A DNA stretch of 64,000 nucleotides, from the IMG/VR virus record IMGVR_UViG_2648501839_000008; one strand, 5' to 3'. Position numbers and translations under genes: made by a program. Below, piece after piece: positions 1-64,000 of this stretch. The stretch comes from a virus. Lineage: Duplodnaviria; Heunggongvirae; Uroviricota; Caudoviricetes. How positions within the stretch are numbered: the stretch's first letter is position 1; the number at the start of each line of letters is the position of its first letter. Below the pieces are notes generated by a model. The model was given only the letters and a program-made list of their open reading frames with translations. It was not told where the DNA came from and made no database searches.

Positions 1-982
1 CGTAGTCGACAACAACCATGTCAGGCACCATGCCGTTGGCTTTCATGCTGTTAAGCATACGGTCCAGATCTGCCGGTGACATACTTCCTGACGGACGCTC
101 AACCACCCACAAACTACCAATCCCCTTCGTGGCTCCCAACTCTGCCAACTTACGATGAACCTCATCGCGCCGTTCCACCAGCTTGGACATTTCCGTCTCC
201 GACAATCTTGCATCAAAACGGTCGGATAAAATGGTGGTGTGAACCTCCAGCGAGAGATACAGAACATTGTAGCCAGCAAGCGTTGCGTTTATGGAAAACT
301 CACCCATTGCGGTCGATTTACCGGATTTAGCGAACCCCATGAAGAGCACCATTTCTCGCTTCGCCCAGCCTTTTTGGTACAGCAACCTATCGAGCAGAGG
401 GAGTCCAGTTGTAATGCTGTTTGGCACATACTCCTCTGAAGCCTCATATTCACGCGCTTTCAATCGCTCACTTGCGGAGGTGTAGTAGTCATAGATTCCG
501 GTCGCTTCGTTCGATCCAATCTGCTGAACCTTGGCCATGATTGCCATCGCCCCCTGAAAGTCGCCTTTCTCTTTCAGTTCAGCAGCCTTAATCAGAGCAT
601 CATCAAACGCTACGCTTTTTGCGAAGGTTGATACTTGGTCAACCATGTACGAGGTATCGGACAATTTTTCTGCAAGGATGCGCTTAAACGCAGCAACAAC
701 ATCGGCGAATAGTTCCTCACGGATAGTCTTATCGCGTTTCGCACGCTTAAGCATATCCAGAATCGCAGATGAAGAGGGCGCGCTCTTGTACATACGGTAA
801 TAGCCCGAAACCATATTAACCAATATGGCATTGGCCGCATTGGCAAATTGGCTAGGCACAACCAGATCTCCCGCACGAGTAAGAAACTCGTGATCACGAC
901 AAAAATATGCCGTCAGTCTGTTCTGGAAATCTTCATCAAACTCTTCGGACAGCCCGCGTCCTGTATGGCAAAGTTCGGTCAT
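1..982 (-). CDS. DnaB-like replicative helicase, N-terminal part (3' end runs off the window)
   Basis: Minus-strand frame open from ATG at 980-982 to position 1; translation MTELCHTGRG... contains a Walker A-like MGFAKSGKST about 225 aa in; RBS AAAGGAAAG upstream. Confidence 0.5.
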   Translation of the reverse strand, partial: MTELCHTGRGLSEEFDEDFQNRLTAYFCRDHEFLTRAGDLVVPSQFANAANAILVNMVSGYYRMYKSAPSSSAILDMLKRAKRDKTIREELFADVVAAFKRILAEKLSDTSYMVDQVSTFAKSVAFDDALIKAAELKEKGDFQGAMAIMAKVQQIGSNEATGIYDYYTSASERLKAREYEASEEYVPNSITTGLPLLDRLLYQKGWAKREMVLFMGFAKSGKSTAMGEFSINATLAGYNVLYLSLEVHTTILSDRFDARLSETEMSKLVERRDEVHRKLAELGATKGIGSLWVVERPSGSMSPADLDRMLNSMKANGMVPDMVVVDY

Positions 983-1002
983 GTGCTTTCCTTTGTTTTT
1001 TT

Positions 1003-1034
1003 AAACAAATTGTTTTCTAGTATTAGTTAATTAG
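1003..1034 (-). promoter_or_regulatory. Class-A palindromic site (AAACAAnTTGTTTTCT) upstream of the helicase gene
   Basis: aaacaaattgttttct followed by gttaattag, about 20 nt upstream of the ATG at 982. Confidence 0.5.
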
Positions 1035-1776
1035 ATAGGGGATCAATAAACCGCCGTGCTTCTTCCAGTTCTTCTGGAAAGTGGGCGGAAATAAGGCGCT
1101 CTGGAACGATTTCCATTAGCCAGATAGCGGAGAAAATTGCGCGTATGCGCTTGCTGCGGGGGATGGCGCGTAAACGCTCCAGAATCCACTCAAAATAGCT
1201 TTCCTGAATCGGGTTGAACTGCATGTCTCCCATATGCTTAAAGCTAACCAGAGAGTCATCCAGACGGGTTGTTGCGCGTCTGGCTAATTTCTCTTCAAAT
1301 ATCTCAATCAGTTCTGGCTGCCACAAATGCTGTGGGCGAGGCAGCTTGTCCCACAAACGTCGTGCAGCTGCGGAAAGCACGGTGGAGATAAAGTAGTCGT
1401 ATGAGCAACAATAGCGGTCAGCAAACTGGCGTGCTTTCCATAGCGACGTTTTATTGGCAGTCGACAACTCCTGATAAGGCAGGCGTTTTAACCCGGTGGT
1501 GAACGGAGCTGTTTCAAAGTGTTCGCGACCGTGCGTCAGCATGATATTTGAGTACTGACGTTTGTATGCCTCCGTAAACAGACAGGTGGCCATAAGAGGA
1601 TGCATGTCGCGGTAATCAAACCACTTCGTATCGAAGAGTTCAGCCTCGTCTTTGCAGCGCGACAAACCAATGTTTTCAGCAACCCACTTATCCATAACAG
1701 CGGTATTCCACTCTGTCATGAAGTCGTACTGGTCGTTGTCGATGGTGTCGAAAAAGATTTGGCTCATGTGGCTCAC
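1027..1776 (-). CDS. Hypothetical protein (249 aa), upstream of the helicase
   Basis: ORF track; track start is GTG, probable ATG at 1765-1767; no recognisable motif. Confidence 0.4.
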   Translation of the reverse strand: MSHMSQIFFDTIDNDQYDFMTEWNTAVMDKWVAENIGLSRCKDEAELFDTKWFDYRDMHPLMATCLFTEAYKRQYSNIMLTHGREHFETAPFTTGLKRLPYQELSTANKTSLWKARQFADRYCCSYDYFISTVLSAAARRLWDKLPRPQHLWQPELIEIFEEKLARRATTRLDDSLVSFKHMGDMQFNPIQESYFEWILERLRAIPRSKRIRAIFSAIWLMEIVPERLISAHFPEELEEARRFIDPLSN

Positions 1777-1779
1777 CTG

Positions 1780-1800
1780 GTAGGTAGTTACTTACTTATC
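1780..1800 (-). promoter_or_regulatory. Class-B palindromic site (TAAGTAAGTA..TACTTACTTA family)
   Basis: gtaggtagttacttacttatc immediately upstream of the gene starting at 1776. Confidence 0.45.
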
Positions 1801-1884
1801 ACAATGAGCTGATGATAGCGATTGGTGGCAGTTTTTGGAAGTGGAAACGGAAGGGAGTTGTTCTGGTGGGTATCTTTTGAAAGA

Positions 1885-1939
1885 CCTGCTTCCGTATATT
1901 TAATAAGTTACTTATTATTTATATATATACAGAAACAGG
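1885..1939. repeat. 55-bp AT-rich palindrome, copy 1 (near-identical to 35506-35560)
   Basis: cctgcttccgtatatttaataagttacttattatttatatatatacagaaacagg; outer arms CCTGCTTC/GAAGCAGG-like, directly 3' of the KAP NTPase gene. Confidence 0.7.
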
Positions 1940-1949
1940 TCATGAATAC

Positions 1950-3644
1950 TTAATTATTAAGCAATCTGCTCACACGTAGTTTGTTAAGACTTGATCTAGA
2001 GGCCAGTTTCGTTAATGCACCTATTGCTTTATTCGTGATTTTTTGCTGTTCTTCTGTTAGTTCTTGCATACTTTTGAATCTGAGCAACCCCTTTCTCACT
2101 AAATCCAAAGCATCCTGATTGCGGGATAGTATCCACTTTAAATAATCATCTTCAGAGAAACTGTTAAGATATGCTATGTCACTATGATTAAATTTGCCTT
2201 CAATTATTTTGTATAAAACATTCTCTAAATTAGTCTCTTCAGGCTTCTTATCCATCAATTTTTTTTGAATTAGCAGACCTAACTTTTCGTTACCAAATAT
2301 CTCTACATACAAATTCCGAAAAGCAGTATAAGCATCATCTTGGCTAACAAAGGCATCTGCATATGCCTCTATATAACTATCACAATCAATCTCCAATCTA
2401 TTTAAGATATCAATCAAGCCTATGAAGTGAGCAACAGGTATGTGTGAAAGATTGTCGTTAATTACACATTTTATCTTAGAAATAAACTCAGATTCATTGT
2501 CCTTGAATGAGTCACTAAAAATATCCCAAACATTGTTAACATCACATAAAGCCTTGTGTTCTTTATATTGTTTATTTTTTTCTTCTATTATACCTCGAAT
2601 ATTGCTTTCAGTAGAAAGATAACCATTCTTGAGATAAAAATCTATGTCATCATCGAAAGCAATTTCCGCTCGTTCATAAATAACATCAAGACTATTAATA
2701 AATGAATATACAGAATCATCCTTTTTATCATCTAACATGTAATCAAATACATGTATGTTTTTAATTGATTCTTTAAACAAGGCATAATCAACACCTGGAA
2801 CACCAGAATAGTAAACCACTGAAAACAGAACCAATCTATTGATAAAACTTTCTCTAACCTTATCCTCTGCCAAGCTTAGCTCATTCCTAAGATTAACCAG
2901 AGATGTTTTTATTTTATTTAATATACGGATATTTTTAATGCCTAAGTCATTTGCTAAGACTTTTAACAAAAGAAAATCAGAATCAGTTTCATAAAAAACT
3001 TTACGTAAGTTCTTCTCAGGCGTAGGATCGTATTTTATTTCGACATCAATTACTTTTTCTCTGTACTCTAAAAACTGTTTTTTTGCAGTTTCATCATGTA
3101 AATTATCTTCATTTAAAATTAGAACAACTTTGCAACCTTTTCTTCTTGCTAATTCATCAATTACCCCCATAATTTCTTTAACTTCTAGCGAATTACCTTT
3201 TCTTTCAACATCATCAATACAAACCAAATAATTATTAACAAATTTATACTCAAGAGATGACAGCAGGTTATCTGTTTTGAACCCAAAAAAATCGTTCTTT
3301 CCGAAATGTATTAAAAATTTTGACAAGGAGTTGTATTTCAACCATCCCCAAAACCCATTTCTATAACGAATCATAGTTCGATCCGTTTCAGATAAAATTA
3401 GTTCTTTATATTTCTTTTCATTAATTGGTGTGGCACAATGATAAAGAGCTTTTTTAATATCACCAATAGAGTTAACCCCAAACAAAGAAACATACGAATA
3501 TGCATTAAAATCTAATCCTTCAGAATGCTTAGTATAAAAACTATTCCAATAATGAGTTTTACCAACGCCCCAATCTCCTTTTATGACGGCAACCCGATGA
3601 TCTGAAACTAGAAAATTTTTTAGAAATGATTCTATCGATTCCAT
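1950..3644 (-). CDS. KAP-family P-loop NTPase (candidate defence or abortive-infection protein), AT-rich cargo gene
   Basis: N-terminal Walker A VIKGDWGVGKTH, Walker B-like LVCIDDVERKG about 140 aa later, long helical C-terminal region; AT-rich codon usage unlike neighbours; probable ATG at 3644 with AAAGGA RBS (track start 3653 is TTG). Confidence 0.55.
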   Translation of the reverse strand: MESIESFLKNFLVSDHRVAVIKGDWGVGKTHYWNSFYTKHSEGLDFNAYSYVSLFGVNSIGDIKKALYHCATPINEKKYKELILSETDRTMIRYRNGFWGWLKYNSLSKFLIHFGKNDFFGFKTDNLLSSLEYKFVNNYLVCIDDVERKGNSLEVKEIMGVIDELARRKGCKVVLILNEDNLHDETAKKQFLEYREKVIDVEIKYDPTPEKNLRKVFYETDSDFLLLKVLANDLGIKNIRILNKIKTSLVNLRNELSLAEDKVRESFINRLVLFSVVYYSGVPGVDYALFKESIKNIHVFDYMLDDKKDDSVYSFINSLDVIYERAEIAFDDDIDFYLKNGYLSTESNIRGIIEEKNKQYKEHKALCDVNNVWDIFSDSFKDNESEFISKIKCVINDNLSHIPVAHFIGLIDILNRLEIDCDSYIEAYADAFVSQDDAYTAFRNLYVEIFGNEKLGLLIQKKLMDKKPEETNLENVLYKIIEGKFNHSDIAYLNSFSEDDYLKWILSRNQDALDLVRKGLLRFKSMQELTEEQQKITNKAIGALTKLASRSSLNKLRVSRLLNN

Positions 3645-3695
3645 TAGTATCAATCCTTTAATTCATATATTGGGCGTAACAAACGCCCAATATAA

Positions 3696-4055
3696 TCAAC
3701 CTTTCTTCATCAACTCTCGTTTAATTTCATCGGTACGCATCGTAACGTCGGCAGCTGTGATCGCCTCGTTAAGCTTCACGATGTCCTCGATTTCCTGCGG
3801 TGACTTCTCTGCCAGATGGAAAATGGCTGCTCGAATCACGTCAGAACGAGTGAACTTCTCGAAGCGAGGGATGAACTTCATCATCTCCAGCAGTTCGAAG
3901 TATTCGTCTTCCAGTGACATTGTGCGGCTTTTAATTTTCTCTTTGCCACGAGTCGGGCGTCCCTGTGGTCTGACTGGTTGGCGCAAAGGAGTTGTGTTCT
4001 TAGCCGGTGCATCAGGCTCTTTGCGCTTTGCTAGGTCACCCATTTTCATGGACAT
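3696..4055 (-). CDS. ParG-like ribbon-helix-helix partition protein
   Basis: 119 aa, basic disordered N-terminus plus C-terminal RHH-like segment; start overlaps parA stop (TAATG coupling). Confidence 0.45.
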   Translation of the reverse strand: MSMKMGDLAKRKEPDAPAKNTTPLRQPVRPQGRPTRGKEKIKSRTMSLEDEYFELLEMMKFIPRFEKFTRSDVIRAAIFHLAEKSPQEIEDIVKLNEAITAADVTMRTDEIKRELMKKG

Positions 4056-4723
4056 TATTCTTCTTCCTCCAGACTCAACAGATAATCTACAAATTCTTCA
4101 AACTCGGCTTCAGCCTTTTTGTCGCGCTCGCTACCGGTCATTTCGAAGATAGAACGACCAGACTCTTCCGCATCATCGTAGACGTTGCGGTTATATAGAT
4201 TGACTGGCGCAGACTCGATGCCAAACGTCTCGACAATCTCTTTAGCCGCCAGAATGCGAGACACTTGTGATGGCAAAGCCGGGCACTGGTTCATGACCGC
4301 GCGGACCTTCACTTTATCGTTTACATTACGAACATTGTCGATAATAGGATCGATGTCACGCAGAGATTTCAAATCACGACGCTTAGGACGAAGCGGGATA
4401 ATGATAACGTCGGCCATCAGCATCGCTTGTCGCTGAATTTCGGAGTCAAAGCCACCAGCATCTACCACTACAAACTCAGCTCTACCCTGAAGCGATTTTA
4501 GGTGCTTAATGATGTCATCCTGGACGTATGCAAAAGGAATCAGCTCAAGGTCTTCGTTCTGTCGACGGTCTTCACACCAGCTCGTTGTCGTGCGCTGAAT
4601 ATCTATATCGGTAATATAAACCTTCTTCTTCTTTTTGACTTTCAGGCAAACGGCAATTTGCTGGGCAACGGTGGATTTGCCAGGCCCGCCCTTTGTGCCG
4701 CCAACCACAAAGATCTTGGTCAT
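4055..4723 (-). CDS. parA: ParA/MinD-family partition ATPase
   Basis: Deviant Walker A GGTKGGPGKST at the N-terminus; 222 aa, small type-Ib ParA size; RBS AAGGGA. Confidence 0.7.
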   Translation of the reverse strand: MTKIFVVGGTKGGPGKSTVAQQIAVCLKVKKKKKVYITDIDIQRTTTSWCEDRRQNEDLELIPFAYVQDDIIKHLKSLQGRAEFVVVDAGGFDSEIQRQAMLMADVIIIPLRPKRRDLKSLRDIDPIIDNVRNVNDKVKVRAVMNQCPALPSQVSRILAAKEIVETFGIESAPVNLYNRNVYDDAEESGRSIFEMTGSERDKKAEAEFEEFVDYLLSLEEEE

Positions 4724-4742
4724 TAGAGAGTTCCCTTTGCGT

Positions 4743-4774
4743 ATATAATTATCGTCTGAAACAACTTGTTTTCT
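4743..4774 (-). promoter_or_regulatory. Class-A palindromic site upstream of parA
   Basis: tataattatcg + gaaacaacttgttttct. Confidence 0.5.
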
Positions 4775-4871
4775 TATATGTGATATAGCCTAAATGCCTA
4801 CGGCTGCGGTGTAAAGGTTAAATGGTAGGTGCTGCCTTAGAATTTTTAGGCGAGAATCAATGGCTGTTAAC

Positions 4872-4893
4872 AAAAAAGGCGACCGAAGTCGCC
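4872..4893 (-). terminator. Rho-independent terminator (minus strand)
   Basis: GGCGACTTCGGTCGCC stem followed by TTTTTT on the minus strand, just 3' of the gene ending at 4900. Confidence 0.6.
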
Positions 4894-4899
4894 TAATTG

Positions 4900-5652
4900 T
4901 TAATCTTTTAGATATAAACCAACTGGGGTTCTTGTTTTGCGGGAGATGATAAGTACGATAAATTTCTCAACGTTAACTTGCACCTTATTTGGAAACCAAG
5001 AGCTTAATTCTGGATCAAGTAACAATCCTCTGTTCCACGGCAAAAAGCCGGTTTCTTTTCCCATCCCATATTCGCCTAACACATCCTCGAACGTCTCAGT
5101 TTTTGCGTTGTAAATTCTTACATCACCTGTTCGCATTAATGGACCGGCCCAGATTTTTGCGCCAGGAATGGTCTGATTGTAATCACAGACAAGATGTTCG
5201 TACCAATGAAGGAGGAAGCGATACGTGAGGTTGCACAGTCCCCTTTGCCTTATTGCTCTTTCTGTCTCAACACCTGCAATCTGATAGCAGTCAATCTCTA
5301 CCCCATCCTCGATGAATGTGTATTCACGCAATGCAATTCTGCCTGCTATCGTGTTTCTGCTCTGATCGAGCATGTCGGAACGCAGAATTGCTTGAATAAT
5401 GTCCGAATCAGACATTCCATCTTCGCCTCTGTCCAGAATGAAGTCCATCAGTTCACCCTGATCTCGTGCTCCAACTTTCTCCATCAGGATATACAGACAG
5501 ATATCATCATCAGGCTCGATAATGGTTATTTCGGATATTTTGAAAAGCGATGCTTCGTTGATGAGGTAGCCAAAACGTGAAACGCGAGTTTCCCCACGGT
5601 GAGGAAACTCATAAAGATTTTTAGAGTATGTGCGTTCTAGTGTAGGTGCCAT
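4900..5652 (-). CDS. Hypothetical protein (250 aa)
   Basis: ORF track; ATG at 5650-5652; overlaps the upstream gene by 16 nt (coupled pair). Confidence 0.4.
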   Translation of the reverse strand: MAPTLERTYSKNLYEFPHRGETRVSRFGYLINEASLFKISEITIIEPDDDICLYILMEKVGARDQGELMDFILDRGEDGMSDSDIIQAILRSDMLDQSRNTIAGRIALREYTFIEDGVEIDCYQIAGVETERAIRQRGLCNLTYRFLLHWYEHLVCDYNQTIPGAKIWAGPLMRTGDVRIYNAKTETFEDVLGEYGMGKETGFLPWNRGLLLDPELSSWFPNKVQVNVEKFIVLIISRKTRTPVGLYLKD

Positions 5653-6020
5653 CTTAGAGCAGTACCATCAGCAGTTGTATTGCTGACAATGCTACCATGA
5701 GTATTAAGAAAGCGGCGAATTGCACTCTCAATAATTTCAGAGAATTGGTCACTAAACCGTGCTAATTCAGGGTATTGTTTTGCTGGCTTCACAATGAAAC
5801 GAACACGATCGTTCAGGAAAATCGCTTCAGCCAACGGTTTTACACTGGCACCAGCATTCTCAACATCGTCTTTGAAAGTTACGATGAAGCGAGTGTCTTT
5901 TGGCGCAGTCGCATCGTTGTTAAGTTTACGCACCTCAAGTTTGCGCTTATTCAGCACATGAGTTGCGATAACACTCGTGCAATCGCGAATTGTTTGTATA
6001 GAACGTTTTTCGTTCAGCAT
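5637..6020 (-). CDS. Hypothetical protein (127 aa)
   Basis: ORF track; ATG at 6018-6020. Confidence 0.4.
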   Translation of the reverse strand: MLNEKRSIQTIRDCTSVIATHVLNKRKLEVRKLNNDATAPKDTRFIVTFKDDVENAGASVKPLAEAIFLNDRVRFIVKPAKQYPELARFSDQFSEIIESAIRRFLNTHGSIVSNTTADGTALRWHLH

Positions 6021-6197
6021 GTGTCCACCTTAGCCGGTATTAACTTAATGTCATAGCGGCGACCCTTGTCAGGGTTTAGAGGCTACGAGTATGCGTCGCA
6101 GCATTAATGCAAGGGATGATTTACTTGACATCCATGTGCCAAATCTACCTTGTGCTCTAATAATATGCAAATTTTATGTTAGAAAACTCCTCTTCTG

Positions 6198-6428
6198 TTA
6201 TGGTACTTTTCTGCCCCATCCACACAATCGCTCCCCTATCATATTGTGAAAAAGTACCTCTCTTTCAGTCTCTTCGGTCATGAGATCATCACGGCTGATG
6301 TATAGCGGTGTAGCCGCATCGCAGAAAAGCACACCAGCGGGTTGAGGCTTAATCACGCAACCACTTATTGTGCAACTCATGATGAACAGTAGAAGCATCC
6401 TTGCTCCGTAACTCATCAAGTGTTTCAT
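6198..6428 (-). CDS. o-spanin (Rz1-like outer-membrane lipoprotein), overlapped with the i-spanin gene
   Basis: Alternative frame across the Rz-like gene; signal peptide with lipobox ...FIMSCTISGC; start placed at internal Met (track ORF is 6198-6506). Confidence 0.4.
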   Translation of the reverse strand: MKHLMSYGARMLLLFIMSCTISGCVIKPQPAGVLFCDAATPLYISRDDLMTEETEREVLFHNMIGERLCGWGRKVP

Positions 6429-6600
6429 TTTTGACGTCCAATGTGCTTTGAAGTCGTTTCCTGTCTTCCTGTTTTGCCTTCTCTTCCATTGCTCGTCGCG
6501 CCGCATTTCCGCCCATCGTGTAAGCGCCGACCAGAACGAAAAGAACGGCAGCCAGCGTAATCAAAGCAACTTTTAGCTTTGTCATCAGGCTGCCTAGCAT
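6349..6600 (-). CDS. i-spanin (Rz-like)
   Basis: N-terminal TM segment (LKVALITLAAVLFVLVGAY) followed by a charged coiled-coil region; contains the Rz1-like ORF in another frame. Confidence 0.5.
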   Translation of the reverse strand: MLGSLMTKLKVALITLAAVLFVLVGAYTMGGNAARRAMEEKAKQEDRKRLQSTLDVKNETLDELRSKDASTVHHELHNKWLRD

Positions 6601-6601
6601 A

Positions 6602-7321
6602 TTAGACCATCCCTTTCTGGTGTCTTCTTACCTGCGACCAGGCAATGAATCCGGCCACAACAATAGTGGCAATGCCGAAGATGATGCGTACTGTATCCCC
6701 GCTAGAGATATGACCTTGTGCCTTATCCATAGCAGCGGAAACCTGCGGCATAACATCGGCCAGCTGCGCCAGACCAATACCTGCTGTAACAGTTGCGCCT
6801 GCAGTTTCTTTAGTTACAGGAACAGCCTTCACGGTTTTCACCGGCTTAACGACGCCAGCTCGACGCAGACCTTCCTCAATAACTTCTGCCGCATACCAGG
6901 TGTTCAGCGTTTTTAGCGGACCTCGCCCATTCTCATGGCGAATGATTGCCTCAACCAAAGGTCGAAGAATGTCGTAATCATGCAGATCGATGATCATGTC
7001 TGCGGTTACACCAACGGCTTTAGACACCTCATTAATGTAGGCGTCAGTGTTGTTTTCATTCGGCGGTGCCCAACGTTCAATAACTTCACGAATGGTATCG
7101 ATACTTGAGCCGTCTTTTGCGCGACGTTTGTCGTGGTAGGTAATTAGAGTCACCGCCAGCGCACGAATCCCCCAAACAGGGTCTTTAAACGTGCAAAAGC
7201 GCGGTTCGTCTGGATTCGCAATCAGACCTTGCCACGGTGATCCTTTATCAAGATTACCGGGGTTATTATTACGAATGCCTCTCGGAGTCTTCATCCTTGA
7301 TCTCCTGTTATTGCAGTCCAT
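6602..7321 (-). CDS. Putative lysis protein / peptidoglycan hydrolase candidate with C-terminal membrane anchor
   Basis: Lies between the holin-like and spanin genes; conserved-looking RNNNPGNL motif; C-terminal hydrophobic segment IIFGIATIVVAGFIAW; family not recognised. Confidence 0.35.
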   Translation of the reverse strand: MDCNNRRSRMKTPRGIRNNNPGNLDKGSPWQGLIANPDEPRFCTFKDPVWGIRALAVTLITYHDKRRAKDGSSIDTIREVIERWAPPNENNTDAYINEVSKAVGVTADMIIDLHDYDILRPLVEAIIRHENGRGPLKTLNTWYAAEVIEEGLRRAGVVKPVKTVKAVPVTKETAGATVTAGIGLAQLADVMPQVSAAMDKAQGHISSGDTVRIIFGIATIVVAGFIAWSQVRRHQKGMV

Positions 7322-7643
7322 TTTTTACGCCATACGCGGCTAACCCCAAAAGCAGTGCAGTAATAATGAACGACGTTATTTTAGAAACAATGCCGCCAAA
7401 GAACCCACTGGAGATGGAATCTAACCGGTTAAGGAGTTTGTCCAGGTTGGAGTGTTGAATACTATGTTGCGCCGGGGTCATATCACCAAAGTAGGTTTTC
7501 AGCTGATCATTGACCTCCTGGCCAATTTCTTCACGTAGCTCTTTACCTAATTTGCCAACAACCTCCCGAGCAACGATCGCGGCAATACGCTCAACTTGCT
7601 CTGTTGTAACGCCCGCCATCTCGTTCGACATGTTTTCCTCCAT
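7308..7643 (-). CDS. Small membrane protein (holin candidate)
   Basis: 111 aa with a single C-terminal TM segment; first gene of the putative lysis cassette. Confidence 0.3.
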   Translation of the reverse strand: MEENMSNEMAGVTTEQVERIAAIVAREVVGKLGKELREEIGQEVNDQLKTYFGDMTPAQHSIQHSNLDKLLNRLDSISSGFFGGIVSKITSFIITALLLGLAAYGVKNGLQ

Positions 7644-7693
7644 GAAAAGTCAAATCGGGATGGCGGATTTATATCACATTTCACCTTCTTGTT

Positions 7694-7714
7694 GTAGGTG
7701 TGTACTTACTTATC
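7694..7714 (-). promoter_or_regulatory. Class-B palindromic site
   Basis: gtaggtgtgtacttacttatc about 50 nt upstream of the gene starting at 7643. Confidence 0.45.
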
Positions 7715-7943
7715 ATTCAACATTGCAACGGACTGATGAGAAAGCACCTACTCCAACCCATCGCCAGTTATAGATGCTACCCGCTTTGTATAAGGTATAG
7801 TCGTTCACTTTTTTAACAGCATATATGGGTATGACTGTCTCCTGTCCACCAATGATAGCCTCACCATAACATATGGGTGTCGGCAATTTCTGACAGCCAG
7901 TAAGAGAGAGAACAACAGCTATTGTTAGAAATAATCTTTTCAT
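7713..7943 (-). CDS. Small lipoprotein (Cor-like superinfection-exclusion candidate)
   Basis: Signal peptide plus lipobox LSLTGC, 76 aa, located just after the tail fiber genes. Confidence 0.4.
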   Translation of the reverse strand: MKRLFLTIAVVLSLTGCQKLPTPICYGEAIIGGQETVIPIYAVKKVNDYTLYKAGSIYNWRWVGVGAFSSVRCNVE

Positions 7944-7953
7944 CGTTTACTCA

Positions 7954-8562
7954 TCAGTTATACAGATTTCTATTTATTACCGGTACTCTGCCATTTACGC
8001 TAAAACTATGGCCGCCATTAAGTTGGTTTACGAATATGGAACTAACAGTATTTCCATATGCCGCATATCCATAAACCATTGTCATGGCCCCGCCCGGTAC
8101 TGGAACCGCGAACACATTTGCATATGTTGGGATTATCGCTGGCGGGTAATCAAAAACATGCCCTCCAGAACTGTTCCACTCCGTATTATTAAGAAAGGTA
8201 AATGAAAGTGGGATATTTGCCGTATTATAGATCTCCTCTCCTCGCGCATTGAAAAAACTCATGCCCCAAGTTTCTTTTTTGGCTATACCTTTCGAAAATA
8301 CGTATATCGTGGCACTAGAGTCGCTACCCTGACCTCCGAAACTGTAAATCACCTGGTTGTTACGCACTATTCTGTTGGCTATTAATGAAACAGCTTTCGA
8401 ATAGGCAACAAAAATCATCGGTGAACGATCTGGAGATATTTGGGTGTTAAACTCTGTCCCGCCAGACAAAGAAACAACCTGCTTTCTCTGAAAAACGATA
8501 GGAGACAAAGAAGGAGACATCCAGACCTTCCCGTCAGATCGATATATCTTGCTTCCGTACAT
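7954..8562 (-). CDS. Hypothetical protein (202 aa), tail-fiber associated
   Basis: ORF track; start overlaps the upstream stop (TAATG). Confidence 0.35.
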   Translation of the reverse strand: MYGSKIYRSDGKVWMSPSLSPIVFQRKQVVSLSGGTEFNTQISPDRSPMIFVAYSKAVSLIANRIVRNNQVIYSFGGQGSDSSATIYVFSKGIAKKETWGMSFFNARGEEIYNTANIPLSFTFLNNTEWNSSGGHVFDYPPAIIPTYANVFAVPVPGGAMTMVYGYAAYGNTVSSIFVNQLNGGHSFSVNGRVPVINRNLYN

Positions 8563-8816
8563 TATTTTTGAAAAACCAATATGTTTAAATTGCCACTAGC
8601 TCCAGACCATGAAATGGTATTTCCAGAAACCGTAAGACTTGTGTATTTCCCATTGGTTACGTCCATTATGTAATAGTCGATTCCCAATCCCGCCTCAACC
8701 TCATATGTTCTACTTCCAGAACCAGAGGGAGTAAAATAATCGAGGTAATAAACAGGGGCCAACGCATCGACCATCTCCTGTCTTGATGGCGACCATACCT
8801 GTGCACCATAGCTCAT
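8562..8816 (-). CDS. Hypothetical protein (84 aa)
   Basis: ORF track; coupled to the downstream gene. Confidence 0.35.
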   Translation of the reverse strand: MSYGAQVWSPSRQEMVDALAPVYYLDYFTPSGSGSRTYEVEAGLGIDYYIMDVTNGKYTSLTVSGNTISWSGASGNLNILVFQK

Positions 8817-8876
8817 AAATATATCCTTATACTTTTAAGCAGGGGCTGGTTTAGTTCCAGCCCCGATTGAAGTTGT

Positions 8877-10499
8877 TTATTCTTTAGGTGAATTTAACTT
8901 CGTTTCAAGCTCCTCAACCCTTTTGGTCAATTGCTGAATATGATGAATGAGTGGTACAACCAAACGCTCATACATCACTCCTTCAGCGACCATACCATTT
9001 GAGGAAATATCTTCTGGAGAATCATTATTTGTTGGTTCACGCCAATGGACATATTGCGGGGCAATCTCACCAACCTCTTCAGCAATAAGGCCGTAATACC
9101 CCCAATCCTTTCGGTCACCTCGACAAATTGAACGATACCAAACAGGTCTTAATGACAAAAGTTCATCAGCATATCGATCTTGTAATGTTTCAATATCCTT
9201 TTTATAGCGCCTTGAAGATGTTGAACGCCAAACTGTATTGATACCTGGGTTTGGATCAATGTACATATTGGCACCGCTAGTAGTTGTGCCAATATCCCAT
9301 ATAGCAAACCCTCCACTACCGCCTGATTTGACAACCAGTGTTTCAGCAATAATATCCAGGTTGCCACTATAGCCTGTCAGTGATGATCTGCTTGCATAGG
9401 AACTTAGAAGGTTTGTTACCTCTGTTTTCGTATAAGCATTAAGGTTAGCCGCAGTCAAAGTAATATCGGCAGAGCCATCAAACGCCACACCAGCAATTTT
9501 CCTTGCTGTCTGCAATTTTGTGGCTGTTGCGGCATTACCAGTAGTATTCTGATTACCGGTTGTATTCACACCAGGGATTGAATCCTTAGCAGTATATACC
9601 TGCGCCCACGCTGACCATGCCGCATCTGTGGTATCTCTTCGTGAGCGAATGAAAACTGGCGCATGTGCACCGCTCGTACCACTCCAGCCAATAAGCAACT
9701 CGCCCTCACCAGCAGCACTCGCACCTTTCATGTGCAATACGTTGCCATACGTGGTCGGGTAGCTATTGTTGTACGCCTCGTACATTTGAATGCCAGCAGT
9801 GCCTTGAGTAGAGCCGCTTAATGCCGTAACTCGGCCACGAGATACCAGTGTATTAATGTTGATATCGCCTGAGCCATCAAACTTAACACCATTGATGTTT
9901 CTCGCTGTTTGCAACTTCGTAGCTGTTGAAGCATTACCGTTCAAACTACCATTTACGCCACCAGTCACATTTAGTCCATTACCAATTGATACCGCACCGC
10001 TGGTATTATTAATTGTAATAGGTCGCAAACCGTTCCATGAACCTAATGTGTCTCCTGATGCTGTTAGCATGAAATATGTGTTCGATCCATCATTACGGAT
10101 AAAGAACCCAAAGCTACCGTAAGCAATGCGGAAACCATTTGCATATTTTGAAATGATCTCGCCAGAAGATGTCAAACCTCCAGATAATGTACCACCGGTA
10201 AGAGGTAATGCACCGACATCAGAGGCTGTTGGTTTGTTTTTCGTGTTATATACTCTTCGCCATCCCGGAGAATAATCTGTGCCATTAAATACATAGATAA
10301 ACTCCGCATTAGTGAGAGCACCAGAGACACTCGTCGTTGTGGCCGTTGTTATACGGATCGTATAATTGTTTGAGCTACTACCGTTATTAAATACCTCTAT
10401 AACAGCTCCTGCCAATGGAATAACGCCACAACCAGTTTCACTATTTGGTATGGTTGCACTATTGGCATAGGCCCACGCACTTTGTGTTAAATGCTCCAT
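8877..10499 (-). CDS. Tail fiber/spike protein with C-terminal intramolecular-chaperone (peptidase S74-like) domain
   Basis: GNASTATKLQTAR tail-fiber repeat motifs; C-terminal ...RRYKKDIETL...GLIAEEV... resembling self-cleaving chaperone domains. Confidence 0.6.
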   Translation of the reverse strand: MEHLTQSAWAYANSATIPNSETGCGVIPLAGAVIEVFNNGSSSNNYTIRITTATTTSVSGALTNAEFIYVFNGTDYSPGWRRVYNTKNKPTASDVGALPLTGGTLSGGLTSSGEIISKYANGFRIAYGSFGFFIRNDGSNTYFMLTASGDTLGSWNGLRPITINNTSGAVSIGNGLNVTGGVNGSLNGNASTATKLQTARNINGVKFDGSGDININTLVSRGRVTALSGSTQGTAGIQMYEAYNNSYPTTYGNVLHMKGASAAGEGELLIGWSGTSGAHAPVFIRSRRDTTDAAWSAWAQVYTAKDSIPGVNTTGNQNTTGNAATATKLQTARKIAGVAFDGSADITLTAANLNAYTKTEVTNLLSSYASRSSLTGYSGNLDIIAETLVVKSGGSGGFAIWDIGTTTSGANMYIDPNPGINTVWRSTSSRRYKKDIETLQDRYADELLSLRPVWYRSICRGDRKDWGYYGLIAEEVGEIAPQYVHWREPTNNDSPEDISSNGMVAEGVMYERLVVPLIHHIQQLTKRVEELETKLNSPKE

Positions 10500-13017
10500 T
10501 ATTTTGCAATAACGTCACTAACTGTGCTGTTGTTATTGCTCCGCCATTACTTCCTGTAGTTAACCAACCAGTAGGAGATGCCGGGCAACCTATATTTGCT
10601 GGCGACAAGGAAATATTTGCCGAGCCGTCAAACGACACCCCATTGATAGTACGCGCAGTCTGCAACTTCGTTGCAGTAGCCGCGTTGCCCGTTGTATTCT
10701 GATTACCAGTCGTATTAACACCTGGCAAATTAATATTCGCAGTACCATCAAAGCTCACGCCGCCGATAGTTCTTGCCGTCTGAAGTTTTGTAGCAGTTGC
10801 AGCATTACCAGTGGTGTTCTGATTACCCGTAGTATTTACACCTGGAAGGTTGATATTTGCAGAACCGTCGAAACCAACTCCACCGATAGATCTTGCCGTC
10901 TGCAATTTCGTTGCTGTACTTGCATTACCATTTAATGTTCCGGTGATCCCACCAGTAACAGACAACGGACCTGAAACTGTTCCTCCGGTTGTTGGCAGTG
11001 CTCCAATATCTAACGGCGTCGGTTTCTGATGTGTGCTATACATCGTATAAACAACACCATCGGTAACGCTGGAAGGCTTACTCGCTGAATATGTTGGCGA
11101 TGTATAAATAGAAACTGTCGCATTTGCAGTACAATCCCAATGGATATTTACACTAGTCGCATAATTGCCAATCTCAACGTAAATATCATATGTATCGCCG
11201 GATGTGTTGATCCAGGCGAAATTCGTTAATCCGACGGCTGTACGCTTCCACAAAGCACCGGTAATCCCTTTGGGGTTTCCATTGCCTGCTCGTAGAACCA
11301 GTTCTGAAATGCCTGCCTGATGTGGGGAGCCGACGTTGTAACCAGCGCCACCAATCAATGCGATGTAAACGATGGAACTCGCTTGTGGCATGGTAACCGT
11401 AGCCAGTTTGAACCACCCAGCCCCGCCAGAGAAAGACATCGTTACTGAATTTAAAGTACCAATATCTTTCGGCGTTAATGTGATATCCGCAGTCAGTGCT
11501 TTACCGTTAACTTTTCGGTTAGATGGCACCCTGCTATTCGCATTGTCATTGGCTGCTTTAACTGCTTTTGGCGTTGCGGCCAGCGATTCACTGGTGCTGT
11601 CGACAGCACTGCTAAGTTTCACAACACCTTTGGTGGTAAGGCTTGCGTCTTCCATCGCAACGGCACCGGCAATCTCTTCAGCACGATCAGCGGCAGCTTC
11701 TGCACGGGTCGCAGCGGATTCAGCAGCAGCTTTGCTCTGAGATGCAGCCGTCGCACTGCCTGCCGCCTCTGTTGCTTTCGTGGATGCCGTTGAAGCACTC
11801 CCCTTCGCAGCTGATGCCTGCTTGGTCGCCTCATCTTTTGAAGCGGATGCCGAGGTGGCTGATGCAGACGCAGAACTTGCAGATTCAGCAGCTGCCTCTT
11901 TAGAGGAAGCGGCATTATCTTCAGAAGCCTTTGCATTTGTTTCAGAGGATTTTGCTGCCGATGCTGAATTTTTAGCGGCTGTAGCCTGATTCGTCGCCTC
12001 AGTCGCTTTTGCGGTAGCTGTTGTCGCTGACGACGACGCGCTTTCCGCAGATTTTCCTGCCGCAGTTGCACTTGATGAAGCACTATCCGCACTTGCTGAG
12101 GCTGCGCTTGCTGACGCTTCTGCCGCAGATTTCGAACTGTTTGCAGACGATGCACTCTGCCCGGCTGCCGTTTCAGATGCTTTTGCGTTTGTCTCTGACG
12201 CTTTTGCTGCCTTAGACGAATTTTCAGCTTCTGTTGCAAATGATGCAGCCGCGTTTGCACTCGATGAAGCGTTAGTCTCTGATGCTTTGGCTGCATCCTT
12301 AGATGCAGAGGCACTGGACGCAGATGTTGCTGCCTCCGATGCTTTGGTCGACGCTACAGACGCTGATTCTGCTGCCGCTAGATATGCTGATTCTGCGTTC
12401 GTTTCAGATTTTTTCGCAGCAGTTGCACTCGCACTTGCGGCACTTTGTGAGGATGCCGCAGCGGATGCACTTTGAGACGCTTGAGAGGCTTTTTCTCCAG
12501 CGGTATTGGCGCTTTCTGCTGCTGCGGCAGCACTGGCCGCCGCCTCACGAGCTTTGTCACCAGCGGCATCAATCGCGTCAGTGTTATTTTTATACCACTC
12601 AACGTTTTCGTTGTGCTCGTTGACGATCTGCATCAGCGGCTTAACGGTCACTTCTGTACCGTCTTCACGCTCGATTGTCACCTCATCCAGAGCAGTCAAC
12701 CAACTACGCATGGACTTGGAATCAGCCGACATACGCGACATTAGCGCGGTAAAGCGCGCGCTAAACTGTGTTAAGTCGCCTTCATAGGTAGTAATGATTC
12801 GGCACGGAACTTCAGACTGAGTTTCACCGGTATAAGGTTCTGAGAGAACAATGTTCGTATCGCTTGTTACGCGCTTGATCTCATACAGCTTATTGTCGGG
12901 GCCAATGACGATCATCCCCGGCAACACACCATTAGCTGTTACGTTCCAGGCTGTCCCAACCCCAACCAGAGTATTACTACCCTGTGTAAATGTGATAGTA
13001 CCTTCCCTGTACCACAT
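10459..13017 (-). CDS. Side tail fiber protein (852 aa)
   Basis: Conserved tail-fiber N-terminal region, long Ala/Ser-rich repetitive shaft, repeated GNASTATKLQTAR...FDGSANI motifs. Confidence 0.7.
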   Translation of the reverse strand: MWYREGTITFTQGSNTLVGVGTAWNVTANGVLPGMIVIGPDNKLYEIKRVTSDTNIVLSEPYTGETQSEVPCRIITTYEGDLTQFSARFTALMSRMSADSKSMRSWLTALDEVTIEREDGTEVTVKPLMQIVNEHNENVEWYKNNTDAIDAAGDKAREAAASAAAAAESANTAGEKASQASQSASAAASSQSAASASATAAKKSETNAESAYLAAAESASVASTKASEAATSASSASASKDAAKASETNASSSANAAASFATEAENSSKAAKASETNAKASETAAGQSASSANSSKSAAEASASAASASADSASSSATAAGKSAESASSSATTATAKATEATNQATAAKNSASAAKSSETNAKASEDNAASSKEAAAESASSASASATSASASKDEATKQASAAKGSASTASTKATEAAGSATAASQSKAAAESAATRAEAAADRAEEIAGAVAMEDASLTTKGVVKLSSAVDSTSESLAATPKAVKAANDNANSRVPSNRKVNGKALTADITLTPKDIGTLNSVTMSFSGGAGWFKLATVTMPQASSIVYIALIGGAGYNVGSPHQAGISELVLRAGNGNPKGITGALWKRTAVGLTNFAWINTSGDTYDIYVEIGNYATSVNIHWDCTANATVSIYTSPTYSASKPSSVTDGVVYTMYSTHQKPTPLDIGALPTTGGTVSGPLSVTGGITGTLNGNASTATKLQTARSIGGVGFDGSANINLPGVNTTGNQNTTGNAATATKLQTARTIGGVSFDGTANINLPGVNTTGNQNTTGNAATATKLQTARTINGVSFDGSANISLSPANIGCPASPTGWLTTGSNGGAITTAQLVTLLQNNGAFNTKCVGLCQ

Positions 13018-13061
13018 GTTGAATATGCTCCTTGATTTGGTGGGCTATCCTTGCCCACCAT

Positions 13062-13080
13062 TAAGTAAGTACATACTTAT
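13062..13080 (-). promoter_or_regulatory. Class-B palindromic site
   Basis: taagtaagtacatacttat between the J-like gene and the tail fiber gene. Confidence 0.45.
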
Positions 13081-13110
13081 TTTTACCGATATAAATATTT
13101 TTTTCTACCA

Positions 13111-16100
13111 TCACAGAAGGCCAATTCTTACTCGTAAGACGTTGTTATCGTCATAAACGTCAATCCGCTGACCATTTATAACCAATCGCCCATTGCCGCC
13201 GCTATTACCGTTGATCTCAAGCGTTCCATTTTTGCCGAACCGCCATCCAGATCTACCGCTAACAAAATTGGTAGATTGCAGATCGCCTACTTTTGCATTG
13301 GTGATTGTGCCATCCTTGATATACGCACCATTCATATAGGCGATACTGTTTTCGATAACAAATGGCGTGGTGATCTTCCCGTTAACAGAGTTGACCAAAC
13401 CAAATCTGTCCGCCTGCACCAAAAACTGAGAAAGACCGGTGGTGTCGATACCAAGCGCAATACCGGCAACATACTTCTGCCCTCCGCTCGTTGAAGTCTC
13501 CATTTTCAACGTCCACGCGGTTGAGACTTTTTTGTTGGTATCAGCAATGGCTGTTGCCTGCTGTTGAATTGTCGCGGTATTTCCATCCACCTCTGCTTTC
13601 AGAGTATCGATTCGCCCACTTAGAGCATTATCTGCCTGCGTTCTCGCTGTCGTTTCAGTTGTGACCGCCGCAGAAATGTTGGCTGCTGTTTGAGACTCTA
13701 AGTTTGTGATTTGAGTCGCCAATGCCGCATCTTGCTCTGTACGCGTTTTCGTTTCGGTTGCTACAGCCGCTTTAATATCCTCTTTGTATTGAGAGGTCAG
13801 CTTGGTGATCTGAGATGACAACGCCGAGTCAGCATCAGTTCGAGCCTGCGTTTCCACTGCAACGGCCGCACTAATATCTTTCGCAGTCTGTGCTTTTAAA
13901 CTTGAAACCTCTTTTGTTAAAGCGGTATCGCCATCTGCACGAGCCGTTGTTTCTTTGGCAAGAGACGCCTCGAGATCATTAGCTTTTGCTGTAAGAGATG
14001 TAATCTGGCTGGACAATGCACTATCGGCGTCAGTCCTTGCCTTTGTCTCTACAGCAACGGCTGCGACAATGTCAGTTCCGGTCTGCGCCCGCAGGCTGTT
14101 AATTTCTCGTGAGAGCGCCTCGTCAGCACTTGCTCTAGCCTCCTGCTCCTGAGTGATGGCGGCGGATATATCACCGTCAACCTTTGCTTGAAGCTGGTTT
14201 ATTTGTTTAGCTAACGCAGAGTCTCCGCTCGCACGCGCCTCCTGCTCACTGCGTATTGCAGCAGAAATATCATCATCAACTTTTGCCTGAAGTTGGGTGA
14301 TCTGGCTTGCCAGAGCCGAATCTTCCGTTGCTCGGGCTTCTTGCTCTTCCTTAATGGCTGCGACAATATCGTTGCTTACTTTCGACTCAAGCTGAGTTAT
14401 TTGTTTCGTCAAAGCTTCATCGGCAGATGTACGAGCCTCCTGTTCTGTACTAATCGCCGCGCTGATATCTCCTTCAAACTTAGATTGCAGCTGAGTGACA
14501 CGCTTTGCCAACGCTTCATCGCCATCGGCACGAGCGGTGGACTCTTCCAGAATACTGGCCTTAATGTCTTCGCCAATTTCTACGCGAATTTCCTCAACCT
14601 TCGTGGCCATTGCAGACATATCATCAGCAAAGGTTTTCTGTGTTGTTGCGATCTTCGCGTTATTGACCATCTGCTTGTGCTGGTCTTCATCTTGACGAAG
14701 AGCCAGGTCAATATTTGTTTTAGCTAACGCCTCAATGTTCGTAGTCAGTTCTGCACTGGCACGATCGACCTCTGCAACCGTCTTTTTCATTTCTTCAACG
14801 GCTGCGGAACTTTCCTCTACCGTCGACTGCAACACTTCCAGTTGTTTAGCGTTTGCGGCATCACCTTCAACACGAGCCTCGCTTTCCTTAGCAATAAGAG
14901 CCGCCGCTTCGTCTCTTGCAGCCTTTATTGCCTCGACTGTATTAGCGAGAGCTTTATCGTGTTCAGATACGGTGTTTTCGATTTCAACAATTGCAGCATC
15001 AGTAGCATCAATTTTTTCAAACGCTTCATTGACCTTGTCGATCGTTGCCGAAACCTCACCTTTAAGCTCGGTTTGTGCGTTCTCCAAAGCATCGCTACGC
15101 TCGTTGAATTTTATTTCAAAACCCGCGAGGTTATCGCTGAACTGCTTATCTAATTCAGCTATATCTTCCTTAACGTCGTTTACCGCCCCCTCCAAAGATT
15201 CGACGCTCTGGTTGATATGCTCATTTAACTCGTCAACTGCTTCTTGAGAGGCTTTGCTGTTGATGTCCTCAAGCAGAGCCTGACCAAGCTCGGAAGATGT
15301 AATTTTGCCAGCCAGGAACGACAGTACATCGCGAGTTGTCGCCTCTGTACCCAAGTTTGAGTTCGGAGGGCTTAACATACCTCGCTTGTTCGATGCTCGA
15401 ACCCAGTAATACCACGTTTCGCTATCCCCAAGACCAGCATGTGTAAAGGTGGTGCTTGCAGACTCTGCGATCAGTTTCGCCGTATCCAGATTGTTGGTCT
15501 GGGATGCGTAAACATTAATGTGATCAAGGTCTACCGAATCTGGATTAACCCAATTCAGTATCACATTACGATAGTCTCCAACGGCCGTTAATGACGTTGG
15601 TGCATCCGGCGGTGTCATTGTGCCCAGCACCTGATAAACGGTACTGATAATTTCTGTTTTTTTACCGTTGAATGAAACCGCATACAGTTGGAAGTCGTAG
15701 CGTCCATTCTCCGCGACATTAACGATTTCGTATTGCTCTTCGGTTACACGCGCCGATTGCCAGTTCGATACATTGTTTTCATCAGAACGTCGCCAACTGA
15801 TCCAATACTCTGGAGATTTCCCTTCCCATGTTGCAGTCAGTTTTACTGACAGGTTGCCCGGGCTTGAGAGGTAAGTCCCTTCAGTGATTTGCAAATTAGA
15901 CGGCTTGGAGTAAGTCGGGTCCAATACCGTCGTATTCTGCGGGATAAGCGTTGCACCATTGTCGATCGCCTCATATTTAGACGGATTGTTTTCAACAGCG
16001 GTGATGTCAAAGCTACCCGACGTTTCCCCCTGAGCGATGTTAACGATGCGAACGCGCATAGGTTCGAGATCTGGTTCTGTAATTGTCCAGACACCGTTCA

Positions 16101-17835
16101 AAACAGGCGTTTCCGCTGACGACAGAGCTTTTGAAAACGTAACCTTTGTTATGTTTTCGCCAGTTTCAAGAACATCGCGCTCAACGATTTTGCCTTCCTG
16201 ATTCAATATCCGAATAAAGCTGCCGCTTTTAGCTAACGACACAGGCGCATCGAGAGTGATGCTGTTTTTGGTAAACTCCACAATTCGACCGGAGTTACGT
16301 TTACCTGCACGATATTTGTTCTGAATCAGAACGGTTTCACCGGGCATCAGAAATGAGGCGTCTAAGCCGGCAGTAAATGTAATTACATCCGACTCCATTC
16401 TGGCGGTATACAAAAGCCACAAACCAACTCGGTGAGCCTGGCCTCGGCTTGTACATCCAAATGCTACGACTTCTGTTTTACGCTCACCATAACGGCGCAT
16501 TGCGTCCTGATCTTCAACGTACTCGATGTTTTGCTTATAACCGTCCTCCTTGTTGTTGTAGGTTACGAGCGCAACGGATGGGCGATCTTTACGCGCAGAA
16601 CCTTTATAGGTAAACAGTCCATCTTTGACGTTGGAGTTGGTAAACATCATTACTGGATCTGATGGGCTATCCTGCATGATGTTAACCATGCCACCAGCCC
16701 AAAACACCATGCCGCGGAATGCACCGGCAATATCCTGAATTAATCGGTATGCGTCTTGTCGACTGGTGATCTGCGTATTGATTGCAAAGCGTTTCTCTTT
16801 ACCCCCAAAGCCATCATCGACCTCTTCGTCACAATATCGACCAATCTGGTAGAGCTGGCCGAGGTCAATCATGGATTCCGACACAAATTGCCCAAGACCA
16901 TACCGAGTATTGGTAAGCAAATCGTAGAGAATCCACGCAGGGTTTGAAGAAGACAACAGCTTAAAAGTACCGTCCCATACGCCGACATAAGTATTGGTGT
17001 ATTCGTTGTAGTTTGACGGCACTCGAATTTTGATACCGCGCACCAAATACGAACGGGAAGGCATTGTGCTACCAAACTGCTCTGAATTGACCTTTAAGCC
17101 AACAAGTGCAGAGTTAGGGTAGTTCATGGGGGTATCTACAATCTCACCGATGGAATCAACCCAAGTATCGTTGTAGAGGTACTGGCTACTGTTATCATCC
17201 GTAAGACGAATCACCCGAACCTTGTATGCACGGCCAGGTTTAGGCAGTTTCAGCTCATAGCTACGGTAATACACGCCGGTTTTCTTTGCCGTTAGCGTGA
17301 TATCAACGCTTTTCTCACCTTCTGCCACTACATCAGAAAATGTTGCGTCTCCGTTGGCGATCTGGAATTTGTACTTCACCGTAGTGCCATTTGTATCGCC
17401 AGAGCTTTTATCAACGCTACGTAAAGAGGGGAATTTCATGATGACACGAACGCGATCAGCTTCATCGTTATCGATTGAAACCGTAACGTCGTGTGTTTTT
17501 TTAAGCTGAATATTTACGGACTTAGGCGTTTCGACAAAATCAAAACCAGCCATTGGCGTCTGGTCTTGTGAGCCGTCACGAAAATCCCATGTAATACCGC
17601 TGAAGTTGGAAGAGCCATCTTCATTCAAGATCGGTAAATCGTCGATGAAGATCGACTTTGCGCCATTTACCAGGCCACCGATAACCCCCTCGCCAAGAAG
17701 GTCGAGGATGGCTGCCATAGCACGAGAATTTACAGTATCATCAGCTTCAACCGGGGTACGGCTGGAGCTTTTACTTTTCTTGCCACCAGCACCGGCAATA
17801 AGAAGCGGTAATTTTTTCTTCTTGAACTGTTCCAT
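13111..17835 (-). CDS. Tail tip / central fiber protein, lambda J-like (host specificity protein)
   Basis: N-terminal about 800 aa align motif-by-motif with lambda gpJ (e.g. ...NYPNSALVGLKVNSEQFGS..., ...AFGCTSRGQAHRVGLWLL...); C-terminal GQKYVAGIALGIDTTGLSQFLV matches the J fiber region; probable ATG at 17835. Confidence 0.85.
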   Translation of the reverse strand: MEQFKKKKLPLLIAGAGGKKSKSSSRTPVEADDTVNSRAMAAILDLLGEGVIGGLVNGAKSIFIDDLPILNEDGSSNFSGITWDFRDGSQDQTPMAGFDFVETPKSVNIQLKKTHDVTVSIDNDEADRVRVIMKFPSLRSVDKSSGDTNGTTVKYKFQIANGDATFSDVVAEGEKSVDITLTAKKTGVYYRSYELKLPKPGRAYKVRVIRLTDDNSSQYLYNDTWVDSIGEIVDTPMNYPNSALVGLKVNSEQFGSTMPSRSYLVRGIKIRVPSNYNEYTNTYVGVWDGTFKLLSSSNPAWILYDLLTNTRYGLGQFVSESMIDLGQLYQIGRYCDEEVDDGFGGKEKRFAINTQITSRQDAYRLIQDIAGAFRGMVFWAGGMVNIMQDSPSDPVMMFTNSNVKDGLFTYKGSARKDRPSVALVTYNNKEDGYKQNIEYVEDQDAMRRYGERKTEVVAFGCTSRGQAHRVGLWLLYTARMESDVITFTAGLDASFLMPGETVLIQNKYRAGKRNSGRIVEFTKNSITLDAPVSLAKSGSFIRILNQEGKIVERDVLETGENITKVTFSKALSSAETPVLNGVWTITEPDLEPMRVRIVNIAQGETSGSFDITAVENNPSKYEAIDNGATLIPQNTTVLDPTYSKPSNLQITEGTYLSSPGNLSVKLTATWEGKSPEYWISWRRSDENNVSNWQSARVTEEQYEIVNVAENGRYDFQLYAVSFNGKKTEIISTVYQVLGTMTPPDAPTSLTAVGDYRNVILNWVNPDSVDLDHINVYASQTNNLDTAKLIAESASTTFTHAGLGDSETWYYWVRASNKRGMLSPPNSNLGTEATTRDVLSFLAGKITSSELGQALLEDINSKASQEAVDELNEHINQSVESLEGAVNDVKEDIAELDKQFSDNLAGFEIKFNERSDALENAQTELKGEVSATIDKVNEAFEKIDATDAAIVEIENTVSEHDKALANTVEAIKAARDEAAALIAKESEARVEGDAANAKQLEVLQSTVEESSAAVEEMKKTVAEVDRASAELTTNIEALAKTNIDLALRQDEDQHKQMVNNAKIATTQKTFADDMSAMATKVEEIRVEIGEDIKASILEESTARADGDEALAKRVTQLQSKFEGDISAAISTEQEARTSADEALTKQITQLESKVSNDIVAAIKEEQEARATEDSALASQITQLQAKVDDDISAAIRSEQEARASGDSALAKQINQLQAKVDGDISAAITQEQEARASADEALSREINSLRAQTGTDIVAAVAVETKARTDADSALSSQITSLTAKANDLEASLAKETTARADGDTALTKEVSSLKAQTAKDISAAVAVETQARTDADSALSSQITKLTSQYKEDIKAAVATETKTRTEQDAALATQITNLESQTAANISAAVTTETTARTQADNALSGRIDTLKAEVDGNTATIQQQATAIADTNKKVSTAWTLKMETSTSGGQKYVAGIALGIDTTGLSQFLVQADRFGLVNSVNGKITTPFVIENSIAYMNGAYIKDGTITNAKVGDLQSTNFVSGRSGWRFGKNGTLEINGNSGGNGRLVINGQRIDVYDDNNVLRVRIGLL
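13850..14850 (-). repeat. Tandem coding repeats (~84 bp, ~28-aa units) inside the J-like gene
   Basis: About 12 units of the form EQEARASADEALTKQITQLQAKVDGDISAAI...; coordinates approximate. Confidence 0.6.
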
Positions 17836-17852
17836 GTCCAAAAAATCCTTGA

Positions 17853-18443
17853 TTACATAAGCTGGTCGATGGTGATAGAAGAACTCACGACCTGTGAGCC
17901 AACTAAAATTTCCTCACCATAGATAAGCTGTACAGGGTTCCCCTGGTTTGTTGTGTTTTGAGGTCCATCGAAGTAATAAGAGTTCGAGTTATCCGCCTGC
18001 CTCACACTTTCGTTAGTGGCTTGCGGAGATATGATTTGCGCTATACCACCCATCATCAGTGACAAACCGAGAGGCGCAAGAGCGGGCACCCATATCGAGG
18101 CAACCATTAATACTGCTCCAACAACCGTCTGAAACCACCCAAAAGCAGATCCACCACTTCCTCGCGGAACAGGGGTAATGCGGATTTTGGCAATGTTGTC
18201 AGACTGCCCCATCATCTGATATTCACTCTCGTCCACAGACCACTTGTGGCCCTGTTTATTGGTGATCTGGATGTGGTATCTGTCATAGGTTTTGATGTTG
18301 CGCTTCATCCATGCTTTAAACCCAGGCTTGTTGGCCTCAATTAAATCCAGAGCCTGTTTTGTATTGCGCACCTTTAAATGCCAGTGGCGGCCAAAATGTT
18401 TGGCCATAGGGCCGCCAAGCTGCACATGAACTAACTCAGACAC
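17853..18443 (-). CDS. Tail assembly protein I-like
   Basis: Position after K and before J; hydrophobic C-terminal half like lambda gpI. Confidence 0.65.
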   Translation of the reverse strand: MSELVHVQLGGPMAKHFGRHWHLKVRNTKQALDLIEANKPGFKAWMKRNIKTYDRYHIQITNKQGHKWSVDESEYQMMGQSDNIAKIRITPVPRGSGGSAFGWFQTVVGAVLMVASIWVPALAPLGLSLMMGGIAQIISPQATNESVRQADNSNSYYFDGPQNTTNQGNPVQLIYGEEILVGSQVVSSSITIDQLM

Positions 18444-19228
18444 GTCTCATCTCCCTTGAGCAAGTCTCTGTGACGCAAGTGATGCGTCGTATGTTTCTGA
18501 TACATTCCGCCGTAATAAGCACGACAACTAAGGCGGTCGATCTGGTGATGAAGAATCATTCCATCGCCGATATAAACCGCGCAGTGGTCAGGCATTTTCC
18601 CGTATTGGATAAAGAAGATGTCCCCACGTTGAGGCTCTGTTCCGGGCGCAAGCCGTACCAATCCTTCGTTTCGGTAGTTCTGGTCGAGAATGTCGTTATC
18701 GCCGGTGTACCACGATGGAATATGCAGGTGTGCGTTCGGGTTTAGTTCGACGTTAAACTCACGCTTCAAATAGTCCCGACACAACATCCAGCAATCGAAT
18801 ACGCCAAATACATACGGTCTGCCCAGGTATGGCATTTCGAAACCATCAGGTGTGATCACATTCATCTCGCTAAAATGGAAAGGGGCATCTCCCTCAACAT
18901 TCTTGCGAATAGCCAGAATCATCCACGGAACTTCCGTCGCTTCGCAGCCTGCACGATCGGCATCAGATGCTTCTGCTGATTCATCAGTATGTGAATGCCA
19001 GATTGCGATAACATCACCCGCATCCTCTGCCGCCATAATGTCGTCAACGTGCATTACAAAAGTGTTCTGCGGGTTCTCCGAAACATTCCGCGCTTCCATA
19101 AAGCGATATTTGTCGCCATTAGTTCTAACCAGAAAGCCACACGCTTCATTAGGGTAGCGATTTATGGCGCAGAGATAGATTTGCTGCATAACGTCAGAGC
19201 CAAGCTCAGGGATTGCTTTATTACCCAT
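18431..19228 (-). CDS. Tail assembly protein K-like (MPN/JAB plus NlpC/P60 domains)
   Basis: Lambda gpK-like architecture and position; probable ATG at 19228 (track start is TTG). Confidence 0.7.
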   Translation of the reverse strand: MGNKAIPELGSDVMQQIYLCAINRYPNEACGFLVRTNGDKYRFMEARNVSENPQNTFVMHVDDIMAAEDAGDVIAIWHSHTDESAEASDADRAGCEATEVPWMILAIRKNVEGDAPFHFSEMNVITPDGFEMPYLGRPYVFGVFDCWMLCRDYLKREFNVELNPNAHLHIPSWYTGDNDILDQNYRNEGLVRLAPGTEPQRGDIFFIQYGKMPDHCAVYIGDGMILHHQIDRLSCRAYYGGMYQKHTTHHLRHRDLLKGDETCLS

Positions 19229-19919
19229 ACCGCGTAGCTCCAATAAATCCGCCAAAATGGATCACACCGTCGGCAAAATAATTCCGACGCGCATTACAGG
19301 CGTCATAACGTTTTGTGCAGTAATCCGCACCAGACATAGACGTCTGCTGGTTATTTTTGTCGAAATATGGACCGGTATATCCGCATTCTGGCCCTCGGTA
19401 TTTCCACGGGCAGGTGTTTTTAATGATCTGACGATACGGCAGTTGCACCCCCATCAAATCGAACACACTGGACAATTCAAACTCGACAACCTGATGAGTT
19501 TCGAGAGTTTTCTGTTCGATAAACCACATTTCATCAGGGAAATGTTGGTTTGGATCTGCTGTTGGGTTGCCGTCTTTAAAATTAACGGCATCGAGGAAGC
19601 GAGCCAGCGTCATCTTGCGAATAATGCGGCAGCCAACAAGATCGTCGTTCGCCTGAACTTCCGCAGAGACGGTTCCGGCAAAGTTCGATACCTGAATTTT
19701 TGGACGTGGCAACGTTCCCTGGCCCGTTTTGTCAAAGCCTGATGCTTTGATTGGCCACGGCTCGTATGTCACCCCTTGCCAGACGACCGGTTGCATCAGT
19801 TCGTTTGTTCCGGCGTGGAAGAATAGCTTCCCCCCTGAAGTTGTGTTCGACATATCCAGTACGAACAACTCAATGAGTGCAGAGGGAGATAAGCTCTGAA
19901 TATCAGCTTTAATTCCCAT
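19221..19919 (-). CDS. Minor tail protein L-like
   Basis: Shares with lambda gpL the ...ARFLDAVNF... and C-terminal Cys cluster (CPWKYRGPECGY...C...C); start at internal ATG with AAGGA RBS. Confidence 0.8.
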   Translation of the reverse strand: MGIKADIQSLSPSALIELFVLDMSNTTSGGKLFFHAGTNELMQPVVWQGVTYEPWPIKASGFDKTGQGTLPRPKIQVSNFAGTVSAEVQANDDLVGCRIIRKMTLARFLDAVNFKDGNPTADPNQHFPDEMWFIEQKTLETHQVVEFELSSVFDLMGVQLPYRQIIKNTCPWKYRGPECGYTGPYFDKNNQQTSMSGADYCTKRYDACNARRNYFADGVIHFGGFIGATRYG

Positions 19920-19981
19920 TGTTTCATCCTTGAAATAAGTAGGCGCTAACATCCTGTCAGCGCCACAATGATAGTAAATTA

Positions 19982-20004
19982 GTACTTACTTATCCAGATA
20001 CTTA
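19982..20004 (-). promoter_or_regulatory. Class-B palindromic site
   Basis: agtaaattagtacttacttatcc overlapping the M stop, upstream of L. Confidence 0.45.
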
Positions 20005-20337
20005 AGCCTCAAATACTTGTCTGAATGTAGCAGTTAAGACACAGTGCCCCTGATATCGCTTGACCGTATGACTGTCACATACAACTACAATCTGCTTGCC
20101 TCTTGGATTAACCCAATAGAACGATTCAACGCCTGATCGCTCAGTCAGGAAGTCATCGATTGCATTAATTTCGTTGTATGATCTGGTAAAGGTTAACGAC
20201 CATTCTTCTTTAATACGATTAAGACCTTGAGCCTGTCGCTGCTCGTAGTCATCACCAAAATTAAGTACCGTTACATTCGGTTTTACGCTTTTTTCAGATT
20301 CGTAATCTGGATACCAATTAAACGTTTGTCTTTCCAT
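20002..20337 (-). CDS. Minor tail protein M-like
   Basis: 111 aa with lambda gpM-like FGDDYEQR and FL.ERSGVESFYW motifs. Confidence 0.75.
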   Translation of the reverse strand: MERQTFNWYPDYESEKSVKPNVTVLNFGDDYEQRQAQGLNRIKEEWSLTFTRSYNEINAIDDFLTERSGVESFYWVNPRGKQIVVVCDSHTVKRYQGHCVLTATFRQVFEA

Positions 20338-20379
20338 CTCACATCCTTGTGAGACTGCCCCGACCGGGGCAGTCGATAG

Positions 20380-23300
20380 TTAGTTACGTTGAGTGTTTGG
20401 GTTGAGTGATCCGCCAGGGCGTTTCTCTTGAGCGATAGTCTCAAGCGCGATTGCTTTCATCCGTTGAGCGGCATTGTTCCATATGCTTTCTGTATCGCCG
20501 GATTCAGTTGTGCTACCGTCACTATGGACGTTGATCTCAATTGATACCGGAGAAAGAACATTTCCTCCTCCACTCATACCATCGGTACTGAGCGTTACAG
20601 GGATTGTTCGACCATCAGGCAATGGAACATACGCCTCATTCATATCGCCTTCCCCAAACAACGCCAATTGAGGTGAGTTGGCGATACCGCCTTTCTGGTA
20701 TGCCCGGAGCGGGATCACGCCGTCTTTTCCAAATATGCCACCATTTGCAAACTTCGGAATTGCAGGAATACCATTCGTGCCATCGGCAGCAGAACTGGTC
20801 AGATTGTTGAAGCCGGAAGTTGAGCCAGAAGAACCGGACATCAATCCATCGAATCCACCACCAGCCCATACTGAAACCAAACCAGATGCAACTGTCGCGC
20901 CGAAATTCAACCACTTATTACCAGAGCCGGAAGCATTAGCTCCAAGCATTGCAAACGCGGCTGACAGAGCGCCGGTAACAGAGCTGAGATTCTGCATCGA
21001 GAAGATGGAGTCCTTCACTGCTTTTGTCTCAGCATCTTTGGCTTCGGTGCTATCAAATAGCCCCGATACCCAGCTACCAATCGCATTTGTTGCTGTGCCA
21101 ATTGCGCTGGTGGTCTGCTGTGTTGTTTGCCCCAATCCAGTTACCGAACTGGACGTCTCCTTCGTGGCTTCTCCTACCGACTTGTCGCCATTAACAGTGT
21201 TGCCCATTCGTACACCTTGATTGGCAACGGCAGAAGCAACCCCGGTCAGCAAATTGCCACTCTGTGAACTACCAGCTGCGGTGGTTCCCATCCCCAACAT
21301 GTTCATTAGAGGCAGCGTGATTTGCGACTTCACGACCATATTGGTGATATCTTTCAAAATGGACTGAGATAGGCTGGAGAAGCTCATCTTCCCGTTAATA
21401 ACGAAATCAGTCAGGACATCAGTTAAGCCACTAAACAAATCAGTCCAGGTGCTTTCAATCTGCTCTGCCAGGTTTTCGTATTCCAGTGCCAACTTCTGCG
21501 TCGCAGTCCCCGTCTCTTTAATAAGCGCGGTATTGCCAGCAGCAATAAGTTGATTGATTTTCTTTGTATAAAGCGCCACGACTTTAGGATCAGACGCCTT
21601 ATCACGAAGTTCTATCAACGCTTTGAGATTGCGGTTGTAGGTGTCTTCGAAATCAGCAACTTTCTCTTCACGAGACGGCGTATAGCCAGCACTAATAATG
21701 GAATCCGCCTCCGGTGCCCAAGTGGAGATCATCTGCTCAACATTGCGGCGATTAAACATCTCGCGATATTCAGGTGTCGCATTTTTGAGGTCTTCAAGAC
21801 GTTTTTTCGCCTTGTCGATCATCTCTTGAGTGATGAACTCGTTAGGAACCGCATTAGCCAAATCAGTTAGCGATTTCGTTGTATCGCGAAGAGACTGATC
21901 AAACGATACCGTAGCCTTAGAGCTTTCACCCATTTGCCCCATAAGCTGATCGGCTTTATCCAGAGCCTTCTGATATCCGGCCGCCAGTTTCTGTTGCGCT
22001 GCCTGTTCTTTCTTGGCCGCACGCTGCGAGGCATTAGCTGATCGTTGGGCTGCTTTCTCGGCGGCTGCGGCATCCTGTTCACGAGCTTTAGTCAGTGCGG
22101 CAATGGCTGCGGCACGCTCTTCATCGCTCATTTTCTCCAGAGAGCTGGCACTGGATGCTTTCTGCAAATTAAGCTGCGTCTTGAGTTGTTTAGGCCCAAT
22201 AATCGGCTTACCTTCGAAGTCCTTCATCGGAGTGCCATCAGGCAAAGTACGCTGATAAGTCGCAGAATCCATCTGGTTTCGCATATATTGCGCCAGCGCC
22301 TTCTGAGCAGCTTTATCAGTTGTACCTAACCCAAGAACCGTCCCCTGGTTTGACATTACGCCCTTACCAGTTTTGGCCGCGTTATCTCTCTCGAACTCTG
22401 CCTGTGTCAGTTCCTGAGCAACGGCTTCCAAATGCTCCTGATAACCACGAATACTGCCTTGCAGTTTCTGGATTTGCTCGGTATTGCCATCTTTTTTGGC
22501 TTTTTCAAGCTGATCATTAAGAGTCGCTATTTGCTTCTCGGTAGCATTCTTACGAGAAGAAAGTGAATCAACCAGTTTTTGCGCAGGCTCCAGATAGCTT
22601 TTGTTTACCGTTTCACGTAACGGTGCCAATAGCTTGTTCTTTTCGTCATCTGAAAGTGAACCGTCATCATTGATTTTCTGGATCTTATCCAGAGCCTCCT
22701 GCCGGGCTTTCACGAATGTTGCCGCGAAAATCTGGTTTTCCGCTCGAATTTTCTCAATCTGAGATTCGGCAGCCTCTTTAGCCAAACGCTTTGCTACAGC
22801 GCCGTCACCAAGAGCTATCGTGCCGGTTATCTTTTGATACTCTTCCTGATTTTTTTTCAGGCGTGCTTCGATGTCAGCCTTCGACTCTTTGTGAGTAATA
22901 ACACCGGCAGAGTTAGATACGTAATTAACACCCTCACCAGTTTTTAATGCTCGTTGATCAGCAAGAATCTGCTTTTCGAGCTTTTCTGCGCGGTCGGCCA
23001 TTTGTGCACGTTTGGCCGCTGTCATCGCTTCTGGTATTTTCCTAATCTCGTCAACGACCTTTGAAGTTTCGCTGCGGAGCATGGTCATGTACGTGATTAG
23101 GCCAGCAACAGCTACAGTGGCAACTGTAAATGCTGCCCCTATAGGGTTTGCTGCAATGAACGCCGTTAATCCTGCAAAAGCGCCTTTCAGCCCCGTAATC
23201 GCCCCACGGATGGCGAAAATGAGAGAGGGGATCGGAGCCAACCCCATACGTGCCGCACGATTGAATCGAGTTACTGCTGTAGCGCCGAGGTTAAATGGAG

Positions 23301-24948
23301 TCTGTATGGCGGTTGCCATCGTGGCGAAGGTACTAACCATCTGGCCGCCAGCACCAACTACGCCCATAATCCCTGCACGCATCAGTTTGAACGCAACCAT
23401 CGCGGCCACGACCTTACCGAGATTAATTACCAGCTCTTGGTTCTTTGCTAACCATTGAGCAAGCTGACGCAACCCATCGATTGCCGTCGTTAACCCCGAA
23501 CCTAAAGAATTAGCAAACGAAATCCCTTCGGCGCTATTCATGATTGAAGCCAGTTCTTTCATCCCCTTCGATAGAGAATCCAGATATCCGGCCTGACCAA
23601 CCCGATCAGCAAATAACGTGAATGACGTCTGAAGTTGCGCCAGCGCACCTGTGTAGGTTTGCATCATGTCTTTCGCTGCGTTCTCATTCTCCGCACGCAG
23701 ACCAACAAACATCAGAGACAACGCCTGTTTTGCCTCAACCGTACCGCTGGCAACGGCTTTAGTCAGTTCCCCCATAGTGATGCCTGCGGCGTCTGCCATT
23801 GCCTGCATCGCGTTAGGAACGGCTTCACCTAATTGCTGACGTAGCTCTTCCATTGACACGACGCCCTTACCGGACATCTGCTGAACGGCCACAGCCGCAC
23901 GTTTCAACAGCTCACTATCACCACCAAAACGAGCAACGGAGTCCACCAGCGCCTTCAGAGAGCCATCGGTTGGATCTAAGCCAGCAGAACGAAACTTCAC
24001 GAAGGAATCTGTTAACGCCTGCATCGCGAACGGCGCATTTTGAGCCATGTCTACGATGTACTTCATGTCATCGGCGGCAGCCTGGCCAGGGTTAGACTTC
24101 TCCTTATTCAACCCACGAAGCATCACCCGCATACGTTCCATTTCGGCCGCAGCTTCAACAATAGGCTTCTGCCATCCAAACATGATGTCAGTAACCGTTC
24201 TGGCTGCATCTCCGATCTCGCCAAGCAGGAAAATGTTGCCACGAAGGCCAGAGAACATACCTCCTTCGTTACTTTTACCGCTATGGCCAGAGCCGCTACG
24301 CCGCCCGCTGCCACCATCGCCACTGCCAGATGTACGAACGCGTACCGGCTTGCTAATCAGTTGCTGACGTCCGATAACTTCGTCCATCTGCTCACGAACC
24401 TTTTTCAGTCCCTCGGCAGCCTGGCTCGTTGTGACACCCCAATTACTGAGTCGCTTCGTCGTGGTATTAAGGCGCGTATTCATGCCACTCACGGACGCAG
24501 AGGCCTCTTTGACCTCCGTACCAAAGCGGCTTGCGCTTTTGCTTGCATAGGTCGACCAATCAGAGAAATCATTTAGCTCTGATTGCACTTTACGTAATGA
24601 CGCGGTGAGTTTATCTACTGAAGAAGTTGTCGTATCGACGCGCTCAATCAGGGCTTTAAGACCAGAATTGAGGCTGGTGATGTTACCACGCATTTTACGC
24701 GTAGCATCTGAAGCAAGCTCAAAACCGGCAGCTACATCCTGTAGTTTATCTGCCGTAGAATCGAGCTTGCTTTCCAGAACGCGAATGATACGGGCGACCG
24801 AACCCAAAGAGCGTTCAAAGGTTTGGATTTTTTGAGCAGGCTTTGTTACCTGCTCACCAAATCGAGTAAGCAGTTTCCCCGCACGATCGATTGACGCTGT
24901 AAACTGTTTGTCTTCCAGCGACAGGATAAACTCTACGTTTTGTGACAT
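20380..24948 (-). CDS. Tail tape measure protein (~1520 aa)
   Basis: Very long helical protein between GT and M with a Gly-rich C-terminal segment; probable ATG at 24948, 8 nt after the T stop. Confidence 0.8.
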   Translation of the reverse strand: MSQNVEFILSLEDKQFTASIDRAGKLLTRFGEQVTKPAQKIQTFERSLGSVARIIRVLESKLDSTADKLQDVAAGFELASDATRKMRGNITSLNSGLKALIERVDTTTSSVDKLTASLRKVQSELNDFSDWSTYASKSASRFGTEVKEASASVSGMNTRLNTTTKRLSNWGVTTSQAAEGLKKVREQMDEVIGRQQLISKPVRVRTSGSGDGGSGRRSGSGHSGKSNEGGMFSGLRGNIFLLGEIGDAARTVTDIMFGWQKPIVEAAAEMERMRVMLRGLNKEKSNPGQAAADDMKYIVDMAQNAPFAMQALTDSFVKFRSAGLDPTDGSLKALVDSVARFGGDSELLKRAAVAVQQMSGKGVVSMEELRQQLGEAVPNAMQAMADAAGITMGELTKAVASGTVEAKQALSLMFVGLRAENENAAKDMMQTYTGALAQLQTSFTLFADRVGQAGYLDSLSKGMKELASIMNSAEGISFANSLGSGLTTAIDGLRQLAQWLAKNQELVINLGKVVAAMVAFKLMRAGIMGVVGAGGQMVSTFATMATAIQTPFNLGATAVTRFNRAARMGLAPIPSLIFAIRGAITGLKGAFAGLTAFIAANPIGAAFTVATVAVAGLITYMTMLRSETSKVVDEIRKIPEAMTAAKRAQMADRAEKLEKQILADQRALKTGEGVNYVSNSAGVITHKESKADIEARLKKNQEEYQKITGTIALGDGAVAKRLAKEAAESQIEKIRAENQIFAATFVKARQEALDKIQKINDDGSLSDDEKNKLLAPLRETVNKSYLEPAQKLVDSLSSRKNATEKQIATLNDQLEKAKKDGNTEQIQKLQGSIRGYQEHLEAVAQELTQAEFERDNAAKTGKGVMSNQGTVLGLGTTDKAAQKALAQYMRNQMDSATYQRTLPDGTPMKDFEGKPIIGPKQLKTQLNLQKASSASSLEKMSDEERAAAIAALTKAREQDAAAAEKAAQRSANASQRAAKKEQAAQQKLAAGYQKALDKADQLMGQMGESSKATVSFDQSLRDTTKSLTDLANAVPNEFITQEMIDKAKKRLEDLKNATPEYREMFNRRNVEQMISTWAPEADSIISAGYTPSREEKVADFEDTYNRNLKALIELRDKASDPKVVALYTKKINQLIAAGNTALIKETGTATQKLALEYENLAEQIESTWTDLFSGLTDVLTDFVINGKMSFSSLSQSILKDITNMVVKSQITLPLMNMLGMGTTAAGSSQSGNLLTGVASAVANQGVRMGNTVNGDKSVGEATKETSSSVTGLGQTTQQTTSAIGTATNAIGSWVSGLFDSTEAKDAETKAVKDSIFSMQNLSSVTGALSAAFAMLGANASGSGNKWLNFGATVASGLVSVWAGGGFDGLMSGSSGSTSGFNNLTSSAADGTNGIPAIPKFANGGIFGKDGVIPLRAYQKGGIANSPQLALFGEGDMNEAYVPLPDGRTIPVTLSTDGMSGGGNVLSPVSIEINVHSDGSTTESGDTESIWNNAAQRMKAIALETIAQEKRPGGSLNPNTQRN

Positions 24949-24955
24949 TCCCTTG

Positions 24956-25225
24956 TCATCCTCTGCCAAATATTTGCATCAGTTGCTCTTTGGCGTCAGG
25001 GTCTGCCTTATCCTGGCTTGGATCGTAGACTTTATCTGTTACGACTGGTCTTCCAATCCTGAGTTGCAAACCCTCCATGAACGCCTTCACAGCCTCGCCA
25101 TCCGCCTGGGACGCACGAGCGACTTGTAAGTTGCGGACATCCTCTTCCGCACGCAGACGGTCTATATTGCGACTGAGCATCCAGAACATCGTGAGAGGAA
25201 CGTTCAGTAGCTCTAATGGCGACAC
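24956..25225 (-). CDS. Tail assembly chaperone T segment (probable G-T -1 frameshift product)
   Basis: The T frame stays open across the 3' end of G and is -1 relative to G. Confidence 0.5.
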   Translation of the reverse strand: MSPLELLNVPLTMFWMLSRNIDRLRAEEDVRNLQVARASQADGEAVKAFMEGLQLRIGRPVVTDKVYDPSQDKADPDAKEQLMQIFGRG

Positions 25226-25305
25226 GGCGTAGTGAGCAACTACACGACTGAAATAGAATCCGAGATCTATTGAGACGGTCCTTGTCCCGGATTCATCACG
25301 GGAAA

Positions 25306-25623
25306 TTACTTTGCCCCTTCGCCAGCCGCTTTTTCGTTTTCTTCATCAATCACTTCCATAGCGAAGGTGAAGATCTGCTGGAGTTGCGGAACAGTCAGTT
25401 TTTCAAGAACTTCATCAGGCACTGAAGGGATAACCTTACGAACCAGATCTGCATAAGCTGTCACTTGCTCAACAGGAGACATGTTCATGAGATCTTTGCC
25501 TTCCATCTGCTTGATGGAAACGAACAAACCTACCGTCATTTCAACGATGGGATATTCCTGACCGCCAAATTTGATGCTTTTCTTCGGAGGCAGAATGGAA
25601 TCGAGATCGAGTAATTTGGTCAT
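25306..25623 (-). CDS. Tail assembly chaperone G-like
   Basis: 105 aa acidic protein between the major tail protein and tape measure genes. Confidence 0.55.
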   Translation of the reverse strand: MTKLLDLDSILPPKKSIKFGGQEYPIVEMTVGLFVSIKQMEGKDLMNMSPVEQVTAYADLVRKVIPSVPDEVLEKLTVPQLQQIFTFAMEVIDEENEKAAGEGAK

Positions 25624-25678
25624 TGGTTAAAATCCTTTTAAAAGAGAGGCTCATCCTGAGCCTCTGCTTAATTACTGA

Positions 25679-26425
25679 TTAACCTGCGGAGTTAATCGTT
25701 ACTGACTTAGTAGCCTTCTTAGAACCGCTATTGCTGGTGAAGGAGATGTTTGCAGTACCCTGCGCCACACCGCGCACAAGACCCGTTTGATCTACCGTGG
25801 CCTTTTCCTGGTCTTCGGATTCCCAAACACCGGTTTTGTCTGCGGCATCAGCTGGAGTGATTTCGGCTGTCAGTTGCACAGTTTCTCCAGCTTTTACGGT
25901 TGGAGATTCCGGTGCGATCGACACAGTTTTTACCGGTTTAGGGCCGCTCATTCTTCCCAGAACGCCTTCGTCATCAGGGTATGCGCTGAACTGAACAGAG
26001 AACACACGAACATCATCAGACTGGTAGGTCATAGTGAAGTTGCCCGCGGTTGCCGCTTTCGGGATGGTCAACACATAGTCGGTGGTGTCCTGCGGAGTCA
26101 GAACCAGCTCCTTCGCCACATCAATCAGGTTAACGCCCTGTGCAGATGTGATCGTGACAGAGTTGTCATCTTCGCTCAGAGTAGAACCAGGCATCAGGTC
26201 AACCATGTTTTGGAGTACAGACTCAGCCAGAGGCGCGGTGATGGTAATGTTGCGCCCCTGAACTAATTCGGAAATTACGGTCTGCCCCAACTGATCGACG
26301 GTGACTTTCAGCGTTTCAGTGGCTACTTCAACCTGAACACCACCTTTGGTGTAACCCAAATCCACACCACCAAACGACACCTTACAGGCACCAAGTTTGA
26401 TGTTTTTTACATGGGTATTAGACAT
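25679..26425 (-). CDS. Major tail protein with C-terminal Ig-like (Big_2-type) domain
   Basis: Position; C-terminal ...TVKAGETVQLTAEITPADAADKTGVWESEDQEKATVDQTGLVRGV... Ig-like domain; probable ATG at 26425 with AAAGGAG RBS. Confidence 0.6.
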   Translation of the reverse strand: MSNTHVKNIKLGACKVSFGGVDLGYTKGGVQVEVATETLKVTVDQLGQTVISELVQGRNITITAPLAESVLQNMVDLMPGSTLSEDDNSVTITSAQGVNLIDVAKELVLTPQDTTDYVLTIPKAATAGNFTMTYQSDDVRVFSVQFSAYPDDEGVLGRMSGPKPVKTVSIAPESPTVKAGETVQLTAEITPADAADKTGVWESEDQEKATVDQTGLVRGVAQGTANISFTSNSGSKKATKSVTINSAG

Positions 26426-26473
26426 TGATGGAAAACTCCTTTTTCCGTTAATTCTACGCATTCATTGCGCTAA

Positions 26474-26493
26474 TAGTAAGTATATACTTACTA
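26474..26493 (-). promoter_or_regulatory. Class-B palindromic site
   Basis: tagtaagtatatacttacta upstream of the major tail protein gene. Confidence 0.45.
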
Positions 26494-26499
26494 ATTGAG

Positions 26500-26856
26500 T
26501 TAATTCAATAAATAGCCAGCAAATTCAACAGGAATGCCTGCTTCTATTAATGCCCCATCATTTTTGGGATAAATGATTGGCATCGCCATCGGTCGTACAA
26601 GTCGAAAATAAACACCACCAGATTCCGTTTCCTCTACTGGAAACATCTCAATGATTTTATTGGCTTTCTCAACCGTCGTAGTAATTGACGAACCACGCAC
26701 AATGATTGTGAATGATTCGAGATAAAAGCCCTGTAGCTCATGATCGATGCTGATACCGGTATTTGGGTTAATAAGCAGGACGCCAGATTTCACATTGGCA
26801 GGCAAGTAGTGACAGAAAATGTCAGTCCCGACCGTGCCAATCTTTGCCTTCTGCAT
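26500..26856 (-). CDS. Tail terminator candidate (gpU-position)
   Basis: Gene order only; start trimmed to an internal ATG to avoid overlap. Confidence 0.35.
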   Translation of the reverse strand: MQKAKIGTVGTDIFCHYLPANVKSGVLLINPNTGISIDHELQGFYLESFTIIVRGSSITTTVEKANKIIEMFPVEETESGGVYFRLVRPMAMPIIYPKNDGALIEAGIPVEFAGYLLN

Positions 26857-26884
26857 CAAACTTGCAAACGCTTCAATAAACACA

Positions 26885-27358
26885 TTAACCTCTCGTAAAT
26901 CCGGCTTTTCTGGCAGCCTCAAGAATCGCTTCTGAGAACTGCTTCTCGCTAATTTCCACCGCTCTTTCCAGAAAGTGTGGCCCAACACGGGGTTTAACAC
27001 CGGCAATTGGTGGGTTTGTCACGTTCTTCATTCGAGAAAGATAACCGAGTCGGTATTTACCCAGCTCCATGTACTTAGCATAGTCACCTACTTCTACGCC
27101 CGGATGCCCCTGACGTGGTTTTGCTCCAGACACAGAAAGCTCAATACGCAGCCCTGAATAACCTTCTTTAATCACCCTGGCAAAGATGGCTGTCTCCAGA
27201 GATCCGGTTTCCAGCGGGGCCATTGCACGGCTGAGACGCTCAACCAAACGCGCCAGCTTTTCCATGTCCCGAATAAGATATCGCTTAAATGCTTTCTGGC
27301 TGTTGTTGAGTCTATTCCCCGCACGTTTGAACTGATGCGCATCGTATTTCAGACCCAT
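26885..27358 (-). CDS. Tail completion / HK97 gp10-like candidate
   Basis: Gene order and size (157 aa). Confidence 0.4.
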   Translation of the reverse strand: MGLKYDAHQFKRAGNRLNNSQKAFKRYLIRDMEKLARLVERLSRAMAPLETGSLETAIFARVIKEGYSGLRIELSVSGAKPRQGHPGVEVGDYAKYMELGKYRLGYLSRMKNVTNPPIAGVKPRVGPHFLERAVEISEKQFSEAILEAARKAGFTRG

Positions 27359-27693
27359 ATATTCGCCCCTACTTCAAGATGCCCAGGTCTTCCTCGTAGC
27401 CCCCAGCGGCGATGAACACTGGACACCTTTAATTTTTGACCTTCAAGGATCAGTACATCATCAAGTTGTACAGCCGCTTCCAAAGGGACAACTAACACAG
27501 CATCAAACAGCTCCAGACTCGCCTTACCACGACTACCAGAGCTATCAGCACGAACTGACGATTTCTCATTACTCTGTTCGAACTTAACCACGCCGACATT
27601 CGTCTTCCTGACGAATTGTAATTGCGCCTCACCGTAAACGTTCTTTGCGCCAAAGCGGTAGATCGCAATTTCTGTTTGCCATGAAATATTCAT
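27349..27693 (-). CDS. Head-tail adaptor candidate
   Basis: Gene order; start trimmed to an internal ATG. Confidence 0.35.
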   Translation of the reverse strand: MNISWQTEIAIYRFGAKNVYGEAQLQFVRKTNVGVVKFEQSNEKSSVRADSSGSRGKASLELFDAVLVVPLEAAVQLDDVLILEGQKLKVSSVHRRWGLRGRPGHLEVGANIWV

Positions 27694-27772
27694 GCTCTCT
27701 CCCTGTTGTTGTCGGTCGCTCTCATTACTGGCCAAAAACCCTTTAGACCAAAAGTAAATAATGCGACTGGCG

Positions 27773-28606
27773 TTACGCACGGCGAACAATCATACGGTTG
27801 TTGATGTAACTGACCAGCAAGCGCCAGGTACTACGAGCCACATGCACGTTTGCAGCTTTACCGGTACGGTACATGTTGGTTGTTTCACCGATGGACTCTG
27901 ACAAAATGCCATCCTCTCGTGCTGCGGCTACATCATTGCCATTTGCGATCTCACACGCTTCGTTGACAACGGCAAGCATCAACGCTTCTTTGAAGTAGTC
28001 AGGGAACTCTTCAAACTTCTCCTGCGTCATCTTTTCCCAATCGACTAAATCATGCCGGTACGCTCCATCTGCTCCCCACGGAATGTCATACACATTCAGC
28101 ATATTTTGAGGGCGATCGTATCGGTCAAAGTCGATACGTAGAATTTTGCGGATTGAGAACGGTAAAGTTTTAATTCGTCTGGTAGCCTCAATGAGACGCT
28201 TGCGCATTAAGCCTTCACCATCCGACAGCAAAGTGTCCCCATTCAGCATATCGATCGCCTGCATTTGAGCATCAGCGACAGTTGCAAACGACTGTTCTGG
28301 TATCGACAGTTCAAAACTATTCAGCAGAACATACATTTGCCGCTCTTCATGCGTCAGACCCGATGCAACAGCCTTCACAATGACGTACCGCAGATCTCGC
28401 TCTTTCACAGAGAGCTGGTTATATTCAGCCGACACGACAACCGGAATCGACATTTGACCGCTGGTAATTTCTAGCGGCTCGCCATCAACGAGAATAGCCC
28501 CGGTGCTGTCCTTTACTGTGTAGGTGGCAGATTCGATATCCAGCACGTTGAAGGCAAATGAAAGAGAAACAGCTTCACCGCTACGATACGAGTCGATCTG
28601 CGCCAT
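27773..28606 (-). CDS. Hypothetical structural protein (277 aa)
   Basis: ORF track; lies within the head-tail joining block. Confidence 0.4.
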   Translation of the reverse strand: MAQIDSYRSGEAVSLSFAFNVLDIESATYTVKDSTGAILVDGEPLEITSGQMSIPVVVSAEYNQLSVKERDLRYVIVKAVASGLTHEERQMYVLLNSFELSIPEQSFATVADAQMQAIDMLNGDTLLSDGEGLMRKRLIEATRRIKTLPFSIRKILRIDFDRYDRPQNMLNVYDIPWGADGAYRHDLVDWEKMTQEKFEEFPDYFKEALMLAVVNEACEIANGNDVAAAREDGILSESIGETTNMYRTGKAANVHVARSTWRLLVSYINNRMIVRRA

Positions 28607-29040
28607 TACTCACCGCCTTGTGCTTTCAGGATGCCGTCAATCATTTCGACAATTCCTTTCGCTTTGACACCAACCTGATTACCAATAACTCGTAGACCGG
28701 CAATACCTTCGTTGTCTGCAATTGACTCCAGCTCTTCTCGTGTGAAAGTCTGGATCTGTTTGGCCGGTTCATCTGGTGTCCCACGTTTCATTGGCACAAT
28801 GTCAGGCGCTGCTGGCTCGGTAATCAGGTCTGCTGTCAATTCACCACGATCACTGTATGCGGCAGACGGAGAAACATTTTTGCCCTCTACTGTTGACGCT
28901 CGCATTGAAGCACAAATCCTCTGCTGATCGATAAAAGGCAACTCCGCTACGGATACCCCGTTCTCGAACTGAACGCCACACAGCATTCCCGAATAACCGG
29001 AAAATTGCGGTTCTAATAAAACAATTTTTGCTGGTTTCAT
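28606..29040 (-). CDS. Hypothetical structural protein (144 aa)
   Basis: ORF track; coupled to the downstream gene. Confidence 0.4.
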   Translation of the reverse strand: MKPAKIVLLEPQFSGYSGMLCGVQFENGVSVAELPFIDQQRICASMRASTVEGKNVSPSAAYSDRGELTADLITEPAAPDIVPMKRGTPDEPAKQIQTFTREELESIADNEGIAGLRVIGNQVGVKAKGIVEMIDGILKAQGGE

Positions 29041-29084
29041 AACGCTTTCTCTCCACTTGGGCGGCGAAAGCCGCCCAATATCGG

Positions 29085-30005
29085 TTATTCCTGTGCGGCA
29101 GTAACTTCTACAGTTGCTGTCGCTTTGTGGCTACCATCTTGGGTAGTAACCTCGATTGTGGCAGTACCAGCCGCAACACCAGTTACAACACCGGTTTCGC
29201 TGTCAACCGTTGCAAACTCGGTATTTTTGGATTCCCAAGTAACGGTTTTATTTGTGGCTCCTGCCGGCTCGACATTTGCTGTCAGCTGAACAGTTTTGTT
29301 TGCCTCAACGGTTGTGCTATTTGGGTCGATTTCGACGCCGGTAACAGCCACAACAGGCGCAGTTACTTCCACCGTTGCAGTTGCCTTTTTGCTGCCATCT
29401 TGGGAAACGATCTCAATCGTCGCAGTGCCAACTTCTACACCAGTAACGTTCCCGCTCTGGTCTACCGTTGCCTTATCTTCATTTTTGGAAGACCAGGTAA
29501 CAGCCTTATTCGTCGCATTTGACGGCTGAACATTCGCTTTCAGACTGACTGATTTCCCTTTCTCAACAGACGTTGATTCTGGCGTTACCGTTACGGATTG
29601 AACGGCTACCGGATTTACGGTGACTTCCACTGAAGCGGAAAGCTGGGTTTCCTGATCAGTTGCAGTAATTTTTACTTTGCCTGGTGCTACGCCAGTTACT
29701 AATCCAGTGCCGTTAACGGTTGCAATTTGGTCATTGGCTGACTTCCAGGTGAATGAACTGGCACTCTTACCCATACTAATACCTGCACTAAGTTGAACAG
29801 TTTTCCCAACCAAAACTGACGGTGAAGCCGGGGTTATGTTTACGGATTGGGAGAGGGGAACCGCCTGCAAACAAGCAGATAGCTGACTTTGTTGCCGCTC
29901 GGTTAAAGGTTCATCGGAGATAGAATTGGTAAATCCGGCACGGCACATATGCCCCGTAAAATCCGAAAATGCCTCTTCCGTAATCTTCATCTTTTGTTCT
30001 GGCAT
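29085..30005 (-). CDS. Ig-like (Big_2) repeat protein, head decoration/fiber candidate
   Basis: Three tandem Ig-like repeats (...VTPESTSVEKGKSVSLKANVQPSNATNKAVTWSSKNEDKATVD...); directly follows the capsid gene. Confidence 0.55.
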   Translation of the reverse strand: MPEQKMKITEEAFSDFTGHMCRAGFTNSISDEPLTERQQSQLSACLQAVPLSQSVNITPASPSVLVGKTVQLSAGISMGKSASSFTWKSANDQIATVNGTGLVTGVAPGKVKITATDQETQLSASVEVTVNPVAVQSVTVTPESTSVEKGKSVSLKANVQPSNATNKAVTWSSKNEDKATVDQSGNVTGVEVGTATIEIVSQDGSKKATATVEVTAPVVAVTGVEIDPNSTTVEANKTVQLTANVEPAGATNKTVTWESKNTEFATVDSETGVVTGVAAGTATIEVTTQDGSHKATATVEVTAAQE

Positions 30006-30016
30006 TTCTCGCTCCT

Positions 30017-30044
30017 ACAAAAAGGGTGGGCGTATAGCCCACCC
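30017..30044 (-). terminator. Rho-independent terminator/attenuator between capsid and decoration genes
   Basis: GGGTGGGC...GCCCACCC stem followed by TTTTTGT on the minus strand, about 15 nt before the downstream RBS. Confidence 0.55.
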
Positions 30045-30053
30045 TTTAACATA

Positions 30054-30070
30054 GATAACTACTTATCTAC
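30054..30070 (-). promoter_or_regulatory. Class-B palindromic site
   Basis: gataactacttatctac. Confidence 0.4.
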
Positions 30071-30078
30071 TGCACTGA

Positions 30079-30954
30079 TTAAATTTTTACATTGGTCAGT
30101 GCAGCGATAGCCTTATCGTGCTTATTCGCCAGAGAGCAGTACCACTTCACACGGGTACGTACTGCGTCTTTGTTCTGTACAGTACCAATGTTTTCAACAA
30201 CGATACCTGCGTTATCGCCGCCATACAGACCAGTAACGCCGTTCTCTTCTGACAGATGCAAGCAGTAGATGCTTGCTTTGCCAGAATCAGTCGGGATGAA
30301 GTCGTTGATGATGAACGGAACGCCGTTATGACACAGCATCGGACGACCGAAGTTCTCCATCATGATTTCAGACGGACCTACGTTTACTGTACGCAGCAGC
30401 GCACGGTAAGCACGAAGGTGCTCTGAACGCATCATGATGCAGTCAGCACCAAGATCTTTCACCGCATCGACCAGTTCGTCGAACATAGAGAAAGTCATAG
30501 ATGCACCGGCGATATCGATCTTCTGATCTGCGTGCATCAGGCGTGGAATGCCGTCAAACGCTTTGTTGTTGGTGCTGGAGTCACCCAAAATCAGATTGCG
30601 ACGGAACGCACGAGCCAGACCTTTAACTTTCTGACGAACCTGAATAGCCAACTGGTTATTGGTGTCGGCCATAGTGGTTGCCAGGAATTTATCAACGTCT
30701 ACGTCACCAGCCAGAATACGCAGTTTCGCAACGCATTCTTCGAAGGTTGCTGCACCTTCCGGGATGGTGTCGTTAACGTCGATGAAGGTAGCTTCACTCA
30801 GCGTTTTTTCACGGTTGTACAGATATGCCTTTGAAGTAATTTTCATAAAAGGCAGGATGGCAAACAGGTCATCGCGATCGATGATGGTTTCAATCACGCC
30901 CTGTTCAAGTTCGTTGTTAGACAGCTTTTCAGCTTCTTCACGCAGTAATGGCAT
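30079..30954 (-). CDS. Major capsid protein candidate
   Basis: 291 aa, located after portal and scaffold, followed by a terminator/attenuator typical of highly expressed capsid genes. Confidence 0.55.
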   Translation of the reverse strand: MPLLREEAEKLSNNELEQGVIETIIDRDDLFAILPFMKITSKAYLYNREKTLSEATFIDVNDTIPEGAATFEECVAKLRILAGDVDVDKFLATTMADTNNQLAIQVRQKVKGLARAFRRNLILGDSSTNNKAFDGIPRLMHADQKIDIAGASMTFSMFDELVDAVKDLGADCIMMRSEHLRAYRALLRTVNVGPSEIMMENFGRPMLCHNGVPFIINDFIPTDSGKASIYCLHLSEENGVTGLYGGDNAGIVVENIGTVQNKDAVRTRVKWYCSLANKHDKAIAALTNVKI

Positions 30955-30979
30955 CTATCAATTCCCTTTGATTTAGATG

Positions 30980-31867
30980 TTACTTAAGTCCAATTTTCCC
31001 CAGACCGGAGGCCAACTTATCCATAGTCGACTTGTTCTTCGGTTGGGATATTGTGTAGGTCGATTTGGAATGTGAGCCTACACCCTGCTTGGCTTCGCTA
31101 CGCATCAATGCGTCAGCTTCCGGATCTGCCCGCACAATGCGTTCAATCGCGGATTCAAACGGCAACGGCTTACCTTCACCGTCAACCAGAACAGCTCGTT
31201 CTTTATGACCTGCCGGTTTGTCATAACCCACTACGCTACCGTCTTCACCCACTTCAAAATGAGAACCGTAGATCACGCGGGCTTTTGCCGGAGTCATCAG
31301 AACTTTGTCACGTAGGAAGAGAGAGTTACTGAAGGAAGCGCCCACGGTCATCTCGACTAATTGAGATTTCAGTGATGCGTTTTCACTTTCCAGTGCTGCA
31401 TAACGTTCGTCACGCTGTGCCAGCTCTGCCTGGTGTGCTTCGATCATCTGTTTTTTAACAGCATCGAACTCACCACGACGCTCCAGTTCAGCTTGCTCCG
31501 CCTCACGACGTGCGTTTTCTGCGGCCTGTTCAGCTTCTAAAAGCTGGCGAGCACGCGCCGGGTCGATTTCACCGTACTGAGCAAGCTGATCGGCCAATGT
31601 GCGCTCTTTCTCTTTGCGCTTCATGTTCTCTTTCAGCAGTTCAGCACCAGCTTTCTTGGTTTTGCGAAGTTCGGCCAGTAACTCTTCATGAGTCATGCCA
31701 GCGTATTCGTCATCACCCTTCGGCTGCTCTTTTTGTTCACCCTGCTTGTCAGGATCTTGTGTACTCTGCTCATTATCAGCAGCTACACCGCCAGCGCCCC
31801 CACGCTCATGCGCTTCAGCAACATCCATCAGACCACGACGGGCCAAAAGCATTTGCCACAGTTTCAT
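30980..31867 (-). CDS. Scaffolding protein candidate
   Basis: Glu/Ala/Arg-rich coiled-coil protein between portal and capsid. Confidence 0.55.
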   Translation of the reverse strand: MKLWQMLLARRGLMDVAEAHERGGAGGVAADNEQSTQDPDKQGEQKEQPKGDDEYAGMTHEELLAELRKTKKAGAELLKENMKRKEKERTLADQLAQYGEIDPARARQLLEAEQAAENARREAEQAELERRGEFDAVKKQMIEAHQAELAQRDERYAALESENASLKSQLVEMTVGASFSNSLFLRDKVLMTPAKARVIYGSHFEVGEDGSVVGYDKPAGHKERAVLVDGEGKPLPFESAIERIVRADPEADALMRSEAKQGVGSHSKSTYTISQPKNKSTMDKLASGLGKIGLK

Positions 31868-31888
31868 AAAAATTCCCTTTGTTACTTA

Positions 31889-33463
31889 TCACTCGTTCTC
31901 TTGAGTAGATGAGTCCCCATTCCCTCGGGGTTGATCTTGCCCGCTTTCTTGGGCTGCACCACGATCATAAGTAAGTACTGACTTATTTTCAAGGGTATTT
32001 AGATCATTTTTTGGCGGAAAATTCAAGAGATCTTTATCAAATTCCTTTTTCATCGCCTCAGTAATGTTCGGGAAAATCTTCTCAATAAGCATTTCCATCT
32101 GGTGACGACGTACAGAGTCCGGTGCCTGAAGTAATGACAGTTTCTCGGCAACAGAAAATTCATCTGTAAGGCCACGAATATCGAAACTTTCTGGATACGC
32201 AATTAAAGAGTGGTCTTCGTCCAGATCTACCCCCATCCATTTCGCAACCAGTAGCATGATTTGGCGTTCAGCCCTTTCCAGACGCTCTGCTTTTGTGACA
32301 AGCAAGCTATTTACACGCTGGAAGTCATACATTTTTGCGGCACCAGATGAGTTATCAATTCCCTGTGCGTTGTCCTGCTTCGTTCGCTCACCAGCGACAC
32401 CAACTGAATGGTAGATTTCGTTAATCACCGTCTTAATCGTAGTGATGATCATCTGAGCTTGTTTCGGGTCTGGTGACAAATAAAACGGCTGGTTTCCACC
32501 TTCAGAATCGTAGGTGAAGACTCGCTTTGTGCCCATTTCAAGCACTTTAGTGTGGTTTTCATCACCAGGTAAAAGCGACTGTACCGGTATAGCCAACTGG
32601 CTAAATGTCTGATCCTGAATAATGGCATCAAGGTTTGACAGATAGTTTGCAACCGCACGATCAAGATAAGCGATATCATCGATCAACGATGGGCTGAAAT
32701 ACGGTGATTCACTTTCTCCAATACAATCAACAGGAAACACAGGAACTACGCCGAGATTATGCTCACCGCTATCCTCTAAAATAACTTTTGCCTGACGGCG
32801 ACCTGCTCCACCAGCGCCCTTCTTCACTTCCTCACGGAACAGATACCACTCGTTTTGTGTCCACAGACGATAACGTTGGTATTCCTGACCTGTAGAAGTA
32901 AAAGGATCTGCGTCATCACGAGCGACTTCCACAATTAACGCCCACAACATATTCCCGTCGTCGTCCCATGCCACATCCAGCATTTGCTGAGGTGAAATCC
33001 AGTAGGCGTAGGCGCGAGCATCTTTCTTTTTCTCGTCAGCTACTGACTCAACATCACCACTCATCGTGCTATCGACAACAACCCATATGCGACCGTAAAT
33101 AGACGACTGCAAATCAATAGCGGCCATAAATGAGTCAATAGAGGCATTCTGGCGAGTCGCACGTTTCCAGAAATTGCGGATCTGCTCTGGTGCCTCTTCG
33201 ATATTTCTATGAATGTCTTCTTTAAAGAGATATTTGTTGATGAGGTTTACCACCTCACGAGTGTGGTTGAAGCGATAAGCACGCTCAACTCGCTCCTTAA
33301 ACTCCTGATCTCCCTCTTTAAAGTAACGAAAGATATTGTCTGTAAACCAACCACGCCCGCCAGCGTAAGTGCTGGCGAGGAAGTCCCAATGTTCTTTTTT
33401 CTTTTCGTATTCCGGGTGGCGTCGCGCCACCAGATCCTTAATTTGTTTGTCGTTCAATTCCAT
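31889..33463 (-). CDS. Portal protein
   Basis: 524 aa, immediately downstream of TerL; size and position typical. Confidence 0.7.
   Translation of the reverse strand: MELNDKQIKDLVARRHPEYEKKKEHWDFLASTYAGGRGWFTDNIFRYFKEGDQEFKERVERAYRFNHTREVVNLINKYLFKEDIHRNIEEAPEQIRNFWKRATRQNASIDSFMAAIDLQSSIYGRIWVVVDSTMSGDVESVADEKKKDARAYAYWISPQQMLDVAWDDDGNMLWALIVEVARDDADPFTSTGQEYQRYRLWTQNEWYLFREEVKKGAGGAGRRQAKVILEDSGEHNLGVVPVFPVDCIGESESPYFSPSLIDDIAYLDRAVANYLSNLDAIIQDQTFSQLAIPVQSLLPGDENHTKVLEMGTKRVFTYDSEGGNQPFYLSPDPKQAQMIITTIKTVINEIYHSVGVAGERTKQDNAQGIDNSSGAAKMYDFQRVNSLLVTKAERLERAERQIMLLVAKWMGVDLDEDHSLIAYPESFDIRGLTDEFSVAEKLSLLQAPDSVRRHQMEMLIEKIFPNITEAMKKEFDKDLLNFPPKNDLNTLENKSVLTYDRGAAQESGQDQPRGNGDSSTQENE
31966..31989 (-). 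promoter_or_regulatory. Class-B palindromic site (inside the portal 3' end)
   Basis: cataagtaagtactgacttatttt. Confidence 0.4.
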
Positions 33464-33475
33464 TTGAATAACCTT

Positions 33476-33497
33476 AGATAATTACTTACCTATCTAG
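33476..33497 (-). promoter_or_regulatory. Class-B palindromic site (overlaps the TerL stop / portal RBS)
   Basis: agataattacttacctatctag. Confidence 0.4.
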
Positions 33498-34746
33498 AAC
33501 CACCAAGAATAACACGGTTTTTGACTGGATACCTACGATGTACTGGATAGCCCAATGCGTCTGCACTATGCTCAATGCCACCTGTCTTATCCATATCTCG
33601 TGTTCCAGGCTTGTAGATGACTTTTTCCAGTGAATCAATCAAATGCTTGCACTTCGGATCGATATACAACCGGATATCTCCAGATGCGGTCATCAGCATT
33701 CGGTTAACAGCATTAACACGATCCGCAATTGGCGGGTGCTTTTTCGAATAATCGACACGTAAGAATCCCTTCTCTTTGAATATGTCGACGTCAGACTCCC
33801 CGCGAGCATGTTGGCGATAAGCACCTGCCGGATCTGGAAATACCGTTATCTGTGATTTCCAGCGCCAGAAGCGTCTCTCAAGCTCATCACAAACCTCTGC
33901 CGTGTTAGAGGAAAAGAGCACCAATTCATCAATTGCCCATAGCTCACCATTTGGCTGAGGTTGCAAAATTACTGAAGACATCGGGTCAATGTTGAAGTCC
34001 TGCCCTACCCATATAGGCAACCGAGGGTTGAACTGAAGCGGTTTTACATGCACGTTACGATCGAACGGGTAGTAAACGCGCCCGGACATGTTCTCAAAGC
34101 TCGCCAGGTACTCCTGAGCGAACGATTTCGGGTCCATATCGTTCTTAGCAGCTTCAATTTCCGCCGTAGGCACAAACGGAGAATCGGCAGTTACAAACTG
34201 CCAGCTCTTCCACTGTCCCTTTCTTTGCAGCTCTACGTTCTGGCCTATAGTCCACAGTTTGTGAAATTCCGAGAAACCTTTTGGCGTACCAATGATAAGT
34301 GCACCGCCGCGTGTCGATGAAAGAGTAGGTCGTAACACCTTGTACCAGGTGTCAGCCTTCATATCCTGAAATTCATCAAGCACTACAAAATGCAACGCTA
34401 CGCCGCGCAGAGTGTCAGGCTTATCAGCACCTTTGAGGGCGATCTCCGAACCGTTCTTCAACACGATTGTCATCGTGGTGTCGTTCTTTTTCCTAACCCA
34501 CTTACGAGGCAGAACTTCCTGTAGATCGTCCCACAAAATCTGGCGAGCCATCTGGTAAGTAGGAGCGACATACCAGACCCTTTGCTTTTTTTCCTTTGCC
34601 GCCGCACGAATAATAGTGGAGATCGACAACCGGGATTTTCCCCAGCGTCGACCAGCACAAACAACTTTAAATCGATGCGGAGACTGGAAGACTTTCATCT
34701 GTCCAGAATGCAGTTGCACAAGACTGAGCGAGGACGGGATTGCCAT
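33490..34746 (-). CDS. Terminase large subunit
   Basis: Walker A-like CAGRRWGKS, Walker B VVLDEF, C-terminal nuclease-like half; 418 aa. Confidence 0.85.
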   Translation of the reverse strand: MAIPSSLSLVQLHSGQMKVFQSPHRFKVVCAGRRWGKSRLSISTIIRAAAKEKKQRVWYVAPTYQMARQILWDDLQEVLPRKWVRKKNDTTMTIVLKNGSEIALKGADKPDTLRGVALHFVVLDEFQDMKADTWYKVLRPTLSSTRGGALIIGTPKGFSEFHKLWTIGQNVELQRKGQWKSWQFVTADSPFVPTAEIEAAKNDMDPKSFAQEYLASFENMSGRVYYPFDRNVHVKPLQFNPRLPIWVGQDFNIDPMSSVILQPQPNGELWAIDELVLFSSNTAEVCDELERRFWRWKSQITVFPDPAGAYRQHARGESDVDIFKEKGFLRVDYSKKHPPIADRVNAVNRMLMTASGDIRLYIDPKCKHLIDSLEKVIYKPGTRDMDKTGGIEHSADALGYPVHRRYPVKNRVILGGSR

Positions 34747-35378
34747 TATTCGTCCTCCCCTTCACTTCCATCATCTGTCGCATCAAATTCGCTTAGAGCT
34801 TCTTCTTCCAACGTCTCAAGCAATTCGTCATCGATGATTTCAGGCTCGTCGTCTTCCTGACGTAATTTCGCCACCTGGGAAGGCGTAAGCTCACCAAATA
34901 CCAGGTTCGGAATTTCTTCCTCGTCATTTTCCGCATGATCCATGCCCAATGCTTTGGACGAAACTTCAAAGCATTTTGCAAGGGTATTACTGGCTCTCTG
35001 TAAGCTCTTGAGAGAATCCTCAATCGCCCCTAAAGGCTTACCCTCACGTTTGGCCGTAGTGACTTCGACCATCACCATCTGCCCCAACGCATACGCCCAG
35101 CCGTCATAACGTGTACGACGTTCTTCTATCTTTTCCGCACGGGCTTTAGCGCGAAGCTCTGCGTCAGATTTAAGAGACTCACGAACCATCTTCCCAACAG
35201 AGTCCGCGCCTTTCTCTAATCCTCGCTTTTTGAAATGTCTGGAGAGTGTTTCACGACGAATGCCGTACTCTTCCTCCAGCTTTGAGAGTGTATATTCGCC
35301 TGACGTCCATTTGGCTTCAGCTTCGGCCCACTCCGCTGGTGTCAGGCGAGTTTTTACCTCGTCTTTTTCGACCGTCAT
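34746..35378 (-). CDS. Terminase small subunit candidate
   Basis: 210 aa, HTH-like N-terminus, acidic C-terminal tail; stop overlaps the TerL start. Confidence 0.55.
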   Translation of the reverse strand: MTVEKDEVKTRLTPAEWAEAEAKWTSGEYTLSKLEEEYGIRRETLSRHFKKRGLEKGADSVGKMVRESLKSDAELRAKARAEKIEERRTRYDGWAYALGQMVMVEVTTAKREGKPLGAIEDSLKSLQRASNTLAKCFEVSSKALGMDHAENDEEEIPNLVFGELTPSQVAKLRQEDDEPEIIDDELLETLEEEALSEFDATDDGSEGEDE

Positions 35379-35417
35379 AGATCCCTCTAAAACACACAGA
35401 GCGCGTCCATGCGCTCT

Positions 35418-35475
35418 AAAACAACTTGTTTACTGCATTTTCTAACCAACTTGTTTTCTGGGTTGTTTAATTAGG
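35418..35475 (-). promoter_or_regulatory. Class-A palindromic sites (two) upstream of the packaging operon
   Basis: aaaacaacttgtttact and aaccaacttgttttct + ggttgtttaattagg. Confidence 0.5.
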
Positions 35476-35505
35476 TCTGGGCATGTCTTATTAAGCCTGC
35501 TTCCG

Positions 35506-35560
35506 TATATATTTAATAAGTTACTTATTATTTATATATACAGAAGCAGGTCTTTAAATA
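35506..35560. repeat. 55-bp AT-rich palindrome, copy 2
   Basis: cctgcttccgtatatatttaataagttacttattatttatatatacagaagcagg, directly 3' of the wHTH gene. Confidence 0.7.
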
Positions 35561-35574
35561 AGCTCCCAGACCGA

Positions 35575-35841
35575 TTACATCACCAGTAACTTCGCTTTGG
35601 CTCGACCTAAAGTGGTTAACCCAAGAGTTCGGCGGTGATAGCGATTGTCACTGCGTTGGCGCGTATGCCCTTTCTCCACAAGCCCCTTTTTTATCAGAGC
35701 GCGAATTGAGAACTGGATACTTTGCTTGGTTGTCTTGTACGGCAAAACTTCAAGCAATTCGTCCAGATCAAGTAGATGACCTCGCTCATAACCGAGATTG
35801 AGCGTTTTGATGATGTCCTTTTGTTTATCGGTTAACGTCAT
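35575..35841 (-). CDS. Small winged-helix-like DNA-binding protein (last gene of the five-gene operon)
   Basis: 88 aa, basic; ATG at 35841, 9 nt after the GNAT stop. Confidence 0.4.
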   Translation of the reverse strand: MTLTDKQKDIIKTLNLGYERGHLLDLDELLEVLPYKTTKQSIQFSIRALIKKGLVEKGHTRQRSDNRYHRRTLGLTTLGRAKAKLLVM

Positions 35842-35850
35842 GGCAAATCC

Positions 35851-36741
35851 TTATGCCGGTAAAGCAATTTCTAACGGTTTATCCAAAGGTTGTTTGTCGA
35901 ATGCCAGCAGTGGCAGCGTGTCAGGCAGTCGACGACCAAAGTCAGGGTTTCGATACACCCCATACAACGGAGACGTAAAGCTCAGGTTGTGAATGTCCTT
36001 GAGCAACTTCACAATGCTGGCCTCGTCCACCAGACTGTCGGCAATGTCCTGAATCGTCGTGCCACGATTCCGCCCAGCTTTTGCCAGGGAACTGTTCTTG
36101 TGGTAGTCCGCCACCAGATCACGCAGTGCACGGCGACGACGAGACTCGCTCATTGCGAACAACTCTTTGACGATCGCCTCGTTATCACCCGGGTCGGAAC
36201 GGAAATGGCGCTGGAATACACGCAGTGCACTTTCATAGCTCTTCGGTCGCTCAGGGCGGATGAACTTAAACCCTGCTTTCATGGCGAAGGGATTGTATTT
36301 ACTCATCGAGGACTGGATCTCAATGATTGGCCGGTCATGCATCCTGCTAACCAGGTTAATCATTCGATAAGAGACGCCTACGCCACGATACTGAGTATCC
36401 ACAACTGAGCGACTGATCACCGCAAAGTTGTTATTCACGTACCGACCCCAGTACTGGTTAGCCACGGTGGTATTAGTGGTTGGTTTCAACTTAGGAAACA
36501 TGCGGTGGCGAGGTGCCAACAGTAGTTTCGGGTAAGCCATAACCACGACGCCCACCAGACGGTCATCAAGTTCGCAGCGATAGTAAGTTGGCGCGAAAGG
36601 TTTGCCGTCTGTTTTGTAGTGAAGCGACTTAAGAGCGTGCCAGTCCTCTACAGTTCCCTTTGTAACAGTCATTCGCTCCAGAAAGTCCAGATGACGCGGA
36701 AACTCTTCAGGGCGGTAGCGTTTAATGATGATGTCCGTCAT
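35851..36741 (-). CDS. GNAT-like acetyltransferase-fold protein with C-terminal extension
   Basis: ...AVISRSVVDTQYRGVGVSYRMINL... resembles GNAT motif A (acetyl-CoA binding); 296 aa. Confidence 0.45.
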   Translation of the reverse strand: MTDIIIKRYRPEEFPRHLDFLERMTVTKGTVEDWHALKSLHYKTDGKPFAPTYYRCELDDRLVGVVVMAYPKLLLAPRHRMFPKLKPTTNTTVANQYWGRYVNNNFAVISRSVVDTQYRGVGVSYRMINLVSRMHDRPIIEIQSSMSKYNPFAMKAGFKFIRPERPKSYESALRVFQRHFRSDPGDNEAIVKELFAMSESRRRRALRDLVADYHKNSSLAKAGRNRGTTIQDIADSLVDEASIVKLLKDIHNLSFTSPLYGVYRNPDFGRRLPDTLPLLAFDKQPLDKPLEIALPA

Positions 36742-37403
36742 GAATGGACCTCATCGTGACTACCATTGTGATATTCCACCTTCACGCGTTCTTTGTAGTG
36801 CTTGGTGATCTGCATATCCGGGCGCAGCGCGTTCTTCAGGTCTTCGTGAGTCGTCGCCACCATTACCGTCGCACCAACCTTTCGAGCGGCACGCTGGAGG
36901 TTAGACGCCACAACCTGAGCGGTTACACGGTCGAGAACAGCGCCGAACTCGTCAGCAGCCCACACTTTAGCGCCTGACTCAATCAGTTTGGCAATCTTGA
37001 GACGATATTTCTGGCCGTCTGACATTTCAGAAGGCTTGCGAACAAACAGATATGCATCGTTCAGACCAGCCATAGATAACAACCCAAGCGCATCACTGGT
37101 CGTTTTGCCCAACTGATCGATGACGTTAACCTCATTATCGAAGGTAAAATCATCGATGGAGGCTACAGACAGCCCTTCATCCTTCATCTGTCGTTGCAAC
37201 TCGCGCAGCACAACGGATTTGCCGGAACCGGATTGGCCGGTGATGTACACCACATCGCCCTGCTTCACTTCCAGCTCCAGATTGTCGTAAAGCGTCCACT
37301 CTTTTTCGTCCAGGCCAAGCCCGAACGACTCAGCGATTTCCAACGTGCGCGTGGTTTTATTTACGCGTGTCTGAAACGATACGTTGATGATGTATTTGCT
37401 CAT
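36738..37403 (-). CDS. ABC-type ATPase (stand-alone nucleotide-binding domain)
   Basis: Walker A GQSGSGKS, signature-like SDGQKYR, Walker B VWAADEF, H-loop TTHE; 221 aa. Confidence 0.65.
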   Translation of the reverse strand: MSKYIINVSFQTRVNKTTRTLEIAESFGLGLDEKEWTLYDNLELEVKQGDVVYITGQSGSGKSVVLRELQRQMKDEGLSVASIDDFTFDNEVNVIDQLGKTTSDALGLLSMAGLNDAYLFVRKPSEMSDGQKYRLKIAKLIESGAKVWAADEFGAVLDRVTAQVVASNLQRAARKVGATVMVATTHEDLKNALRPDMQITKHYKERVKVEYHNGSHDEVHS

Positions 37404-38068
37404 GCAGCCATCTCCCCGGAAGAGATCTTCTCCGCATATGCCACAAATGCGTCTACCCCGCTTTCTCCCGTCATTTCTTCCATGTGGGCAAGCAAATCAC
37501 CAACAACAATGGCAGAGCCAGCAGGGAGCGTTTTAAAGCCCAATACGTCGACAACACGTACTTCTTCCGCTGCAACTTCACGACTGATCTCGGTGTGTTC
37601 ATCCTTCTGTCGTTTAGTTTCTTCGCCAAGATCGATAACTAGCGAGTCGGTGTCCATTTCTTCTGTCATACTGCCAACGAGAACATTCAACTCACGCTCT
37701 TCAAAGCCGAAAACCTCGATATCGTCCAGAACAAGCGACTCAAGCTCTTTCTGTAGCTTAATTGCATCGTAATCAATGCTGGCAAGTCGGTTATCTTCAA
37801 GGCGCTTCGCACGAACCTCGTCATCACTGAGATCATCGCGAACAATAACCGGTACGCGCTCAAGTCCAGCAAAAATTGCAGCCTCACGGCGGCCGTGGCC
37901 AGTAATAATTACGTCGTTCTTATCGACCGTAATTGGCTGGTCAAATCCGCGCTTTTTAATGGCTGCGGCTAGATCTCGGATCTGCTGTTCATCATGCTTT
38001 TTGGCATTCATCTCATAGGGAATAAGATCTGCCGGGTCGCGATATACGATTTCAAACTTTTTGGTCAT
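37400..38068 (-). CDS. ParB-like nuclease-domain protein 1
   Basis: ParB-box-like ITGHGRREAA; start trimmed to ATG 38066-38068, overlapping the upstream stop (TAATG). Confidence 0.6.
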   Translation of the reverse strand: MTKKFEIVYRDPADLIPYEMNAKKHDEQQIRDLAAAIKKRGFDQPITVDKNDVIITGHGRREAAIFAGLERVPVIVRDDLSDDEVRAKRLEDNRLASIDYDAIKLQKELESLVLDDIEVFGFEERELNVLVGSMTEEMDTDSLVIDLGEETKRQKDEHTEISREVAAEEVRVVDVLGFKTLPAGSAIVVGDLLAHMEEMTGESGVDAFVAYAEKISSGEMAA

Positions 38069-38748
38069 TACATACGCTCCTTGTAGTAGTCGACCAGCCA
38101 CACCAGAGCCTCACCAGCGTTCTCCATTTCATTACCGGTGTTAATAGCCTGCTCTTTGATGATGTTTTTTATGGTTTCTGCAACACGATCTGACGCATCG
38201 AAAGTTACTTTGAAGCGCATGGTCTGATGTTCCGCACCCACACGTTCGGTTTTCTCTCGTTTGTCGGTATCGACAGGCTCATCACTACCACGAGACAACG
38301 CCTCCAGTGCTTCAAGGTCGATTGCCGCCTCTTTTGCTAAAACCATCGAGATTTCGTCGTCATACGGGGCGATTTCAGACAGTTGATAGTCAAGTTCTGA
38401 CTGAATTTCTTCAATGAAGCGTTGCAATGCGATTTGGTCGTCTTCACCGTATCGCTCGTTGTCCACCAGTGACATCTGTTTAGCTACGACATCGCTAATT
38501 TTGCCCACAGAAAGCACCGGAACCGTTGAAATTCCTTGCTCAATAGCAGCACGCCAGCGATGTTCGCCGCCGAGGATTTCAAAAAATCCATCTTCAAGTT
38601 CACGAGCCAAAATTGGCTTAAAAAAGCCCAATTTTTCGATAGAACCTTTCAGTTTTTCAAAATTCTGCGCACCAACCGAATTGGTGTTCCAGGTATTCGG
38701 GCGAAGGTTGGCAACATCAACCTGCAAAATCGTGATTTTTACATCCAT
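38068..38748 (-). CDS. ParB-like nuclease-domain protein 2
   Basis: ParB-box-like EILGGEHRWRAA; 226 aa. Confidence 0.6.
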   Translation of the reverse strand: MDVKITILQVDVANLRPNTWNTNSVGAQNFEKLKGSIEKLGFFKPILARELEDGFFEILGGEHRWRAAIEQGISTVPVLSVGKISDVVAKQMSLVDNERYGEDDQIALQRFIEEIQSELDYQLSEIAPYDDEISMVLAKEAAIDLEALEALSRGSDEPVDTDKREKTERVGAEHQTMRFKVTFDASDRVAETIKNIIKEQAINTGNEMENAGEALVWLVDYYKERM

Positions 38749-38767
38749 TTTATTGCTACAATCTACT

Positions 38768-38791
38768 AGGTATTCACTTACTTATTATAAT
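38768..38791. promoter_or_regulatory. Class-B-like site in the divergent region between the ParB operon and the helicase module
   Basis: aggtattcacttacttattataat; contains a perfect TATAAT on the plus strand. Confidence 0.4.
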
Positions 38792-38830
38792 AGCCAAATA
38801 ACATACAAAAGGCACTAAGGAAAGAGGTTT

Positions 38831-40390
38831 ATGACTGTTCGGATTGTATCTAACGCAGTAAATGCGCTTATTTCTGGCGCAGATGACAAGGTAAAGCAAC
38901 TGGTGCAGCAAATGTTGAGCTACGAAGTCGAGACTGGCGACTGGAAGGGCACAAGCACGATGTTCAACTGGAGTAAAAACTCGTTCCCTGCTGGCTTTGC
39001 CAAGCCTGTAGCGGCGAACTTGAACAAGGCGGGCATCAAATGTGTTCATATCCGCAAAGACAAAGCCCCGGCGCTTGGTAAACCAAATCCGGCGGTTAAC
39101 CCATTCCCATACAATCCTGATTATGCGTATCAGGATCAGACTGTGGAAACACTGGTTCGAGAGGGAATGATGATTGCGCAGATCGCTACTGGTGGCGGGA
39201 AATCTAACGTTGCCTGCAAAGCAGCTGCACGTATCGGTCGAATGACATTATTTTTAACAACCCGCTCTGTTCTGATGTTTCAAATGGCCGAAAACTTCCA
39301 GAGATCCATCGACTACCGCGCCGAAAATGGCGAACCGTGGTTAAAAGACCAAAAGGTTGGAGTCATTGGCTCGGGTGAGTTCCAGGTATCACGACATATC
39401 AACGTCGCTACAGTTCAAACTCTTGCAAGTTTCCTCGAAGAACCACCACGCGATGCAACACCAGATAAGAAAAGCTACCACCTCAAACGTCGGGAGTTGG
39501 TGAAACGCTTCCTTTCAAGTGTCTCTCTTCTTATTCTGGAAGAGGCGCATGAGTCTTCAGGCTCAAATTTCTATGACATCGCCAGATTATGTGTGAACGC
39601 GGACTATCGTCTGGCGCTTACAGCCACGCCGTTCATGAAGGATTCGACGGAAGCCAACATGCGCCTGATGGCGGTGGCCGGGCGAATTGAAATTAAAGTC
39701 ACAGAAAAGTACCTGATTGATCGAGGCATTCTGGCAAAGCCGTACTTCCTTTATCATAAAGTTGCCTACAAGCCAGACGAGGCCAGAATCAAGGCCGAAC
39801 TTGCCAACAAACACCTCAATTTTAGAGTTGGTATGAGCACCGCCTACCAAAAGGCTTATCAGTTGGGGATCGTGTATAATTTGGGACGTAACGAGGCCAT
39901 TGTTCGCGAAGCATTGCTCTATAAGCAACATTCTCTCAATTGTATGACTCTGGTTCGTCTTAAACGCCACGGGCAAATCCTGATGGAAATGATGAAAGAG
40001 TCCGGCCTTAGAGTTGACTTCATCTATGGGGAATCTAACCAGGCGACAAGGCAAGCAAAGCTGAACAGTTTAGCGTCTGGAGAAATAGATGTTTTAATAG
40101 GCTCGACTATTCTGGATGTCGGTGTTGATGTGCCAAGCGTTGGTGCGGTCATTCTTGCTGGTGGTGGGAAAGCAGAAGTTGAAATGAGGCAGCGTGTCGG
40201 TCGTGGCTTACGAGCCAAAAAAAATCAGGCAAACGTGTGTTTTATCACTGATTTCATTGACATTAGCAACAAATACCTGTTGTCTCACTCTTATGAGCGA
40301 AAACACATCATCGACACCACACCTGGCTTTGCAGAAGGTGTATTGCCTATTGATGGAGCATTCGATTTTGGAGTTCTGAAACGAGATTAG
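38831..40390 (+). CDS. SF2 (DEAD/DEAH-box type) helicase
   Basis: Motif I ATGGGKS, motif II ILEEAHES, motif III LTATP, motif VI QRVGRGLR; RBS AAAGAGG. Confidence 0.7.
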   Translation: MTVRIVSNAVNALISGADDKVKQLVQQMLSYEVETGDWKGTSTMFNWSKNSFPAGFAKPVAANLNKAGIKCVHIRKDKAPALGKPNPAVNPFPYNPDYAYQDQTVETLVREGMMIAQIATGGGKSNVACKAAARIGRMTLFLTTRSVLMFQMAENFQRSIDYRAENGEPWLKDQKVGVIGSGEFQVSRHINVATVQTLASFLEEPPRDATPDKKSYHLKRRELVKRFLSSVSLLILEEAHESSGSNFYDIARLCVNADYRLALTATPFMKDSTEANMRLMAVAGRIEIKVTEKYLIDRGILAKPYFLYHKVAYKPDEARIKAELANKHLNFRVGMSTAYQKAYQLGIVYNLGRNEAIVREALLYKQHSLNCMTLVRLKRHGQILMEMMKESGLRVDFIYGESNQATRQAKLNSLASGEIDVLIGSTILDVGVDVPSVGAVILAGGGKAEVEMRQRVGRGLRAKKNQANVCFITDFIDISNKYLLSHSYERKHIIDTTPGFAEGVLPIDGAFDFGVLKRD

Positions 40391-40392
40391 TT

Positions 40393-40671
40393 ATGAGCGA
40401 AAAGAAAACAACTTATTGTCAGGTAGCATTGTCTGATAAGGCCAATGACAAACTTGGAAAGTTTCAAGTGAAACTAAAAGAAAAAAATATCAAAATGTCT
40501 AAGGCTGAAGTCATAAATACCATTCTGGAACAATTGACAATGGCCGACTTTGACAAGGTTATATCTTCTGTCGGGGCTTCCGCTAAGACTCGTGAGAAAA
40601 TCATGCGTATCTATGAGAACTCTAATATGACAAAGGAAGATCTCGAAACGCTATTAAGCAGATTAAAATAA
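40393..40671 (+). CDS. Small ribbon-helix-helix-like DNA-binding protein
   Basis: 92 aa; predicted beta-strand then two helices (TYCQVAL...KLKEKNIKMSKAEVINTILEQL). Confidence 0.4.
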   Translation: MSEKKTTYCQVALSDKANDKLGKFQVKLKEKNIKMSKAEVINTILEQLTMADFDKVISSVGASAKTREKIMRIYENSNMTKEDLETLLSRLK

Positions 40672-40697
40672 TCACGCTATCAATTAGGGAGACAAAG

Positions 40698-41162
40698 ATG
40701 AAGTCTCCCATACTGTTCACTTTCTGTTCTAAAACTATCATGAAATACTCGCTTCTCCCTCTACTAACGTTACCAGTGTTGATGCTTACCGCGTGCCAAT
40801 CACGCCCAATATCAATCCATGACGCCAAACCAGCACCGCAGGCCAAAGTGTTCAAGTATCAAAGCGCAGCGCCAGCTACGTTGGTGGTAATGAGAGACAC
40901 AGGTTTTGTAGGAGCTGGATGTGATGCTTCCATTTTCATCAACGGCGAAACTGTCGCAAAACTGGCTACAGGCGAAAAAGCGACTTTCCATTTAAATGCC
41001 GGAGAATTAATTGTGGGTGCATCTCTTGAAGGTGCAGGTTTATGTGCTCTAAACCCCGCTCGTCAAGAGCGAGAAACGACTCTGAAGAATGGAGACACAA
41101 AAGCGTTCAGGGTGTTCACCAGCAATTCTGGTGACATCGACATTCTGCCAACAACTCTGTGA
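40698..41162 (+). CDS. Lipoprotein
   Basis: Signal peptide with lipobox LMLTAC; GGGAG RBS. Confidence 0.5.
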   Translation: MKSPILFTFCSKTIMKYSLLPLLTLPVLMLTACQSRPISIHDAKPAPQAKVFKYQSAAPATLVVMRDTGFVGAGCDASIFINGETVAKLATGEKATFHLNAGELIVGASLEGAGLCALNPARQERETTLKNGDTKAFRVFTSNSGDIDILPTTL

Positions 41163-41166
41163 TGAC

Positions 41167-41691
41167 ATGACAACCAAAGATATTACCTACGGTATCCAAG
41201 CTGAACTCTGGCCGCGAGATTACACTAACGTTGAAAAACTACTGATGTTCTGGCGCAGAGAACAAATTCCTGTAAGGGTCACTCTCGAAGATGGCCAGGC
41301 GTTTTGCATGTACGTTTATGGCCTCATGCCATCTCGTAACAAAGTTGACCTTTGCCCAGCCCCTTTTGACAAAGAAAATCGTATAAGGCTCCCACTTGAA
41401 CGCATTAGTACAATTGAATCAGGTGTGGTTGACAGTATCGCTCACGATTTCAAAGGTCGACTAACAGTTCACCCTGATTATGTCGATAATCGGCCATCAC
41501 GCCGCGATTTTTTTGCAATTTGCAACCAAGCCTACAAAGCAAACAAATCTATAAGGGTGTACATGGCGGATGGCCGTGAAATTGAGGGGGTGTCAGCAGG
41601 CGCAGATGCTTGTCAGGTTACACTACGTGTCGAGAACGGTAGAAAAATAGTTGTTTTGTTCGATTGGGTTGAACGAATTTTGCCTTTTTGA
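41167..41691 (+). CDS. Hypothetical protein (174 aa)
   Basis: ORF track trimmed to the ATG at 41167 after the upstream stop. Confidence 0.4.
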   Translation: MTTKDITYGIQAELWPRDYTNVEKLLMFWRREQIPVRVTLEDGQAFCMYVYGLMPSRNKVDLCPAPFDKENRIRLPLERISTIESGVVDSIAHDFKGRLTVHPDYVDNRPSRRDFFAICNQAYKANKSIRVYMADGREIEGVSAGADACQVTLRVENGRKIVVLFDWVERILPF

Positions 41692-41694
41692 GTT

Positions 41695-42003
41695 ATGAAA
41701 TCGATATTGTTACCACCATTATTTTTACTTTGCTCAGTTGCGGCAAATGCAATGGACTATAAGCCTGTCATTCAGTCGCTGATGAATGACGTGTGCTCAA
41801 CGTCTCAGAATGTATCAGTTTGCATGTATCAATTTTCGGCAGCCGTAAAAGCAGGAAAAGCGATAGGTGAGAATGTGGAACTGTGTAAGAAAGTGGCAAA
41901 TGAAGAAAGGGCAATGTTGGATTGCGAATCTAGCGAGTCATCGGCACAGTTCGTTGATGCGCTATTTGACACCAATCGTAAGGCTGTAGAGTCTGTTCAA
42001 TAA
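41695..42003 (+). CDS. Small secreted Cys-containing protein
   Basis: Signal peptide MKSILLPPLFLLCSVAANA; 102 aa. Confidence 0.45.
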   Translation: MKSILLPPLFLLCSVAANAMDYKPVIQSLMNDVCSTSQNVSVCMYQFSAAVKAGKAIGENVELCKKVANEERAMLDCESSESSAQFVDALFDTNRKAVESVQ

Positions 42004-42194
42004 ATCTATAAGGTTAATAACCGGCTAAGTCCGGTTATTATTTTTCACATCACTTCTTTATATCTACAAATCAAATAACCTAAATATATATAAGGTCTAA
42101 AGCCGCAATCGATTATTTATTTAGGGAACACCTTCGACGATCTCGCTTTTATTTCTAGGACTTTCATCCCTGCAAAAAATTTTAAAAAAAACAC

Positions 42195-42222
42195 TTGCAA
42201 TCTTTTTTCGCGTATCGATAAT
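42195..42222 (+). promoter_or_regulatory. Sigma70-type promoter of the AT-rich moron
   Basis: TTGCAA-16 bp-GATAAT with an upstream A-tract (UP-like), about 65 nt before the ATG at 42288. Confidence 0.55.
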
Positions 42223-42287
42223 TGAACTCGTCGAAAGCGAAGACGCTAACGACAATAAATTTTAAATTTACATAAGGAAAAATTATC

Positions 42288-42938
42288 ATGGCTAACATTA
42301 TCATTTCTAAAAAATCCATCATTGAAGCTGCTTCCATTGTATCCGATGAACTGCGCGAAAAAGCAGATCTGGCAACTCAAACATATAACGAACATTATAA
42401 AAATGGTACGCACACTAAAGCAGACAAAGCAAATATGCAAGCTGCGACCACTAAACTTGCTTACTTCATCAACAACGTCGTAAACGCAGTAGAAGACGAA
42501 AAATTATGCTCTGTTTTCTACTATGCGATTAAAGCAAGCAAACAAGCGCCAGAAGTATTTTTCCGTGATGCAATGACTAATAGTTATTCTCTGGAAAAAC
42601 TGGTTTATCTGGTTAAATCAATTAAATCTGGTAAATGCGTTTATTCCATCGCTGATATGTCAGGATCTCGTGTATTCGCTTTAATCGATATGATTAACGA
42701 CGAGATCGACACGTTCACCAATGGCGCTGTTTTCGATTTAATGAATGAAGCTAAAAAAGCGTGTGAAATTAAATTGGACGCTGGCTATACTCAAGCCAAC
42801 CAGTTGATCAATCTTTGCGAACGTCTTGGACTTGTTGAAAAAGTCAAAGGAGCTGGGAGCGCGAAAGCTGGTACTCAGCAATATCGCTTCATTAAAAATG
42901 ATTTCTACAATTATTTAGCTGATGCTTTCAAAGCGTAA
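42288..42938 (+). CDS. Hypothetical protein (216 aa), AT-rich moron gene 1
   Basis: ORF track; RBS AAGGAAAAA; codon usage much more AT-rich than the flanks. Confidence 0.5.
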   Translation: MANIIISKKSIIEAASIVSDELREKADLATQTYNEHYKNGTHTKADKANMQAATTKLAYFINNVVNAVEDEKLCSVFYYAIKASKQAPEVFFRDAMTNSYSLEKLVYLVKSIKSGKCVYSIADMSGSRVFALIDMINDEIDTFTNGAVFDLMNEAKKACEIKLDAGYTQANQLINLCERLGLVEKVKGAGSAKAGTQQYRFIKNDFYNYLADAFKA

Positions 42939-42986
42939 TAAATGGAATCAAGCGCCCATAGTGGGCGCTTTAAAGGAGCTTTAAAG

Positions 42987-43190
42987 ATGGTCAGCTATGA
43001 CAAGATCCGCGCGGAATATCGCGCAAAGTATCGCGCTTATAAACTGGAATTAATCGATGATTTGATCGCGCAACGCGACCAATTAAATTTTACGTTTTCT
43101 GATTTGCTTAACAGCAAGCGAGATTGCAAGCGCAAACGTGAATACTTACGTTTAAGCGCATTAATCGGAAAACTTCAAAATTCTATTTAA
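42987..43190 (+). CDS. Small basic coiled-coil protein (67 aa), moron gene 2
   Basis: ATG at 42987 with AAAGGAG RBS; preceded by hairpin AGCGCCCATAGTGGGCGCT. Confidence 0.4.
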   Translation: MVSYDKIRAEYRAKYRAYKLELIDDLIAQRDQLNFTFSDLLNSKRDCKRKREYLRLSALIGKLQNSI

Positions 43191-43209
43191 TTTTTTAAGG
43201 AGCTTAATC

Positions 43210-43440
43210 ATGTTTGTTCTTATCGCTGGCGTTAACGTCCATAATGAATATTATGTTAATCGCATCGCTGGGATCGCTGGTTACGCTGGGCGCGCAGTCG
43301 AGCTTATAGATGAAACGACGCGCAAAATTGACTTATTGAGCGACCAGGAGCGAAAAAAAGCAGACGTGAACGACGCTGATATATTTTTAATGTTAAAAGC
43401 GTTTGTAGAAATGGGATTTAAAATCAGTTTACACAAATAA
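43210..43440 (+). CDS. Small protein (76 aa), moron gene 3
   Basis: ORF track; RBS AAGGAG. Confidence 0.4.
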   Translation: MFVLIAGVNVHNEYYVNRIAGIAGYAGRAVELIDETTRKIDLLSDQERKKADVNDADIFLMLKAFVEMGFKISLHK

Positions 43441-43445
43441 AATCG

Positions 43446-43470
43446 AGCGCCCACTATGGGCGCTTTTTTC
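43446..43470 (+). terminator. Rho-independent terminator of the moron
   Basis: AGCGCCCACTATGGGCGCT followed by TTTTTT. Confidence 0.7.
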
Positions 43471-43924
43471 GTTTCCAATACTCCCACCATAACGCGCCAT
43501 CATTAGCGCGTTTTTTATTGTCTTTAACTCACTCCAACAACATAAAAATAAGCGCCAAAATAACGCCATAGACGCGCTTTTATATCCTTACCAGTACATA
43601 CCCATTACTTAACACATTAACGCGCTTAAAACGCGTTATATTGCGCTATAGAGTATGGTTAATCATTGGCTTTTAGTCTTGCTTTATGATCCGCGTTTAT
43701 TTGTCGGCGCGGATCGGCATTTTGTTTTGTTCCGTATCCGCTCGCGTATTATGTGCGCGTGATTTTTCACATAATCACACCACTTAATCACGTATGTGAT
43801 TATGCTACGAAAGAAATCTGGATGTCTCAGGCGACGAAAGTCATCATAATTTTCGCCGCTCACCTGTCCGACAACCGCTGGTTGGATTCCACCAGCTTCC
43901 CGATGTTTTTTCTACATAAAGGCG

Positions 43925-44048
43925 AATGCAGCCGTTTCCCGAAAAAATCCTGGCCGTTTCCCGTCGGCTCATGAATGCTTTCCTCGCCGTTTCTGAAAAT
44001 TTCCCTGCGGCAGCTGGTGGCTATAGATAAAGGGCCGTTTCTGGCCCT
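43925..44048. repeat. Iteron-like direct repeats (GCCGTTTCCCG/GCCGTTTCTG family), cluster 1
   Basis: At least 4 copies (about 43930, 43953, 43985, 44033); same repeat family as 46820-46960. Confidence 0.5.
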
Positions 44049-44056
44049 CTTCTCAG

Positions 44057-44539
44057 TTACACGCCATCAAGGATGTGGATGCGGTTGCTTGCGTATACAT
44101 TCAGCATAAAGTTAGCGCAAAACAGTTTCCATGTGTCAACGCCAGCGGTATACGTAATGTTTTTGCATTTAATCGCATTGTTGGCGATCCGCATCCCCTG
44201 CGATACTGCTTCATCGTCGGAAAATTTGAACGACGATTGAGTTTTAATCCAGAAAGAAATCTGCGTAGCGAACTCAATCAGCTTGGACTGGCAGAATCGC
44301 CCGGAGCGCACCGGAAAGACGAACGTTCCGAATCCAGAATTTACCACATACGCTTTCTCAAATACCCGCGAGTAACGACGATTGCCAATGATGTCGCGTG
44401 CAATAATGCATTTTTCTTGTGCTGACAGTTCTACCGTCTCATTGTCGCGCCATGCACCAAGTACTCGTTTTTCAATGTCAGAGAACGTTACAGCGATATT
44501 GCCATGTGCGGGTGCGTTTACAGTAGCGATAAAATTCAT
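44057..44539 (-). CDS. Hypothetical early protein (160 aa)
   Basis: ORF track; terminator hairpin GGGCCAGAAACGGCCC just 3' of the stop. Confidence 0.4.
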   Translation of the reverse strand: MNFIATVNAPAHGNIAVTFSDIEKRVLGAWRDNETVELSAQEKCIIARDIIGNRRYSRVFEKAYVVNSGFGTFVFPVRSGRFCQSKLIEFATQISFWIKTQSSFKFSDDEAVSQGMRIANNAIKCKNITYTAGVDTWKLFCANFMLNVYASNRIHILDGV

Positions 44540-44560
44540 GATTAATTCCTTATCGTAAAT

Positions 44561-44593
44561 AACAAATTGTTTTCTTGTTTGTGTTAATTATCG
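44561..44593 (-). promoter_or_regulatory. Class-A site (palindrome plus extended -10-like element)
   Basis: aacaaattgttttct + gtgttaattatcg. Confidence 0.5.
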
Positions 44594-44743
44594 TTGTACG
44601 AATAAGGCGTCAAAGTGGAAAGTTGCGGTAGCCGGACGGGAACAGGTGGGTTTGTCGGTTGCCTGGAGGTAAGAGGTTGGTGTTTTTAGCCTGAGGGAAG
44701 CAGGATGGTCATTTAAGGCCACCAGCATTGGTGACCTTATTCT

Positions 44744-45031
44744 TCAGTGGAGCAGACCGATGTCGATGGTATCCCCTGAATCATCCACACGGATCATCAG
44801 CATGGCAAAGGCGTTTAGTGGATAGCTTGCGTGCCATTCAGGGAAGCGGTCATCTCGCATGAAGTCGGCAATGTCGTAAACGCATCCCTCAAAGTGGAAG
44901 AATCGCGTGCTTACCTGCTCATCATAATCCACATGATCCATTTCTTGCTGTTCTGTTTCCGGCAAGTCCAGCCATGATTCGAGGAATACATTTTGTGCTT
45001 TGGTGGTAATGGTGAAATCAGTCATGAGCAT
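44744..45031 (-). CDS. Small highly acidic early protein (95 aa)
   Basis: ORF track; about 20 Asp/Glu versus 5 Lys/Arg. Confidence 0.4.
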   Translation of the reverse strand: MLMTDFTITTKAQNVFLESWLDLPETEQQEMDHVDYDEQVSTRFFHFEGCVYDIADFMRDDRFPEWHASYPLNAFAMLMIRVDDSGDTIDIGLLH

Positions 45032-45044
45032 ATCCTCACTGCGT

Positions 45045-45110
45045 AAACATGTTGTTTTCTTGTTGTTGTAATTATCGCAGCGAGATAAAGGCAGAAAACA
45101 AATTGTTATC
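45045..45110 (-). promoter_or_regulatory. Class-A sites (two palindromes flanking TGCGATAATTA)
   Basis: aaacatgttgttttct + tgttgtaattatcgca + gaaaacaaattgttatc. Confidence 0.5.
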
Positions 45111-45153
45111 GGGCATAAGAAAATGGCGCGGTTTACGCGCCATTCAAAGAGGA

Positions 45154-45549
45154 TTAAGCGAATACGCTTTCAGGGATTAAGGTGCCGGCAGGAATGCCAG
45201 AGGTAATGCGCAGACCGTACTGGCCAATCCAGGTGGTGCTGGTGTTCAGGCTGGAGGCGAATACGGTGTTAACCATATTCATCATGGTTTCAAACACCTC
45301 TTCATCAACCTGGCGGAAGTAGTTCTCGATTTTCAGCAGCAGCGGGTCAGTTGCATCGAGAATGGACTGGTATTGAGTCGCGTACTCGCCGCCGGAGGCA
45401 TCACCTTTACGCACGATCGTACTGGCCTGGACTTCGGCACCAGTTTCGGTGTTGTACGTAACAACGGTGATTTTTGCCACATTCTTACCTTCGGCGGTTT
45501 CAGAGGCATAGTAAACATCAACTGTCAGTTTTTCGCGTTTAACGGTCAT
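45154..45549 (-). CDS. Hypothetical early protein
   Basis: ORF track trimmed to the internal ATG at 45549. Confidence 0.4.
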   Translation of the reverse strand: MTVKREKLTVDVYYASETAEGKNVAKITVVTYNTETGAEVQASTIVRKGDASGGEYATQYQSILDATDPLLLKIENYFRQVDEEVFETMMNMVNTVFASSLNTSTTWIGQYGLRITSGIPAGTLIPESVFA

Positions 45550-45591
45550 TTCACTCTCCGTAGTGTATTGGTTATTTTTATATTCTATGAT

Positions 45592-45613
45592 CGTAAGTAT
45601 GTACTTACAATAC
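45592..45613 (-). promoter_or_regulatory. Class-B palindromic site preceded by a terminator hairpin (45615-45641)
   Basis: cgtaagtatgtacttacaatac; adjacent GCCCCG...CGGGGC hairpin with a T-run on the minus strand. Confidence 0.4.
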
Positions 45614-45675
45614 AAAAAAGCCCCGTAAGGATGGCGGGGCTGTCGTACTGTCGACTAATTACCACTTGCACATTA

Positions 45676-45987
45676 TCAGGCTATTGCCATCACTGATGCT
45701 CTCTGAATTTCTTGCTGGGCCACGCGGTTAACTTCCATCAAGGCCAGTTCGAGCTGATGTTCCGGCCACATTCTTTGAAATGCCACCCATCCTTTTCCAC
45801 GCTGGCGACGAACATTCATTACATAACGAGTAAAGGTGTTTTTATCGAAAGACACCGCTGTTTCACGGAACAGACGAATAGAAGTTCCATTGGCAACGAT
45901 GTCTAGCAAAGTTAATTGAGCAACCAGTGCAGGCTTCTCTTTTCTCTTCTGGTCTTTGTCCAGACCAAGAACCAATGATTTTTTCAT
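45676..45987 (-). CDS. Hypothetical early protein
   Basis: ORF track trimmed to the ATG at 45987. Confidence 0.4.
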   Translation of the reverse strand: MKKSLVLGLDKDQKRKEKPALVAQLTLLDIVANGTSIRLFRETAVSFDKNTFTRYVMNVRRQRGKGWVAFQRMWPEHQLELALMEVNRVAQQEIQRASVMAIA

Positions 45988-45997
45988 CACAACTCCG

Positions 45998-46040
45998 TAA
46001 ACAACTTGTTTTCTCAATGGCGTAAATAATACCAGTAAGA
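45998..46040 (-). promoter_or_regulatory. Class-A site
   Basis: taaacaacttgttttct. Confidence 0.5.
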
Positions 46041-46140
46041 AAACGGCTACAAAGCATAATGATCAGGTGCATGATCGATATGCAGGTTCCTCCCAGCGGC
46101 TATAGAGAAATTAAGCCAGCAATGCTGGCTTTGGTTGGGA

Positions 46141-46470
46141 TTACGCGAATACCTCAAGAAACTCCTGAACGTCCCAATGCTGGACGAGGTGAAGATAGAC
46201 CTTAGAAATCACGTCATTTTCGCTATCGCATGTGAAGTAGTACTTCTGGCTGCGGTTGTATGTGTCCACACAAAATTCGCTCATATCCATAAAGTCAGCA
46301 TCTTCACCCATGTCGCAAATCATCAAAGCAGGTGCGTCATCACGAGTCATCAGCTCAAGCACCCACCGCGAATTGATCAGAGTGGAAGACCAACCTTCTA
46401 ACTCATAAAACTGATCAAACTCTTTTTGAGTTAATTTCTTGATTTGGTTGATGTCGATATTTGCAAACAT
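46141..46470 (-). CDS. Small acidic early protein
   Basis: ORF track trimmed to the ATG at 46470 (AAGGA RBS); the track start lies inside the class-A palindrome. Confidence 0.4.
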   Translation of the reverse strand: MFANIDINQIKKLTQKEFDQFYELEGWSSTLINSRWVLELMTRDDAPALMICDMGEDADFMDMSEFCVDTYNRSQKYYFTCDSENDVISKVYLHLVQHWDVQEFLEVFA

Positions 46471-46482
46471 AAAGCAATCCTT

Positions 46483-46520
46483 AAACAACATGTTTTCTTG
46501 ATGGTGTTATTATCGCAATA
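46483..46520 (-). promoter_or_regulatory. Class-A site
   Basis: aaacaacatgttttct + gatggtgttattatcgcaat (TGcGATAAT on the minus strand). Confidence 0.5.
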
Positions 46521-46819
46521 ACGCACAGGCGAAAAAGGATTTTATTCCGGTGAATGTGGTTTTGGCAGTGAGTTTTCAGGTTCAGTACCGAGTACACTTT
46601 TTACATTATTCTGATTTAGTGGCTGGTGGGCAGAATAATCCTCTCCCCGAAAACCTACTGAAATCGATTGTGACCCGTTGGCTGTCTGGCACAATTACGC
46701 TGTAGCTGGGCATTCAGAGGGAATCCAGCGGTAAGCAAGTCCGCCTACGTGAGCGCCTCTCTTCTTCCCGCACATTACAGGTGGGTAGCCGCAACTCTCC
46801 CTCTCGCTATACCGGTACG

Positions 46820-46960
46820 CCACCTTTCCTGAACCGGCATCGAGCCTTCTCCCGAAATCCACACAGGCAACTCGACCGTTTCCCTGAAAACCTCCAGCCG
46901 TTCCCCGAAGGCAACCCAGCCGTTTCTGTAGCGGGATGCAGCCTTTTCCCTGTATGGACC
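46820..46960. repeat. Iteron-like direct repeats with ~21-22 bp periodicity, cluster 2
   Basis: Five to six copies of cAGCCgTTtCCCtGaa-like units (46842, 46873, 46895, 46917, 46938). Confidence 0.55.
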
Positions 46961-46999
46961 GAAGGCTGACCGTAGGGGTGTTACGGGGGATAAAATCAG

Positions 47000-47960
47000 G
47001 AGTTGAATAAATACGAAAAAGGAGGCGACACCCCTCCTTCCCTCCCCACTTATACATACCTGGCTTCTTCGCTATGCATGTTGTGTTTTATCTGTCTCAA
47101 CCTCTCTATAGGCGTTAATGCTCACTCCTTCCAGAATGTTCTATACGGCGACTATTTCTGTTGGTGAATTGGGTGTGTTGTTTTCTCTGTCGGTGTATGT
47201 GGTTTCGTTCGTTTTGCGGTGGTTCTTCTATGGGGTGTTCTCGTCGTTTTGGTGATTGTTCTTCTCCATGTATGGAGTAATGGCAGGTGGGCGAATCCTT
47301 TCGTTATTGTGTTTGAGTTGTTTGTCTGGAGTGTGTGAAGGGCTTTTGTAGTTATTCGTGTATTGGGTAATGGCGTTTCCCGTGATTGTTATGTTTCGTG
47401 TCTTTTGGGATTGAGAGAATCCTTGCGGTTACAGGCTTCGTTGGGTTTTCAGTGATTCTGGTGTTTCTTCGCTGTTTGGGGAATGGCGTGTCGTGGGTAT
47501 CGCGCGTATGAATGTTTTCGGATTGCCTGTGAAAGTTAGGTTGGCTGTCCGGTAGCCTGGGGAGAAGAGGTGGGTCTTTTCGGTAGCCTGCCATAAAGAG
47601 GTTGGTTGTTTTGGGGAATGGCATGTGTGTTATTTAGTTGTTTTGTTATAGCTGAAAATAAGTTGTTTATATAGTTATGTAACGCAATGGGAGTGATTTT
47701 GAGCGTGTGTTTTTTCTTGGTAGTGTGTTGGGTCGTCTGTGGTGAAAATTGGACGCTGTGGCGCTGTCTGCTGCGTAGAATTACGGGTATAAGAAGTGAT
47801 GTGTGAATACGTCAATTTTTTAGACCAAATCGGGTGAAAGCGTTGACGTTTCGTTGATCTGTTATTTAGTTGTTTTCTTATTGGTATAAACAACGTTAAC
47901 CTATTGATATTTAAAGGTGTGATTGCAGGTATGGAAGAAGAGTAGTGGCGATCAACGGAT
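47000..47960. repeat. Noncoding, strand-biased (G+T-rich on plus) degenerate repeat region
   Basis: No credible ORF; recurrent GGGGAATGGCGTGT-like and CGGTAGCCTGG..GAGGTGGGT-like units; the latter also occur at 44615-44690. Confidence 0.5.
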
Positions 47961-48022
47961 TCTTATAGAAAAGAATCAAATTGTGACCGCCATTATCAAC
48001 TGATTGATTAAGCTAATTACAC

Positions 48023-49252
48023 TCAAACATCCCCGTTCTTAATCCACTGCCTGACTTGCTCGTCTTGTGCGACTTCTTTCTCATGTTTGGCAATATACAA
48101 GTCTGGCAATAGGGGTGGAGCGAATTCAGGCTCTGTCGCACGCCACTTTTCATATGCGTCACGCATGGATTTCTCAACATTCCAATGCTCCAACTCTTGG
48201 TATTCAATCGGCCAGTTATCCTGCAATCTCTTCACTGCATTAGCCAGGTCGTATCGGAAGTAAGGATTAAGACCAATGAAATTACCAGCCAGCATGTCAT
48301 CAACCTCCTTCACTCTGGCAATCTTAGAAAACTTACCAATAGCAATGTTGAGGTCCCAATCTGACACGAACAACAAAAGTGCTGCAAATGCCAGAAACTT
48401 AGCTTCCCCGTATGCTCTGTCGCTAACCGTTTTTGTCTGAAACTCAATGTAATTGCCCATCACAAAACTAGTAAGCTTACAGGTATTACTTATCTCGTCC
48501 TCCAAATGCGATGGATCGAGAATTGTGCGGTCACGATTATTGTTTATGTGTTCTAAGATTACAGCAATGTCTCTATGTGAGACTGAAATTTCACGCAATT
48601 GCTGGAGAGTCTTGATGTGAACTCTTAGCACCTCTTTGTCAATCGCACGCTTCCAAGAAAAACCAGGCACAGTAACCTGAATGGGCGCGAAAGGTAGAAT
48701 ATCAGGAGTTGTCCATGCTAGATATGCATCACGTAACCCACTAATATAATAAAGCCAGTCTAAATGCTCGCTTTCTAACCATATTTCAAATGTGGAATCC
48801 TTTCGCTTATTGAAGAACCATTCCCTCATCTGCCACATTTTTTCTTGAGTAAATATCCCTTCCTGTATGCCGGCACAGACCAGCTTTCGTATTACCTGCG
48901 AATACTTTGTTCGATCTTTTGTGAATGAGACAAGGTGCTGCTTCACCTCAGATGTTAGTCTATCTCCATAGAAATCACATGATGGATGATGGCCTTGACC
49001 ATCTTCACCGGTAAATCTGAAATGCGCCTTCTTGTGATAGCCACCATTCCTAGTGGCTCTAACGAACGAACCACCTCCAACTTTGCAAATGGGGCAGATG
49101 ATATCGTCACGGGCAATAGCATGAACCGAGCTGTCATCTAAATTCTTTAGCGCCAAGTACTGCTCAGGATCGACTTCTTTTTGTAACGATTTTGAAAAAG
49201 CGGTATCAGTCATTCCAAGCTCCGAGCAAGGGGTTATTTGTTCAATTATCAT
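48023..49252 (-). CDS. Hypothetical protein (409 aa) with N-terminal Cys/His cluster
   Basis: ORF track; ...CPICKVGGG...HHPSCDF... possible zinc-binding motif; AT-richer than the structural genes. Confidence 0.45.
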   Translation of the reverse strand: MIIEQITPCSELGMTDTAFSKSLQKEVDPEQYLALKNLDDSSVHAIARDDIICPICKVGGGSFVRATRNGGYHKKAHFRFTGEDGQGHHPSCDFYGDRLTSEVKQHLVSFTKDRTKYSQVIRKLVCAGIQEGIFTQEKMWQMREWFFNKRKDSTFEIWLESEHLDWLYYISGLRDAYLAWTTPDILPFAPIQVTVPGFSWKRAIDKEVLRVHIKTLQQLREISVSHRDIAVILEHINNNRDRTILDPSHLEDEISNTCKLTSFVMGNYIEFQTKTVSDRAYGEAKFLAFAALLLFVSDWDLNIAIGKFSKIARVKEVDDMLAGNFIGLNPYFRYDLANAVKRLQDNWPIEYQELEHWNVEKSMRDAYEKWRATEPEFAPPLLPDLYIAKHEKEVAQDEQVRQWIKNGDV

Positions 49253-49383
49253 TCGGAATTATTTACTGTCTCGCCCAGTTTCACGTCATTTTATTCCCTA
49301 GTCTAGCTTTTCTAGGGTATACAGCTTATTACAAGCTCCTCATTATTAACTGTTTCCGTAACTCATTGATCCGCTTATACACT

Positions 49384-49683
49384 CTACCAACACCAGCACT
49401 CAAGCCCTTCAACGATCGGCGCACCACAATCAAAATGTACAGAGTCAAAGCCTACATCAAGTACTTTCTGAATGTTAGCAATCGCGCCTTCGGATATACC
49501 ATATCGACGCAAGTCGTCTTTCCAGACATCATCCTGTAACCCGGCGTGGACAATACAACCGCCATCAATTTGTGAAACCCAATCCAGCTCATTGCTTGCG
49601 ATCATGAATCGGCGAGCATCTTCCTCTGATGTATGAGATGAACTGATCAATGCCACCTGGTAGGCTTGGGTAATGTTCAACAT
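49384..49683 (-). CDS. Hypothetical early protein
   Basis: ORF track trimmed to the ATG at 49683 with GGAG RBS. Confidence 0.4.
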   Translation of the reverse strand: MLNITQAYQVALISSSHTSEEDARRFMIASNELDWVSQIDGGCIVHAGLQDDVWKDDLRRYGISEGAIANIQKVLDVGFDSVHFDCGAPIVEGLECWCW

Positions 49684-49695
49684 TTCAACCACTCC

Positions 49696-49762
49696 GAAAC
49701 AATTTGTTTTCTTATGTGGCTTATTATCTCAATCAACAAAAGGTAGAAAACAAATTGTTTTA
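49696..49762 (-). promoter_or_regulatory. Class-A sites (two palindromes)
   Basis: gaaacaatttgttttct ... ttattatctc ... gaaaacaaattgtttta. Confidence 0.5.
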
Positions 49763-49797
49763 GGGCTTGTGTAAATCAGGAGGGATTGTGTCTATAT

Positions 49798-49825
49798 GAA
49801 AAATGCCCAGCGTGTTGCCGGGCAT
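49798..49825 (-). terminator. Rho-independent terminator of metG
   Basis: ATGCCCGG...CTGGGCAT stem plus TTTTT on the minus strand, 20 nt after the metG stop. Confidence 0.7.
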
Positions 49826-49845
49826 TGCGAACAGAGGTTGCTTAA

Positions 49846-51879
49846 TTACTTAACCTGGTGGCCAGGTTTAGCACCAGCATCCGGGCTTAACAGGAAGATA
49901 TCTTTCCCGCCGGGGCCAGCAGCCATCACCATACCTTCGGAGATGCCGAAGCGCATCTTACGCGGAGCCAGGTTAGCCACCATAATGGTGTGACGACCAA
50001 TCAGTGCCTGTGGGTCTGGATAAGCAGAACGGATGCCTGAGAAGACATTGCGTTTTTCACCGCCGAGATCCAGCGTCAGGCGCAGCAGTTTGTCAGAACC
50101 TTCAACAAACTCTGCGTTTTCGATCAGTGCCACGCGCAGGTCAACTTTGGCAAAGTCGTCAAAGGTGATGGTTTCCTGAATCGGGTCGTCTGCCAGCGGG
50201 CCAGTAACTGGCGCGGCAGTAGCTTTCACTTCTTCTTTAGACGCTTCCACCAATGCTTCCACCTGTTTCATGTCGATACGGTTATACAGTGCTTTGAACG
50301 GATTCACTTTATGGCCCAGCAGCGGTTGCTGGATGCCATCCCAGGTCAGTTCCGTATTCAGGAATGCTTCCGCACGTTCTGTCAGTTTCGGCAGTACCGG
50401 TTTCAGGTAAGTCATCAGCACGCGGAACAGGTTGATGCCCATTGAGCAAATCGCCTGCAGGTCAGCATCGCGACCTTCCTGTTTTGCGACTACCCAAGGA
50501 GCCTGCTCGTCGACATAGCGGTTAGCCAGGTCAGCCAGTGCCATGATTTCACGGATAGCTTTACCAAATTCGCGGCTTTCCCACGCTTCACCAATCACTT
50601 CAGCGGCATCAGTGAAGGTTTTGTACAACTGCGGGTCAGCCAGCTCGCTTGCCAGCACACCGTCAAAACGCTTATTGATAAAGCCAGCGTTACGGGACGC
50701 CAGGTTAACCACTTTGTTCACGATATCGGCATTCACACGCTGAACGAAATCCTCCAGGTTGAGATCGATATCATCAATGCGCGAAGAGAGTTTCGCAGTG
50801 TAGTAGTAACGCAGGCTGTCAGCGTCAAAATGATTCAACCAGGTGCTGGCTTTAATAAAGGTGCCGCGAGACTTGGACATCTTCGCGCCGTTCACCGTCA
50901 CATAGCCGTGAACAAACAGGTTGGTCGGCTTGCGGAAGTTGCTGCCTTCCAGCATGGCAGGCCAGAACAGGCTGTGGAAGTAAACGATATCTTTACCGAT
51001 GAAGTGGTACAGCTCGGCGGTGGAGTCTTTCTTCCAGTATTCATCGAAGCTGGTAGTGTCGCCGCGCTTGTCGCACAGATTCTTGAAGGAACCCATGTAG
51101 CCAATCGGTGCGTCCAGCCAGACGTAGAAATATTTACCCGGCGCGTTCGGAATTTCAAAACCGAAGTAAGGTGCGTCGCGGGAGATATCCCACTGTTGCA
51201 GACCAGATTCAAACCACTCCTGCATTTTGTTTGCCACCTGCTCCTGCAACGCACCGCTGCGGGTCCATGCCTGCAACATTTCGCTGAAAGAGGGCAGATC
51301 AAAGAAGAAGTGTTCAGAATCACGCATTACCGGGGTAGCACCAGAAACCACCGATTTCGGCTCGATCAGTTCAGTCGGGCTGTAGGTCGCGCCGCAAACT
51401 TCACAGTTATCGCCGTATTGATCTGGCGCTTTACATTTCGGGCAGGTGCCTTTCACAAAACGATCCGGCAGGAACATGCCTTTTTCCGGGTCGTACAACT
51501 GAGAGATAGTGCGATTTTTAATAAAACCGTTCTCTTTCAGGCGAGTATAGATAAGCTCAGACAACTGACGGTTCTCTTCGCTGTGCGTCGAGTGATAGTT
51601 GTCATAGCTGATGTTAAAGCCTGCGAAATCAGTCTGGTGTTCCTGACTCATTTCGCCAATCATCTGCTCCGGTGTGATACCAAGTTGCTGTGCTTTCAGC
51701 ATGATCGGCGTACCGTGGGCATCGTCGGCACAGATGAAATTAACCTCGTGGCCGCGCATTCGCTGGTAACGAACCCAGACATCAGCCTGGATGTGCTCCA
51801 GCATATGGCCGAGGTGGATTGAGCCGTTAGCGTACGGCAGCGCGCACGTCACCAGAATTTTCTTCGCGACTTGGGTCAT
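49846..51879 (-). CDS. metG: Methionyl-tRNA synthetase
   Basis: 677-aa translation from [26 protein letters not shown] (HIGH-type motif) through KMSKS to the C-terminal tRNA-binding domain; enterobacterial MetRS; true ATG at 51877-51879 (track ORF extended upstream). Confidence 0.95.
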
Positions 51880-52036
51880 AGTAGGCATTACTTCTTTGTA
51901 GTGAAAAGGGGCTTGATAGTAACAAAATGGCCTTATGTCTGCCATGTGATAACAGCATTTCTCATAAATGATTAAATGTCGCAGCTGGAGTACACTACAA
52001 GGCGACAATTGCGCAAATTAAAATAAAGGAGACGGG

Positions 52037-53137
52037 ATGAGCGAGTCCAAATCGCCGGATGCCCTGAGAGCAATGGTAGCCGGTACGCTGGCTAATTTTC
52101 AGCACCCAACCCTGAAACACAACCTGACTACGCTTAAAGCGTTACACCATGTTGCGTTGATGGATGACACACTGCATGTCGAACTAATCATGCCTTTCGT
52201 GTGGAATAAGCCTTTTGAAGACCTGAAAGAGCAATGTAGTGGTGATCTGCTCCGTATCACTGGCGCAAAGGCTATTGACTGGAAGCTGTCGTACAACATT
52301 GCCACGCTTAAGCGCGTCAAAAACCAACCAGGCATTAATGGTGTTAAGAATATTATCGCCGTAAGCTCAGGCAAGGGCGGTGTAGGCAAATCGTCCACAG
52401 CAGTAAACTTGGCACTGGCTTTGGCTGCTGAAGGTGCGAAAGTTGGTATTTTGGATGCCGATATCTATGGTCCATCAATTCCAACCATGCTGGGCGCGGA
52501 AAACCAACGTCCAACCTCACCTGACGGTACTCACATGGCACCTATCATGTCTCATGGCCTGGCAACCAACTCTATTGGTTATCTGGTCACCGACGACAAT
52601 GCAATGGTGTGGCGTGGACCGATGGCCAGCAAGGCGCTGATGCAGATGTTGCAGGAAACTCTATGGCCTGATCTGGACTATCTCGTTCTCGATATGCCGC
52701 CGGGCACTGGTGATATTCAGTTGACGCTGGCGCAGAACATTCCTGTAACTGGTGCGGTTGTGGTAACTACGCCGCAAGACATCGCGCTGATCGATGCGAA
52801 GAAAGGCATTGTGATGTTCGAAAAAGTCGAAGTGCCGGTACTAGGTATCGTCGAAAACATGAGTGTGCATATTTGCAGTAACTGCGGTCATCACGAGCCA
52901 ATTTTTGGCACCGGTGGCGCACAGAAACTGGCCGAGAAATACAACACGCAGTTGTTAGGCCAAATGCCACTTCATATCTCTCTTCGTGAAGATCTGGATA
53001 ACGGAACACCAACCGTTATTAGTCGTCCAGATAGCGAATTTACGGCTATTTATCGTGACCTCGCAGATCGCGTTGCTGCCCAAATGTATTGGCAAGGTGA
53101 AGTAATACCTGGCGAAATCGCATTCCGCGCAGTGTGA
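52037..53137 (+). CDS. apbC: Fe-S cluster carrier ATPase ApbC/Mrp
   Basis: Deviant Walker A SGKGGVGKSS, CxxC motif ...HICSNCGHH..., divergent from metG as in enterobacterial chromosomes; RBS AAGGAG. Confidence 0.9.
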   Translation: MSESKSPDALRAMVAGTLANFQHPTLKHNLTTLKALHHVALMDDTLHVELIMPFVWNKPFEDLKEQCSGDLLRITGAKAIDWKLSYNIATLKRVKNQPGINGVKNIIAVSSGKGGVGKSSTAVNLALALAAEGAKVGILDADIYGPSIPTMLGAENQRPTSPDGTHMAPIMSHGLATNSIGYLVTDDNAMVWRGPMASKALMQMLQETLWPDLDYLVLDMPPGTGDIQLTLAQNIPVTGAVVVTTPQDIALIDAKKGIVMFEKVEVPVLGIVENMSVHICSNCGHHEPIFGTGGAQKLAEKYNTQLLGQMPLHISLREDLDNGTPTVISRPDSEFTAIYRDLADRVAAQMYWQGEVIPGEIAFRAV

Positions 53138-53174
53138 TAAAAAGGTGGTGCAATGCACCACCTAAACAGTTCTC

Positions 53175-53564
53175 CTACATCACAGGACAATCATCAAACT
53201 CGCCACTTCTTGCGTCGTTGATAATGTGAGTGATCACACCAAACACGGCATTGCTGCCCGTGCATCCATCATCATCCTTTGGCAATGCTTCCTTCTTACC
53301 AGTTCTTAAATCCTCCAGATGCTGACGTGGATACTTCCGGTATCTTTTTACGCGATATTCCCCATCCAGAGCACATACAAGAAGAGATCCATCAACAGGA
53401 GTCAGTGAGGAATCGACCACCAGCAATGCACCCTGCAATATTCCCTCACGATGATGACTATCAGCCGCCCTCATGAAGTAGGTCGCTGAAGGATGTCTAA
53501 TTATCTGCTGATCAAGAGAAATACGGCTCTCAGCATAATCCGCCGCAGGAGAAGGGAAGCCCAT
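53175..53564 (-). CDS. UmuD-like (LexA/S24 peptidase family) protein
   Basis: C-terminal domain aligns with the UmuD/LexA catalytic core (Ser in ...AADSHH..., Lys in ...RVKRYRK...); SOS box immediately upstream. Confidence 0.65.
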   Translation of the reverse strand: MGFPSPAADYAESRISLDQQIIRHPSATYFMRAADSHHREGILQGALLVVDSSLTPVDGSLLVCALDGEYRVKRYRKYPRQHLEDLRTGKKEALPKDDDGCTGSNAVFGVITHIINDARSGEFDDCPVM

Positions 53565-53580
53565 AATACTCGCCTCTTAA

Positions 53581-53600
53581 TACTGTATATGCATACAGTA
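53581..53600. promoter_or_regulatory. LexA (SOS) box
   Basis: TACTGTATATGCATACAGTA = CTGT-N8-ACAG consensus, about 17 nt upstream of the UmuD-like start. Confidence 0.75.
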
Positions 53601-53894
53601 TATGTTGAAGCTATATATTTTTGAACTCTATCTCTTAAAAAAGATGTTAATAAGATGCTAACTATTGAAAGGCATAAATATATACAATTCCAACAAACGT
53701 TATTTTTAACAAATTTTTACTTCCCATTGACTTTCCCAGACTCCTTGTCTGAACTAATGTCCGCGGAAACCACTTTTTCCTTTACGAGTTATCCACAAAG
53801 TTATGCACTTGCACATAGTCTCTATAAATCCTATCTTAATTCGCAAGACACTGATGTTGCGGTATTGTGGGTACATTTGGTTAAAAACGGACAT

Positions 53895-53928
53895 TAAAAA
53901 AGCCCAGTTGACTAGGCTGGGCTTTTTA
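53895..53928. terminator. Bidirectional rho-independent terminator
   Basis: AAAAAAGCCCAG...CTGGGCTTTTT. Confidence 0.6.
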
Positions 53929-53959
53929 AAAGGAAACAGAGTTTGCGCCTCTGTTCCTG

Positions 53960-54157
53960 AGCCATAAGTATCTGGCGACTGAGCTAAGATTAACCGAATG
54001 TACTGGATTCATCAAGAAACGTTGAGCCGTCATGCTAGGTAATAATGACCATTTACCAAACATCGTTGTTCTCAAAGAAGATTTAAGTCCAGGTTTTTGG
54101 TGACTCTAAAACCTTACCTTAACTCGAAATCGTGCCGTAAGTATCTGGCGACTACAG
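53960..54157. repeat. Direct repeats (gtaagtatctggcgact x2; aaatcgtgccg x2) in a noncoding region
   Basis: Copies at 53965/54136 and 54126/54246. Confidence 0.5.
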
Positions 54158-54325
54158 ATATTGCAACTGCAAAGGCAAGCTCAAAGGTATTTGCAGCTAG
54201 GTGCGATAAAACTAAGTGAGGCCTATAGTGCTTAACTTACTTTTCAAAATCGTGCCGCCTATGTTCGCAATCATCGAAGCGATCATTGAGTACGTCAACC
54301 AGCGCCCATAATGCTAGTTGTTACC

Positions 54326-54350
54326 GGCCCCATCCAAATGGGGCCATTTT
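54326..54350 (+). terminator. Hairpin terminator
   Basis: GGCCCCATCCAAATGGGGCC followed by ATTTTATT. Confidence 0.5.
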
Positions 54351-54360
54351 ATTGTATTGA

Positions 54361-55032
54361 CTACATACTTTCTGATCTAATTGAGTTGTTCACTGCTCTG
54401 GCAATTTTCTCCCGCAATTGCTGCGTTCCGTGGTACTGAACCGCAATATCCCGCAACTCATTCACCAGTTCTCTAATCTGGTGATCTTTAAGCTCATTAT
54501 TTGGGTGATGGGCAACAACTCTGGTTAATTCACCCTTGTCTTTTGCTCTTACGTATGCAGCTCTTGTGCATTCGACCCATGTATTACCGCCTACATTAAC
54601 TTCGTAGATTAGGCTGGACTTATCTGTCAATTCGGAACAAATACGGGCCGTGGTCTGGCAACTAGAGCATTCGCAGTTATCGCGGAAACCGTGATCTACT
54701 GGCTTCGGTTTCACATCATCAACTTTTTCTACCCTATCGGAATTTAAATACTTCGAAGCCTTGCTATGCCAATCGCTGGTTTTAGGATCTTGTCCATCCA
54801 TCAAACGCCAGGCTTCAGCGATTAACTCATAACTAGTGACTGTAGCTTCCTGCGCATCACCAATAAGTCGTGTAATCTCTCTTTCAAGCCGACCGCCTAA
54901 CTCCGTTTTAGTGCAATGTTCTGACCAATCGCCAGCCTCAAGAAGCGCGAGAATGCTTAAAATATCGTCCAATAGAACGGTAGTATTATCGACTTCCTTC
55001 TGAAACTCACCGGCTACTGATTTATGCATCAT
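54361..55032 (-). CDS. Hypothetical protein (223 aa)
   Basis: ORF track; last gene of a coupled nine-gene operon. Confidence 0.4.
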   Translation of the reverse strand: MMHKSVAGEFQKEVDNTTVLLDDILSILALLEAGDWSEHCTKTELGGRLEREITRLIGDAQEATVTSYELIAEAWRLMDGQDPKTSDWHSKASKYLNSDRVEKVDDVKPKPVDHGFRDNCECSSCQTTARICSELTDKSSLIYEVNVGGNTWVECTRAAYVRAKDKGELTRVVAHHPNNELKDHQIRELVNELRDIAVQYHGTQQLREKIARAVNNSIRSESM

Positions 55033-55682
55033 TCGTCATCCTCATCCGAGTCATCCTCATCACAGGATGAGAGTAGTGGGTTAGTCATTCGCCCTACTTG
55101 AGTGGCGTAGCCACGCCGACAGAGATTGCGCAGCACACTGTATATTTCGAACATCTCGGTTCGTTCATCGCCAACATCAAGCTCAGATGCTATAGCGTGG
55201 CATTCAGTCGCGAGAGCCGATATTTTCTGAAATAACTCTGCATTATTCACTGTTCGACTCCTGCGGCGTTCTGGTAGTGGCATCCAGTGTGTGACATTGC
55301 TAATCAGACCATATTCATTAGTTTGAGGATGGTTGCCGTTATCGTCTCCGTATTTAAGACTCTCCATAAAGCCATAATGCCTATTACCATTAACGCTCAC
55401 AAAGCCGTAATAAGCAGGTATAACGCCGATCTCACACGTAACCAGTAAAGGAAAACTAGTTCTCCAATTTAGCTCGCCAATTACAGGCATTCGCTCACTA
55501 CAGCTTATCCAACCATCCTTAGATGCGGCTGTATTGGCATAGGCCTTACGGTGCTTCTGTAGCTCTGCTGCAATCGCTCTCACGACTTCAACTGGTGCCC
55601 TTGCAGCAAACTCAATGTTGGTGATCAGCTCATTAAGATATTTCTCGCTTGGGTAGCATTTCTTATTGTTAACGGTGGTCAT
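55029..55682 (-). CDS. Hypothetical prophage protein (DUF551-like WMPLPE motif, acidic C-terminal tail)
   Basis: ORF track; motif recognition only. Confidence 0.4.
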   Translation of the reverse strand: MTTVNNKKCYPSEKYLNELITNIEFAARAPVEVVRAIAAELQKHRKAYANTAASKDGWISCSERMPVIGELNWRTSFPLLVTCEIGVIPAYYGFVSVNGNRHYGFMESLKYGDDNGNHPQTNEYGLISNVTHWMPLPERRRSRTVNNAELFQKISALATECHAIASELDVGDERTEMFEIYSVLRNLCRRGYATQVGRMTNPLLSSCDEDDSDEDDE

Positions 55683-55867
55683 TAGGCAGCTCTCTCAACA
55701 ACAAGCAATTCGTCGTAGTCATAATCAGTTTCGGAACCATCCGTACCGAACAGAGTCACTTTGTCATTTTCCATCCAAAAAGATTTAACCGCACATTGTT
55801 GACCTTTAGATGTTATGAGCACATCACCAGGGATTACGTCTTCAGCGCGAACCTCTAGTGTTCTCAT
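55682..55867 (-). CDS. Small hypothetical protein (61 aa)
   Basis: ORF track; coupled overlaps on both sides. Confidence 0.3.
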
Positions 55868-56745
55868 CGTGCTGCCCCCTCTTTGGTGAAAATACCTGCT
55901 GCAATGCTGTTTATGATGCTGTCAGTGCATGGAGTAGAAAGCTGGGCATCTCCAGCAATTTTCATGACCTCAACATCCGCATATCGAATACCGAGGTGTA
56001 TCAGACCGGCTATACCTGACTTAAGTCGAACATTTTCCATAAACAGATCTTTTTCCCGCTGTTTAGCGGCTTCCAACTCCATCGACAATTTTTCCAACTG
56101 CTCTTTATGCTTCTTGTATTCCTGATACGCGTGCCAAGACTGACCTTTGCGCACACTATCAGTGATATCAGCAACCTGCTCTGGTGTTAGCGTGGTCAGT
56201 GGCTGTGATGGAAAAATCATCACTTGCCCGGCATCCCAATCAAAACCCGCCTTAATTGACTGAACCTCAACTGATGGTGTTGAACCGATGCGACCAGGCG
56301 AATGAACAACGATCGTTACATCCATATCGCGACGATGGCTGTGGTTGTTGGACAAAATACGATTCACCAACTCAGAAAATTTGGATAATTTCATGCTGAT
56401 CCCTCTTTCTCTCCCCGGATAATTCTGTTGCACACATCCACACTCGTCGCAGATGAAAACGGCGTCCCCAGCAATTAACTTTTTGACGGCGTACTGGGAT
56501 TTGTTGCAGAAGCTGCAACAAAGTGTTCGCCTGACTGATAAGGATGGAGCGCCAGATGTCAGCCGCTCCATATCGTTCTTGCGACGCAATATCACACGGC
56601 TGAACTCAACCAGTTTCTCCGGGGATATCTCCTCCTCCGTAGCGAGCGTCTCTAGTCGTTCGAGTATGTTGAAGGCTTTTTCTTGGTAATAGCAGAGTGC
56701 GATGTGGTCATTTTCTTTCACCTTCAATGTTCGTGGCGCTGGCAA
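55864..56745 (-). CDS. Protein with ClpX-type C4 zinc ribbon
   Basis: ...[29 protein letters not shown]... resembles the ClpX N-terminal zinc-binding domain. Confidence 0.4.
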
Positions 56746-57109
56746 GATTGTCCTTGCGAAGAAGAGCGGCTATGCGCTTACTTCCATCCGAGATAACGCC
56801 CTCGTAATACTCACGCTGCTCGTTGAGTTTTGATTTTGCCAACTCCAGTTGTTTTGTTAGTTCCGCAATACGGCAAACATCGTTGATACGCGTTTCCTCT
56901 AATGCGTTGATCTCATCCAGTAGTGCCAGCACGGTTTCTGGTCCGGCCAGAAATTTGAAGGCGTTGAGGGCATCAATATCAACACCGCTATCTTTAAGTT
57001 CCTGTTCGCTTATCAGATCATCATCAACTGGCAACATTAACAGGCGTTCCATTGCCGGAATTGCACGCTCTGCCGCCTCACGCAGTGCCTGATAGTCAAT
57101 CTTGCTCAC
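56708..57109 (-). CDS. Hypothetical coiled-coil protein (133 aa)
   Basis: ORF track. Confidence 0.35.
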
Positions 57110-57606
57110 TGGATGACTCCTTTACGAAGCTGTTCAGCAATACTTACGCATATCTCTGCGCCTCTAATCAGCCCCGGAACGTTCTTGTTTGGCCCAACTT
57201 CACCATCAACAAAATCAATCATCGCGTTACGAGCCATATCCACGCCCTGCGCACGTACTTCAGCCAGAAAAGCATCGGTGGCTGGAGTCTCCGTTAATTC
57301 GCTAACCCAATTATCTCCGTGTTCCTCGGCACACATCGCATCGAATGCTCGCTCAGATTCTTTCAGGGCTGCATTCTCCGCCGCTAATGCGTCTCTCTGC
57401 GCTCGCAACTTCTCAATTTCGGCAGCCATGTAGTAACCAACCATAGCGAAAGTGGCGAAAGGGTAGTCAGAATCATCAGGAGATACGGAGGCCATTAGCA
57501 GACCATCGTGCATGTTCTGGCTTCCATCAGTGATGGATACCGCATAAGAATCGCTGGTTTCCCGTTTATACAATACGACGACCGGGTTCTTGATTTTCTC
57601 TCTCAT
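57106..57606 (-). CDS. Hypothetical protein (166 aa)
   Basis: ORF track. Confidence 0.35.
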   Translation of the reverse strand: MREKIKNPVVVLYKRETSDSYAVSITDGSQNMHDGLLMASVSPDDSDYPFATFAMVGYYMAAEIEKLRAQRDALAAENAALKESERAFDAMCAEEHGDNWVSELTETPATDAFLAEVRAQGVDMARNAMIDFVDGEVGPNKNVPGLIRGAEICVSIAEQLRKGVIQ

Positions 57607-58160
57607 TACGATGCCTCTAACTTATCTAACTCTTTCAGCCCTTCACGTACCGCGTTCACAATGCGTTCCAGATACTGGTATTTCGGGTTTGGTACCGTTG
57701 GCCAGTCGGCATACCACGGATCATCACCAAAGAGATTCAGCAGTTTGTTACCGACGCCGAAACAACAGCAGCTTTCTTTTACGTCATCGGCGTTTTCCGC
57801 CTCGTCCCACATTTCACGAGCCAGTACGGCGTCGATTTCTCTCTCTCTTCGTAACTTTATGATTTCTGACTTCACGAAAAGCAGATTTGCATCGTTGTCA
57901 TCGTCGACCGTGCTTCGCAGTTGAGAGTCGAAATAGCCGATTAGATACTCGTTGCTGACCCGCTTAATGAACGTCTGCACATCATCACCGCCCATAGCAA
58001 ACCAAGCCGCAGTCCACGCTTTTCCGTAGCAGATGATGGTGATTCTTCCCTTACCAGGTTCGTAGTTTTCAATCATTACTCGAACCGGATCGAGGCGTTC
58101 CAGATCCGTCAGCACAAAGGAAAGAACATCTATTTTTTCGACCTTCATGCAGCCTCCCAC
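57606..58160 (-). CDS. Hypothetical protein (184 aa)
   Basis: ORF track. Confidence 0.35.
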   Translation of the reverse strand: MGGCMKVEKIDVLSFVLTDLERLDPVRVMIENYEPGKGRITIICYGKAWTAAWFAMGGDDVQTFIKRVSNEYLIGYFDSQLRSTVDDDNDANLLFVKSEIIKLRREREIDAVLAREMWDEAENADDVKESCCCFGVGNKLLNLFGDDPWYADWPTVPNPKYQYLERIVNAVREGLKELDKLEAS

Positions 58161-58786
58161 GCGCTCCAGATCAGCGATTTGTGTTTTTCATAACGTTTGA
58201 TGTGTACCGGTTTCAGAAGCGCAATACCTTCAGTGACTTTCGCCATTGCGCTTAATAGCAACGGGTGTTCTATTCCTATCCTCTCCATGTACTCGACAAC
58301 ATCAGCGTTGGCACCAATCTCTTTGCCGTGAAAGAGTACGTCCAGCATCAGTTCTTTCTCTGCGAGGTAGACAGCTGAAAACTCGGGATCGCGACTCACG
58401 ATAGAAGAGGTATTGTCGAGCAGGTCAGCCAGCTTGATCATGCGCGTCTGCATGTCGAGATTTTGCTCCAGCTCCAGGACATTGATGATGAAACGCTGTA
58501 TTCGATTGCCGTCTTCTGGCCTTGCAATGTTGGTCAGAGCCTGAACCATTTCAGCTACGCGCTCACCGAAGTGATCACGAACCATCTCTATGGTTACATG
58601 GGTGTCTTCGACCACATCATGCAGAAGCGCCGCGATTTGCATCTCCACGGTTCCGTCATGCAATGCAACAATCTCTCGGACAGCAACCGGGTGGTTGATG
58701 TAGTCTTCGCCGGTATATTTTCTTTTCTGACCAACGCCACCATGAGCGCCAGCGGCGAACATATGAGCTTCGGAAATACTAGACAT
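58145..58786 (-). CDS. HD-domain hydrolase, SpoT/RelA-hydrolase-like (small alarmone hydrolase candidate)
   Basis: ...HPVAVREIVALHDGTVEMQIAALLHDVVEDT... matches the HD motif arrangement of (p)ppGpp hydrolase domains. Confidence 0.55.
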   Translation of the reverse strand: MSSISEAHMFAAGAHGGVGQKRKYTGEDYINHPVAVREIVALHDGTVEMQIAALLHDVVEDTHVTIEMVRDHFGERVAEMVQALTNIARPEDGNRIQRFIINVLELEQNLDMQTRMIKLADLLDNTSSIVSRDPEFSAVYLAEKELMLDVLFHGKEIGANADVVEYMERIGIEHPLLLSAMAKVTEGIALLKPVHIKRYEKHKSLIWSAWEAA

Positions 58787-58795
58787 TCTTAACTC

Positions 58796-58854
58796 CGTTG
58801 TTTTCTAGTTGTGGTTATTTTCACAAATAAGAAAAGGTAGAAAACAATTTATTT
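58796..58854 (-). promoter_or_regulatory. Class-A sites upstream of the nine-gene early operon
   Basis: ccgttgttttct + gttgtggttattttcac + gaaaacaatttattt. Confidence 0.5.
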
Positions 58855-58905
58855 AAGGCCACAACTTATGGCCTTTATTTATTCATGCCGAAGGATTTGT
58901 AGCGT

Positions 58906-59286
58906 CTAATTGCCGGATAAAATGGGGTGAGGTGCTTGCCAGTAGGCTCCACCGGTCCATGTGAACCCCATGCGAATAAGAGTGTTTATTGCGGCTTTGG
59001 TAGACTCCGATTCGACACTGGCTTTTCGAAACTCTTGAACCTCTTTCGCCAACTTGTATGTAATTGTGCAGGGGACGATTGCAGCCCAGCCTTTCTCATG
59101 ACTGTTAATGACCATCTGGATGTGACCATCCAGAATAGGTTGATTAGGCATGTTATTGAAAATGTCTGCCTGTTTTTGAATGTGAAGAAAAAGCCTTGCC
59201 AGCTCCATTTGCTCACTACGAGACAAGGGATTATCAAGAGGGCTTTTTGCAAAAGCGGCTATACGCTGTGCGTCAATGCCAAACAT
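58906..59286 (-). CDS. Hypothetical protein (126 aa)
   Basis: ORF track. Confidence 0.35.
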   Translation of the reverse strand: MFGIDAQRIAAFAKSPLDNPLSRSEQMELARLFLHIQKQADIFNNMPNQPILDGHIQMVINSHEKGWAAIVPCTITYKLAKEVQEFRKASVESESTKAAINTLIRMGFTWTGGAYWQAPHPILSGN

Positions 59287-59990
59287 CAGCGCACCTCACC
59301 ATCTTTATGGCTGGAGTTAACTTCCGCCATTAAATGTCTGACGTAATCGACAAGAGAGCCACCTGGTGGAATCTGGCATTCCTCAACTAACTGGAAGTAG
59401 ATATCCGCTGCATTACGTGTATTGCTACCCGCACATATTCTTTCTTCCCGAAGTGCATGAAGCTCGTTGATCAAACGGTCACACTCTCCGTTACGCTGAT
59501 CCACAACGGCCTCAAGCTCTGCGACGCGTTCACCTGGCGTCTTACCTTCTTTGCGTTGGATGGTAACGACGAAATCGCCAATTGCAGAGACGTTGTAATC
59601 CAGCTCAAGGTAGTTTTTGGCACCGCTGCGGACGAACTCACCCGCGAACATGGTGGCGAACATCGCAGAGGCCACTTCGCCGTTGAAAAGTGACTCAAGA
59701 TCTAACGGAGTCCCGGCAGCAAGAGCCTCTTTTGCTGTATCCATTGCATCCATGAACCGATCAAACTCACTAGCGCGCTTTTCCAGGTCTTTCCATTGCT
59801 CGCTCCAACGTTTGGCAACGAAGTCTATGAATGTTTTCGCGGATTCATCAAAATTCCCCTCAAACTTAACGATGCCTTTATCAATAATGATCTGGCCTAC
59901 CGCATCCTCTGCATAACCTTTCAATGTAAACTTGAAAGGAAAATCAGAATGGCCTGTGACGTTAAAATGCTCTAACTGGAGGTTGTTCAT
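59286..59990 (-). CDS. Hypothetical protein (234 aa)
   Basis: ORF track. Confidence 0.35.
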   Translation of the reverse strand: MNNLQLEHFNVTGHSDFPFKFTLKGYAEDAVGQIIIDKGIVKFEGNFDESAKTFIDFVAKRWSEQWKDLEKRASEFDRFMDAMDTAKEALAAGTPLDLESLFNGEVASAMFATMFAGEFVRSGAKNYLELDYNVSAIGDFVVTIQRKEGKTPGERVAELEAVVDQRNGECDRLINELHALREERICAGSNTRNAADIYFQLVEECQIPPGGSLVDYVRHLMAEVNSSHKDGEVR

Positions 59991-60032
59991 GTGTTTTTCT
60001 CTTATCGTTTAGCCACTAAATTCTTACACAAA

Positions 60033-60053
60033 TTAAGTAAGTATTTACCTATC
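60033..60053 (-). promoter_or_regulatory. Class-B palindromic site
   Basis: ttaagtaagtatttacctatc. Confidence 0.4.
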
Positions 60054-61737
60054 ATTTAACGCGTTTGAAAACGTATACGCTGACTGTGATCCCTGTGTCT
60101 TCAAACTCGTTGGTAAACGACTTCCCTCTGGCATAAACGTAATTATCCATCGTCATCCAGTCCAGTATTGGCGCAGTGCCCGGCAATACTGCTACAAGAC
60201 GCCCGCCGACTTTCAGATGCCCCAGCGCAGCCATCGTGTGCTCTCTATGACGACCAAGCGAGTACGGCGGGTTCATAACGATTTTGTCGAACTGATAACC
60301 TGCGTTGTCCTCAGACCACTTTATGAAGTCGCAGCAAATCGTGTTCGTATACCCTTTTCCACGCAGGATATCAGCGAAGAGAGGTGCGATTTCTATGCAG
60401 GTAACATCTTCCAGATCGGCGTTAATATAGGCCAGAAGATCCCCACGTCCGGCTTGAGGCTCCAGCAGCTTCTCACCAGACTTCAATTCAGTGGCTCTGG
60501 CAACGTACTCAGCAATCAAGCGTGGGGTAGGGTAGAACTGGTGTGATTTAGTATCCGGTATTAAACCGGTAGCCACAATCGTATTTAGCGTATGGCCGAT
60601 GTCATACGGGAACTGCCAGTGCTTTTTCTCCTGCACGCCGCCAATGAAGCTCAGTGTGCGCTCAAGCTCTTCCACCTGCGACTTCTGGAGAGCTGAATCA
60701 GAGAAGTACCATACGCCTTTGTCTTTGCTCAATCGCCCGTCACGAAGCGCAGTGCGAACCGGCACAGAGATCGTCTTCTGGATTAACCCGAACTGCTTTG
60801 GTGCCCGTGTTTTTGGCGCAGTTCGGCATGGCGCGGGGATTGCAGCAGGCATACTGTAAGCCAGCACCTCATTCAACTTCCAGGCCACGTCAGGATGTAT
60901 TTCAAAGTGAACGTTGCCGTTCTTGAACATCTTCACGCGCATCAGATTTCCATCGACGTTCATCCAGTCACCGGTCTGGCAGTCGTTTGCCCTATACGCA
61001 GCTGATAGCACCTCAGCAGTGCGGTTGATGGTAATAAATTCTTTGTGCGCGAAGAAATGAAGCAAGACACGCAGATCGTCGATGTAGTCCTCTTTGCGAT
61101 AGTTCACGCTAACGCTGTCCCGCCAGAAATCAGAAATGCAGTCAGCGATTATCAGCCGCTCGCTGAAACCGTTTGTCTTATTTGTCTTGTGCGCAGGACT
61201 CAGCGCCTTAAACAAGCCATACACGCGCTCAGAGAGATATTTGTGCCTGTCATTCAGCAAATTAAGCATCGTGGGTATGACCGTTTCTGCTTTGAACTCC
61301 GGTACACCAACGAACTCTTTAACCTTCATCTGGTAGCCGGTTCTGTCAGTTTTGATGACTTCCTGTTTGCCCTCTATAAACTGCTCGCGCCACTCATCTC
61401 GACGGGAAGCTGGCATGATCAGCAAAACGTTAGTCATGTCCGTGACCTTCCTCCAGTACTCGGCCCAAATATTCTGTTTCACCCATTCCAGATCGACTTT
61501 ATCCAACCAACCTCGATTTAAACGCGAGCGATCTTCATCTGGTCGATGGTTTAGTCTCAGCAGGCGATTAATCATGTTGTGGCGTTCGTCGCCATAAACG
61601 AAGTCGTGTACCTGATACATGAAGGCGATCTCTTTCTCGCACTCGGCCACGATTTCGTGGATGACATTCATTTCCTGACGATAGTCGATAGCCGTGTTTG
61701 AGCTGGCATCGTCGATGATAGAAAGGGCTGTATTCAT
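60052..61737 (-). CDS. N6-adenine DNA methyltransferase with large N-terminal domain
   Basis: Motif I-like LEPQAGRGDLL and motif IV NPPY in the C-terminal about 200 aa; 561 aa. Confidence 0.65.
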   Translation of the reverse strand: MNTALSIIDDASSNTAIDYRQEMNVIHEIVAECEKEIAFMYQVHDFVYGDERHNMINRLLRLNHRPDEDRSRLNRGWLDKVDLEWVKQNIWAEYWRKVTDMTNVLLIMPASRRDEWREQFIEGKQEVIKTDRTGYQMKVKEFVGVPEFKAETVIPTMLNLLNDRHKYLSERVYGLFKALSPAHKTNKTNGFSERLIIADCISDFWRDSVSVNYRKEDYIDDLRVLLHFFAHKEFITINRTAEVLSAAYRANDCQTGDWMNVDGNLMRVKMFKNGNVHFEIHPDVAWKLNEVLAYSMPAAIPAPCRTAPKTRAPKQFGLIQKTISVPVRTALRDGRLSKDKGVWYFSDSALQKSQVEELERTLSFIGGVQEKKHWQFPYDIGHTLNTIVATGLIPDTKSHQFYPTPRLIAEYVARATELKSGEKLLEPQAGRGDLLAYINADLEDVTCIEIAPLFADILRGKGYTNTICCDFIKWSEDNAGYQFDKIVMNPPYSLGRHREHTMAALGHLKVGGRLVAVLPGTAPILDWMTMDNYVYARGKSFTNEFEDTGITVSVYVFKRVK

Positions 61738-61750
61738 AATTACACCATTA

Positions 61751-61784
61751 AATAATTTGTTTTCTGATTGGTGTAATTATCGCA
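61751..61784 (-). promoter_or_regulatory. Class-A site
   Basis: aataatttgttttct + gtgtaattatcgca (TGCGATAAT on the minus strand). Confidence 0.5.
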
Positions 61785-61839
61785 AACTTGAAAAGGCATA
61801 AAAGCTGCATTCATAGGCGTTACAGCAGATTTAAGGCGT

Positions 61840-61861
61840 AAAAATGGGGGCTTTCGCCCCC
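61840..61861 (-). terminator. Rho-independent terminator (minus strand)
   Basis: GGGGGCGAAAGCCCCC followed by ATTTTT on the minus strand. Confidence 0.6.
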
Positions 61862-61878
61862 TGTCGACTGGTGCAGTA

Positions 61879-62445
61879 TTAGAGTGCGTATTGCGTTTTG
61901 TGCGGCTGCTTATTCAAGTCATGGCGATGCGTGAGCTCCCGCATCATGTCTTCAAGGCGACTCTTTGTGTCGTCGAGCTGGTCGGCCATTGCACCTAAAA
62001 GCTGGCGAACGGCCATCGGATCGTCGCTGTTTAGTGATGGCATTTTATAACCTGCTTTAGAAGACATAAGGTTGATTGCAGACATCAACATCGTTAGAGA
62101 GGATTTAAGCCCGGCAATTTCACGATCTTTGCTGGCAATAATCGTCTCACTTTTGTTACCGTCATCAGTTCCTTGAGTCTCGCTCACCATATCCAAAGTC
62201 GCTTGCAACTTATCAGCTCTCTCTTTTTCAGCAAGGTAATGAACACCGAAATGGTGTGCCAAAGCTACAATCTGAGTTGGCTCTTCAAAGGTGGAATTAA
62301 AATTAAGTATTGTAAACAGTCTCTCAAATATGGAAACGTCTTCTATTCCTCGAAGAATGGATAACATTTTGACAAGTTCATTAGCATCCATTTCTTCGAA
62401 TAGGGCGTTTTGTTCATCAGCTATTGCTTTGCATTTCTCGCACAT
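61879..62445 (-). CDS. Hypothetical protein (188 aa)
   Basis: ORF track. Confidence 0.35.
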   Translation of the reverse strand: MCEKCKAIADEQNALFEEMDANELVKMLSILRGIEDVSIFERLFTILNFNSTFEEPTQIVALAHHFGVHYLAEKERADKLQATLDMVSETQGTDDGNKSETIIASKDREIAGLKSSLTMLMSAINLMSSKAGYKMPSLNSDDPMAVRQLLGAMADQLDDTKSRLEDMMRELTHRHDLNKQPHKTQYAL

Positions 62446-62463
62446 GTGTTTTCCTTAATGCTT

Positions 62464-62499
62464 AAACAAGTTGTTTTCTTATTGGTTTTATTGTGATGT
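62464..62499 (-). promoter_or_regulatory. Class-A site
   Basis: aaacaagttgttttct + ttggttttattgtgatg. Confidence 0.5.
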
Positions 62500-62584
62500 G
62501 GCATATAAGGGGAGCAAGCTAAACGTAAAGGTGCAAACTCTCTATTTCGGTCAACGAAACACAAGGGCCAAATGGCCCTTGTCA

Positions 62585-62743
62585 TTAACACTTTGCTTTA
62601 CGAACTAACGGATAAGCGAAGTAGATCGCCAAACCAATGAGGACGCCATCAGAAATGACAGACATCATCTTTCCCGTAAAATCCACCAACACCGCCATCA
62701 CCAGAAGAGCAATGACGATCACAAGCCGGAATCTCTCAAGCAT
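62585..62743 (-). CDS. Small hydrophobic peptide (52 aa, two predicted TM segments), not in the ORF track
   Basis: Hand translation MLERFRLVIVIALLVMAVLVDFTGKMMSVISDGVLIGLAIYFAYPLVRKAKC; ATG overlaps the TerB-like stop (TAATG). Confidence 0.35.
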   Translation of the reverse strand: MLERFRLVIVIALLVMAVLVDFTGKMMSVISDGVLIGLAIYFAYPLVRKAKC

Positions 62744-63168
62744 TAGAGATAAGCATCCAGTGACAACTGAAGCGCCTGGGCGATCTTTTTCAGTGCCTGC
62801 TCTTCTTGTTCACCAATGCCGTCCTGATCGGCAATATCAAGGCACAGACACAGAACATCGACCGCCTCTGGAGTACCCGCAATATCAGACAGCTCACGAA
62901 TAGCCTGTGCATTAGCAGAACGAGGGGACGCTTCGTAACGAGCACGGATATTGGCGCTCATTTGGGCAATTTCACCAGCAAACGGAGAAAACGCAGGCAG
63001 AGCTGCAATTGTCTTCTCAAGAATGGCAATTTCTTTTGCGTCACATGTGCCGTCGGCATAGGAGATCATGTACGCGCCCCACACGGTGGCCTCAACCGCA
63101 TCACGGTTCTCCATTTTTTTGACTTCGATAACTGCTTTACGAGTTTTCTTTTTGAAGAAACCTAACAT
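62743..63168 (-). CDS. TerB-like domain protein
   Basis: 141 aa with TerB-like paired acidic helices (...YADGTCDAKEIAILE... and ...DIADQDGIGEQEEQALKKIAQ...). Confidence 0.45.
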   Translation of the reverse strand: MLGFFKKKTRKAVIEVKKMENRDAVEATVWGAYMISYADGTCDAKEIAILEKTIAALPAFSPFAGEIAQMSANIRARYEASPRSANAQAIRELSDIAGTPEAVDVLCLCLDIADQDGIGEQEEQALKKIAQALQLSLDAYL

Positions 63169-63191
63169 GTGTTTTCCTTTTGTTATTTGTC

Positions 63192-63208
63192 AAAACAAGT
63201 TGTTTTCT
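63192..63208 (-). promoter_or_regulatory. Class-A site
   Basis: aaaacaagttgttttct. Confidence 0.5.
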
Positions 63209-63261
63209 AGTTAAATAAATTGCTTACGCAAAGACGGTCAATGCATATGCACTAACAACCG

Positions 63262-63450
63262 TCAGAAATAACCAAGTACCGAACCGACTGGAAAAATAAA
63301 AATCCCAACTACACGAGCCAAGGTCATGCCAGCCTGAAACTGGAGATCGCCAGAGCAAACAAGTTTTATAATGTTCGATACCCAACCGGCGGCCATGAGG
63401 GCAAGAATTGCCAGCCAAATTTTTCCAAAGTGATTTGAAAACCAGTTCAT
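63262..63450 (-). CDS. Small membrane protein (62 aa)
   Basis: ORF track; two hydrophobic segments. Confidence 0.35.
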   Translation of the reverse strand: MNWFSNHFGKIWLAILALMAAGWVSNIIKLVCSGDLQFQAGMTLARVVGIFIFPVGSVLGYF

Positions 63451-63698
63451 ACAACCGCCTTAGTCACAGCATGATCCTGAGTAACTGGATGAACTTGAGG
63501 TATCGCATCCACCGCCATCCCATCCAGAGTGACAGGACGCTCCACTGGAGTGGTGGTAATTGTCGTCGACGAAGGTGTGGTGATGGATGAATCCGGCATC
63601 AAAAGGCTCTGACCGGCTGGAACGGCTACCGTCGCCAGTGAAACTATAATGAGAACGTAGGCCATTGGTTTCAGCCTCTTTCTTTGAAAATTTTCCAT
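63447..63698 (-). CDS. Small secreted/Thr-rich protein (frame uncertain)
   Basis: ORF track; coupled (ATGA) to the downstream gene; overlaps 63460-63954 in another frame. Confidence 0.25.
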   Translation of the reverse strand: MENFQRKRLKPMAYVLIIVSLATVAVPAGQSLLMPDSSITTPSSTTITTTPVERPVTLDGMAVDAIPQVHPVTQDHAVTKAVV

Positions 63699-63954
63699 TC
63701 GAACTGTCCTTGTTGTTTTTCTCCTTCACTAAAGGCCGTGCATTTTTCGCTTCGCGTGAAGAACCAGAGGCAACAATCGCCCCCACGTTCGCAACAACTG
63801 ACGCTTGATTATCTAAACGTTCATTCAGCAACCGAACGGTAGTCTCTAGTTCATCAAGACGTGACATAACACGACCGCTAAATAATTCGGCCAAAATTTG
63901 ACGTAAAGAACGAGGACGTTTAGTTACAGAAGTGAAATAGGTTTGACGTGCCAT
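63460..63954 (-). CDS. Hypothetical protein (frame conflict with 63447-63698 over the 3' half)
   Basis: ORF track; the N-terminal about 85 codons are unique to this frame. Confidence 0.3.
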   Translation of the reverse strand: MARQTYFTSVTKRPRSLRQILAELFSGRVMSRLDELETTVRLLNERLDNQASVVANVGAIVASGSSREAKNARPLVKEKNNKDSSNGKFSKKEAETNGLRSHYSFTGDGSRSSRSEPFDAGFIHHHTFVDDNYHHSSGASCHSGWDGGGCDTSSSSSYSGSCCD

Positions 63955-64000
63955 GTGGACTCCATCCAGTGTCAGAAAGAGTTGCGGCTGGCGATTGCCA

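Follow-up and report, generated by a model that had tools for sequence, protein, structure and literature searches.

What does the small lipoprotein gene encoded between the tail fiber genes and the lysis cassette of an SSU5-like phage-plasmid do, and, if it mediates superinfection exclusion, which receptor does it act upon? The gene was noted in a 64,000-nucleotide stretch of DNA (virus record IMGVR_UViG_2648501839_000008; hereafter, the window), which, judging from its sequence, is an SSU5-like phage-plasmid of Escherichia coli; across the region, its identity to many non-mobilizable E. coli plasmids of ~110 kb amounts to 96-99.7%. The sequence-only reading of the locus had described a 76-aa protein with a signal peptide and a lipobox at positions 7713-7943, located between the tail fiber accessory genes and the lysis cassette, and had suggested that it could be a Cor-like exclusion protein. 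Both the description of the protein and its placement were borne out: the open reading frame is exact and lies on the minus strand, with an LTGC lipobox and Cys17, and it is preceded by genes for 84-aa and 202-aa proteins and followed by genes for a putative holin, an endolysin and Rz/Rz1.

According to the ORF list and the sequence, cor occupies positions 7713..7943 of the minus strand (76 codons, 231 nt), with the ATG start codon at 7943-7941 and the stop codon at 7715-7713, and its 76-aa precursor translates as MKRLFLTIAVVLSLTGCQKLPTPICYGEAIIGGQETVIPIYAVKKVNDYTLYKAGSIYNWRWVGVGAFSSVRCNVE. Residues 1-16 (MKRLFLTIAVVLSLTG; 7896..7943, minus strand) read as a lipoprotein signal peptide in which a basic n-region (K2, R3) precedes a hydrophobic core and the lipobox L-T-G-C; the N-terminus runs MKRLFLTIAVVLSLTG followed by CQ, and the lipid-attachment Cys17 is encoded at 7893-7895. 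This N-terminus conforms to the PROSITE-type lipobox rule, and the only Pfam match, to the lipobox model LPAM_1, is weak and below threshold (17.3 bits versus a cutoff of 20), Pfam being devoid of a Cor family. In E. coli, lipoproteins lacking Asp at position +2 are directed to the outer membrane; because the +2 residue of Cor is Gln rather than Asp, the protein is predicted to be sorted to the outer membrane.

Comparison with Cor proteins, the check proposed along with the initial suggestion, revealed strong homology, with 42-47% identity to the proteins of HK022, N15 and phi80 and up to 59% to that of SSU5. The window protein matches the NCBIfam model NF047972 ("phage exclusion lipoprotein Cor," an equivalog) over residues 1-74 with a score of 80.5 bits, the curated cutoff being 31. 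Since signal peptides can give rise to spurious similarity, the mature domain (residues 17-76; 7716..7895, minus strand) was also scanned separately, and its ~59 residues alone scored 66.4 bits on the same model. Similarly, PHROG 1119 ("Cor superinfection exclusion protein") was matched with E=3.6e-30, residues 1-74 aligning to profile positions 1-75 of 78. Given that two curated profiles match the full length of the protein (E<=1e-22) and that the match persists when the signal peptide is left out, cor is not a chance ORF. In tblastn searches, 194 phage records matched the window Cor and, among the matches listed, most were annotated as Cor, although one phage record names a homologue "lipase chaperone." The best of these matches were SSU5 (59% identity), Stx2 phage 86 and its relatives (58%), and HK022 with many lambdoid phages of the mEp and HK series (47%), whereas the Cor proteins of N15 and phi80 are 42% identical to the window protein. 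In a large protein database, the single-sequence query retrieved only three fragments and the family was recovered by a profile search, in which 269 database proteins matched, many of them named "phage exclusion lipoprotein Cor." PADLOC returned no match for cor or for the two genes preceding it. Thus, with full-length matches to both profiles and 42-59% identity to named Cor and Cor-like proteins, the Cor-like identity initially proposed is supported, and the 76-aa protein is, by sequence comparison, unambiguously an ordinary, full-length and well-conserved member of the Cor family.

Conservation was scored in an alignment of 78 Cor homologues. Four residues, C17, C25, G55 and C73, are invariant in all 78 and are present in the window Cor, as are G32, G33, Y41, T50, Y52, A54, W60, W62, V63 and F68, each conserved in at least 90% of the sequences, so that the GG/AG/WxW core of the family is retained. 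The window Cor departs from the family at three positions that are conserved to at least 90%, namely, V38 (Ile), P57 (Ile) and F58 (Tyr). The two invariant cysteines of the mature domain, C25 and C73, probably form an intramolecular disulfide, a feature described as common to Cor and to Llp of phage T5 (PMC9586334).

The AlphaFold2 (AF2) model of Cor, built from the 78-sequence alignment, has a mean pLDDT of 88.4, rising to ~95 across residues 21-70, and we confidently predict that mature Cor adopts a small β-strand fold. Among viral models (BFVD), the best match of this fold is a phage superinfection exclusion protein (E=2e-5, TM 0.66), and hits 2-6, with E values from 1e-3 to 7e-2, come from phages DT571/2, slur09, Stubb and PSTCR5, which we take to be T5-like; they are small proteins, for the most part carrying a lipoprotein annotation. 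By contrast with these viral models, a Foldseek search of the Cor model against the PDB yielded no match at E<=0.001, the top matches being generic Tudor/SH3-like barrels; Llp (7qjf) ranked 46th, with an E value of 0.81, TM scores of 0.43/0.49 and an rmsd of 3.6 Å over 52 columns, a match that is not significant. A search of PDB sequences with the single Cor sequence found no match, Llp included, whereas the Cor profile ranked Llp (8a60_B) first, at E=0.23, aligning mostly the signal peptide and the first Cys. Overall, these model-based fold searches agree weakly with an Llp-type mechanism.

The genomic context of cor is equally characteristic of the family. The gene is the last one in a three-gene cassette downstream of the tail fiber genes and is preceded by genes for an 84-aa protein resembling N15 gp22, annotated as an "outer membrane protein" (8562..8816, minus strand; PHROG 557, E=1.3e-24), and a 202-aa protein resembling N15 gp23, annotated as a "membrane associated protein" (7954..8562, minus strand; PHROG 425, E=5.5e-49). 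Because the two upstream genes correspond to the gp22/gp23-like pair of N15, the "cor cassette" of the window is complete. The gp22-like protein is 69% identical to SSU5_023, and the gp23-like protein, a putative distal tail or receptor-binding component, is 75% identical to its SSU5 homologue and distantly related to N15 gp23, phi80 gp23 and T1 gp31. In its 202-aa form, the gp23-like gene starts at an ATG (8562) that overlaps the stop codon of the gp22-like gene, and the resulting N-terminus, MYG..I...DG, is conserved in SSU5, tonijn, Stx2 phage 86 and N15; in RefSeq and in the SSU5 record the protein is given as 188 aa, 14 residues shorter, probably owing to a wrong start. The order gp22-like, gp23-like and cor is shared by SSU5, N15 and phi80; in T1 the pair is present, with cor inverted on the opposite strand. 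More generally, a three-gene locus follows the tail-tip gene in T1, N15, phi80, HK022 and ES18. One study, citing Wietzorrek 2006, ties the cor cassette to FhuA-dependent phages (PMC13164509), and in the BASEL study such loci were considered to encode dedicated receptor-binding proteins together with a cognate superinfection exclusion protein, their alleles following receptor specificity (PMC8594841).

On the other side of cor lies a lysis cassette composed of a putative holin (7308..7643; PHROG 5093), a 239-aa endolysin (6602..7321; PHROG 873), Rz (6349..6600; PHROG 1026, E=1.2e-22) and an embedded Rz1 lipoprotein (within 6198..6506; PHROG 1275, E=2e-22), all on the minus strand. The endolysin has no Pfam domain above threshold and carries a C-terminal hydrophobic segment, IIFGIATIVVAGFIAWSQV, which looks like a membrane anchor, a feature unusual for an endolysin. 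In SSU5, the corresponding order is fiber, an 84-aa gene, a ~200-aa gene, Cor, holin, endolysin, Rz/Rz1 and ParA. The window is 94-96% identical to the SSU5-like phages PhiR41_1 and Cyrano over the lysis cassette, and this homology ends at the 3′ end of cor (~7714), where a mosaic junction is apparent (window ~7714; L002, 10793..11365). In PhiR41_1, two unrelated small genes, one of them encoding a hydrophobic product, occupy the position of cor, and the side fiber genes differ as well. As the homology of the lysis cassettes stops at cor, we conclude that cor, the gp22/gp23-like pair and the fiber behave as an exchangeable module.

Several other features of the window are recorded here in their own right. 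Compared with the near-identical plasmid pAVS0968-B, the window carries a 17-bp deletion at ~10479/10480 (within 10459..10499). The side tail fiber is encoded by a single 1385-aa gene in pAVS0968-B but by two overlapping minus-strand ORFs in the window, one of 852 aa (10459..13017) and one of 540 aa (8877..10499); the latter carries Gp34_trimer and Peptidase_S74 chaperone domains. Since the alignments of all the top plasmid matches listed break off here, the deletion appears to be confined to the window element. It may reflect either a sequencing error or a genuine frameshift, the latter being reminiscent of the stf frameshift of lambda PaPa. A GC-rich 8-bp hairpin with a 7-nt loop, GGGGCTGG-AACTAAA-CCAGCCCC (8842..8864, minus strand), identified by reading the sequence, is placed between the stop codon of the tail fiber gene (8877) and the start of the gp22-like gene (8816). 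Being without a T-run, it was not called by the terminator scan; termination, attenuation and RNA stabilization are all possible roles. Terminators are annotated between J and the gp22 homologues in T1 and N15. Beyond the lysis cassette, a 567-aa KAP-family P-loop NTPase (1950..3653, minus strand; Pfam PF07693, E=1.5e-5), which matches the PADLOC candidate defense family PDC-S49 (E=2.8e-22), is encoded in a variable region adjoining ParA (4055..4723).

The distribution of cor is that of the element carrying it. At 95-100% nucleotide identity, the 231-nt gene was found in 68 of 5,426 complete E. coli genomes (~1.3%), and in every one of these it is borne by a plasmid, all being SSU5-like phage-plasmids. 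The protein is 96-100% conserved in more than 70 plasmids, and related SSU5-like plasmids of Enterobacter, Salmonella and Citrobacter also carry Cor at the same position. In the current RefSeq, an identical gene is named "cor: phage exclusion lipoprotein Cor" (WP_033803601.1), so the identity of cor was already known at the level of annotation. In the gene tables of the 2024 PLSDB release, cor is unannotated in the E. coli SSU5-like plasmids (e.g., NZ_CP124394.1, 35224..35454), and the 2026 RefSeq adds it under the new locus tag QJP72_RS26575; cor is thus an example of a short gene that was recovered only once an NCBIfam model existed. The gene, its family and its position are known, and the remaining question concerns the receptor specificity of the SSU5-type allele and the timing of its expression.

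Comparison with characterized exclusion systems suggests how the protein might act. The Cor proteins of phi80, N15, HK022 and mEp167, lysogenic conversion factors that exclude FhuA-dependent phages, belong to the same NF047972/PHROG 1119 family; they are 77-78 aa long, compared with 76 aa in the window, and have the same lipobox Cys and two further Cys residues. As in the window, cor of these phages closes the gp22/gp23-like cassette behind the tail tip or fiber genes, but there the cassette directly follows J, whereas in the window it follows the side fiber genes, and the pair of the window belongs to a different allele class. Within the protein, the linker after the lipid Cys is 3 residues shorter in the window, and YPF is replaced by SIY. 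The "Cor-like" gp25 of SSU5 (SSU5_025) and its homologues on SSU5-like plasmids of Enterobacter, Salmonella and Citrobacter are encoded in the same type of element and with an identical gene order from fiber to Rz/Rz1, although they are only 57-59% identical to the window protein overall (62% in the mature part) and the fiber region of SSU5, which has a fiber and a separate adhesin, differs from that of the window. Cor of T1, a virulent member of the Drexlerviridae, is of the same family and is encoded in the same three-gene locus, but is only 22-28% identical to the window Cor and, unlike in the window, its gene points the opposite way to the pair; T1 Cor has been reported to block FhuA and to act early after infection (PMC13164509).

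Outside the family, Llp of T5 (PDB 8A60, 7QJF) resembles what is predicted for Cor: it is a small lipoprotein of the outer membrane containing an intramolecular disulfide, and a common β fold has been put forward for the two proteins in published models (PMC13164509; 2026 bioRxiv paper); its sequence similarity to the window Cor is not significant (profile E=0.23, as above), and it is encoded beside a single receptor-binding protein, pb5, rather than beside a gp22/gp23-like pair. Llp binds FhuA from the periplasm and allosterically closes its extracellular loops, a periplasmic mechanism that has been structurally solved for the Llp-FhuA complex and proposed for Cor (PMC9586334; 2026 bioRxiv paper). 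Rtp45 of phage RTP (PDB 9RPS) is likewise a small exclusion protein encoded beside receptor-binding protein genes; it acts on LptDE, changing the conformation of the receptor so that the receptor-binding protein cannot bind. The receptor in that case is LptD, and no sequence or fold match of Cor to Rtp45 was returned.

Based on the family assignment, the lipoprotein signal and these precedents, we are largely confident that the gene encodes a receptor-blocking exclusion lipoprotein of the Cor family in an SSU5-like phage-plasmid, with FhuA as its most likely target. Under this model, Cor would be lipidated and sorted by the Lol system, placing the mature domain at the periplasmic side of the outer membrane, where the ~59-residue disulfide-stabilized β domain would bind an outer-membrane phage receptor from its periplasmic face and allosterically switch it to a state unusable by phage receptor-binding proteins. 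Adsorption or DNA entry would then be blocked for phages that need this receptor. If expressed late, Cor would chiefly serve to protect cells that are infected or induced and to keep progeny virions from adsorbing to debris; lysogenic conversion, that is, production of Cor from the resident plasmid prophage, is also possible.

The expression signals around cor bear on the latter 2 scenarios. The stop codon of the gp23-like gene and the ATG of cor are separated by 10 nt in the window and by ~10-11 nt in SSU5, whereas a 111-nt gap precedes cor in phi80 and N15, and in the phi80 record promoter signals and a transcription start are annotated within it. On the coding strand of the window, no promoter-like site matching at least 9 of 12 positions was found between 8561 and 7944; one such site is located at 8589-8561, and another promoter-like site, at 8908-8879, has no conserved counterpart in SSU5. 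The counts returned by the promoter and terminator scans in the region were no higher than in shuffled sequence. The 69-nt spacer between cor and the holin gene contains no terminator and has an unremarkable RNA fold (z=0.78). Thus, because of the 10-nt gap, the lack of a promoter-like site of its own and the lack of a terminator before the holin gene, cor is probably co-transcribed with the late tail and lysis genes. For the same 10-nt gap and absence of an upstream promoter-like site, expression of cor in the prophage state is unsupported, and no independent moron-like promoter of the kind annotated for phi80 was found for the window cor. Such a promoter is not a universal feature of the family, as T1 and SSU5 differ from phi80 in this respect as well.

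The location of cor invites 2 readings other than exclusion. A small lipoprotein gene that shares its strand with the holin gene and ends 69 nt before it, with no intervening terminator, might be an accessory of the adjoining lysis cassette, akin to an o-spanin. However, the cor ORF matched no spanin family, the cassette already has Rz with an embedded Rz1, and PhiR41_1 keeps the lysis cassette (94-96% identity) with unrelated genes in place of cor, the homology to Cyrano likewise ending at the cor 3′ end; with a complete Rz/Rz1 pair in the window and the PhiR41_1 cassette maintained without cor, we rejected a role in lysis, which we regard as extremely improbable. Looking instead to the other neighbors, cor directly follows the fiber and distal-tail genes, and the homologue labeled "lipase chaperone" could hint at a structural or assembly accessory of the tail fiber; alternatively, cor might be a decaying, nonfunctional remnant, as parts of the module may decay, the side tail fiber gene carrying the 17-bp frameshifting deletion. 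Fiber assembly takes place in the cytoplasm and is incompatible with a lipoprotein export signal, and decay is unlikely in view of an intact ORF and a protein that is highly conserved among the plasmids and possesses all invariant residues of the family. We therefore consider a fiber accessory or a remnant very improbable too, if slightly less so than a lysis protein, and retain receptor-blocking exclusion as the probable function of Cor.

The identity of the receptor is a less settled matter. FhuA, the TonB-dependent ferrichrome transporter, is the reported target of the Cor proteins of T1, phi80, N15, HK022 and mEp167. Over the mature region, identity of the window Cor to the proteins of phi80, N15 and HK022 is 45-47%, whereas T1 Cor is 31-36% identical to those three; because the window Cor lies nearer to this group than T1 Cor does, and both this group and T1 Cor are reported to act on FhuA, FhuA is the best guess for the window protein as well. 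We regard it as the probable target, with moderate confidence. Literature searches yielded neither exclusion data for the window and SSU5 alleles nor an experimentally determined target of SSU5-type Cor, and no report of a terminal protein receptor for SSU5 was found; this phage is reported to adsorb to the LPS core through a fiber adhesin, which tempers the case for FhuA. The tail tip was considered as a further marker, given that the last ~200 aa of the window J protein are homologous to J proteins of phi80, HK022, N15 and T1; PhiR41_1, which is devoid of the cor cassette, has the same C-terminus, and the J C-terminus is for this reason uninformative with regard to FhuA use.

The gp22/gp23-like pair has a distribution of its own. 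The pair of the window is closer to those of tonijn (Tempevirinae; E=9e-22 and 7e-9 for the 2 proteins) and Stx2 phage 86 (E=1e-12 and 8e-9) than to those of N15, phi80 and T1, for which the pairwise matches are marginal (E between 2e-4 and 0.1), and homologous pairs are present in many records of Stx-converting phages. Short-tailed Stx phages are not known to be FhuA phages. The family of the pair, as seen in tonijn and Stx2 phage 86, reaches beyond FhuA phages. In Escherichia phage tonijn (1952..3115), the pair is preceded by a gene for a 91-aa lipoprotein with 2 further Cys residues, possibly an exclusion protein of a divergent Cor/Llp-like type. Stx2 phage 86 (4986..5213 and 8441..9345) has the pair apart from cor, which follows a fiber adhesin gene.

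These relationships raise the alternative that the Cor subfamily of SSU5 and the Stx phages blocks a receptor other than FhuA, either another TonB-dependent transporter or the target of the neighboring pair itself, in which case Cor would provide cognate self-exclusion. The window Cor groups with those of SSU5 and Stx2 phage 86 (58-59% identity, as against 42-47% to the Cor proteins of FhuA phages) and shows subfamily-specific changes at 3 nearly invariant positions, its partner pair belongs to the tonijn/Stx-phage allele class rather than to that of N15, phi80 and T1, and, as pointed out above for the BASEL analysis, alleles of these loci follow receptor specificity; in addition, Cor-like proteins have been found in phages using BtuB (PMC13164509). 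Nevertheless, NF047972 is an equivalog model whose cutoff the window protein passes by a wide margin, T1 Cor is far more divergent (22-36%) and yet is reported to act on FhuA, and in Stx2 phage 86 the closest Cor is not adjacent to the gp27/gp28 pair, from which it follows that Cor and the pair are not strictly coupled. On this evidence, a non-FhuA target for the subfamily appears rather unlikely, and we attach similarly limited credence to the broader proposition that the SSU5/Stx-phage branch of Cor has either been retargeted to a non-FhuA receptor or serves purely for hetero-exclusion at FhuA from a late operon. If the branch has been retargeted, Cor would be matched to the terminal protein receptor of the SSU5-like phage-plasmids; if Cor blocks FhuA while the phage itself uses another receptor, it would be a pure hetero-exclusion, that is, host-defense, gene encoded in a late operon.

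With FhuA as the favored target, hosts in which Cor is expressed would become resistant to FhuA-using phages (or to those relying on another cognate receptor), while ferrichrome uptake might be impaired. Exclusion by Cor, if the protein is expressed, would also be relevant to the prediction of host ranges for phage therapy. The significance of the finding is modest; the receptor blocked by this branch of Cor would bear on the terminal receptor used by SSU5-like phage-plasmids.

Follow-up and report, generated by a model that had tools for sequence, protein, structure and literature searches.

A 17-nt deletion splits a predicted side tail fibre gene of an SSU5-like Escherichia coli phage-plasmid into two open reading frames

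We set out to determine whether two long, overlapping open reading frames (ORFs) next to the central tail fibre gene of a phage encode two further fibres or one. The window, the whole 64,000-nt stretch of DNA that was analyzed (IMG/VR record IMGVR_UViG_2648501839_000008), carries on its minus strand an 852-aa and a 540-aa ORF that overlap by 41 nt in the window's ORF list. Both lie at exactly the coordinates given by the first-pass annotation, which had read them as two tail fibres, one of them with a self-cleaving chaperone domain. The gene order in the window is J, fibre, an 84-aa ORF, a 202-aa ORF, cor, holin and endolysin, and relatives show the same order. The fibre locus is flanked by the J-type central fibre (1,576 aa) and a Cor exclusion lipoprotein, and its position downstream of J and upstream of the lysis genes is kept in the window and in relatives. 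Judged from its sequence, the locus is one side (lateral) tail fibre gene of an SSU5-like Escherichia coli phage-plasmid (Table 1).

A single family profile covers both ORFs. Across the 1,385 positions of phrog_3299, the 852-aa ORF matches 1-847 and the 540-aa ORF 849-1385, and a full-length match is reached only with the two combined. The single uninterrupted frame expected of phrog_3299 members is absent in the window, which holds a disrupted allele and not a working member of the family. The best plasmid matches align with the 4,141-nt query over its full length and extend for 4,158 nt, equivalent to 1,385 codons plus a stop, at 99.4% identity. These include E. coli pRM13322 (99.4% DNA identity to the window across the whole gene); E. 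albertii pEA26_1 (WP_252152879.1) is 97.4% identical over the same length, and both loci translate to uninterrupted 1,385-aa proteins. The intact alleles share synteny with the window (J, fibre, 84-aa ORF, 202-aa ORF, holin, endolysin) but differ from it by the 17 nt that the window lacks, hence its two ORFs. Given the collinearity with phrog_3299, the uninterrupted 1,385-aa ORF in relatives and a 17-nt frameshifting deletion, the locus is one gene, and the two supposed fibres are consecutive fragments of it. Many proteins of 695 and 689 aa from the same 90% cluster, annotated as "chaperone of endosialidase", were considered as signs of a natural two-gene layout and rejected as gene-calling truncations; at both loci concerned, L008 and L010, the 1,385-aa ORF is likewise intact.

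Table 1. Features of the side tail fibre locus, in window coordinates.
Feature	Position	Strand	Remark
Whole side tail fibre gene, pseudogene allele	8877..13017	-	phrog_3299 collinear with both ORFs
5' fragment ORF, 852 aa	10459..13017	-	846 authentic residues, then out-of-frame CVGLCQ and stop
3' fragment ORF, 540 aa	8877..10499	-	7 out-of-frame residues (MEHLTQS), then 533 authentic
N-terminal domain (aa 1-145), presumed tail attachment	12583..13017	-	putative attachment role
Ala/Ser-rich heptad-repeat shaft (aa 146-455), predicted coiled coil	11653..12582	-
Segment homologous to Mu fibre protein S residues 105-156 (aa 451-502)	11512..11667	-	5yvq_A, E 1.7e-8
Three tandem 40-aa (120-nt) repeats	10613..10929	-	motifs 10891-10929, 10771-10809, 10651-10689
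Domain homologous to Mu S/S' residues 186-334	10185..10650	-	contains the deletion
Deletion junction	10479..10482, between 10481 and 10480	-	...ACACAAA/GTGCG...; alignment and base check
Gp34_trimer (PF21446), residues 61-163 of 540-aa ORF	10011..10319	-	Pfam E 1.8e-29
Fourth fibre repeat copy	9862..9938	-	motif 9900-9938
Fifth fibre repeat copy	9463..9539	-	motif 9501-9539
Predicted scissile bond Thr427-Ser428 of 540-aa ORF	Ser428 codon 9216-9218, Lys433 codon 9201-9203	-
Peptidase_S74 intramolecular chaperone, 113 aa (intact residues 1273-1385)	8880..9218	-

The missing 17 nt, GTCATGGATTGCTCGAT, occupy columns 2538-2554 of the alignment. They form the sole gap in the full alignment and account for the entire length difference from the intact relatives, with a flanking GT microhomology of 2 nt that leaves the exact endpoint ambiguous by 2 nt. 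The deletion takes out residues SWIARC and shifts the frame within the domain homologous to Mu S/S'. Since 8ju3_A aligns without interruption across this site in the intact pEA26_1 protein (E 2.3e-31), the break interrupts a folded domain. Apart from the deletion, only eight substitutions, seven synonymous and one non-synonymous, distinguish the window gene from pRM13322, the nearest intact copy, which argues that the deletion is recent. In the 3' part, one non-synonymous and two synonymous changes separate the two copies, and there is no decay.

That both long ORFs bear fibre-type repeats, and that public annotations call both as genes (the 540-aa product is identical to WP_248842562.1), would suit two separate functional fibre genes, the shorter with its own chaperone domain. 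We find this scarcely credible, as the ORFs are collinear halves of the phrog_3299 profile, every closely related intact copy consists of a single ORF, and the boundary cuts through a domain that Mu S/S' carries uninterrupted. The ends of the ORFs also speak against it. Whereas an AAGGAG Shine-Dalgarno sequence precedes the ATG of the 852-aa ORF, none was found 5' of the ATG of the 540-aa ORF, which opens with seven out-of-frame residues before its authentic part (residues 853-1385 of the intact protein); the 852-aa ORF, for its part, closes with six junk residues. A multi-gene fibre with its own start signals and a conserved two-gene layout was rejected on the missing Shine-Dalgarno sequence and the single-ORF relatives.

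Fibre genes are prone to misassembly through their internal repeats, and one public record, CP012114.1, spans 4,157 nt at this locus and may contain a 1-nt error; the split could accordingly be an assembly or sequencing artefact hiding an intact gene. We consider this very unlikely, because the deleted sequence is unique, non-homopolymeric and outside the repeats, and because the identical junction recurs in assemblies that were made independently, from different samples and by different pipelines: two IMG genomes, GCA_001265545.1 and the Logan assembly of SRR19671076. A 34-mer across the junction is present in two IMG/VR contigs, and the exact 540-aa product is encoded by 12 public contigs that come from separate samples, GCA_001265545.1 and SRR19671076 among them; in the two carrier contigs compared in full, the gene is identical to that of the window (0 nt differences). 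A search for the junction region at 99% identity or more in 188 records from complete E. coli genomes gave no match, and the complete-genome matches listed (n = 40) all span 378 nt for the 361-nt query. Nor was the 34-mer matched in a set of one genome per GTDB species. By these sequence comparisons the deletion is a real allele, rare and recent, and not an assembly error.

Reading the gene from its 5' end, the N-terminal domain is the sole part still similar in DNA to Salmonella phage SSU5 (78%, gene nt 1-515). The long Ala/Ser-rich repetitive shaft that the first-pass annotation had described follows at 11653-12582, with 39% Ala, 24% Ser and strong heptad periodicity (lag-7 identity autocorrelation of 0.419 against a maximum of 0.308 in 200 shuffles). 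No tandem repeat was found at the DNA level in this stretch, so the pattern is that of a degenerate heptad coiled coil rather than repetition of the DNA. The shaft is overlain by many antisense and alternate-frame ORFs, and the earlier view of them as spurious is upheld, since the sense ORF matches the fibre family over its whole length. The same stretch has also misled gene callers in other genomes.

The motif GNA[AS]TATKLQTAR occurs five times, three times in the 852-aa ORF and twice in the 540-aa ORF, in keeping with the claim that both carry repeats. Each copy sits in a 77-nt DNA repeat; these repeats share 70-78% identity, and three are arranged in tandem as a 120-nt array. A scan with fibre-repeat profiles, proposed as a check on these repeats, came back empty: no fibre-repeat family in the Pfam copy used gave a match even at E values up to 10.

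Beyond the shaft, the Gp34_trimer region also matches T4 gp34 (4uxe, 5nxf) and Mu S (5yvq) among PDB entries. Similarity to other phages ends at or near the repeat motif. Escherichia phage Cyrano CYRAN_21 matches the fibre collinearly across aa 1-1244 (84.6% identity), then carries a different, Mu-S'-like tip, and it lacks both the S74 domain and the two downstream ORFs. The suggestion that the receptor-binding ends are modular is borne out, and sequence comparison confirms a mosaic, modular build for the predicted fibre.

The distal end of the 540-aa ORF had been proposed, from a short motif, to be an S74-like intramolecular chaperone. Peptidase_S74 (PF13884) matches ORF residues 428-484 over model positions 1-57 of 58 at 28.9 bits (E 1.4e-6), above the curated Pfam cut-off of 22 bits; the intact relative scores 27.2 bits. 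A direct phmmer search of the last 240 aa against the PDB returned chance matches only, and a profile of 40 homologues was needed. That profile finds the T5-like L-shaped fibre 8hqz_d (E 4.4e-10), the MyRF intramolecular chaperone (ICA) domain 7dc3 and S16 gp37 6f45. An AF2 model of 180 residues has a block-mean pLDDT of at least 90 at residues 71 to 170, with a helix at 150-176. Foldseek searches with this model returned 7dc3 at E 4e-5 and probability 1.00, followed by 3gud and 3gw6 at 0.91-0.99, and no other match above 0.08. The predicted fold matches solved ICA domains, including their long C-terminal helix. Profile matches, motif conservation and the structural model together confirm a C-terminal Peptidase_S74 chaperone in the predicted protein.

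We also inspected the predicted cleavage site. In the sequence RST/SSRRYK we verified Thr427, Ser428 and Lys433, a Thr-Ser pair with a lysine five residues on, as in T5 pb1, and S428, K433 and GLIAEE are invariant among the 40 homologues. We infer from these residues that the chaperone would be released by autoproteolysis at the Thr-Ser bond via the Ser/Lys pair.

At a probability of roughly 90%, we favor the reading that one side tail fibre gene has been split by the 17-nt deletion, most likely leaving no functional side fibre. From N to C terminus, the intact 1,385-aa protein would comprise a tail-attachment domain, a coiled-coil shaft of about 310 residues in Ala/Ser heptads, a Mu-S-like segment, three tandem 40-residue repeats, a Mu-S'-like domain, a T4 gp34-type trimerisation domain, two more fibre repeats, a short distal tip and the 113-residue Peptidase_S74 chaperone. 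The chaperone would aid trimer folding and then cleave itself off at Thr1272-Ser1273 with the Ser/Lys pair. By shifting the frame in the Mu-S'-like domain, the deletion would limit the product of the true start to 846 authentic and 6 junk residues, and would strand the distal 533 residues, tip and chaperone included, in an ORF with a fortuitous ATG and no ribosome-binding site. No functional side fibre would result; virions, if any, would rely on the central fibre J alone, and the element would otherwise persist as a plasmid.

The split gene might instead still give a working fibre, either by a +1 ribosomal frameshift in the overlap or by non-covalent assembly of the fragments, as in T4 gp34-37. 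The 41-nt overlap would permit the former, as the frames would be rejoined by a +1 shift at any of the final 18 sense codons of the 852-aa ORF, and the 3' ORF retains its own trimerisation and chaperone domains and is free of decay. Yet inspection of the overlap revealed no recognisable +1 slippery site or stimulator, and even a rejoined protein would be without SWIARC, whose Trp is conserved in Mu S'. No ribosome-binding site precedes the 3' ORF, the break falls mid-domain and not at a domain boundary, and the arrangement is a rare derived allele and not a conserved design. We judge a working fibre by either route highly improbable; a programmed +1 frameshift in particular was rejected on the lack of a known slippery motif and on the derived, rare state of the allele. 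Against loss of function, the intact 3' part fits a very recent event and continued use equally well. The N-terminal 846 residues, coiled coil included, might also trimerise without the chaperone and form a stub.

The allele is not strongly counter-selected in the plasmid state, since it has spread to at least 12 contigs. Independent IS2 and IS66 insertions are found in the same fibre gene in other plasmids, and the deletion adds to these hints of frequent disruption of the gene in SSU5-like phage-plasmids. The presence of the identical allele on 12 contigs from several samples, like the independent IS2 and IS66 insertions, would fit repeated selection for loss of the fibre in such elements. 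We think it unlikely, though conceivable, that the fibre-less allele is kept as advantageous and is not a neutral recent accident. If it were, side fibre loss could favor the plasmid lifestyle or, like the lambda PaPa mutation, alter adsorption dynamics; the 540-aa C-terminal piece might also be produced on its own and serve as a soluble receptor-binding or exclusion factor.

The fibre gene itself is an ordinary one, already catalogued, and its intact allele clearly illustrates a mosaic fibre bearing an S74 chaperone, a type that has been well described before. For annotation, the locus is best recorded as one disrupted tail fibre gene and not as two fibres, with RefSeq WP_248842562.1 as a fragment whose first seven residues are spurious. 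The locus would also be a further natural case of a phage that, like laboratory lambda, has a J-type central fibre and has lost its side fibre through a frameshift.

Among known fibres, Mu S/S' (5yvq, 8ju3) and T4 gp34 (4uxe, 5nxf) have homology to three internal segments of the intact protein (aa 451-502, 790-950 and 907-1033). Unlike in those fibres, the Mu-S'-type domain of the window gene lies within the protein and not at its end. Mu S/S' and T4 gp34 fibres depend on separate assembly chaperones and are not known to use an S74 domain. The ICA domains of K1F endosialidase, the GA-1 appendage and MyRF (3gw6, 3gud, 7dc3) share the predicted fold and the PF13884 family, but at only 11-22% sequence identity and with different upstream passenger domains. 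The T5 L-shaped fibre (1,396 aa) is likewise long, with a C-terminal intramolecular chaperone and a Thr-Ser pair followed by a Lys five residues downstream; in T5 pb1 cleavage occurs between Thr1263 and Ser1264, with Lys1269, and releases a C-terminal chaperone of about 130 residues (PMC4690869). Unlike in T5, however, the tip before the chaperone is much shorter in the window fibre and unrelated in sequence, and the remainder consists of Mu S- and T4 gp34-type modules.

The stf lesion of laboratory lambda, a single-base change, originated in laboratory stocks, whereas that in the window is a 17-nt deletion in natural plasmid isolates. In other respects lambda PaPa resembles the window element, being a siphovirus with a J-type central fibre and a frameshifted side fibre gene annotated as two consecutive ORFs. 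Its stf frameshift (Hendrix and Duda 1992) abolishes the side fibres and leaves plaque number unchanged (PMC12617516). By analogy with this precedent and with a J-type central fibre present, the fibre is probably accessory here too, and loss of the functional side fibre, as in laboratory lambda, is the most likely outcome of the deletion.

An ORF scan recovered exactly the minus-strand pair of open reading frames, overlapping by 41 nt, that the first-pass annotation had read as two tail fibers. This reading proved wrong, as the two ORFs are collinear halves of a single gene. In PHROG family 3299, which has 1,385 positions, the 852-aa ORF corresponds to positions 1-847 and the 540-aa ORF to 849-1385. 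Plasmid records matching the fiber gene numbered 501, chiefly Escherichia plasmids and mostly non-mobilizable, the best of them roughly 110 kb in size. These best matches covered the whole 4,141-nt query while spanning 4,158 nt, the exact length of 1,385 codons and a stop, and both E. coli pRM13322 and E. albertii pEA26_1 translate to unbroken 1,385-aa proteins. Among the phages that match the region are Escherichia phage Cyrano and Salmonella phage SSU5; the region is part of an SSU5-like phage-plasmid.

Features of the split side tail fiber gene and its neighbors, with the extent of similarity to other phages
Feature	Coordinates	Strand	Basis or remark
852-aa ORF	10459..13017	-	ORF scan
540-aa ORF	8877..10499	-	ORF scan
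Ala/Ser-rich shaft, aa 146-455	window 11653-12582	-	39% Ala, 24% Ser
Gp34_trimer (PF21446)	540-aa ORF residues 61-163	-	Pfam E 1.8e-29; PDB matches T4 gp34, Mu S
Mu-S-like segment	aa 451-502	-	PDB match
Central tail fiber J, 1,576 aa	13111..17841	-	phrog_31; upstream of fiber gene
84-aa ORF	8562..8816	-	phrog_557; first downstream of fiber gene
202-aa ORF	7954..8562	-	phrog_425; after 84-aa ORF
Cor-type lipoprotein, 76 aa, lipobox LTGC	7713..7943	-	phrog_1119 (Cor superinfection-exclusion family), E 3.6e-30
SSU5 similarity	gene nt 1-515		ends with N-terminal anchor region
phi458 similarity	gene nt 795-2261		ends just past repeat 2
HdSG1 similarity	gene nt 2209-2368		covers repeats 2 and 3
CMS-2020a similarity	gene nt up to 3114		ends at repeat 4

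The sole gap in both the local and the whole-gene alignments is a 17-nt stretch, GTCATGGATTGCTCGAT, which occupies gene positions 2538-2554 and is missing from the window. The junction falls between window positions 10481 and 10480 (...ACACAAA/GTGCG... on the minus strand; bases checked), and the deletion is flanked by a 2-nt GT microhomology. The composition of both ORFs follows directly from this lesion: the 852-aa ORF comprises 846 authentic residues, CVGLCQ and a stop, while the 540-aa ORF opens with MEHLTQS, a wrong-frame reading of upstream sequence, and continues with authentic residues 853-1385, leaving residues 847-852 (SWIARC) lost. The phage Mu S/S' fiber (8ju3_A) aligns without a break across the site in the intact pEA26_1 protein (E 2.3e-31), with the Trp of the deleted residues conserved, and the deletion therefore does not sit at a domain boundary.

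We considered an assembly error and rejected it, because the lost 17 nt are unique sequence and their loss is seen in independent runs. A 34-mer across the junction was found in two IMG/VR contigs: one identical to the window (100%) over 6.2 kb and probably its own source, and a second, belonging to another IMG genome, that mismatches it once in 12 kb. The 540-aa product has an exact counterpart in NCBI, WP_248842562.1, annotated as "tail fiber domain-containing protein" and carried by 12 contigs, including GCA_001265545.1 and the Logan assembly of SRR19671076; in both of the two contigs compared, the whole gene matches the window with 0 differences. Intact copies of the gene are much more frequent, with one of their C-terminal products indexed in 166 blocks of the collection. 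Among complete E. coli genome records, none matched the junction region at ≥99%, and all 40 matches listed for the 361-nt junction query span 378 nt. The 4,141-nt span was absent from the full-length matches listed in PLSDB, as was the 34-mer from a set of one genome per GTDB species. Deletion aside, 8 substitutions separate the gene from that of pRM13322, of which 7 are synonymous, and the lesion is therefore young. The deletion is a real, rare and recent allele.

Other lesions were seen in related plasmid records. Four plasmids that share one source, human stool (H25-H28; NZ_CP025870.1 and three others), carry IS2 within the fiber gene, another plasmid (H30, CP091407.1) has an IS66-family element there, and in a further record (H15, CP012114.1) the gene measures 4,157 nt, 1 nt less than the intact length. 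The same gene appears to have been disrupted independently in these cases.

The proposal that the fiber ends in an S74 chaperone held up, with Pfam, motif, profile search and predicted fold in agreement. Peptidase_S74 scored 28.9 bits (cut-off 22). The domain start reads ...RST/SSRRYK..., placing a Thr before Ser428 and five residues from Ser428 to Lys433, the same arrangement as the Thr1263-Ser1264/Lys1269 of T5 pb1 (PMC4690869). Ser428, Lys433 and GLIAEE are invariant across 40 aligned homologs, and a profile built from that alignment matched the T5-like L-shaped fiber 8hqz_d (E 4.4e-10), the MyRF ICA 7dc3 and S16 gp37 6f45. An AlphaFold2 model had a mean pLDDT of 78, with block means of at least 90 over residues 71 to 170 of 180, and its only credible Foldseek matches were the MyRF ICA and the chaperones of the GA-1 appendage (3gud) and K1F endosialidase (3gw6). 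The predicted released piece is 113 aa. The same short tip and chaperone also occur, at 55-57% identity and behind a short coiled coil, in homologous proteins of ~231 aa (P0021-P0036) from ~50-kb contigs and coliphages orkinos, BEBK14, PeterMerian and Jahat_MG145. The tip and chaperone module is thus also present in coliphages that are not phage-plasmids.

The Ala/Ser-rich repetitive shaft was likewise borne out. Its heptads are clear, with a lag-7 identity of 0.419 (maximum 0.308 in 200 shuffles) and further peaks at 14, 21, 28, 35 and 42, and its composition and periodicity fit a coiled coil; Tandem Repeats Finder reported no repeat in the shaft DNA. The numerous ORFs in antisense and alternate frames across it are, as supposed, spurious artefacts of composition. 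Many public genomes carry the intact 1,385-aa fiber ORF but annotate only a product of 695 or 689 aa, "chaperone of endosialidase", whose start lies at the first fiber repeat; in some, antisense ORFs are called within the shaft too. One related locus, L008, has its fiber annotated as 695 aa only, though the 1,385-aa ORF is intact, and an antisense 227-aa gene called in the shaft (3473-4156 (-)); the region listed for the under-annotated ORF in L008-L011 is 5001-7088. Such short annotations and antisense calls are systematic errors of gene calling, brought about by the compositional bias of the shaft.

Repeats shared by both ORFs were also found, as five copies of GNA[AS]TATKLQTAR within 77-nt repeats of 70-78% identity; three of the five form a 120-nt tandem array. 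The scan for phage fiber repeats suggested in the first-pass annotation was negative, Pfam fiber-repeat models giving no match even at E up to 10. The first-pass view that the fiber ends are modular stands, because similarity to other phages is patchy, with several ends at or beside the repeat motif, and because the tip of the Cyrano fiber differs. That fiber is collinear with the intact one over aa 1-1244 (84.6% identity) but lacks the S74 domain, and Cyrano also lacks the 84-aa and 202-aa downstream ORFs. The last ~110 aa of CYRAN_21 (SNGAFSKRYWIGFG...IIEVFNLPNGDYTIRLTTS) resemble the internal Mu-S'-like domain broken by the deletion, and thus one domain type is internal in one fiber and terminal in another.

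Downstream of the fiber gene lie, in order, the 84-aa ORF, the 202-aa ORF, the Cor-type lipoprotein, a holin-sized ORF and the endolysin. The first two have no Pfam match; in related plasmids they are always found downstream of an S74-ended fiber, possibly moving together with the tip module. The lipoprotein is left unannotated in several related plasmid records. Its analogy to the Cor proteins of other phages hints that the central fiber J uses an FhuA-type receptor. The C-terminal region of J contains several hundred residues of Ala/Glu-rich degenerate repeats (...DISAAI..EQEARxxADxAL...) and also matches fiber families. Elsewhere, window 2001..4000 has a G+C of 0.335 against about 0.47 in the remainder and overlaps a 567-aa ORF (1950..3653 (-)); it may represent a cargo gene gained recently.

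The intact protein would be a trimeric side fiber with an N-terminal anchor, extended by coiled coil and beta-structured modules; the S74 chaperone would assist folding of the distal tip and then remove itself. In the deletion allele, translation halts short of the distal half. The true fiber start is preceded by AAGGAG, whereas the 540-aa ORF has no Shine-Dalgarno sequence, and inspection of the 41-nt overlap found no plausible +1 frameshift signal; for these reasons, we infer that the side fiber is lost. The adjoining J-type central fiber and Cor exclusion gene, together with the dispensability of the side fibers of lambda and T5 (PMC12617516), suggest that it is accessory. In that case the phage may still infect, adsorbing more slowly or more narrowly, and nothing would change for the plasmid state. 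Public databases already contain the fiber gene family, its domains and even the truncated product, and what was correct in the first-pass annotation describes a well-known kind of fiber. The split gene itself has a parallel in the stf frameshift of lambda PaPa.

Follow-up and report, generated by a model that had tools for sequence, protein, structure and literature searches.

The stretch of DNA analysed here (the window, 64,000 nucleotides) carries a gene for a central tail fibre of the J or TipJ type, for which the best explanation, held to be slightly on the probable side, is that it belongs to an SSU5-like siphophage carried as a plasmid by E. coli and that its metastable helical shaft would work as in the F7 pyocin. 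The gene itself is unexceptional: it is already annotated and its protein is of a known kind, as is the design with a helical shaft between a lambda-like hub and a tip. So far, a pyocin is the sole case in which the switch from coiled coil to prism has been demonstrated. E. coli commonly carries SSU5-like phage-plasmids, some of them with resistance genes. The J proteins of the SSU5 family differ naturally in shaft length, all being assembled from a single kind of regular unit, and are handy for testing both the switch in phages and the effect of length. A length-tunable spring, if present, could be examined in a true phage by means of these alleles; for at least one relative, PhiR41_1, the recorded host is K-12 MG1655. 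As regards annotation, the results describe a TipJ homologue without receptor-binding domain, a widespread protein repeat without a Pfam match here, and a downstream fibre that is a single, probably broken gene.

The gene, its product and the carrier element

A single minus-strand ORF spans positions 13111-17841, with an intact reading frame. Translation likely starts from the ATG at 17835: an AAGGA lies 10 nt before it, and the N-terminus agrees with the MEQFKKKK start of the relatives. The protein then has 1574 aa; the residue numbers of the BLASTP comparison with lambda and of the Pfam searches were counted from an upstream TTG (1576 aa) and equal the ATG numbering plus 2. The protein matches phrog_31 ('central tail fiber J', E = 0), and the full-length gene shows 94% nucleotide identity with CYRAN_20 of Cyrano, annotated as 'tail host specificity protein J'. 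Two ORFs on the plus strand inside the gene (14293-14727 and 14735-15247) are taken for by-products of its Ala-rich coding strand.

In TTG numbering, residues 22-860 align with residues 3-835 of lambda J (32% identity, E 5e-119) and residues 1421-1509 with lambda 841-931 (34%, E 3e-11), that is, aa 20-858 and 1419-1507 from the ATG, a colinearity that leaves ~560 aa inserted between lambda J residues 835 and 841. Pfam recognises FNIII-A_GpJ (PF24801, E 1.1e-29) and Phage-tail_3 (PF13550, E 7.5e-34) in the hub part, both above the gathering scores, as well as fn3 and, distally, Phage_Tail_Tip (PF09327, E 1.2e-41, residues 1424-1558 of 1576 in TTG numbering, profile positions 1-138 of 139). The protein stops 18 aa past this last domain and ~67 aa past the lambda alignment, and the receptor-binding domain Ig_GpJ_C (PF12421), which lambda J contains with E 4.5e-74, gives no match in it at E < 0.1. 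Sequence matches of the whole protein in the PDB include lambda J (8iyk, E 1e-127) and the fibre of an F2 pyocin (25vf, E 6e-156). The NCBIfam model lambda_TipJ (NF049904) scores 534 bits, below its cut-off of 1950, and by these scores the protein is a homologue of lambda TipJ and not the lambda equivalog. The earlier note had described a J-like tip protein that carries a long inserted coiled coil but lacks a lambda-type receptor domain, whose N-terminal ~800 aa and fibre segment track lambda gpJ and which ends ~60 aa past that segment; the alignments, the Pfam result and the AF2 helix described below bear this description out.

The gene belongs to a tail-tip operon of the lambda-type order M-L-K-I-J, following the tape measure gene (PF05939, PF05100, NlpC/P60 + JAB, phrog_32, TMP; Table 1). 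Lambda gpJ (8iyk, 8xci, 8xcj) shares with the window J this gene order, the colinear hub, FNIII-A and FN3 domains over ~840 aa and a homologous Phage_Tail_Tip segment, but lacks the helical insertion and has a LamB-binding C-terminal Ig domain (PF12421) that is absent here.

Table 1. Features of the window discussed in the text (residue numbers from the ATG)
Feature	Coordinates	Strand	Basis
J-type central tail fibre / tail-tip protein gene	13111..17835	minus	ORF; 1574 aa + stop
Hub and fibronectin-III domains, aa 20-858	15262..17778	minus	colinear with lambda J 3-835 (BLASTP); Pfam FNIII-A_GpJ, Phage-tail_3, fn3; PDB sequence matches
Non-repetitive helical segment, aa 859-1096 (238 aa), heptad-type coiled coil	14548..15261	minus	hydrophobic periodicity 3.56
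Ten tandem 33-aa units (one of 32 aa), aa 1097-1425	13561..14547	minus	autocorrelation and lay-out; unit coordinates, DNA identity matrix
Beta-rich distal tip (Phage_Tail_Tip / DUF1983)	13114..13560	minus	Pfam match at 13168-13572; short ending ...RIDVYDDNNVLRVRIGLL
I-like assembly protein	17853-18443	minus	PHROG + Pfam
K-like NlpC/P60 + JAB	18431-19255	minus	PHROG + Pfam
L	19221-19952	minus	PHROG + Pfam
M	20002-20337	minus	PHROG + Pfam
Tape measure	20380-24969	minus	PHROG + Pfam
Tail-fibre gene (1385 aa in relatives), split into two ORFs	8877..13017	minus	PHROG match and alignment to pRM13322
Fibre ORF, 852 aa	10459-13017	minus	phrog_3299 positions 1-847
Fibre ORF, 540 aa	8877-10499	minus	phrog_3299 positions 849-1385
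orf84	8562-8816	minus	phrog_557
orf202	7954-8562	minus	phrog_425
cor lipoprotein	7713-7943	minus	phrog_1119; NCBIfam Cor equivalog, 80.5 bits (cut-off 31)

The element is 99.1% identical to pRM13322 over 20 kb, and the J genes of both show 99% nucleotide identity; moreover, all 212 E. coli matches lie on plasmids and ParA is encoded nearby in the window. Judged by near-identity, synteny and plasmid location, the element is an SSU5-like E. coli phage-plasmid. The C-terminal half of J (2290 nt) is present with equal length on plasmids of ~165 complete E. coli genomes and on 163 PLSDB plasmids, and about 3% of complete E. coli genomes carry the J allele of this element.

The helical shaft and its 33-residue repeats

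The alpha-helical region extends over ~570 aa, a heptad part of 238 aa being followed by ten units of 33 (3 x 11) aa; it contains no Pro across 568 aa and 16-20% Ala. The heptad part (16% Ala, 15% Glu, no Pro or Trp) has no counterpart in lambda J and is kept in all J alleles of the SSU5 family, including one of 1229 aa with a single repeat unit. Autocorrelation of the protein peaks at lags 33, 66 and 99, with 49% identity at lag 33. The consensus of the unit is xETxARAxADxALxxQITxLxAKxxxDISAAxx, the signature ARxxxDxAL occurring in all ten units (as TRxxxDxAL in unit 9), and an extra isolated, degenerate copy lies ~110 aa upstream of the array. The 33-aa repeat in the J protein is matched by no Pfam model; the unit was found in at least 1389 protein clusters (representative proteins), and J-type proteins with 21-23 units exist.

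At the DNA level the period is 99 bp, the units being 37-65% identical (mean 51%) with a longest exact in-register match of 12 nt. Tandem Repeats Finder, run on positions 12000-19000, returned no array of 84 or 99 bp, and the repetition is visible only in the protein or with loose DNA seeds: its regularity is kept at the protein level, not at the DNA level. The ~12 units of 28 aa and the ~84-bp DNA repeats at 13850-14850 given in the earlier note have to be corrected to ten 33-aa units with a single degenerate copy set apart from them, and to a period of 99 bp in an array at 13561-14547.

The shaft is probably a trimer, an extended coiled coil of three J chains that would measure roughly 80 nm at full extension (own estimate, at 0.15 nm per residue); for Cyrano, a close relative, a flexible tail of 259 nm is all that has been reported from electron microscopy. 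The AF2 model, a monomer of aa 1165-1576 (TTG numbering) built on an alignment of 60 sequences, gives a continuous helix over model residues 2-241 of 412 (pLDDT ~60-95), which covers units 3-9 and runs one third of the way into unit 10. Unit 10 turns to beta-strand in its second half, where the corresponding segments of units 3-9 are helical. The monomer contains no prism, a result compatible with refolding of the shaft and with its absence.

The J proteins of the SSU5 superfamily (SSU5 gp20, Cyrano CYRAN_20, PhiR41_1 J and the pHCM2 and pMT1 homologues) are products of the same gene, 90-100% identical in hub and tip, that differ in the number of units. Distant lineages have 1, 5, 7, 9 or 10: five tandem units are found in SSU5 (six with the isolated copy), nine in PhiR41_1, seven in the Salmonella, Cronobacter and Y. 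pestis alleles, and five or one in other E. coli alleles, the single-unit allele residing on SSU5-like plasmids. Among the full-length E. coli copies listed (~46 of 165), two are nine-unit alleles, shorter by exactly one 99-bp unit, and one further copy is interrupted by an IS element; all the others are equal in length. The array changes by whole units over evolutionary time (from 1 to 10 in the SSU5 family, up to 23 elsewhere) and is stable in the short term. The DNA repeats had been proposed as a likely site of length variation, a view that does not hold in the sense of a hotspot, although distant lineages do vary: the units are too diverged for a hypervariable locus and polymorphism is limited to the two nine-unit copies among those listed.

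Proposed refolding of the shaft, or a fixed spacer

In the F7 pyocin, a coiled coil of 163 aa turns into a beta-prism and the tape measure is ejected, so that the shaft acts as a spring that pierces the cell envelope, the switch being essential for killing (PMC12874032). He et al. (2026) predicted the same switch for 21 of 24 phage central fibres, reported that lambda and T5 do not use it, and described the fold-switch motif SxSxxMxxLxS, in which D/E may stand at M together with R at +/-4; SSU5 is not mentioned in their main text (PMC12874032). The shaft is the docking site of the side fibres in the F2/PA0641 pyocins, whose tip has no receptor-binding domain. The central fibres of F-type pyocins (PyoF10 / PA0641; F2 25vf, F7) have in common with the window J the hub, the FN3 domains, a long helical shaft and a beta tip devoid of receptor-binding domain (the shaft trimer and beta-prism tip being known from the pyocin), as well as an ARxxADxAL-type unit in the shaft near the tip. 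The C-terminal part of J matches 25vf_A with E 1e-25, units 6-10 and the tip aligning with chain residues 927-1193, and a single copy of the 33-aa unit can be read in the pyocin stretch adjoining the tip (SEQTARANADSALAQRIDTVQASTDTNSAAIQ). Furthermore, the solved chains 9l9p_S and 9ze4_N have both the repeat type of the window J and its short C-terminal ending. The pyocin shaft differs in being shorter (~170-260 aa, against ~570 aa) and irregular, where J has ten regular units, and the pyocin side-fibre and tip-adhesin genes are different from those of the window and placed differently. Pyocins are the only case in which the fold switch, the docking of side fibres and the tip adhesins have been shown. 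Neither these pyocin fibres, the closest mechanistic precedent, nor the small ORF pair with cor considered below appeared in the earlier note.

An F7-type fold switch appears to be the likeliest mechanism for the window J. The N-terminal ~860 aa, with lambda-type hub and FN3 domains, close the tail tip, and the shaft would keep the distal tip away from the tail and offer the side fibres a docking place. Being metastable, the shaft would respond to receptor engagement by refolding of its repeat part from coiled coil to a compact beta-prism, which would open the tip and expel the tape measure protein as in the F7 pyocin. In each unit, the signatures ARxxxDxAL and ALxxQITxLxA match the published fold-switch motif. 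Receptor recognition would lie elsewhere, with the side fibre, to which LPS core binding is attributed in SSU5 and which is probably broken in this element, and perhaps also with small tip-capping proteins.

A static stalk is a possible, though less probable, account of the same region: a trimeric spacer, rigid or flexible, that would set the projection of the tip (e.g. through O-antigen or capsule) and carry side fibres with no refolding, penetration occurring as in lambda. It finds support in the confident AF2 helix, in the clean heptad periodicity of the first 238 aa, in lambda and T5, which manage without the mechanism, and in the free variation of unit number between lineages (1 to 10, up to 23 elsewhere), as expected for a length-tuning spacer. 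The single-unit allele of E. coli SSU5-like plasmids, in particular, means that the ten-unit array is not essential to the SSU5 family, which suits a spacer as well as a spring. The repeats themselves point the other way. The motif SxSxxMxxLxS has 26 full matches in them, against 5.4 +/- 2.2 in shuffled sequences (maximum 13 in 1000), an approximately five-fold enrichment obtained with residue sets self-chosen from the percentages in He et al. Their strongest hydrophobic harmonics are 33/9 = 3.67 and 33/16 = 2.06, the latter of beta type, and they are richer in Thr and Ser than the heptad part; in addition, they are homologous to a pyocin shaft that switches, and AF2 places half of unit 10 in strands.

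Within the refolding mechanism, it may tentatively be proposed that the ten-unit array is a modular, length-tunable spring of the F7 type, each unit contributing three prism strands of 11 residues and the number of units setting reach, stroke or stored energy to the host envelope; this extension is rather doubtful.

The distal tip and receptor recognition

The AF2 model of the tip is all-beta, with Foldseek matches to the lambda central fibre (8xcj/8xci; E 1e-5 for 8xcj) and the SU10 tail tip fibre (7z4b), and the short ending recurs in 938 phage records (at least 80% tip coverage). The tip is nearly invariant across relatives with differing fibres, which suggests a conserved role of its own. 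Some alleles (pMT1, pHCM2, Citrobacter) have an extra C-terminal domain past the tip, of the lambda type (PF12421) in some, and none is present in the window J. The short ending is also shared by the J-type 'tail spikes' of Drexlerviridae, Dhillonvirus and Traversvirus that have no receptor-binding domain (Matusiak 2025; BASEL phages), in which orf202 homologues lie near J and the small neighbour proteins may have a putative role at the tip. The J of the T1-like phage mar001J1, of ~1190 aa, is much shorter than the window J, a length that would leave little room for a long shaft.

In the window, the group of orf84, orf202 and cor follows the fibre gene. The Cor protein blocks FhuA-dependent phages (phi80/N15/HK022). 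The blunt J tip might carry a separate small adhesin formed by orf84 and/or orf202, as with PyoF11/PyoF12 or PA0642, the neighbouring cor suggesting FhuA as terminal receptor; such a capped tip, which is rather unlikely, can be combined with either model of the shaft. Small proteins have been described at the fibre tip in the pyocin papers, and according to published modelling, pairs of this kind would supply the receptor-binding proteins that are missing from J proteins with a 'knife-like' end, that of an FhuA-dependent Dhillonvirus among them (Matusiak 2025). The three genes of the window sit together, neither orf84 nor orf202 has a signal peptide, and the orf84 model is a small beta-sandwich with weak matches to, among others, phage fibre and receptor-binding proteins (best Foldseek E 0.54 in the PDB and 5.7e-3 in BFVD, neither significant). 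Moreover, the Yersinia pMT1 plasmids lack orf202 and have a J with a fused C-terminal domain. Nevertheless, Cyrano and PhiR41_1 share the J tip and yet lack orf84, orf202 and cor. The idea that orf84 is a detached receptor-binding domain of lambda J found no support: compared by BLASTP and phmmer with the last 230 aa of J from lambda and four relatives, it gave nothing below E 0.09, and the protein has no Pfam, NCBIfam or PDB sequence matches. In mar001J1, the orf202 homologue adjoins the 3' end of J with convergent transcription, which better suits an exclusion or host-takeover module, and PHROGs files phrog_425 and cor under 'moron'. The three genes may be considered alternative candidates for a tip adhesin or for an exclusion module. 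As a strict companion of the J tip the trio was rejected, since besides the two phages mentioned pIncFIB of strain PC-NDM34 also has the tip without it.

The reading of the earlier note, by which two downstream fibres take over receptor binding from J and the DNA repeats often vary in length, is equally improbable as a whole. Its first part stands in so far as J is devoid of PF12421 and gp22, a fibre protein encoded downstream, has been credited with LPS core binding in SSU5 (Kim 2014, as cited in PMC12312913). The fibre N-terminus (MWYREGTI..., conserved up to ~300 aa) is common to SSU5, Cyrano and PhiR41_1, the distal part being variable. There are not two fibres, however, but a single 1385-aa gene, a single CDS in pRM13322, which in the window is cut by a private 17-bp deletion between positions 10478 and 10479, and the J tip stays nearly invariant where fibres differ. 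The deletion was not found in related E. coli plasmids, the 17 bp being retained in all 25 records listed (of 66 full-coverage matches), each spanning 138 bp, and the tail fibre of this element is probably broken. As to the second part, the nine-unit allele on two E. coli plasmids speaks for length variation, and the divergence of the DNA units and the equal length of the other uninterrupted copies listed speak against it.

Finally, that the repeat region is an assembly artefact, the finding that the earlier note had named as fatal to its description, or arose by chance has a negligible probability and is ruled out by its equal length in the ~165 complete genomes and 163 PLSDB plasmids, the intact reading frame and the wide occurrence of the unit; repeat units so diverged in DNA cannot mislead an assembler. 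Many database entries for the J protein are partial, their breaks falling upstream of the repeat array.

The J gene, its relatives and its ends

The gene called J here is an ordinary, intact member of a widespread class of J-type central fibres whose shaft is helical and whose tip is blunt, and RefSeq already labels it 'TipJ family phage tail tip protein' or 'phage tail tip fiber protein'. Three points are of note: its array of ten units, which is unusually long and regular; the range of unit numbers that occurs naturally in closely related phage-plasmids of E. coli; and the recent mechanistic precedent of the F-type pyocins, because of which a fold-switch role of the shaft is now testable. 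The core observation of the earlier note is correct, while its details of the repeats and part of its interpretation are wrong.

J lies in one long ORF and almost certainly starts at the ATG at 17835, which stands just past the stop codon of the preceding gene, has AAGGA 10 nt upstream, and yields MEQFKKKK, the same start as annotated in relatives, and a protein of 1574 aa. Residues are numbered from this ATG unless TTG numbering is stated (from a TTG two codons upstream, ATG number + 2). The operon has the lambda-type order tape measure, M, L, K (NlpC/P60 + JAB), I and J, and is closed by J. The 20 kb around J are 99.1% identical to the E. coli plasmid pRM13322, J is 94% identical over its full length to CYRAN_20 ("tail host specificity protein J") of the phage-plasmid Cyrano/pLF82, and each of the 212 matches among 5426 complete E. 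coli genomes is on a plasmid of about 100-120 kb; therefore, the element is an SSU5-like phage-plasmid. Elsewhere in the window, an ORF whose product has a P-loop NTPase domain of the KAP family (E 1.5e-5; it matches phrog_4740, a group of unknown function) adjoins the ParA gene in an AT-rich island (2001-4000, GC 0.335), and may be an accessory or defence gene.

The likeness to lambda J proposed for the N-terminal part and the fibre segment is borne out by alignment: in TTG numbering, J 22-860 matches lambda J 3-835 (32% identity, E 5e-119) and J 1421-1509 matches 841-931 (34% identity), and therefore about 560 J residues stand where lambda has five. The Pfam domains found in J are FNIII-A_GpJ, Phage-tail_3, fn3 and Phage_Tail_Tip, with no family matched over the repeat region. 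The lambda-type C-terminal receptor domain is indeed missing, as had been claimed, since the Pfam search gave no match to Ig_GpJ_C in J (lambda J matches at E 4.5e-74); J ends 18 residues past the tip domain. This short ending (GW..K.G..E.N ... VYD..N.LRVR.G) is found, with at least 80% of the query covered, in 938 phage records, among them those of T1-like, Dhillonvirus, HK106- and mEp043-type lambdoid, Burkholderia, Ralstonia and Vibrio phages. An extra C-terminal domain is present in J of Y. pestis pMT1, S. Typhi pHCM2, Citrobacter and some E. coli (database records P0034, P0038, P0044 and P0079), diverging from the window's J after ...GTITNAKVG; in P0044 and P0079 it is the lambda-type PF12421. 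As the family holds both blunt and extended alleles, the endings of J are exchangeable modules.

The repeat array and its variation

The repeats had been described as about 12 units of 28 aa. The autocorrelation of J peaks at 33, 66 and 99 residues (49% identity at lag 33), and the array consists of ten tandem 33-aa units, one of them 32 aa long, with the consensus xETxARAxADxALxxQITxLxAKxxxDISAAxx; the rest of the insertion is non-repetitive. As DNA, the units share no more than 37-65% identity, with a longest exact in-register match of 12 nt, for which reason Tandem Repeats Finder reported no array.

Features of the window and related loci
Feature	Position	Strand	Remark
Tape measure gene	20380-24969		head of tail-tip gene run ending in J
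Long ORF of J	13111-17841	minus	J from ATG: 13111-17835
Non-repetitive remainder of insertion	14548-15261	minus	238 residues
Array of ten units	13561-14547	minus	99-bp DNA period
J-fibre spacer	13018-13110	minus	93 nt
Split fibre gene	8877-13017	minus	ORFs of 852 aa and 540 aa
orf84 (phrog_557), orf202 (phrog_425), lipoprotein cor	7713-8816	minus	directly after fibre gene
KAP-family ORF	1950-3653	minus	567 aa
9-unit J allele (L007), E. coli plasmid	NZ_CP081702.1 3001-7626		1541 aa
9-unit J allele (L008), E. coli plasmid	NZ_JBWDPM010000001.1 3001-7629		1542 aa
J with ISEc52 (H182), E. coli strain 3385	NZ_CP029421.1 24686-28228		C-terminal half split
orf202 paralogue	OV696614.1 82217-82666		aligned over 151 aa

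The C-terminal 2290 nt of J, whole array included, recur at 95-99.8% identity on plasmids of about 165 complete E. coli genomes, which disposes of an assembly artefact. The length variation that had been expected of the repeats is rare among close relatives: of roughly 46 full-length copies listed, evenly drawn from the ranking, all but three have the same exact length. Two of these three, from strains AH02 and HCP30S3_I2, cover 2191 nt, and their translations are short of precisely one 33-aa unit where units 4 and 5 meet, two units that in the window have an 11-nt exact match in common; the third has an IS element inside. In strain 3385, the IS3-family ISEc52 interrupts the gene. Further, J has nine units in PhiR41_1, seven in the Salmonella, Cronobacter and Y. 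pestis pMT1 homologues, five in tandem in SSU5 and another E. coli allele, and a single one in a 1229-aa E. coli allele, and arrays of the wider family differ by whole units. The array is real and evolves through gain and loss of units, without being a fast-varying locus.

A profile of the ten units matched 1389 proteins, each representing a 50%-identity cluster, at E <= 1e-3, and 620 at the stricter E <= 1e-10, with 10-27 matched stretches in many; three of the five top matches scanned (P0204, P0203 and P0198, with 11, 21 and 23 units) have the hub-shaft-tip architecture. Many database copies of J (P0083-P0116) are 'partial' and end at about residues 940-1090, in the non-repetitive coil upstream of the repeats, suggesting frequent breaks at this place in short-read assemblies or recombination mosaics.

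Shaft structure and the pyocin precedent

The insertion is helical in character. The 568 residues from the last FN3 domain to the tip hold no proline or tryptophan and 16-20% alanine; the non-repetitive part has a clean, heptad-type hydrophobic period of 3.56 residues, and the dominant harmonics of the repeats, in which Thr+Ser reach 21%, are 33/9 = 3.67 (hendecad-type) and 33/16 = 2.06 (strand-type). An AF2 monomer model of J 1165-1576 (TTG numbering; 60-sequence alignment, mean pLDDT 84) gave a single unbroken helix that spans units 3-9 and extends over the first third of unit 10, with an all-beta tip after it. Here the tip takes its first two strands from the second half of unit 10 (SGRIDTLKAEV, NTATIQQQATAIA), the equivalent stretches of earlier units being helical. 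In Foldseek, the tip matched the central fibre of lambda (8xcj, 8xci) and, in phage SU10, the tail tip fibre protein (7z4b).

The best PDB sequence match of J is the F2-pyocin tail fibre (25vf_A, E 6e-156), which has one recognisable copy of the J-type unit directly before its tip; with the C-terminal half of J as query, units 6-10 and the tip align to its residues 927-1193 (E 1e-25). The solved chains 9l9p_S and 9ze4_N also carry the J-type repeat or the short ending. In F-type pyocins the J homologue is a long trimeric alpha-helical shaft, to which the side fibres attach by their N-terminal domains, and the distal beta-prism has no receptor-binding domain, the small proteins PyoF11/PyoF12 and PA0642 being modelled at its end (2026 pyocin papers). 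In the F7 pyocin, a 163-residue coiled coil turns into a beta-prism upon cell contact, the tip opens and the tape measure protein is expelled; prism-blocking mutations abolish killing and leave assembly unaffected, and such a switch was predicted in 21 of 24 phage central fibres (PMC12874032). The fold-switch motif, SxSxxMxxLxS, frequently has Asp/Glu at M together with an Arg four residues off (PMC12874032). All ten units of J carry the signature ARxxxDxAL (TRxxxDxAL in unit 9) and an ALxxQITxLxA-type match, and the array contains 26 full motif matches vs 5.4 +/- 2.2 in shuffles (maximum 13); at the sequence level, the units fit the published motif.

On the basis of this homology and the motif matches, the insertion is read as an extended trimeric, metastable shaft. 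Its most likely function would be to place the tip and the fibres, the latter docking on it, at a length that we estimate at roughly 80 nm, and to refold once the receptor is engaged. The main rival is that the shaft is a passive spacer, to which the one-unit alleles of sister plasmids and the helix-only AF2 model lend some plausibility.

The fibre gene and the genes behind it

The spacer after J holds an inverted repeat (GGTGGGC...GCCCACC), with no T-run following it, directly upstream of the ribosome-binding site (AAGGAG) of the fibre gene. Receptor binding had been tentatively assigned to two downstream fibres, which are in fact a single gene: the ORFs 10459-13017 and 8877-10499 correspond to positions 1-847 and 849-1385 of one PHROG, and in pRM13322 the fibre is a single CDS of 1385 aa. 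The window has a 17-bp deletion relative to pRM13322 between 10478 and 10479 (ACATCGAGCAATCCATG in pRM13322, flanked by AC microhomology). This deletion was seen in none of the 25 related plasmids listed among 66 full-coverage E. coli matches: all 25 span 138 bp (121 in the window) and therefore retain the 17 bp. The fibre is thus cut off after about 846 residues, losing a distal part with Gp34-type trimerisation and S74 chaperone domains, comparably to the frameshifted stf of laboratory lambda, and the element may make fibre-less particles.

The N-terminus of the fibre (MWYREGTI...) is conserved across SSU5, Cyrano and PhiR41_1, the distal parts being different, and the SSU5 fibre protein gp22 has been credited with LPS-core binding (Kim 2014, as cited in PMC12312913). 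Receptor binding by the fibre is therefore plausible for the family, and in this element it is probably not functional.

Cor, encoded behind the fibre gene, is known from phi80, N15 and HK022 to exclude FhuA-dependent phages, and its presence hints at FhuA as the receptor. Pairs of an 'outer membrane protein' and a 'membrane associated protein' have been proposed from modelling as the missing tip adhesins of J proteins without a receptor-binding domain, as in an FhuA-dependent Dhillonvirus (Matusiak 2025). The candidates here are orf84 and orf202, which may act as tip adhesins or else belong to an exclusion module. Neither has a signal peptide; their N-termini (MSYGAQVW... and MYGSKIY...) look alike by eye, orf84 is modelled as a small beta-sandwich, and no significant sequence or structural similarity of either to J receptor-binding domains or solved structures was found. 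In a T1-like phage, an orf202 homologue adjoins the 3' end of J in convergent transcription. Cyrano and PhiR41_1 have the same J tip as the window, yet lack orf84, orf202 and cor. Finally, a distant orf202 paralogue (about 26% identity over 151 aa) occurs in about 115 plasmids besides the tabulated record, and in many SSU5-like plasmids, Cyrano among them, it is located roughly 50 kb from the tail genes.

Follow-up and report, generated by a model that had tools for sequence, protein, structure and literature searches.

Background

FljA proteins block translation of the fliC mRNA, and a plasmid-borne fljA(z66) gene turned motile E. coli non-motile (PMC2652032). The fljA gene functions in phase variation and follows an alternative flagellin gene, which is fljB in Salmonella and flk/flm in E. 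coli. A member of the same protein family is encoded in the SSU5-like phage-plasmids, which are common in Enterobacterales and include pHCM2 of S. Typhi and pMT1/pFra of Y. pestis. There it is a fixed backbone gene, unlike its Salmonella counterpart, and it is present even in elements from hosts that lack flagella. Here we describe the locus that contains this gene in one such element.

Gene order of the locus

The window (the whole 64,000-nt stretch of DNA analyzed) is an SSU5-like phage-plasmid of E. coli. Nucleotide comparison shows 98.6% identity to Escherichia phage CMS-2020a, and SSU5 is approximately 80% identical across the aligned parts of positions 38000–43500. The assignment to the SSU5-like group is based on this nucleotide similarity together with synteny, as the gene order is common to SSU5 and Y. 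pestis pFra. Across 17 related elements the ParB gene is followed by the helicase gene, a gene for a protein of approximately 92 aa, a slot containing zero to five unrelated cargo genes that vary by element, a FljA-family gene, a terminator, and a gene for a protein of approximately 216 aa. This order is found in elements from E. coli, Salmonella, Klebsiella and Yersinia pestis (pFra), and also in those from Kluyvera, Buttiauxella, Providencia and Xenorhabdus.

The original prediction treated positions 38831–42003 as a single plus-strand module of five genes. The five open reading frames (ORFs) are located as described, and all of them match phage protein families (E ≤ about 1e-46), indicating that they are genes rather than chance ORFs. 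However, the comparison with the 17 related elements separates fixed core genes from variable cargo, and the five genes are not a single conserved functional unit. Homologues of the helicase, 92-aa, lipoprotein and FljA-like genes occur in related elements, but the 102-aa ORF is absent from all 12 comparison loci. The helicase and 92-aa genes are a tightly coupled core pair, the FljA-like gene is core yet resides within a swappable cassette, and the lipoprotein and 102-aa genes are insertions. Apart from the FljA-like gene, the region is an ordinary conserved SSU5-type backbone. The overall reading that we favor, with some reservation, is a conserved backbone in which a helicase pair would act on the DNA of the element, accompanied by a cargo slot and by an RNA-binding translational repressor of the FljA type.

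The helicase and its small partner

The first gene (38831..40390, plus strand) is core and encodes a 519-aa SF2 helicase that is XPB/UvsW-like according to Pfam, phrog_16 (E = 2e-93) and its relatives in the PDB. Motifs I (Walker A), II (DExH-type), III and VI of the two RecA-like domains are found as GGGKS at residue 121, EEAH (a variant of DEAH) at 237, TAT at 264 and QRVGRGLR at 454, and the Pfam domains ResIII, DEAD and Helicase_C each score above their cut-offs, which bears out the predicted DEAD/DEAH-type helicase. The protein is found in all related loci with 70–99% amino-acid identity, and its dN/dS of 0.02–0.04 indicates very strong purifying selection.

The closest PDB relatives are XPB, Rad25, UvsW and RecG. 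T4 UvsW and archaeal XPB/Rad25, the best matches (E = 5e-13 to 2e-9), have the same four motifs in their SF2 core, but their alignment is confined to residues ~99–480. UvsW (2oca) aligns over the motor core only (E = 2e-9 to 6e-8). The domain search that had been proposed for the N-terminal region yielded no match to residues 1–98 in either Pfam or the PDB. The ortholog in Cyrano is annotated as 'UvsW helicase'. Judging from its family membership, the helicase may, with the coupled 92-aa protein, remodel or unwind branched DNA when the element replicates or recombines.

The gene for the 92-aa partner (40393..40671, plus strand; phrog_1466, E = 5e-46) begins 2 nt past the helicase stop codon, a spacing that is usually 2–3 nt in related loci. 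It is present in every related locus and appears to be translationally coupled to the helicase. The protein evolves quickly, with 52–63% identity between elements where the helicase is 91–93% identical. It had been labeled a ribbon-helix-helix (RHH) protein, but this label is unconfirmed. There is no Pfam match, RHH included, and the AlphaFold model has a pLDDT of 50, with helices at residues 15–30 and 37–47 and an unstructured segment at residues 1–13. The only PDB entries retrieved by a profile search were designed helical repeats, none of them relevant. Alignment with hhalign to approximate Arc, Mnt, CopG and NikR sequences is in the expected RHH register, but the E-value is 0.07; the protein is possibly an RHH-like DNA-binding protein.

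Lipoprotein and 102-aa cargo genes

The cargo slot of this element contains an accessory lipoprotein gene (40698..41162, plus strand; phrog_890 'lipoprotein', E = 1e-51). The start at 40698 is preceded by a GGGAGA Shine-Dalgarno sequence, and an alternative start at 40743 would give a protein of 139 aa. The predicted lipobox LTAC is present and comes after a hydrophobic segment; MKYSLLPLLTLPVLMLTAC fits the pattern [LVI][ASTVI][GAS]C. A glutamine follows the cysteine, and the lipoprotein is of the outer-membrane type. The gene is present in SSU5, pMT1/pFra, and the Kluyvera and Buttiauxella elements, and absent from Cyrano and the Klebsiella elements. It occurs in approximately half of related plasmids, and in 421 plasmids overall, part of which are not SSU5-like.

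The second accessory gene (41695..42003, plus strand; phrog_9536, E = 6e-55) encodes a protein of 102 aa and occurs in 259 plasmids and in approximately a third of related plasmids. In SSU5 the sequence ATCTATAAGGG directly follows the stop codon of the FljA-like gene, and here the same sequence follows the stop codon of the 102-aa gene. The 102-aa gene is therefore an insertion placed precisely after the stop codon of the FljA-like gene and before the conserved terminator. The protein was predicted to be secreted and to contain cysteines. The N-terminal hydrophobic segment, ending in ANA, and four cysteines in the mature part are present. However, secretion via a signal peptide is plausible rather than certain, because the alignments of phrog_9536 and of the Salmonella homologues do not begin until residue 15–20.

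Two functions had been suggested for the five genes together, and we consider both of them improbable. The suggestion of replication or recombination machinery suits the helicase, by homology alone: it is a core, highly constrained relative of UvsW, XPB and RecG coupled to a small protein that may bind DNA. It does not suit the other three genes, which encode a lipoprotein, a homologue of an RNA-binding type of protein (FljA) and a probably secreted protein, two of the three being accessory. In addition, the 92-aa gene of SSU5 is already followed by a hairpin terminator. No recognizable replication gene adjoins the helicase gene, whose neighbors are the ParB/packaging operon and small genes.

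The other suggestion is an envelope-associated superinfection-exclusion or anti-phage module, in which the helicase would be the effector or sensor, with the lipoprotein and the secreted protein acting at the envelope. Phage-encoded lipoproteins, such as Llp of T5 and Cor of phi80 and N15, act as exclusion factors. The genes for such envelope proteins are likewise small, patchy morons inserted for co-transcription, and one of the two genes here precedes the terminator. The lipoprotein slot is a cargo hotspot, as defense and exclusion islands often are, and an exclusion role for the lipoprotein and the 102-aa protein is possible. However, neither showed sequence similarity to characterized exclusion proteins, a weak Pfam match of the lipoprotein to DUF2846 being all that was found, and the two are gained and lost independently of the helicase, which is universal backbone. 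PADLOC, which had been proposed as a check on the defense idea, found no defense system. Its matches cover only the generic helicase core (PbeA, a type IV restriction enzyme, DpdF and others), with the partner components of each system absent, and there is no match to the lipoprotein, FljA-like or 102-aa proteins. Similarity to PbeA, a Dnd-associated defense helicase, extends over residues 97–481 (E = 7e-23), but the PbeA profiles are 626–722 positions long and are matched in their helicase part alone. The PbeBCD/Dnd partners of that system are absent, and the helicase here is not part of an accessory island.

Transcription signals and boundaries

The 82-bp divergent intergenic region between the minus-strand ParB operon and the helicase gene (38749..38830) includes a perfect TATAAT at 38786–38791 and the Shine-Dalgarno sequence of the helicase gene, AAGGAAAGAGG. 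A sigma-70 promoter scan gave no full match in this region, and any promoter assigned to it is putative. At the other end, an intrinsic-terminator-like hairpin followed by a T-run (42015..42040, plus strand) closes the transcription unit directly after the predicted end of the module at 42003, which makes that boundary a sensible one. The terminator is conserved in seven aligned elements, and the most distant of these shows compensatory changes in the stem.

Several conserved features are found beyond this boundary. The 19-mer ATTTAGGGAACACCTTCGA (42119..42137), 5' of the next gene's promoter, is identical in all seven aligned elements and occurs once in the window, where 0.03 matches are expected by chance; it is a candidate regulatory site. 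A sigma-70-like promoter identified by the promoter scan (42195..42222, plus strand; TTGCAA, 16 nt, GATAAT), with both hexamers conserved across the aligned elements, would serve the 216-aa gene (42288..42938, plus strand; phrog_1513, E = 4e-139). This gene is present in nearly all related loci and always follows the FljA-like gene with a spacer of approximately 300 nt.

The description of the module as the only sizeable plus-strand operon was nearly right. The plus-strand block extends to 43440 and is followed by a strong terminator (43445–43465), and a ParA-like gene (52037–53137) is likewise on the plus strand. The GC content of the unit was also said to be lower than that of the structural genes, and it is slightly so (0.453 compared with 0.480). 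The difference derives from the 92-aa (0.358), 102-aa (0.421) and FljA-like (0.448) genes; the helicase (0.474) and lipoprotein (0.481) genes are no different.

A FljA-family protein with two predicted Sm-like domains

The most informative gene of the locus encodes a 174-aa protein (41167..41691, plus strand) that had been left unnamed. It is a full-length member of the FljA family. It matches the Pfam family PF03614 (Flag1_repress) over profile positions 1–170 of 170 with 281.7 bits (cut-off 24; E = 2.5e-84). It is collinear with, and equal in length to, Salmonella FljA (P0099, whose cluster is named 'phase 1 flagellin gene repressor FljA'), with 171 of 174 residues aligned at 36% identity and 54% positives. 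The motifs DI(T/S)YG..AE.WPRDY, PSRRD(F/Y)F, ACQV and FDWV.RI are common to the two proteins, which presumably also share their fold and their action on an mRNA leader. At 36% identity, the RNA specificity may differ.

The predicted structure (pLDDT 84.4) has the Sm fold twice: after a conserved, disordered N-terminal motif come two units in which an N-terminal helix leads into five strongly bent strands. According to this model the protein contains two tandem Hfq/Sm-like domains (residues ~20–85 and ~112–173) in one chain, in contrast to Hfq, which has one domain per chain and forms a homohexamer. Hfq is the top match in both structure-comparison methods. There is an independent weak Pfam match to Hfq (19.1 bits, under the cut-off of 27), and the Providencia homologues are named 'RNA chaperone Hfq' by NCBI. 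In sequence-profile comparisons with hhalign, neither the match between the two halves nor that to E. coli Hfq was significant.

The gene has a fixed position in every element of the SSU5 group, including those from aflagellate Klebsiella, and it is an orphan with respect to flagellin. The gene upstream is a lipoprotein or other cargo gene, and there is no operon with fljB, flkA or flmA. No flagellin gene was found by tblastn with E. coli FliC in the window or the 17 related loci, nor were complete SSU5-like phage records among the flagellin matches. A fliC-leader-like sequence or candidate target RNA was not found in the window. We identified the gene in 831 PLSDB plasmids (822 near-full-length) and in 243 of 5,426 complete E. 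coli genomes. Its dN/dS of 0.09–0.26 indicates purifying selection, pairs of Klebsiella plasmids included. However, alleles differ by 26–34% between Klebsiella backbones that are otherwise 99–100% identical, and have been swapped between them. Full-length clusters of the family are mostly on phage-plasmid-sized contigs and not in chromosomal flagellar loci.

The protein is likely to be an RNA-binding post-transcriptional regulator that, as Salmonella FljA does, would bind an mRNA leader and block its translation. The alternative that it is a transcription regulator or WYL-like sensor, in which the Sm-like barrels bind ligand or single-stranded DNA instead of RNA, agrees with the RefSeq name 'transcriptional regulator' used in many records. 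We regard it as very improbable given the Hfq matches of the model, the absence of a helix-turn-helix or other DNA-binding domain from Pfam results and model alike, and the action of the characterized FljA on mRNA translation (PMC2652032).

If the protein is an RNA-binding repressor, its target must be considered. By analogy with FljA the element might bring about lysogenic conversion, with the protein binding the 5' leader of host fliC, blocking flagellin translation and depriving carriers of flagella. Such carriers would then evade phages that depend on the flagellum as well as immunity that senses flagellin. Full-length family membership with shared motifs, the action of divergent FljA across genera (fljA(z66) in E. 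coli; PMC2652032) and the motility of most host genera of these elements all favor this idea. Nevertheless we find it doubtful. The gene is intact and under purifying selection in 341 plasmids from Klebsiella and 62 from Y. pestis, hosts without flagella; there is no partner flagellin gene; and identity to FljA is modest. Furthermore, S. Typhi CT18, which carries pHCM2, types as H:d, a result that speaks against constitutive fliC silencing by the pHCM2 homologue. Motile hosts such as E. coli could still have their fliC silenced as an extra effect, and we propose fliC as a target in that species only tentatively.

Because no partner flagellin gene accompanies the FljA-like gene and its position is fixed even in aflagellate Klebsiella, the target is more likely to be an RNA that accompanies the element everywhere. 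Such a main target, which could be one of the element's own mRNAs or a host mRNA that is conserved universally, is a proposal we hold at slightly less than even confidence. The swapping of alleles among identical backbones counts against a regulator of a conserved backbone target, unless the invariant residues include those of the binding surface.

A more speculative proposal, which we consider rather unlikely, is that the FljA family was originally a tandem-Sm riboregulator of phage-plasmids, acting on life-cycle RNA or host mRNAs, and that the flagellar FljA of Salmonella and E. coli is a captured copy. Phage-plasmids account for most of the sequence diversity of the family, aflagellate hosts retain the gene, and old alleles are shuffled between identical backbones in the manner of specificity or immunity determinants; these observations are consistent with a phage-plasmid origin.

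Conclusions

The helicase, its small partner and the cargo genes are useful mainly as a map of the sites at which these elements accept cargo. The FljA-like gene has wider implications. If the orphan homologue silences flagellin, carriage of the element would change motility and H-antigen expression, would alter both recognition by flagellin-sensing immunity and susceptibility to flagellum-dependent phages, and would spare carriers the cost of making flagella. If instead the protein regulates the element itself, it would represent a phage-plasmid riboregulator of a new type, composed of two Hfq-like domains, and would indicate where the textbook FljA repressor originated.

Gene organization of an SSU5-like phage-plasmid

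Megablast comparison of positions 38000–43500 with phage records aligned this region to Escherichia phage CMS-2020a, a 108-kb E. coli phage-plasmid, at 98.6% identity and 100% coverage, and to Escherichia phage Cyrano and Salmonella phage SSU5 at 80–95% identity and 72–77% coverage. Elsewhere the window carries tail, head and packaging genes, a ParB-ParB-ABC ATPase-GNAT-like operon, and ParA-like, UmuD-like and methyltransferase genes. From these matches and this gene content, the region belongs to an SSU5-like phage-plasmid, a family that also takes in pHCM2 of S. Typhi and pMT1/pFra of Y. pestis.

The original prediction described a plus-strand operon encoding a helicase (38831–40390, 519 aa), a 92-aa protein (40393–40671), a lipoprotein (starting at 40698 or 40743 and ending at 41162), a 174-aa protein (41167–41691) and a 102-aa protein (41695–42003). 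All five ORFs are borne out, each matching a phage protein family with E ≤ 1e-46. The 92-aa ORF starts 2 nt past the helicase stop codon, and the lipoprotein, 174-aa and 102-aa ORFs lie 3–4 nt apart. A hairpin followed by a T-run (42015–42040, plus strand) is found 3' of the last ORF and is kept in relatives, which indicates that the predicted end of the operon is a real transcription-unit boundary. However, the plus-strand block runs on into a second unit (42288–43440), which has its own conserved promoter (42195–42222) and a strong terminator (43445–43465). The lower GC content of the five genes also holds, but the difference from the structural genes is slight (0.453 compared with 0.480) and uneven. 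As an observation the original prediction is largely correct; its interpretation is only partly supported, and the most interesting gene is the 174-aa one that it had left unnamed.

Upstream of the promoter of the ~216-aa gene that begins the second unit lies a 19-mer, ATTTAGGGAACACCTTCGA (42119–42137), which is single-copy in the window and unchanged in all seven of the elements aligned, even that of the most distant lineage. It may be the binding site of a conserved regulator. A GC-rich hairpin, AGCGCCCA...TGGGCGCT, is present twice, at 42950–42970 and 43445–43465. One copy is the strong bidirectional terminator after the second unit, and the other lies in reversed orientation at the very start of an 82-aa ORF.

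Gene order was compared across 17 loci, drawn from Cyrano (E. coli), SSU5 (Salmonella), Y. pestis pFra, Kluyvera, Buttiauxella, Providencia, Xenorhabdus, some metagenome contigs, and K. pneumoniae plasmids (four from the main lineage, one from a distant one). In every one, ParB is followed by the helicase gene, a ~92-aa gene, a variable slot, a gene of the FljA family, a spacer of ~300 nt and the ~216-aa gene. The slot holds 0 to 5 unrelated genes on either strand, and a Pfam search gave no match for those of other elements. In the window the lipoprotein gene sits in the variable slot, and the 102-aa gene is an insertion. The lipoprotein gene is common to SSU5, pFra, Kluyvera and Buttiauxella, is absent from the Cyrano and Klebsiella elements compared, and is carried by 421 plasmids, not all of which are SSU5-like. 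The 102-aa gene, found in 259 plasmids, is missing from 12 of 12 compared loci. The start of the terminator, ATCTATAAGGGTAATAACCGG..., directly follows the stop codon of the FljA-like gene in SSU5 and that of the 102-aa gene in the window, so that the insertion is placed for co-transcription. SSU5 also has an extra strong hairpin terminator between the 92-aa and lipoprotein genes (5389–5420 of the SSU5 locus, L002), which makes the helicase pair and the downstream genes separate units in that phage. The same interval in the window (40672–40697) is only 26 nt long and contains no hairpin, and the transcriptional coupling of the helicase pair to the genes downstream thus differs between close relatives. 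Judged by this comparison, the five genes combine core backbone with a cargo slot and an insertion.

Several other features of the element were observed. The minus-strand operon at 35851–38748, which adjoins the terminase genes, encodes two ParB-N-domain proteins, an ABC-type ATPase and a GNAT-like protein. The latter two are 97–99% identical across SSU5, pFra and Klebsiella elements in which the helicase is 91–93% identical, an unusually tight constraint for genes without an assigned role. At 47060–48020, about 1 kb without any ORF of at least 100 aa is strongly asymmetric between the strands (GC skew +0.32, AT skew −0.32) and contains scattered direct repeats such as TTTGGGGAATGGCGTGT, present three times at a spacing of 113–135 nt; no tandem array was found there. 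The segment resembles an origin or iteron region, or one encoding non-coding RNA. An Rfam search of 38000–45000 at a permissive threshold returned no credible match. Two fetched loci, L011 (JAEWTL010000044.1) and L012 (DALYYK010000001.1), are SSU5-like contigs filed under Bacillota metagenome-assembled genomes, and a homologue labelled 'Gemella morbillorum' (P0079) is FljA-like in its first half only. These records are probably mis-binned or chimeric.

The helicase and the 92-aa protein

The assignment of the first gene to the SF2 helicases is confirmed. The protein contains motif I (GGGKS, residue 121), a variant motif II (EEAH, 237), TAT (264) and QRVGRGLR (454), and it exceeds the Pfam thresholds for ResIII, DEAD and Helicase_C; the NCBIfam matches are helicases only and all sub-threshold. 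Its nearest solved relatives are archaeal XPB/Rad25, T4 UvsW and RecG, in each case over the motor core only, and residues 1–98 match nothing in these searches. With a dN/dS of 0.02–0.04, the gene is among the most constrained of the region. Judging from its relatives, we infer that the enzyme would remodel branched DNA when the element replicates or recombines. It may well take part in one of these processes, as originally proposed, but the proposal does not extend to the five genes as a set, given their mixed composition.

A defence module had been offered as the other reading, and we dropped it. PADLOC, run on ten proteins of the region, returned generic helicase or ATPase matches only. Those of the helicase (PbeA and others) cover the helicase core alone, and the partner genes are absent. 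There is no evidence of a defence system here.

The 92-aa partner evolves much faster, at 52–63% identity where the helicase is 91–93% identical. Its earlier labelling as an RHH protein found no confirmation: Pfam gave no RHH match, an alignment-based AlphaFold model reached a pLDDT of 50, a PDB profile search returned designed helical repeats only, and hhalign against RHH sequences gave E = 0.07.

A FljA homologue

The 174-aa protein matches the entire Pfam profile PF03614 (repressor of phase-1 flagellin) with E = 2.5e-84 and, on this match, is a homologue of FljA. When 1.84 billion representative proteins were searched exhaustively with a profile, only 29 clusters of the family were recovered, approximately eight of them full length. 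Named Salmonella FljA forms one of these clusters and shares 36% identity with the window protein across 171 residues. The other full-length clusters with readable context lie on 104–112-kb contigs (Klebsiella, Xenorhabdus and Providencia) that keep the gene order described above, and a scan of genome contigs for the gene found six loci, all phage-plasmid. A 52%-identical homologue (P0074) lies in an E. coli chromosome (CP125919.1, 385158–397682; locus L006) among small genes without an assigned role. Its neighbours include no flagellin, and the ParB, ABC and helicase genes are present in degraded form; the locus is apparently an integrated, decaying SSU5-like element.

These elements are already sequenced and existing annotation labels the SSU5 ortholog a putative flagellin repressor, so what is new here is limited to the context, predicted fold and distribution of the gene. 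A literature search turned up no work dealing with what the SSU5/pHCM2 FljA homologue does, with any influence of phage-plasmids on motility, or with an Hfq-like fold for FljA.

An AlphaFold model built from 18 homologues (pLDDT 84.4) consists of two consecutive units, residues 20–85 and 112–173, each a helix followed by five strands. Foldseek agrees with an Hfq/Sm-like fold (probability 1.0, target-normalised TM 0.7–0.85), there is a weak Pfam Hfq match in the second unit, and NCBI names the Providencia homologues 'RNA chaperone Hfq'. A BFVD structure search returned single-domain Sm-like phage proteins only, with no good full-length match. Tests with hhalign for internal duplication and Hfq homology were not significant because the alignments are of low diversity, and the predicted Hfq-like fold rests on the model. 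The family is most conserved in an N-terminal motif (T7 Y8 G9 A12 E13 W15 P16 R17 D18 Y19), which Salmonella FljA has as well; for residues 1–19 (41167–41223) the model predicts disorder (pLDDT ~40). This points to a motif that becomes ordered only when bound to RNA or to a protein partner.

Target and exchange of the FljA-like gene

FljA proteins stop translation of fliC mRNA, and moving a plasmid with fljA(z66) into E. coli abolished motility (PMC2652032). The main alternative is that the phage-plasmid gene silences flagellin in motile hosts, which we consider rather doubtful. The gene is an orphan: no flagellin homologue was found in the window, the fetched loci or any complete SSU5-like phage genome. 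Comparison of the E. coli K-12 fliC promoter, leader and first codons with the window gave only chance-level matches (E ≥ 0.35). By tblastn the gene is in 831 plasmids (822 of them with a near-full-length match), nearly all non-mobilisable and, among the matches listed, mostly ~105–115 kb in size. Klebsiella accounts for 341 of these plasmids and Y. pestis for 62, and these hosts are aflagellate or non-motile. The dN/dS is 0.09–0.26, Klebsiella plasmid pairs included. In complete E. coli genomes the gene occurs in 243 of 5,426, each time on a plasmid. We think it quite likely that the protein is an RNA-binding translational repressor of the FljA type, for which flagellin is probably not the whole story. 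Such a repressor would act on more than fliC, and fliC may not even be among its targets.

Between Klebsiella plasmids, identity is 100% for the helicase, 99–100% for the 216-aa gene and 95–100% for the 92-aa gene, but only 66–74% for the FljA-like alleles. One DNA breakpoint falls just past the 92-aa gene and the other coincides exactly with the FljA-like stop codon, indicating that old alleles are swapped among backbones together with the cargo slot. One would expect such shuffling of specificity or accessory determinants sooner than of housekeeping regulators.
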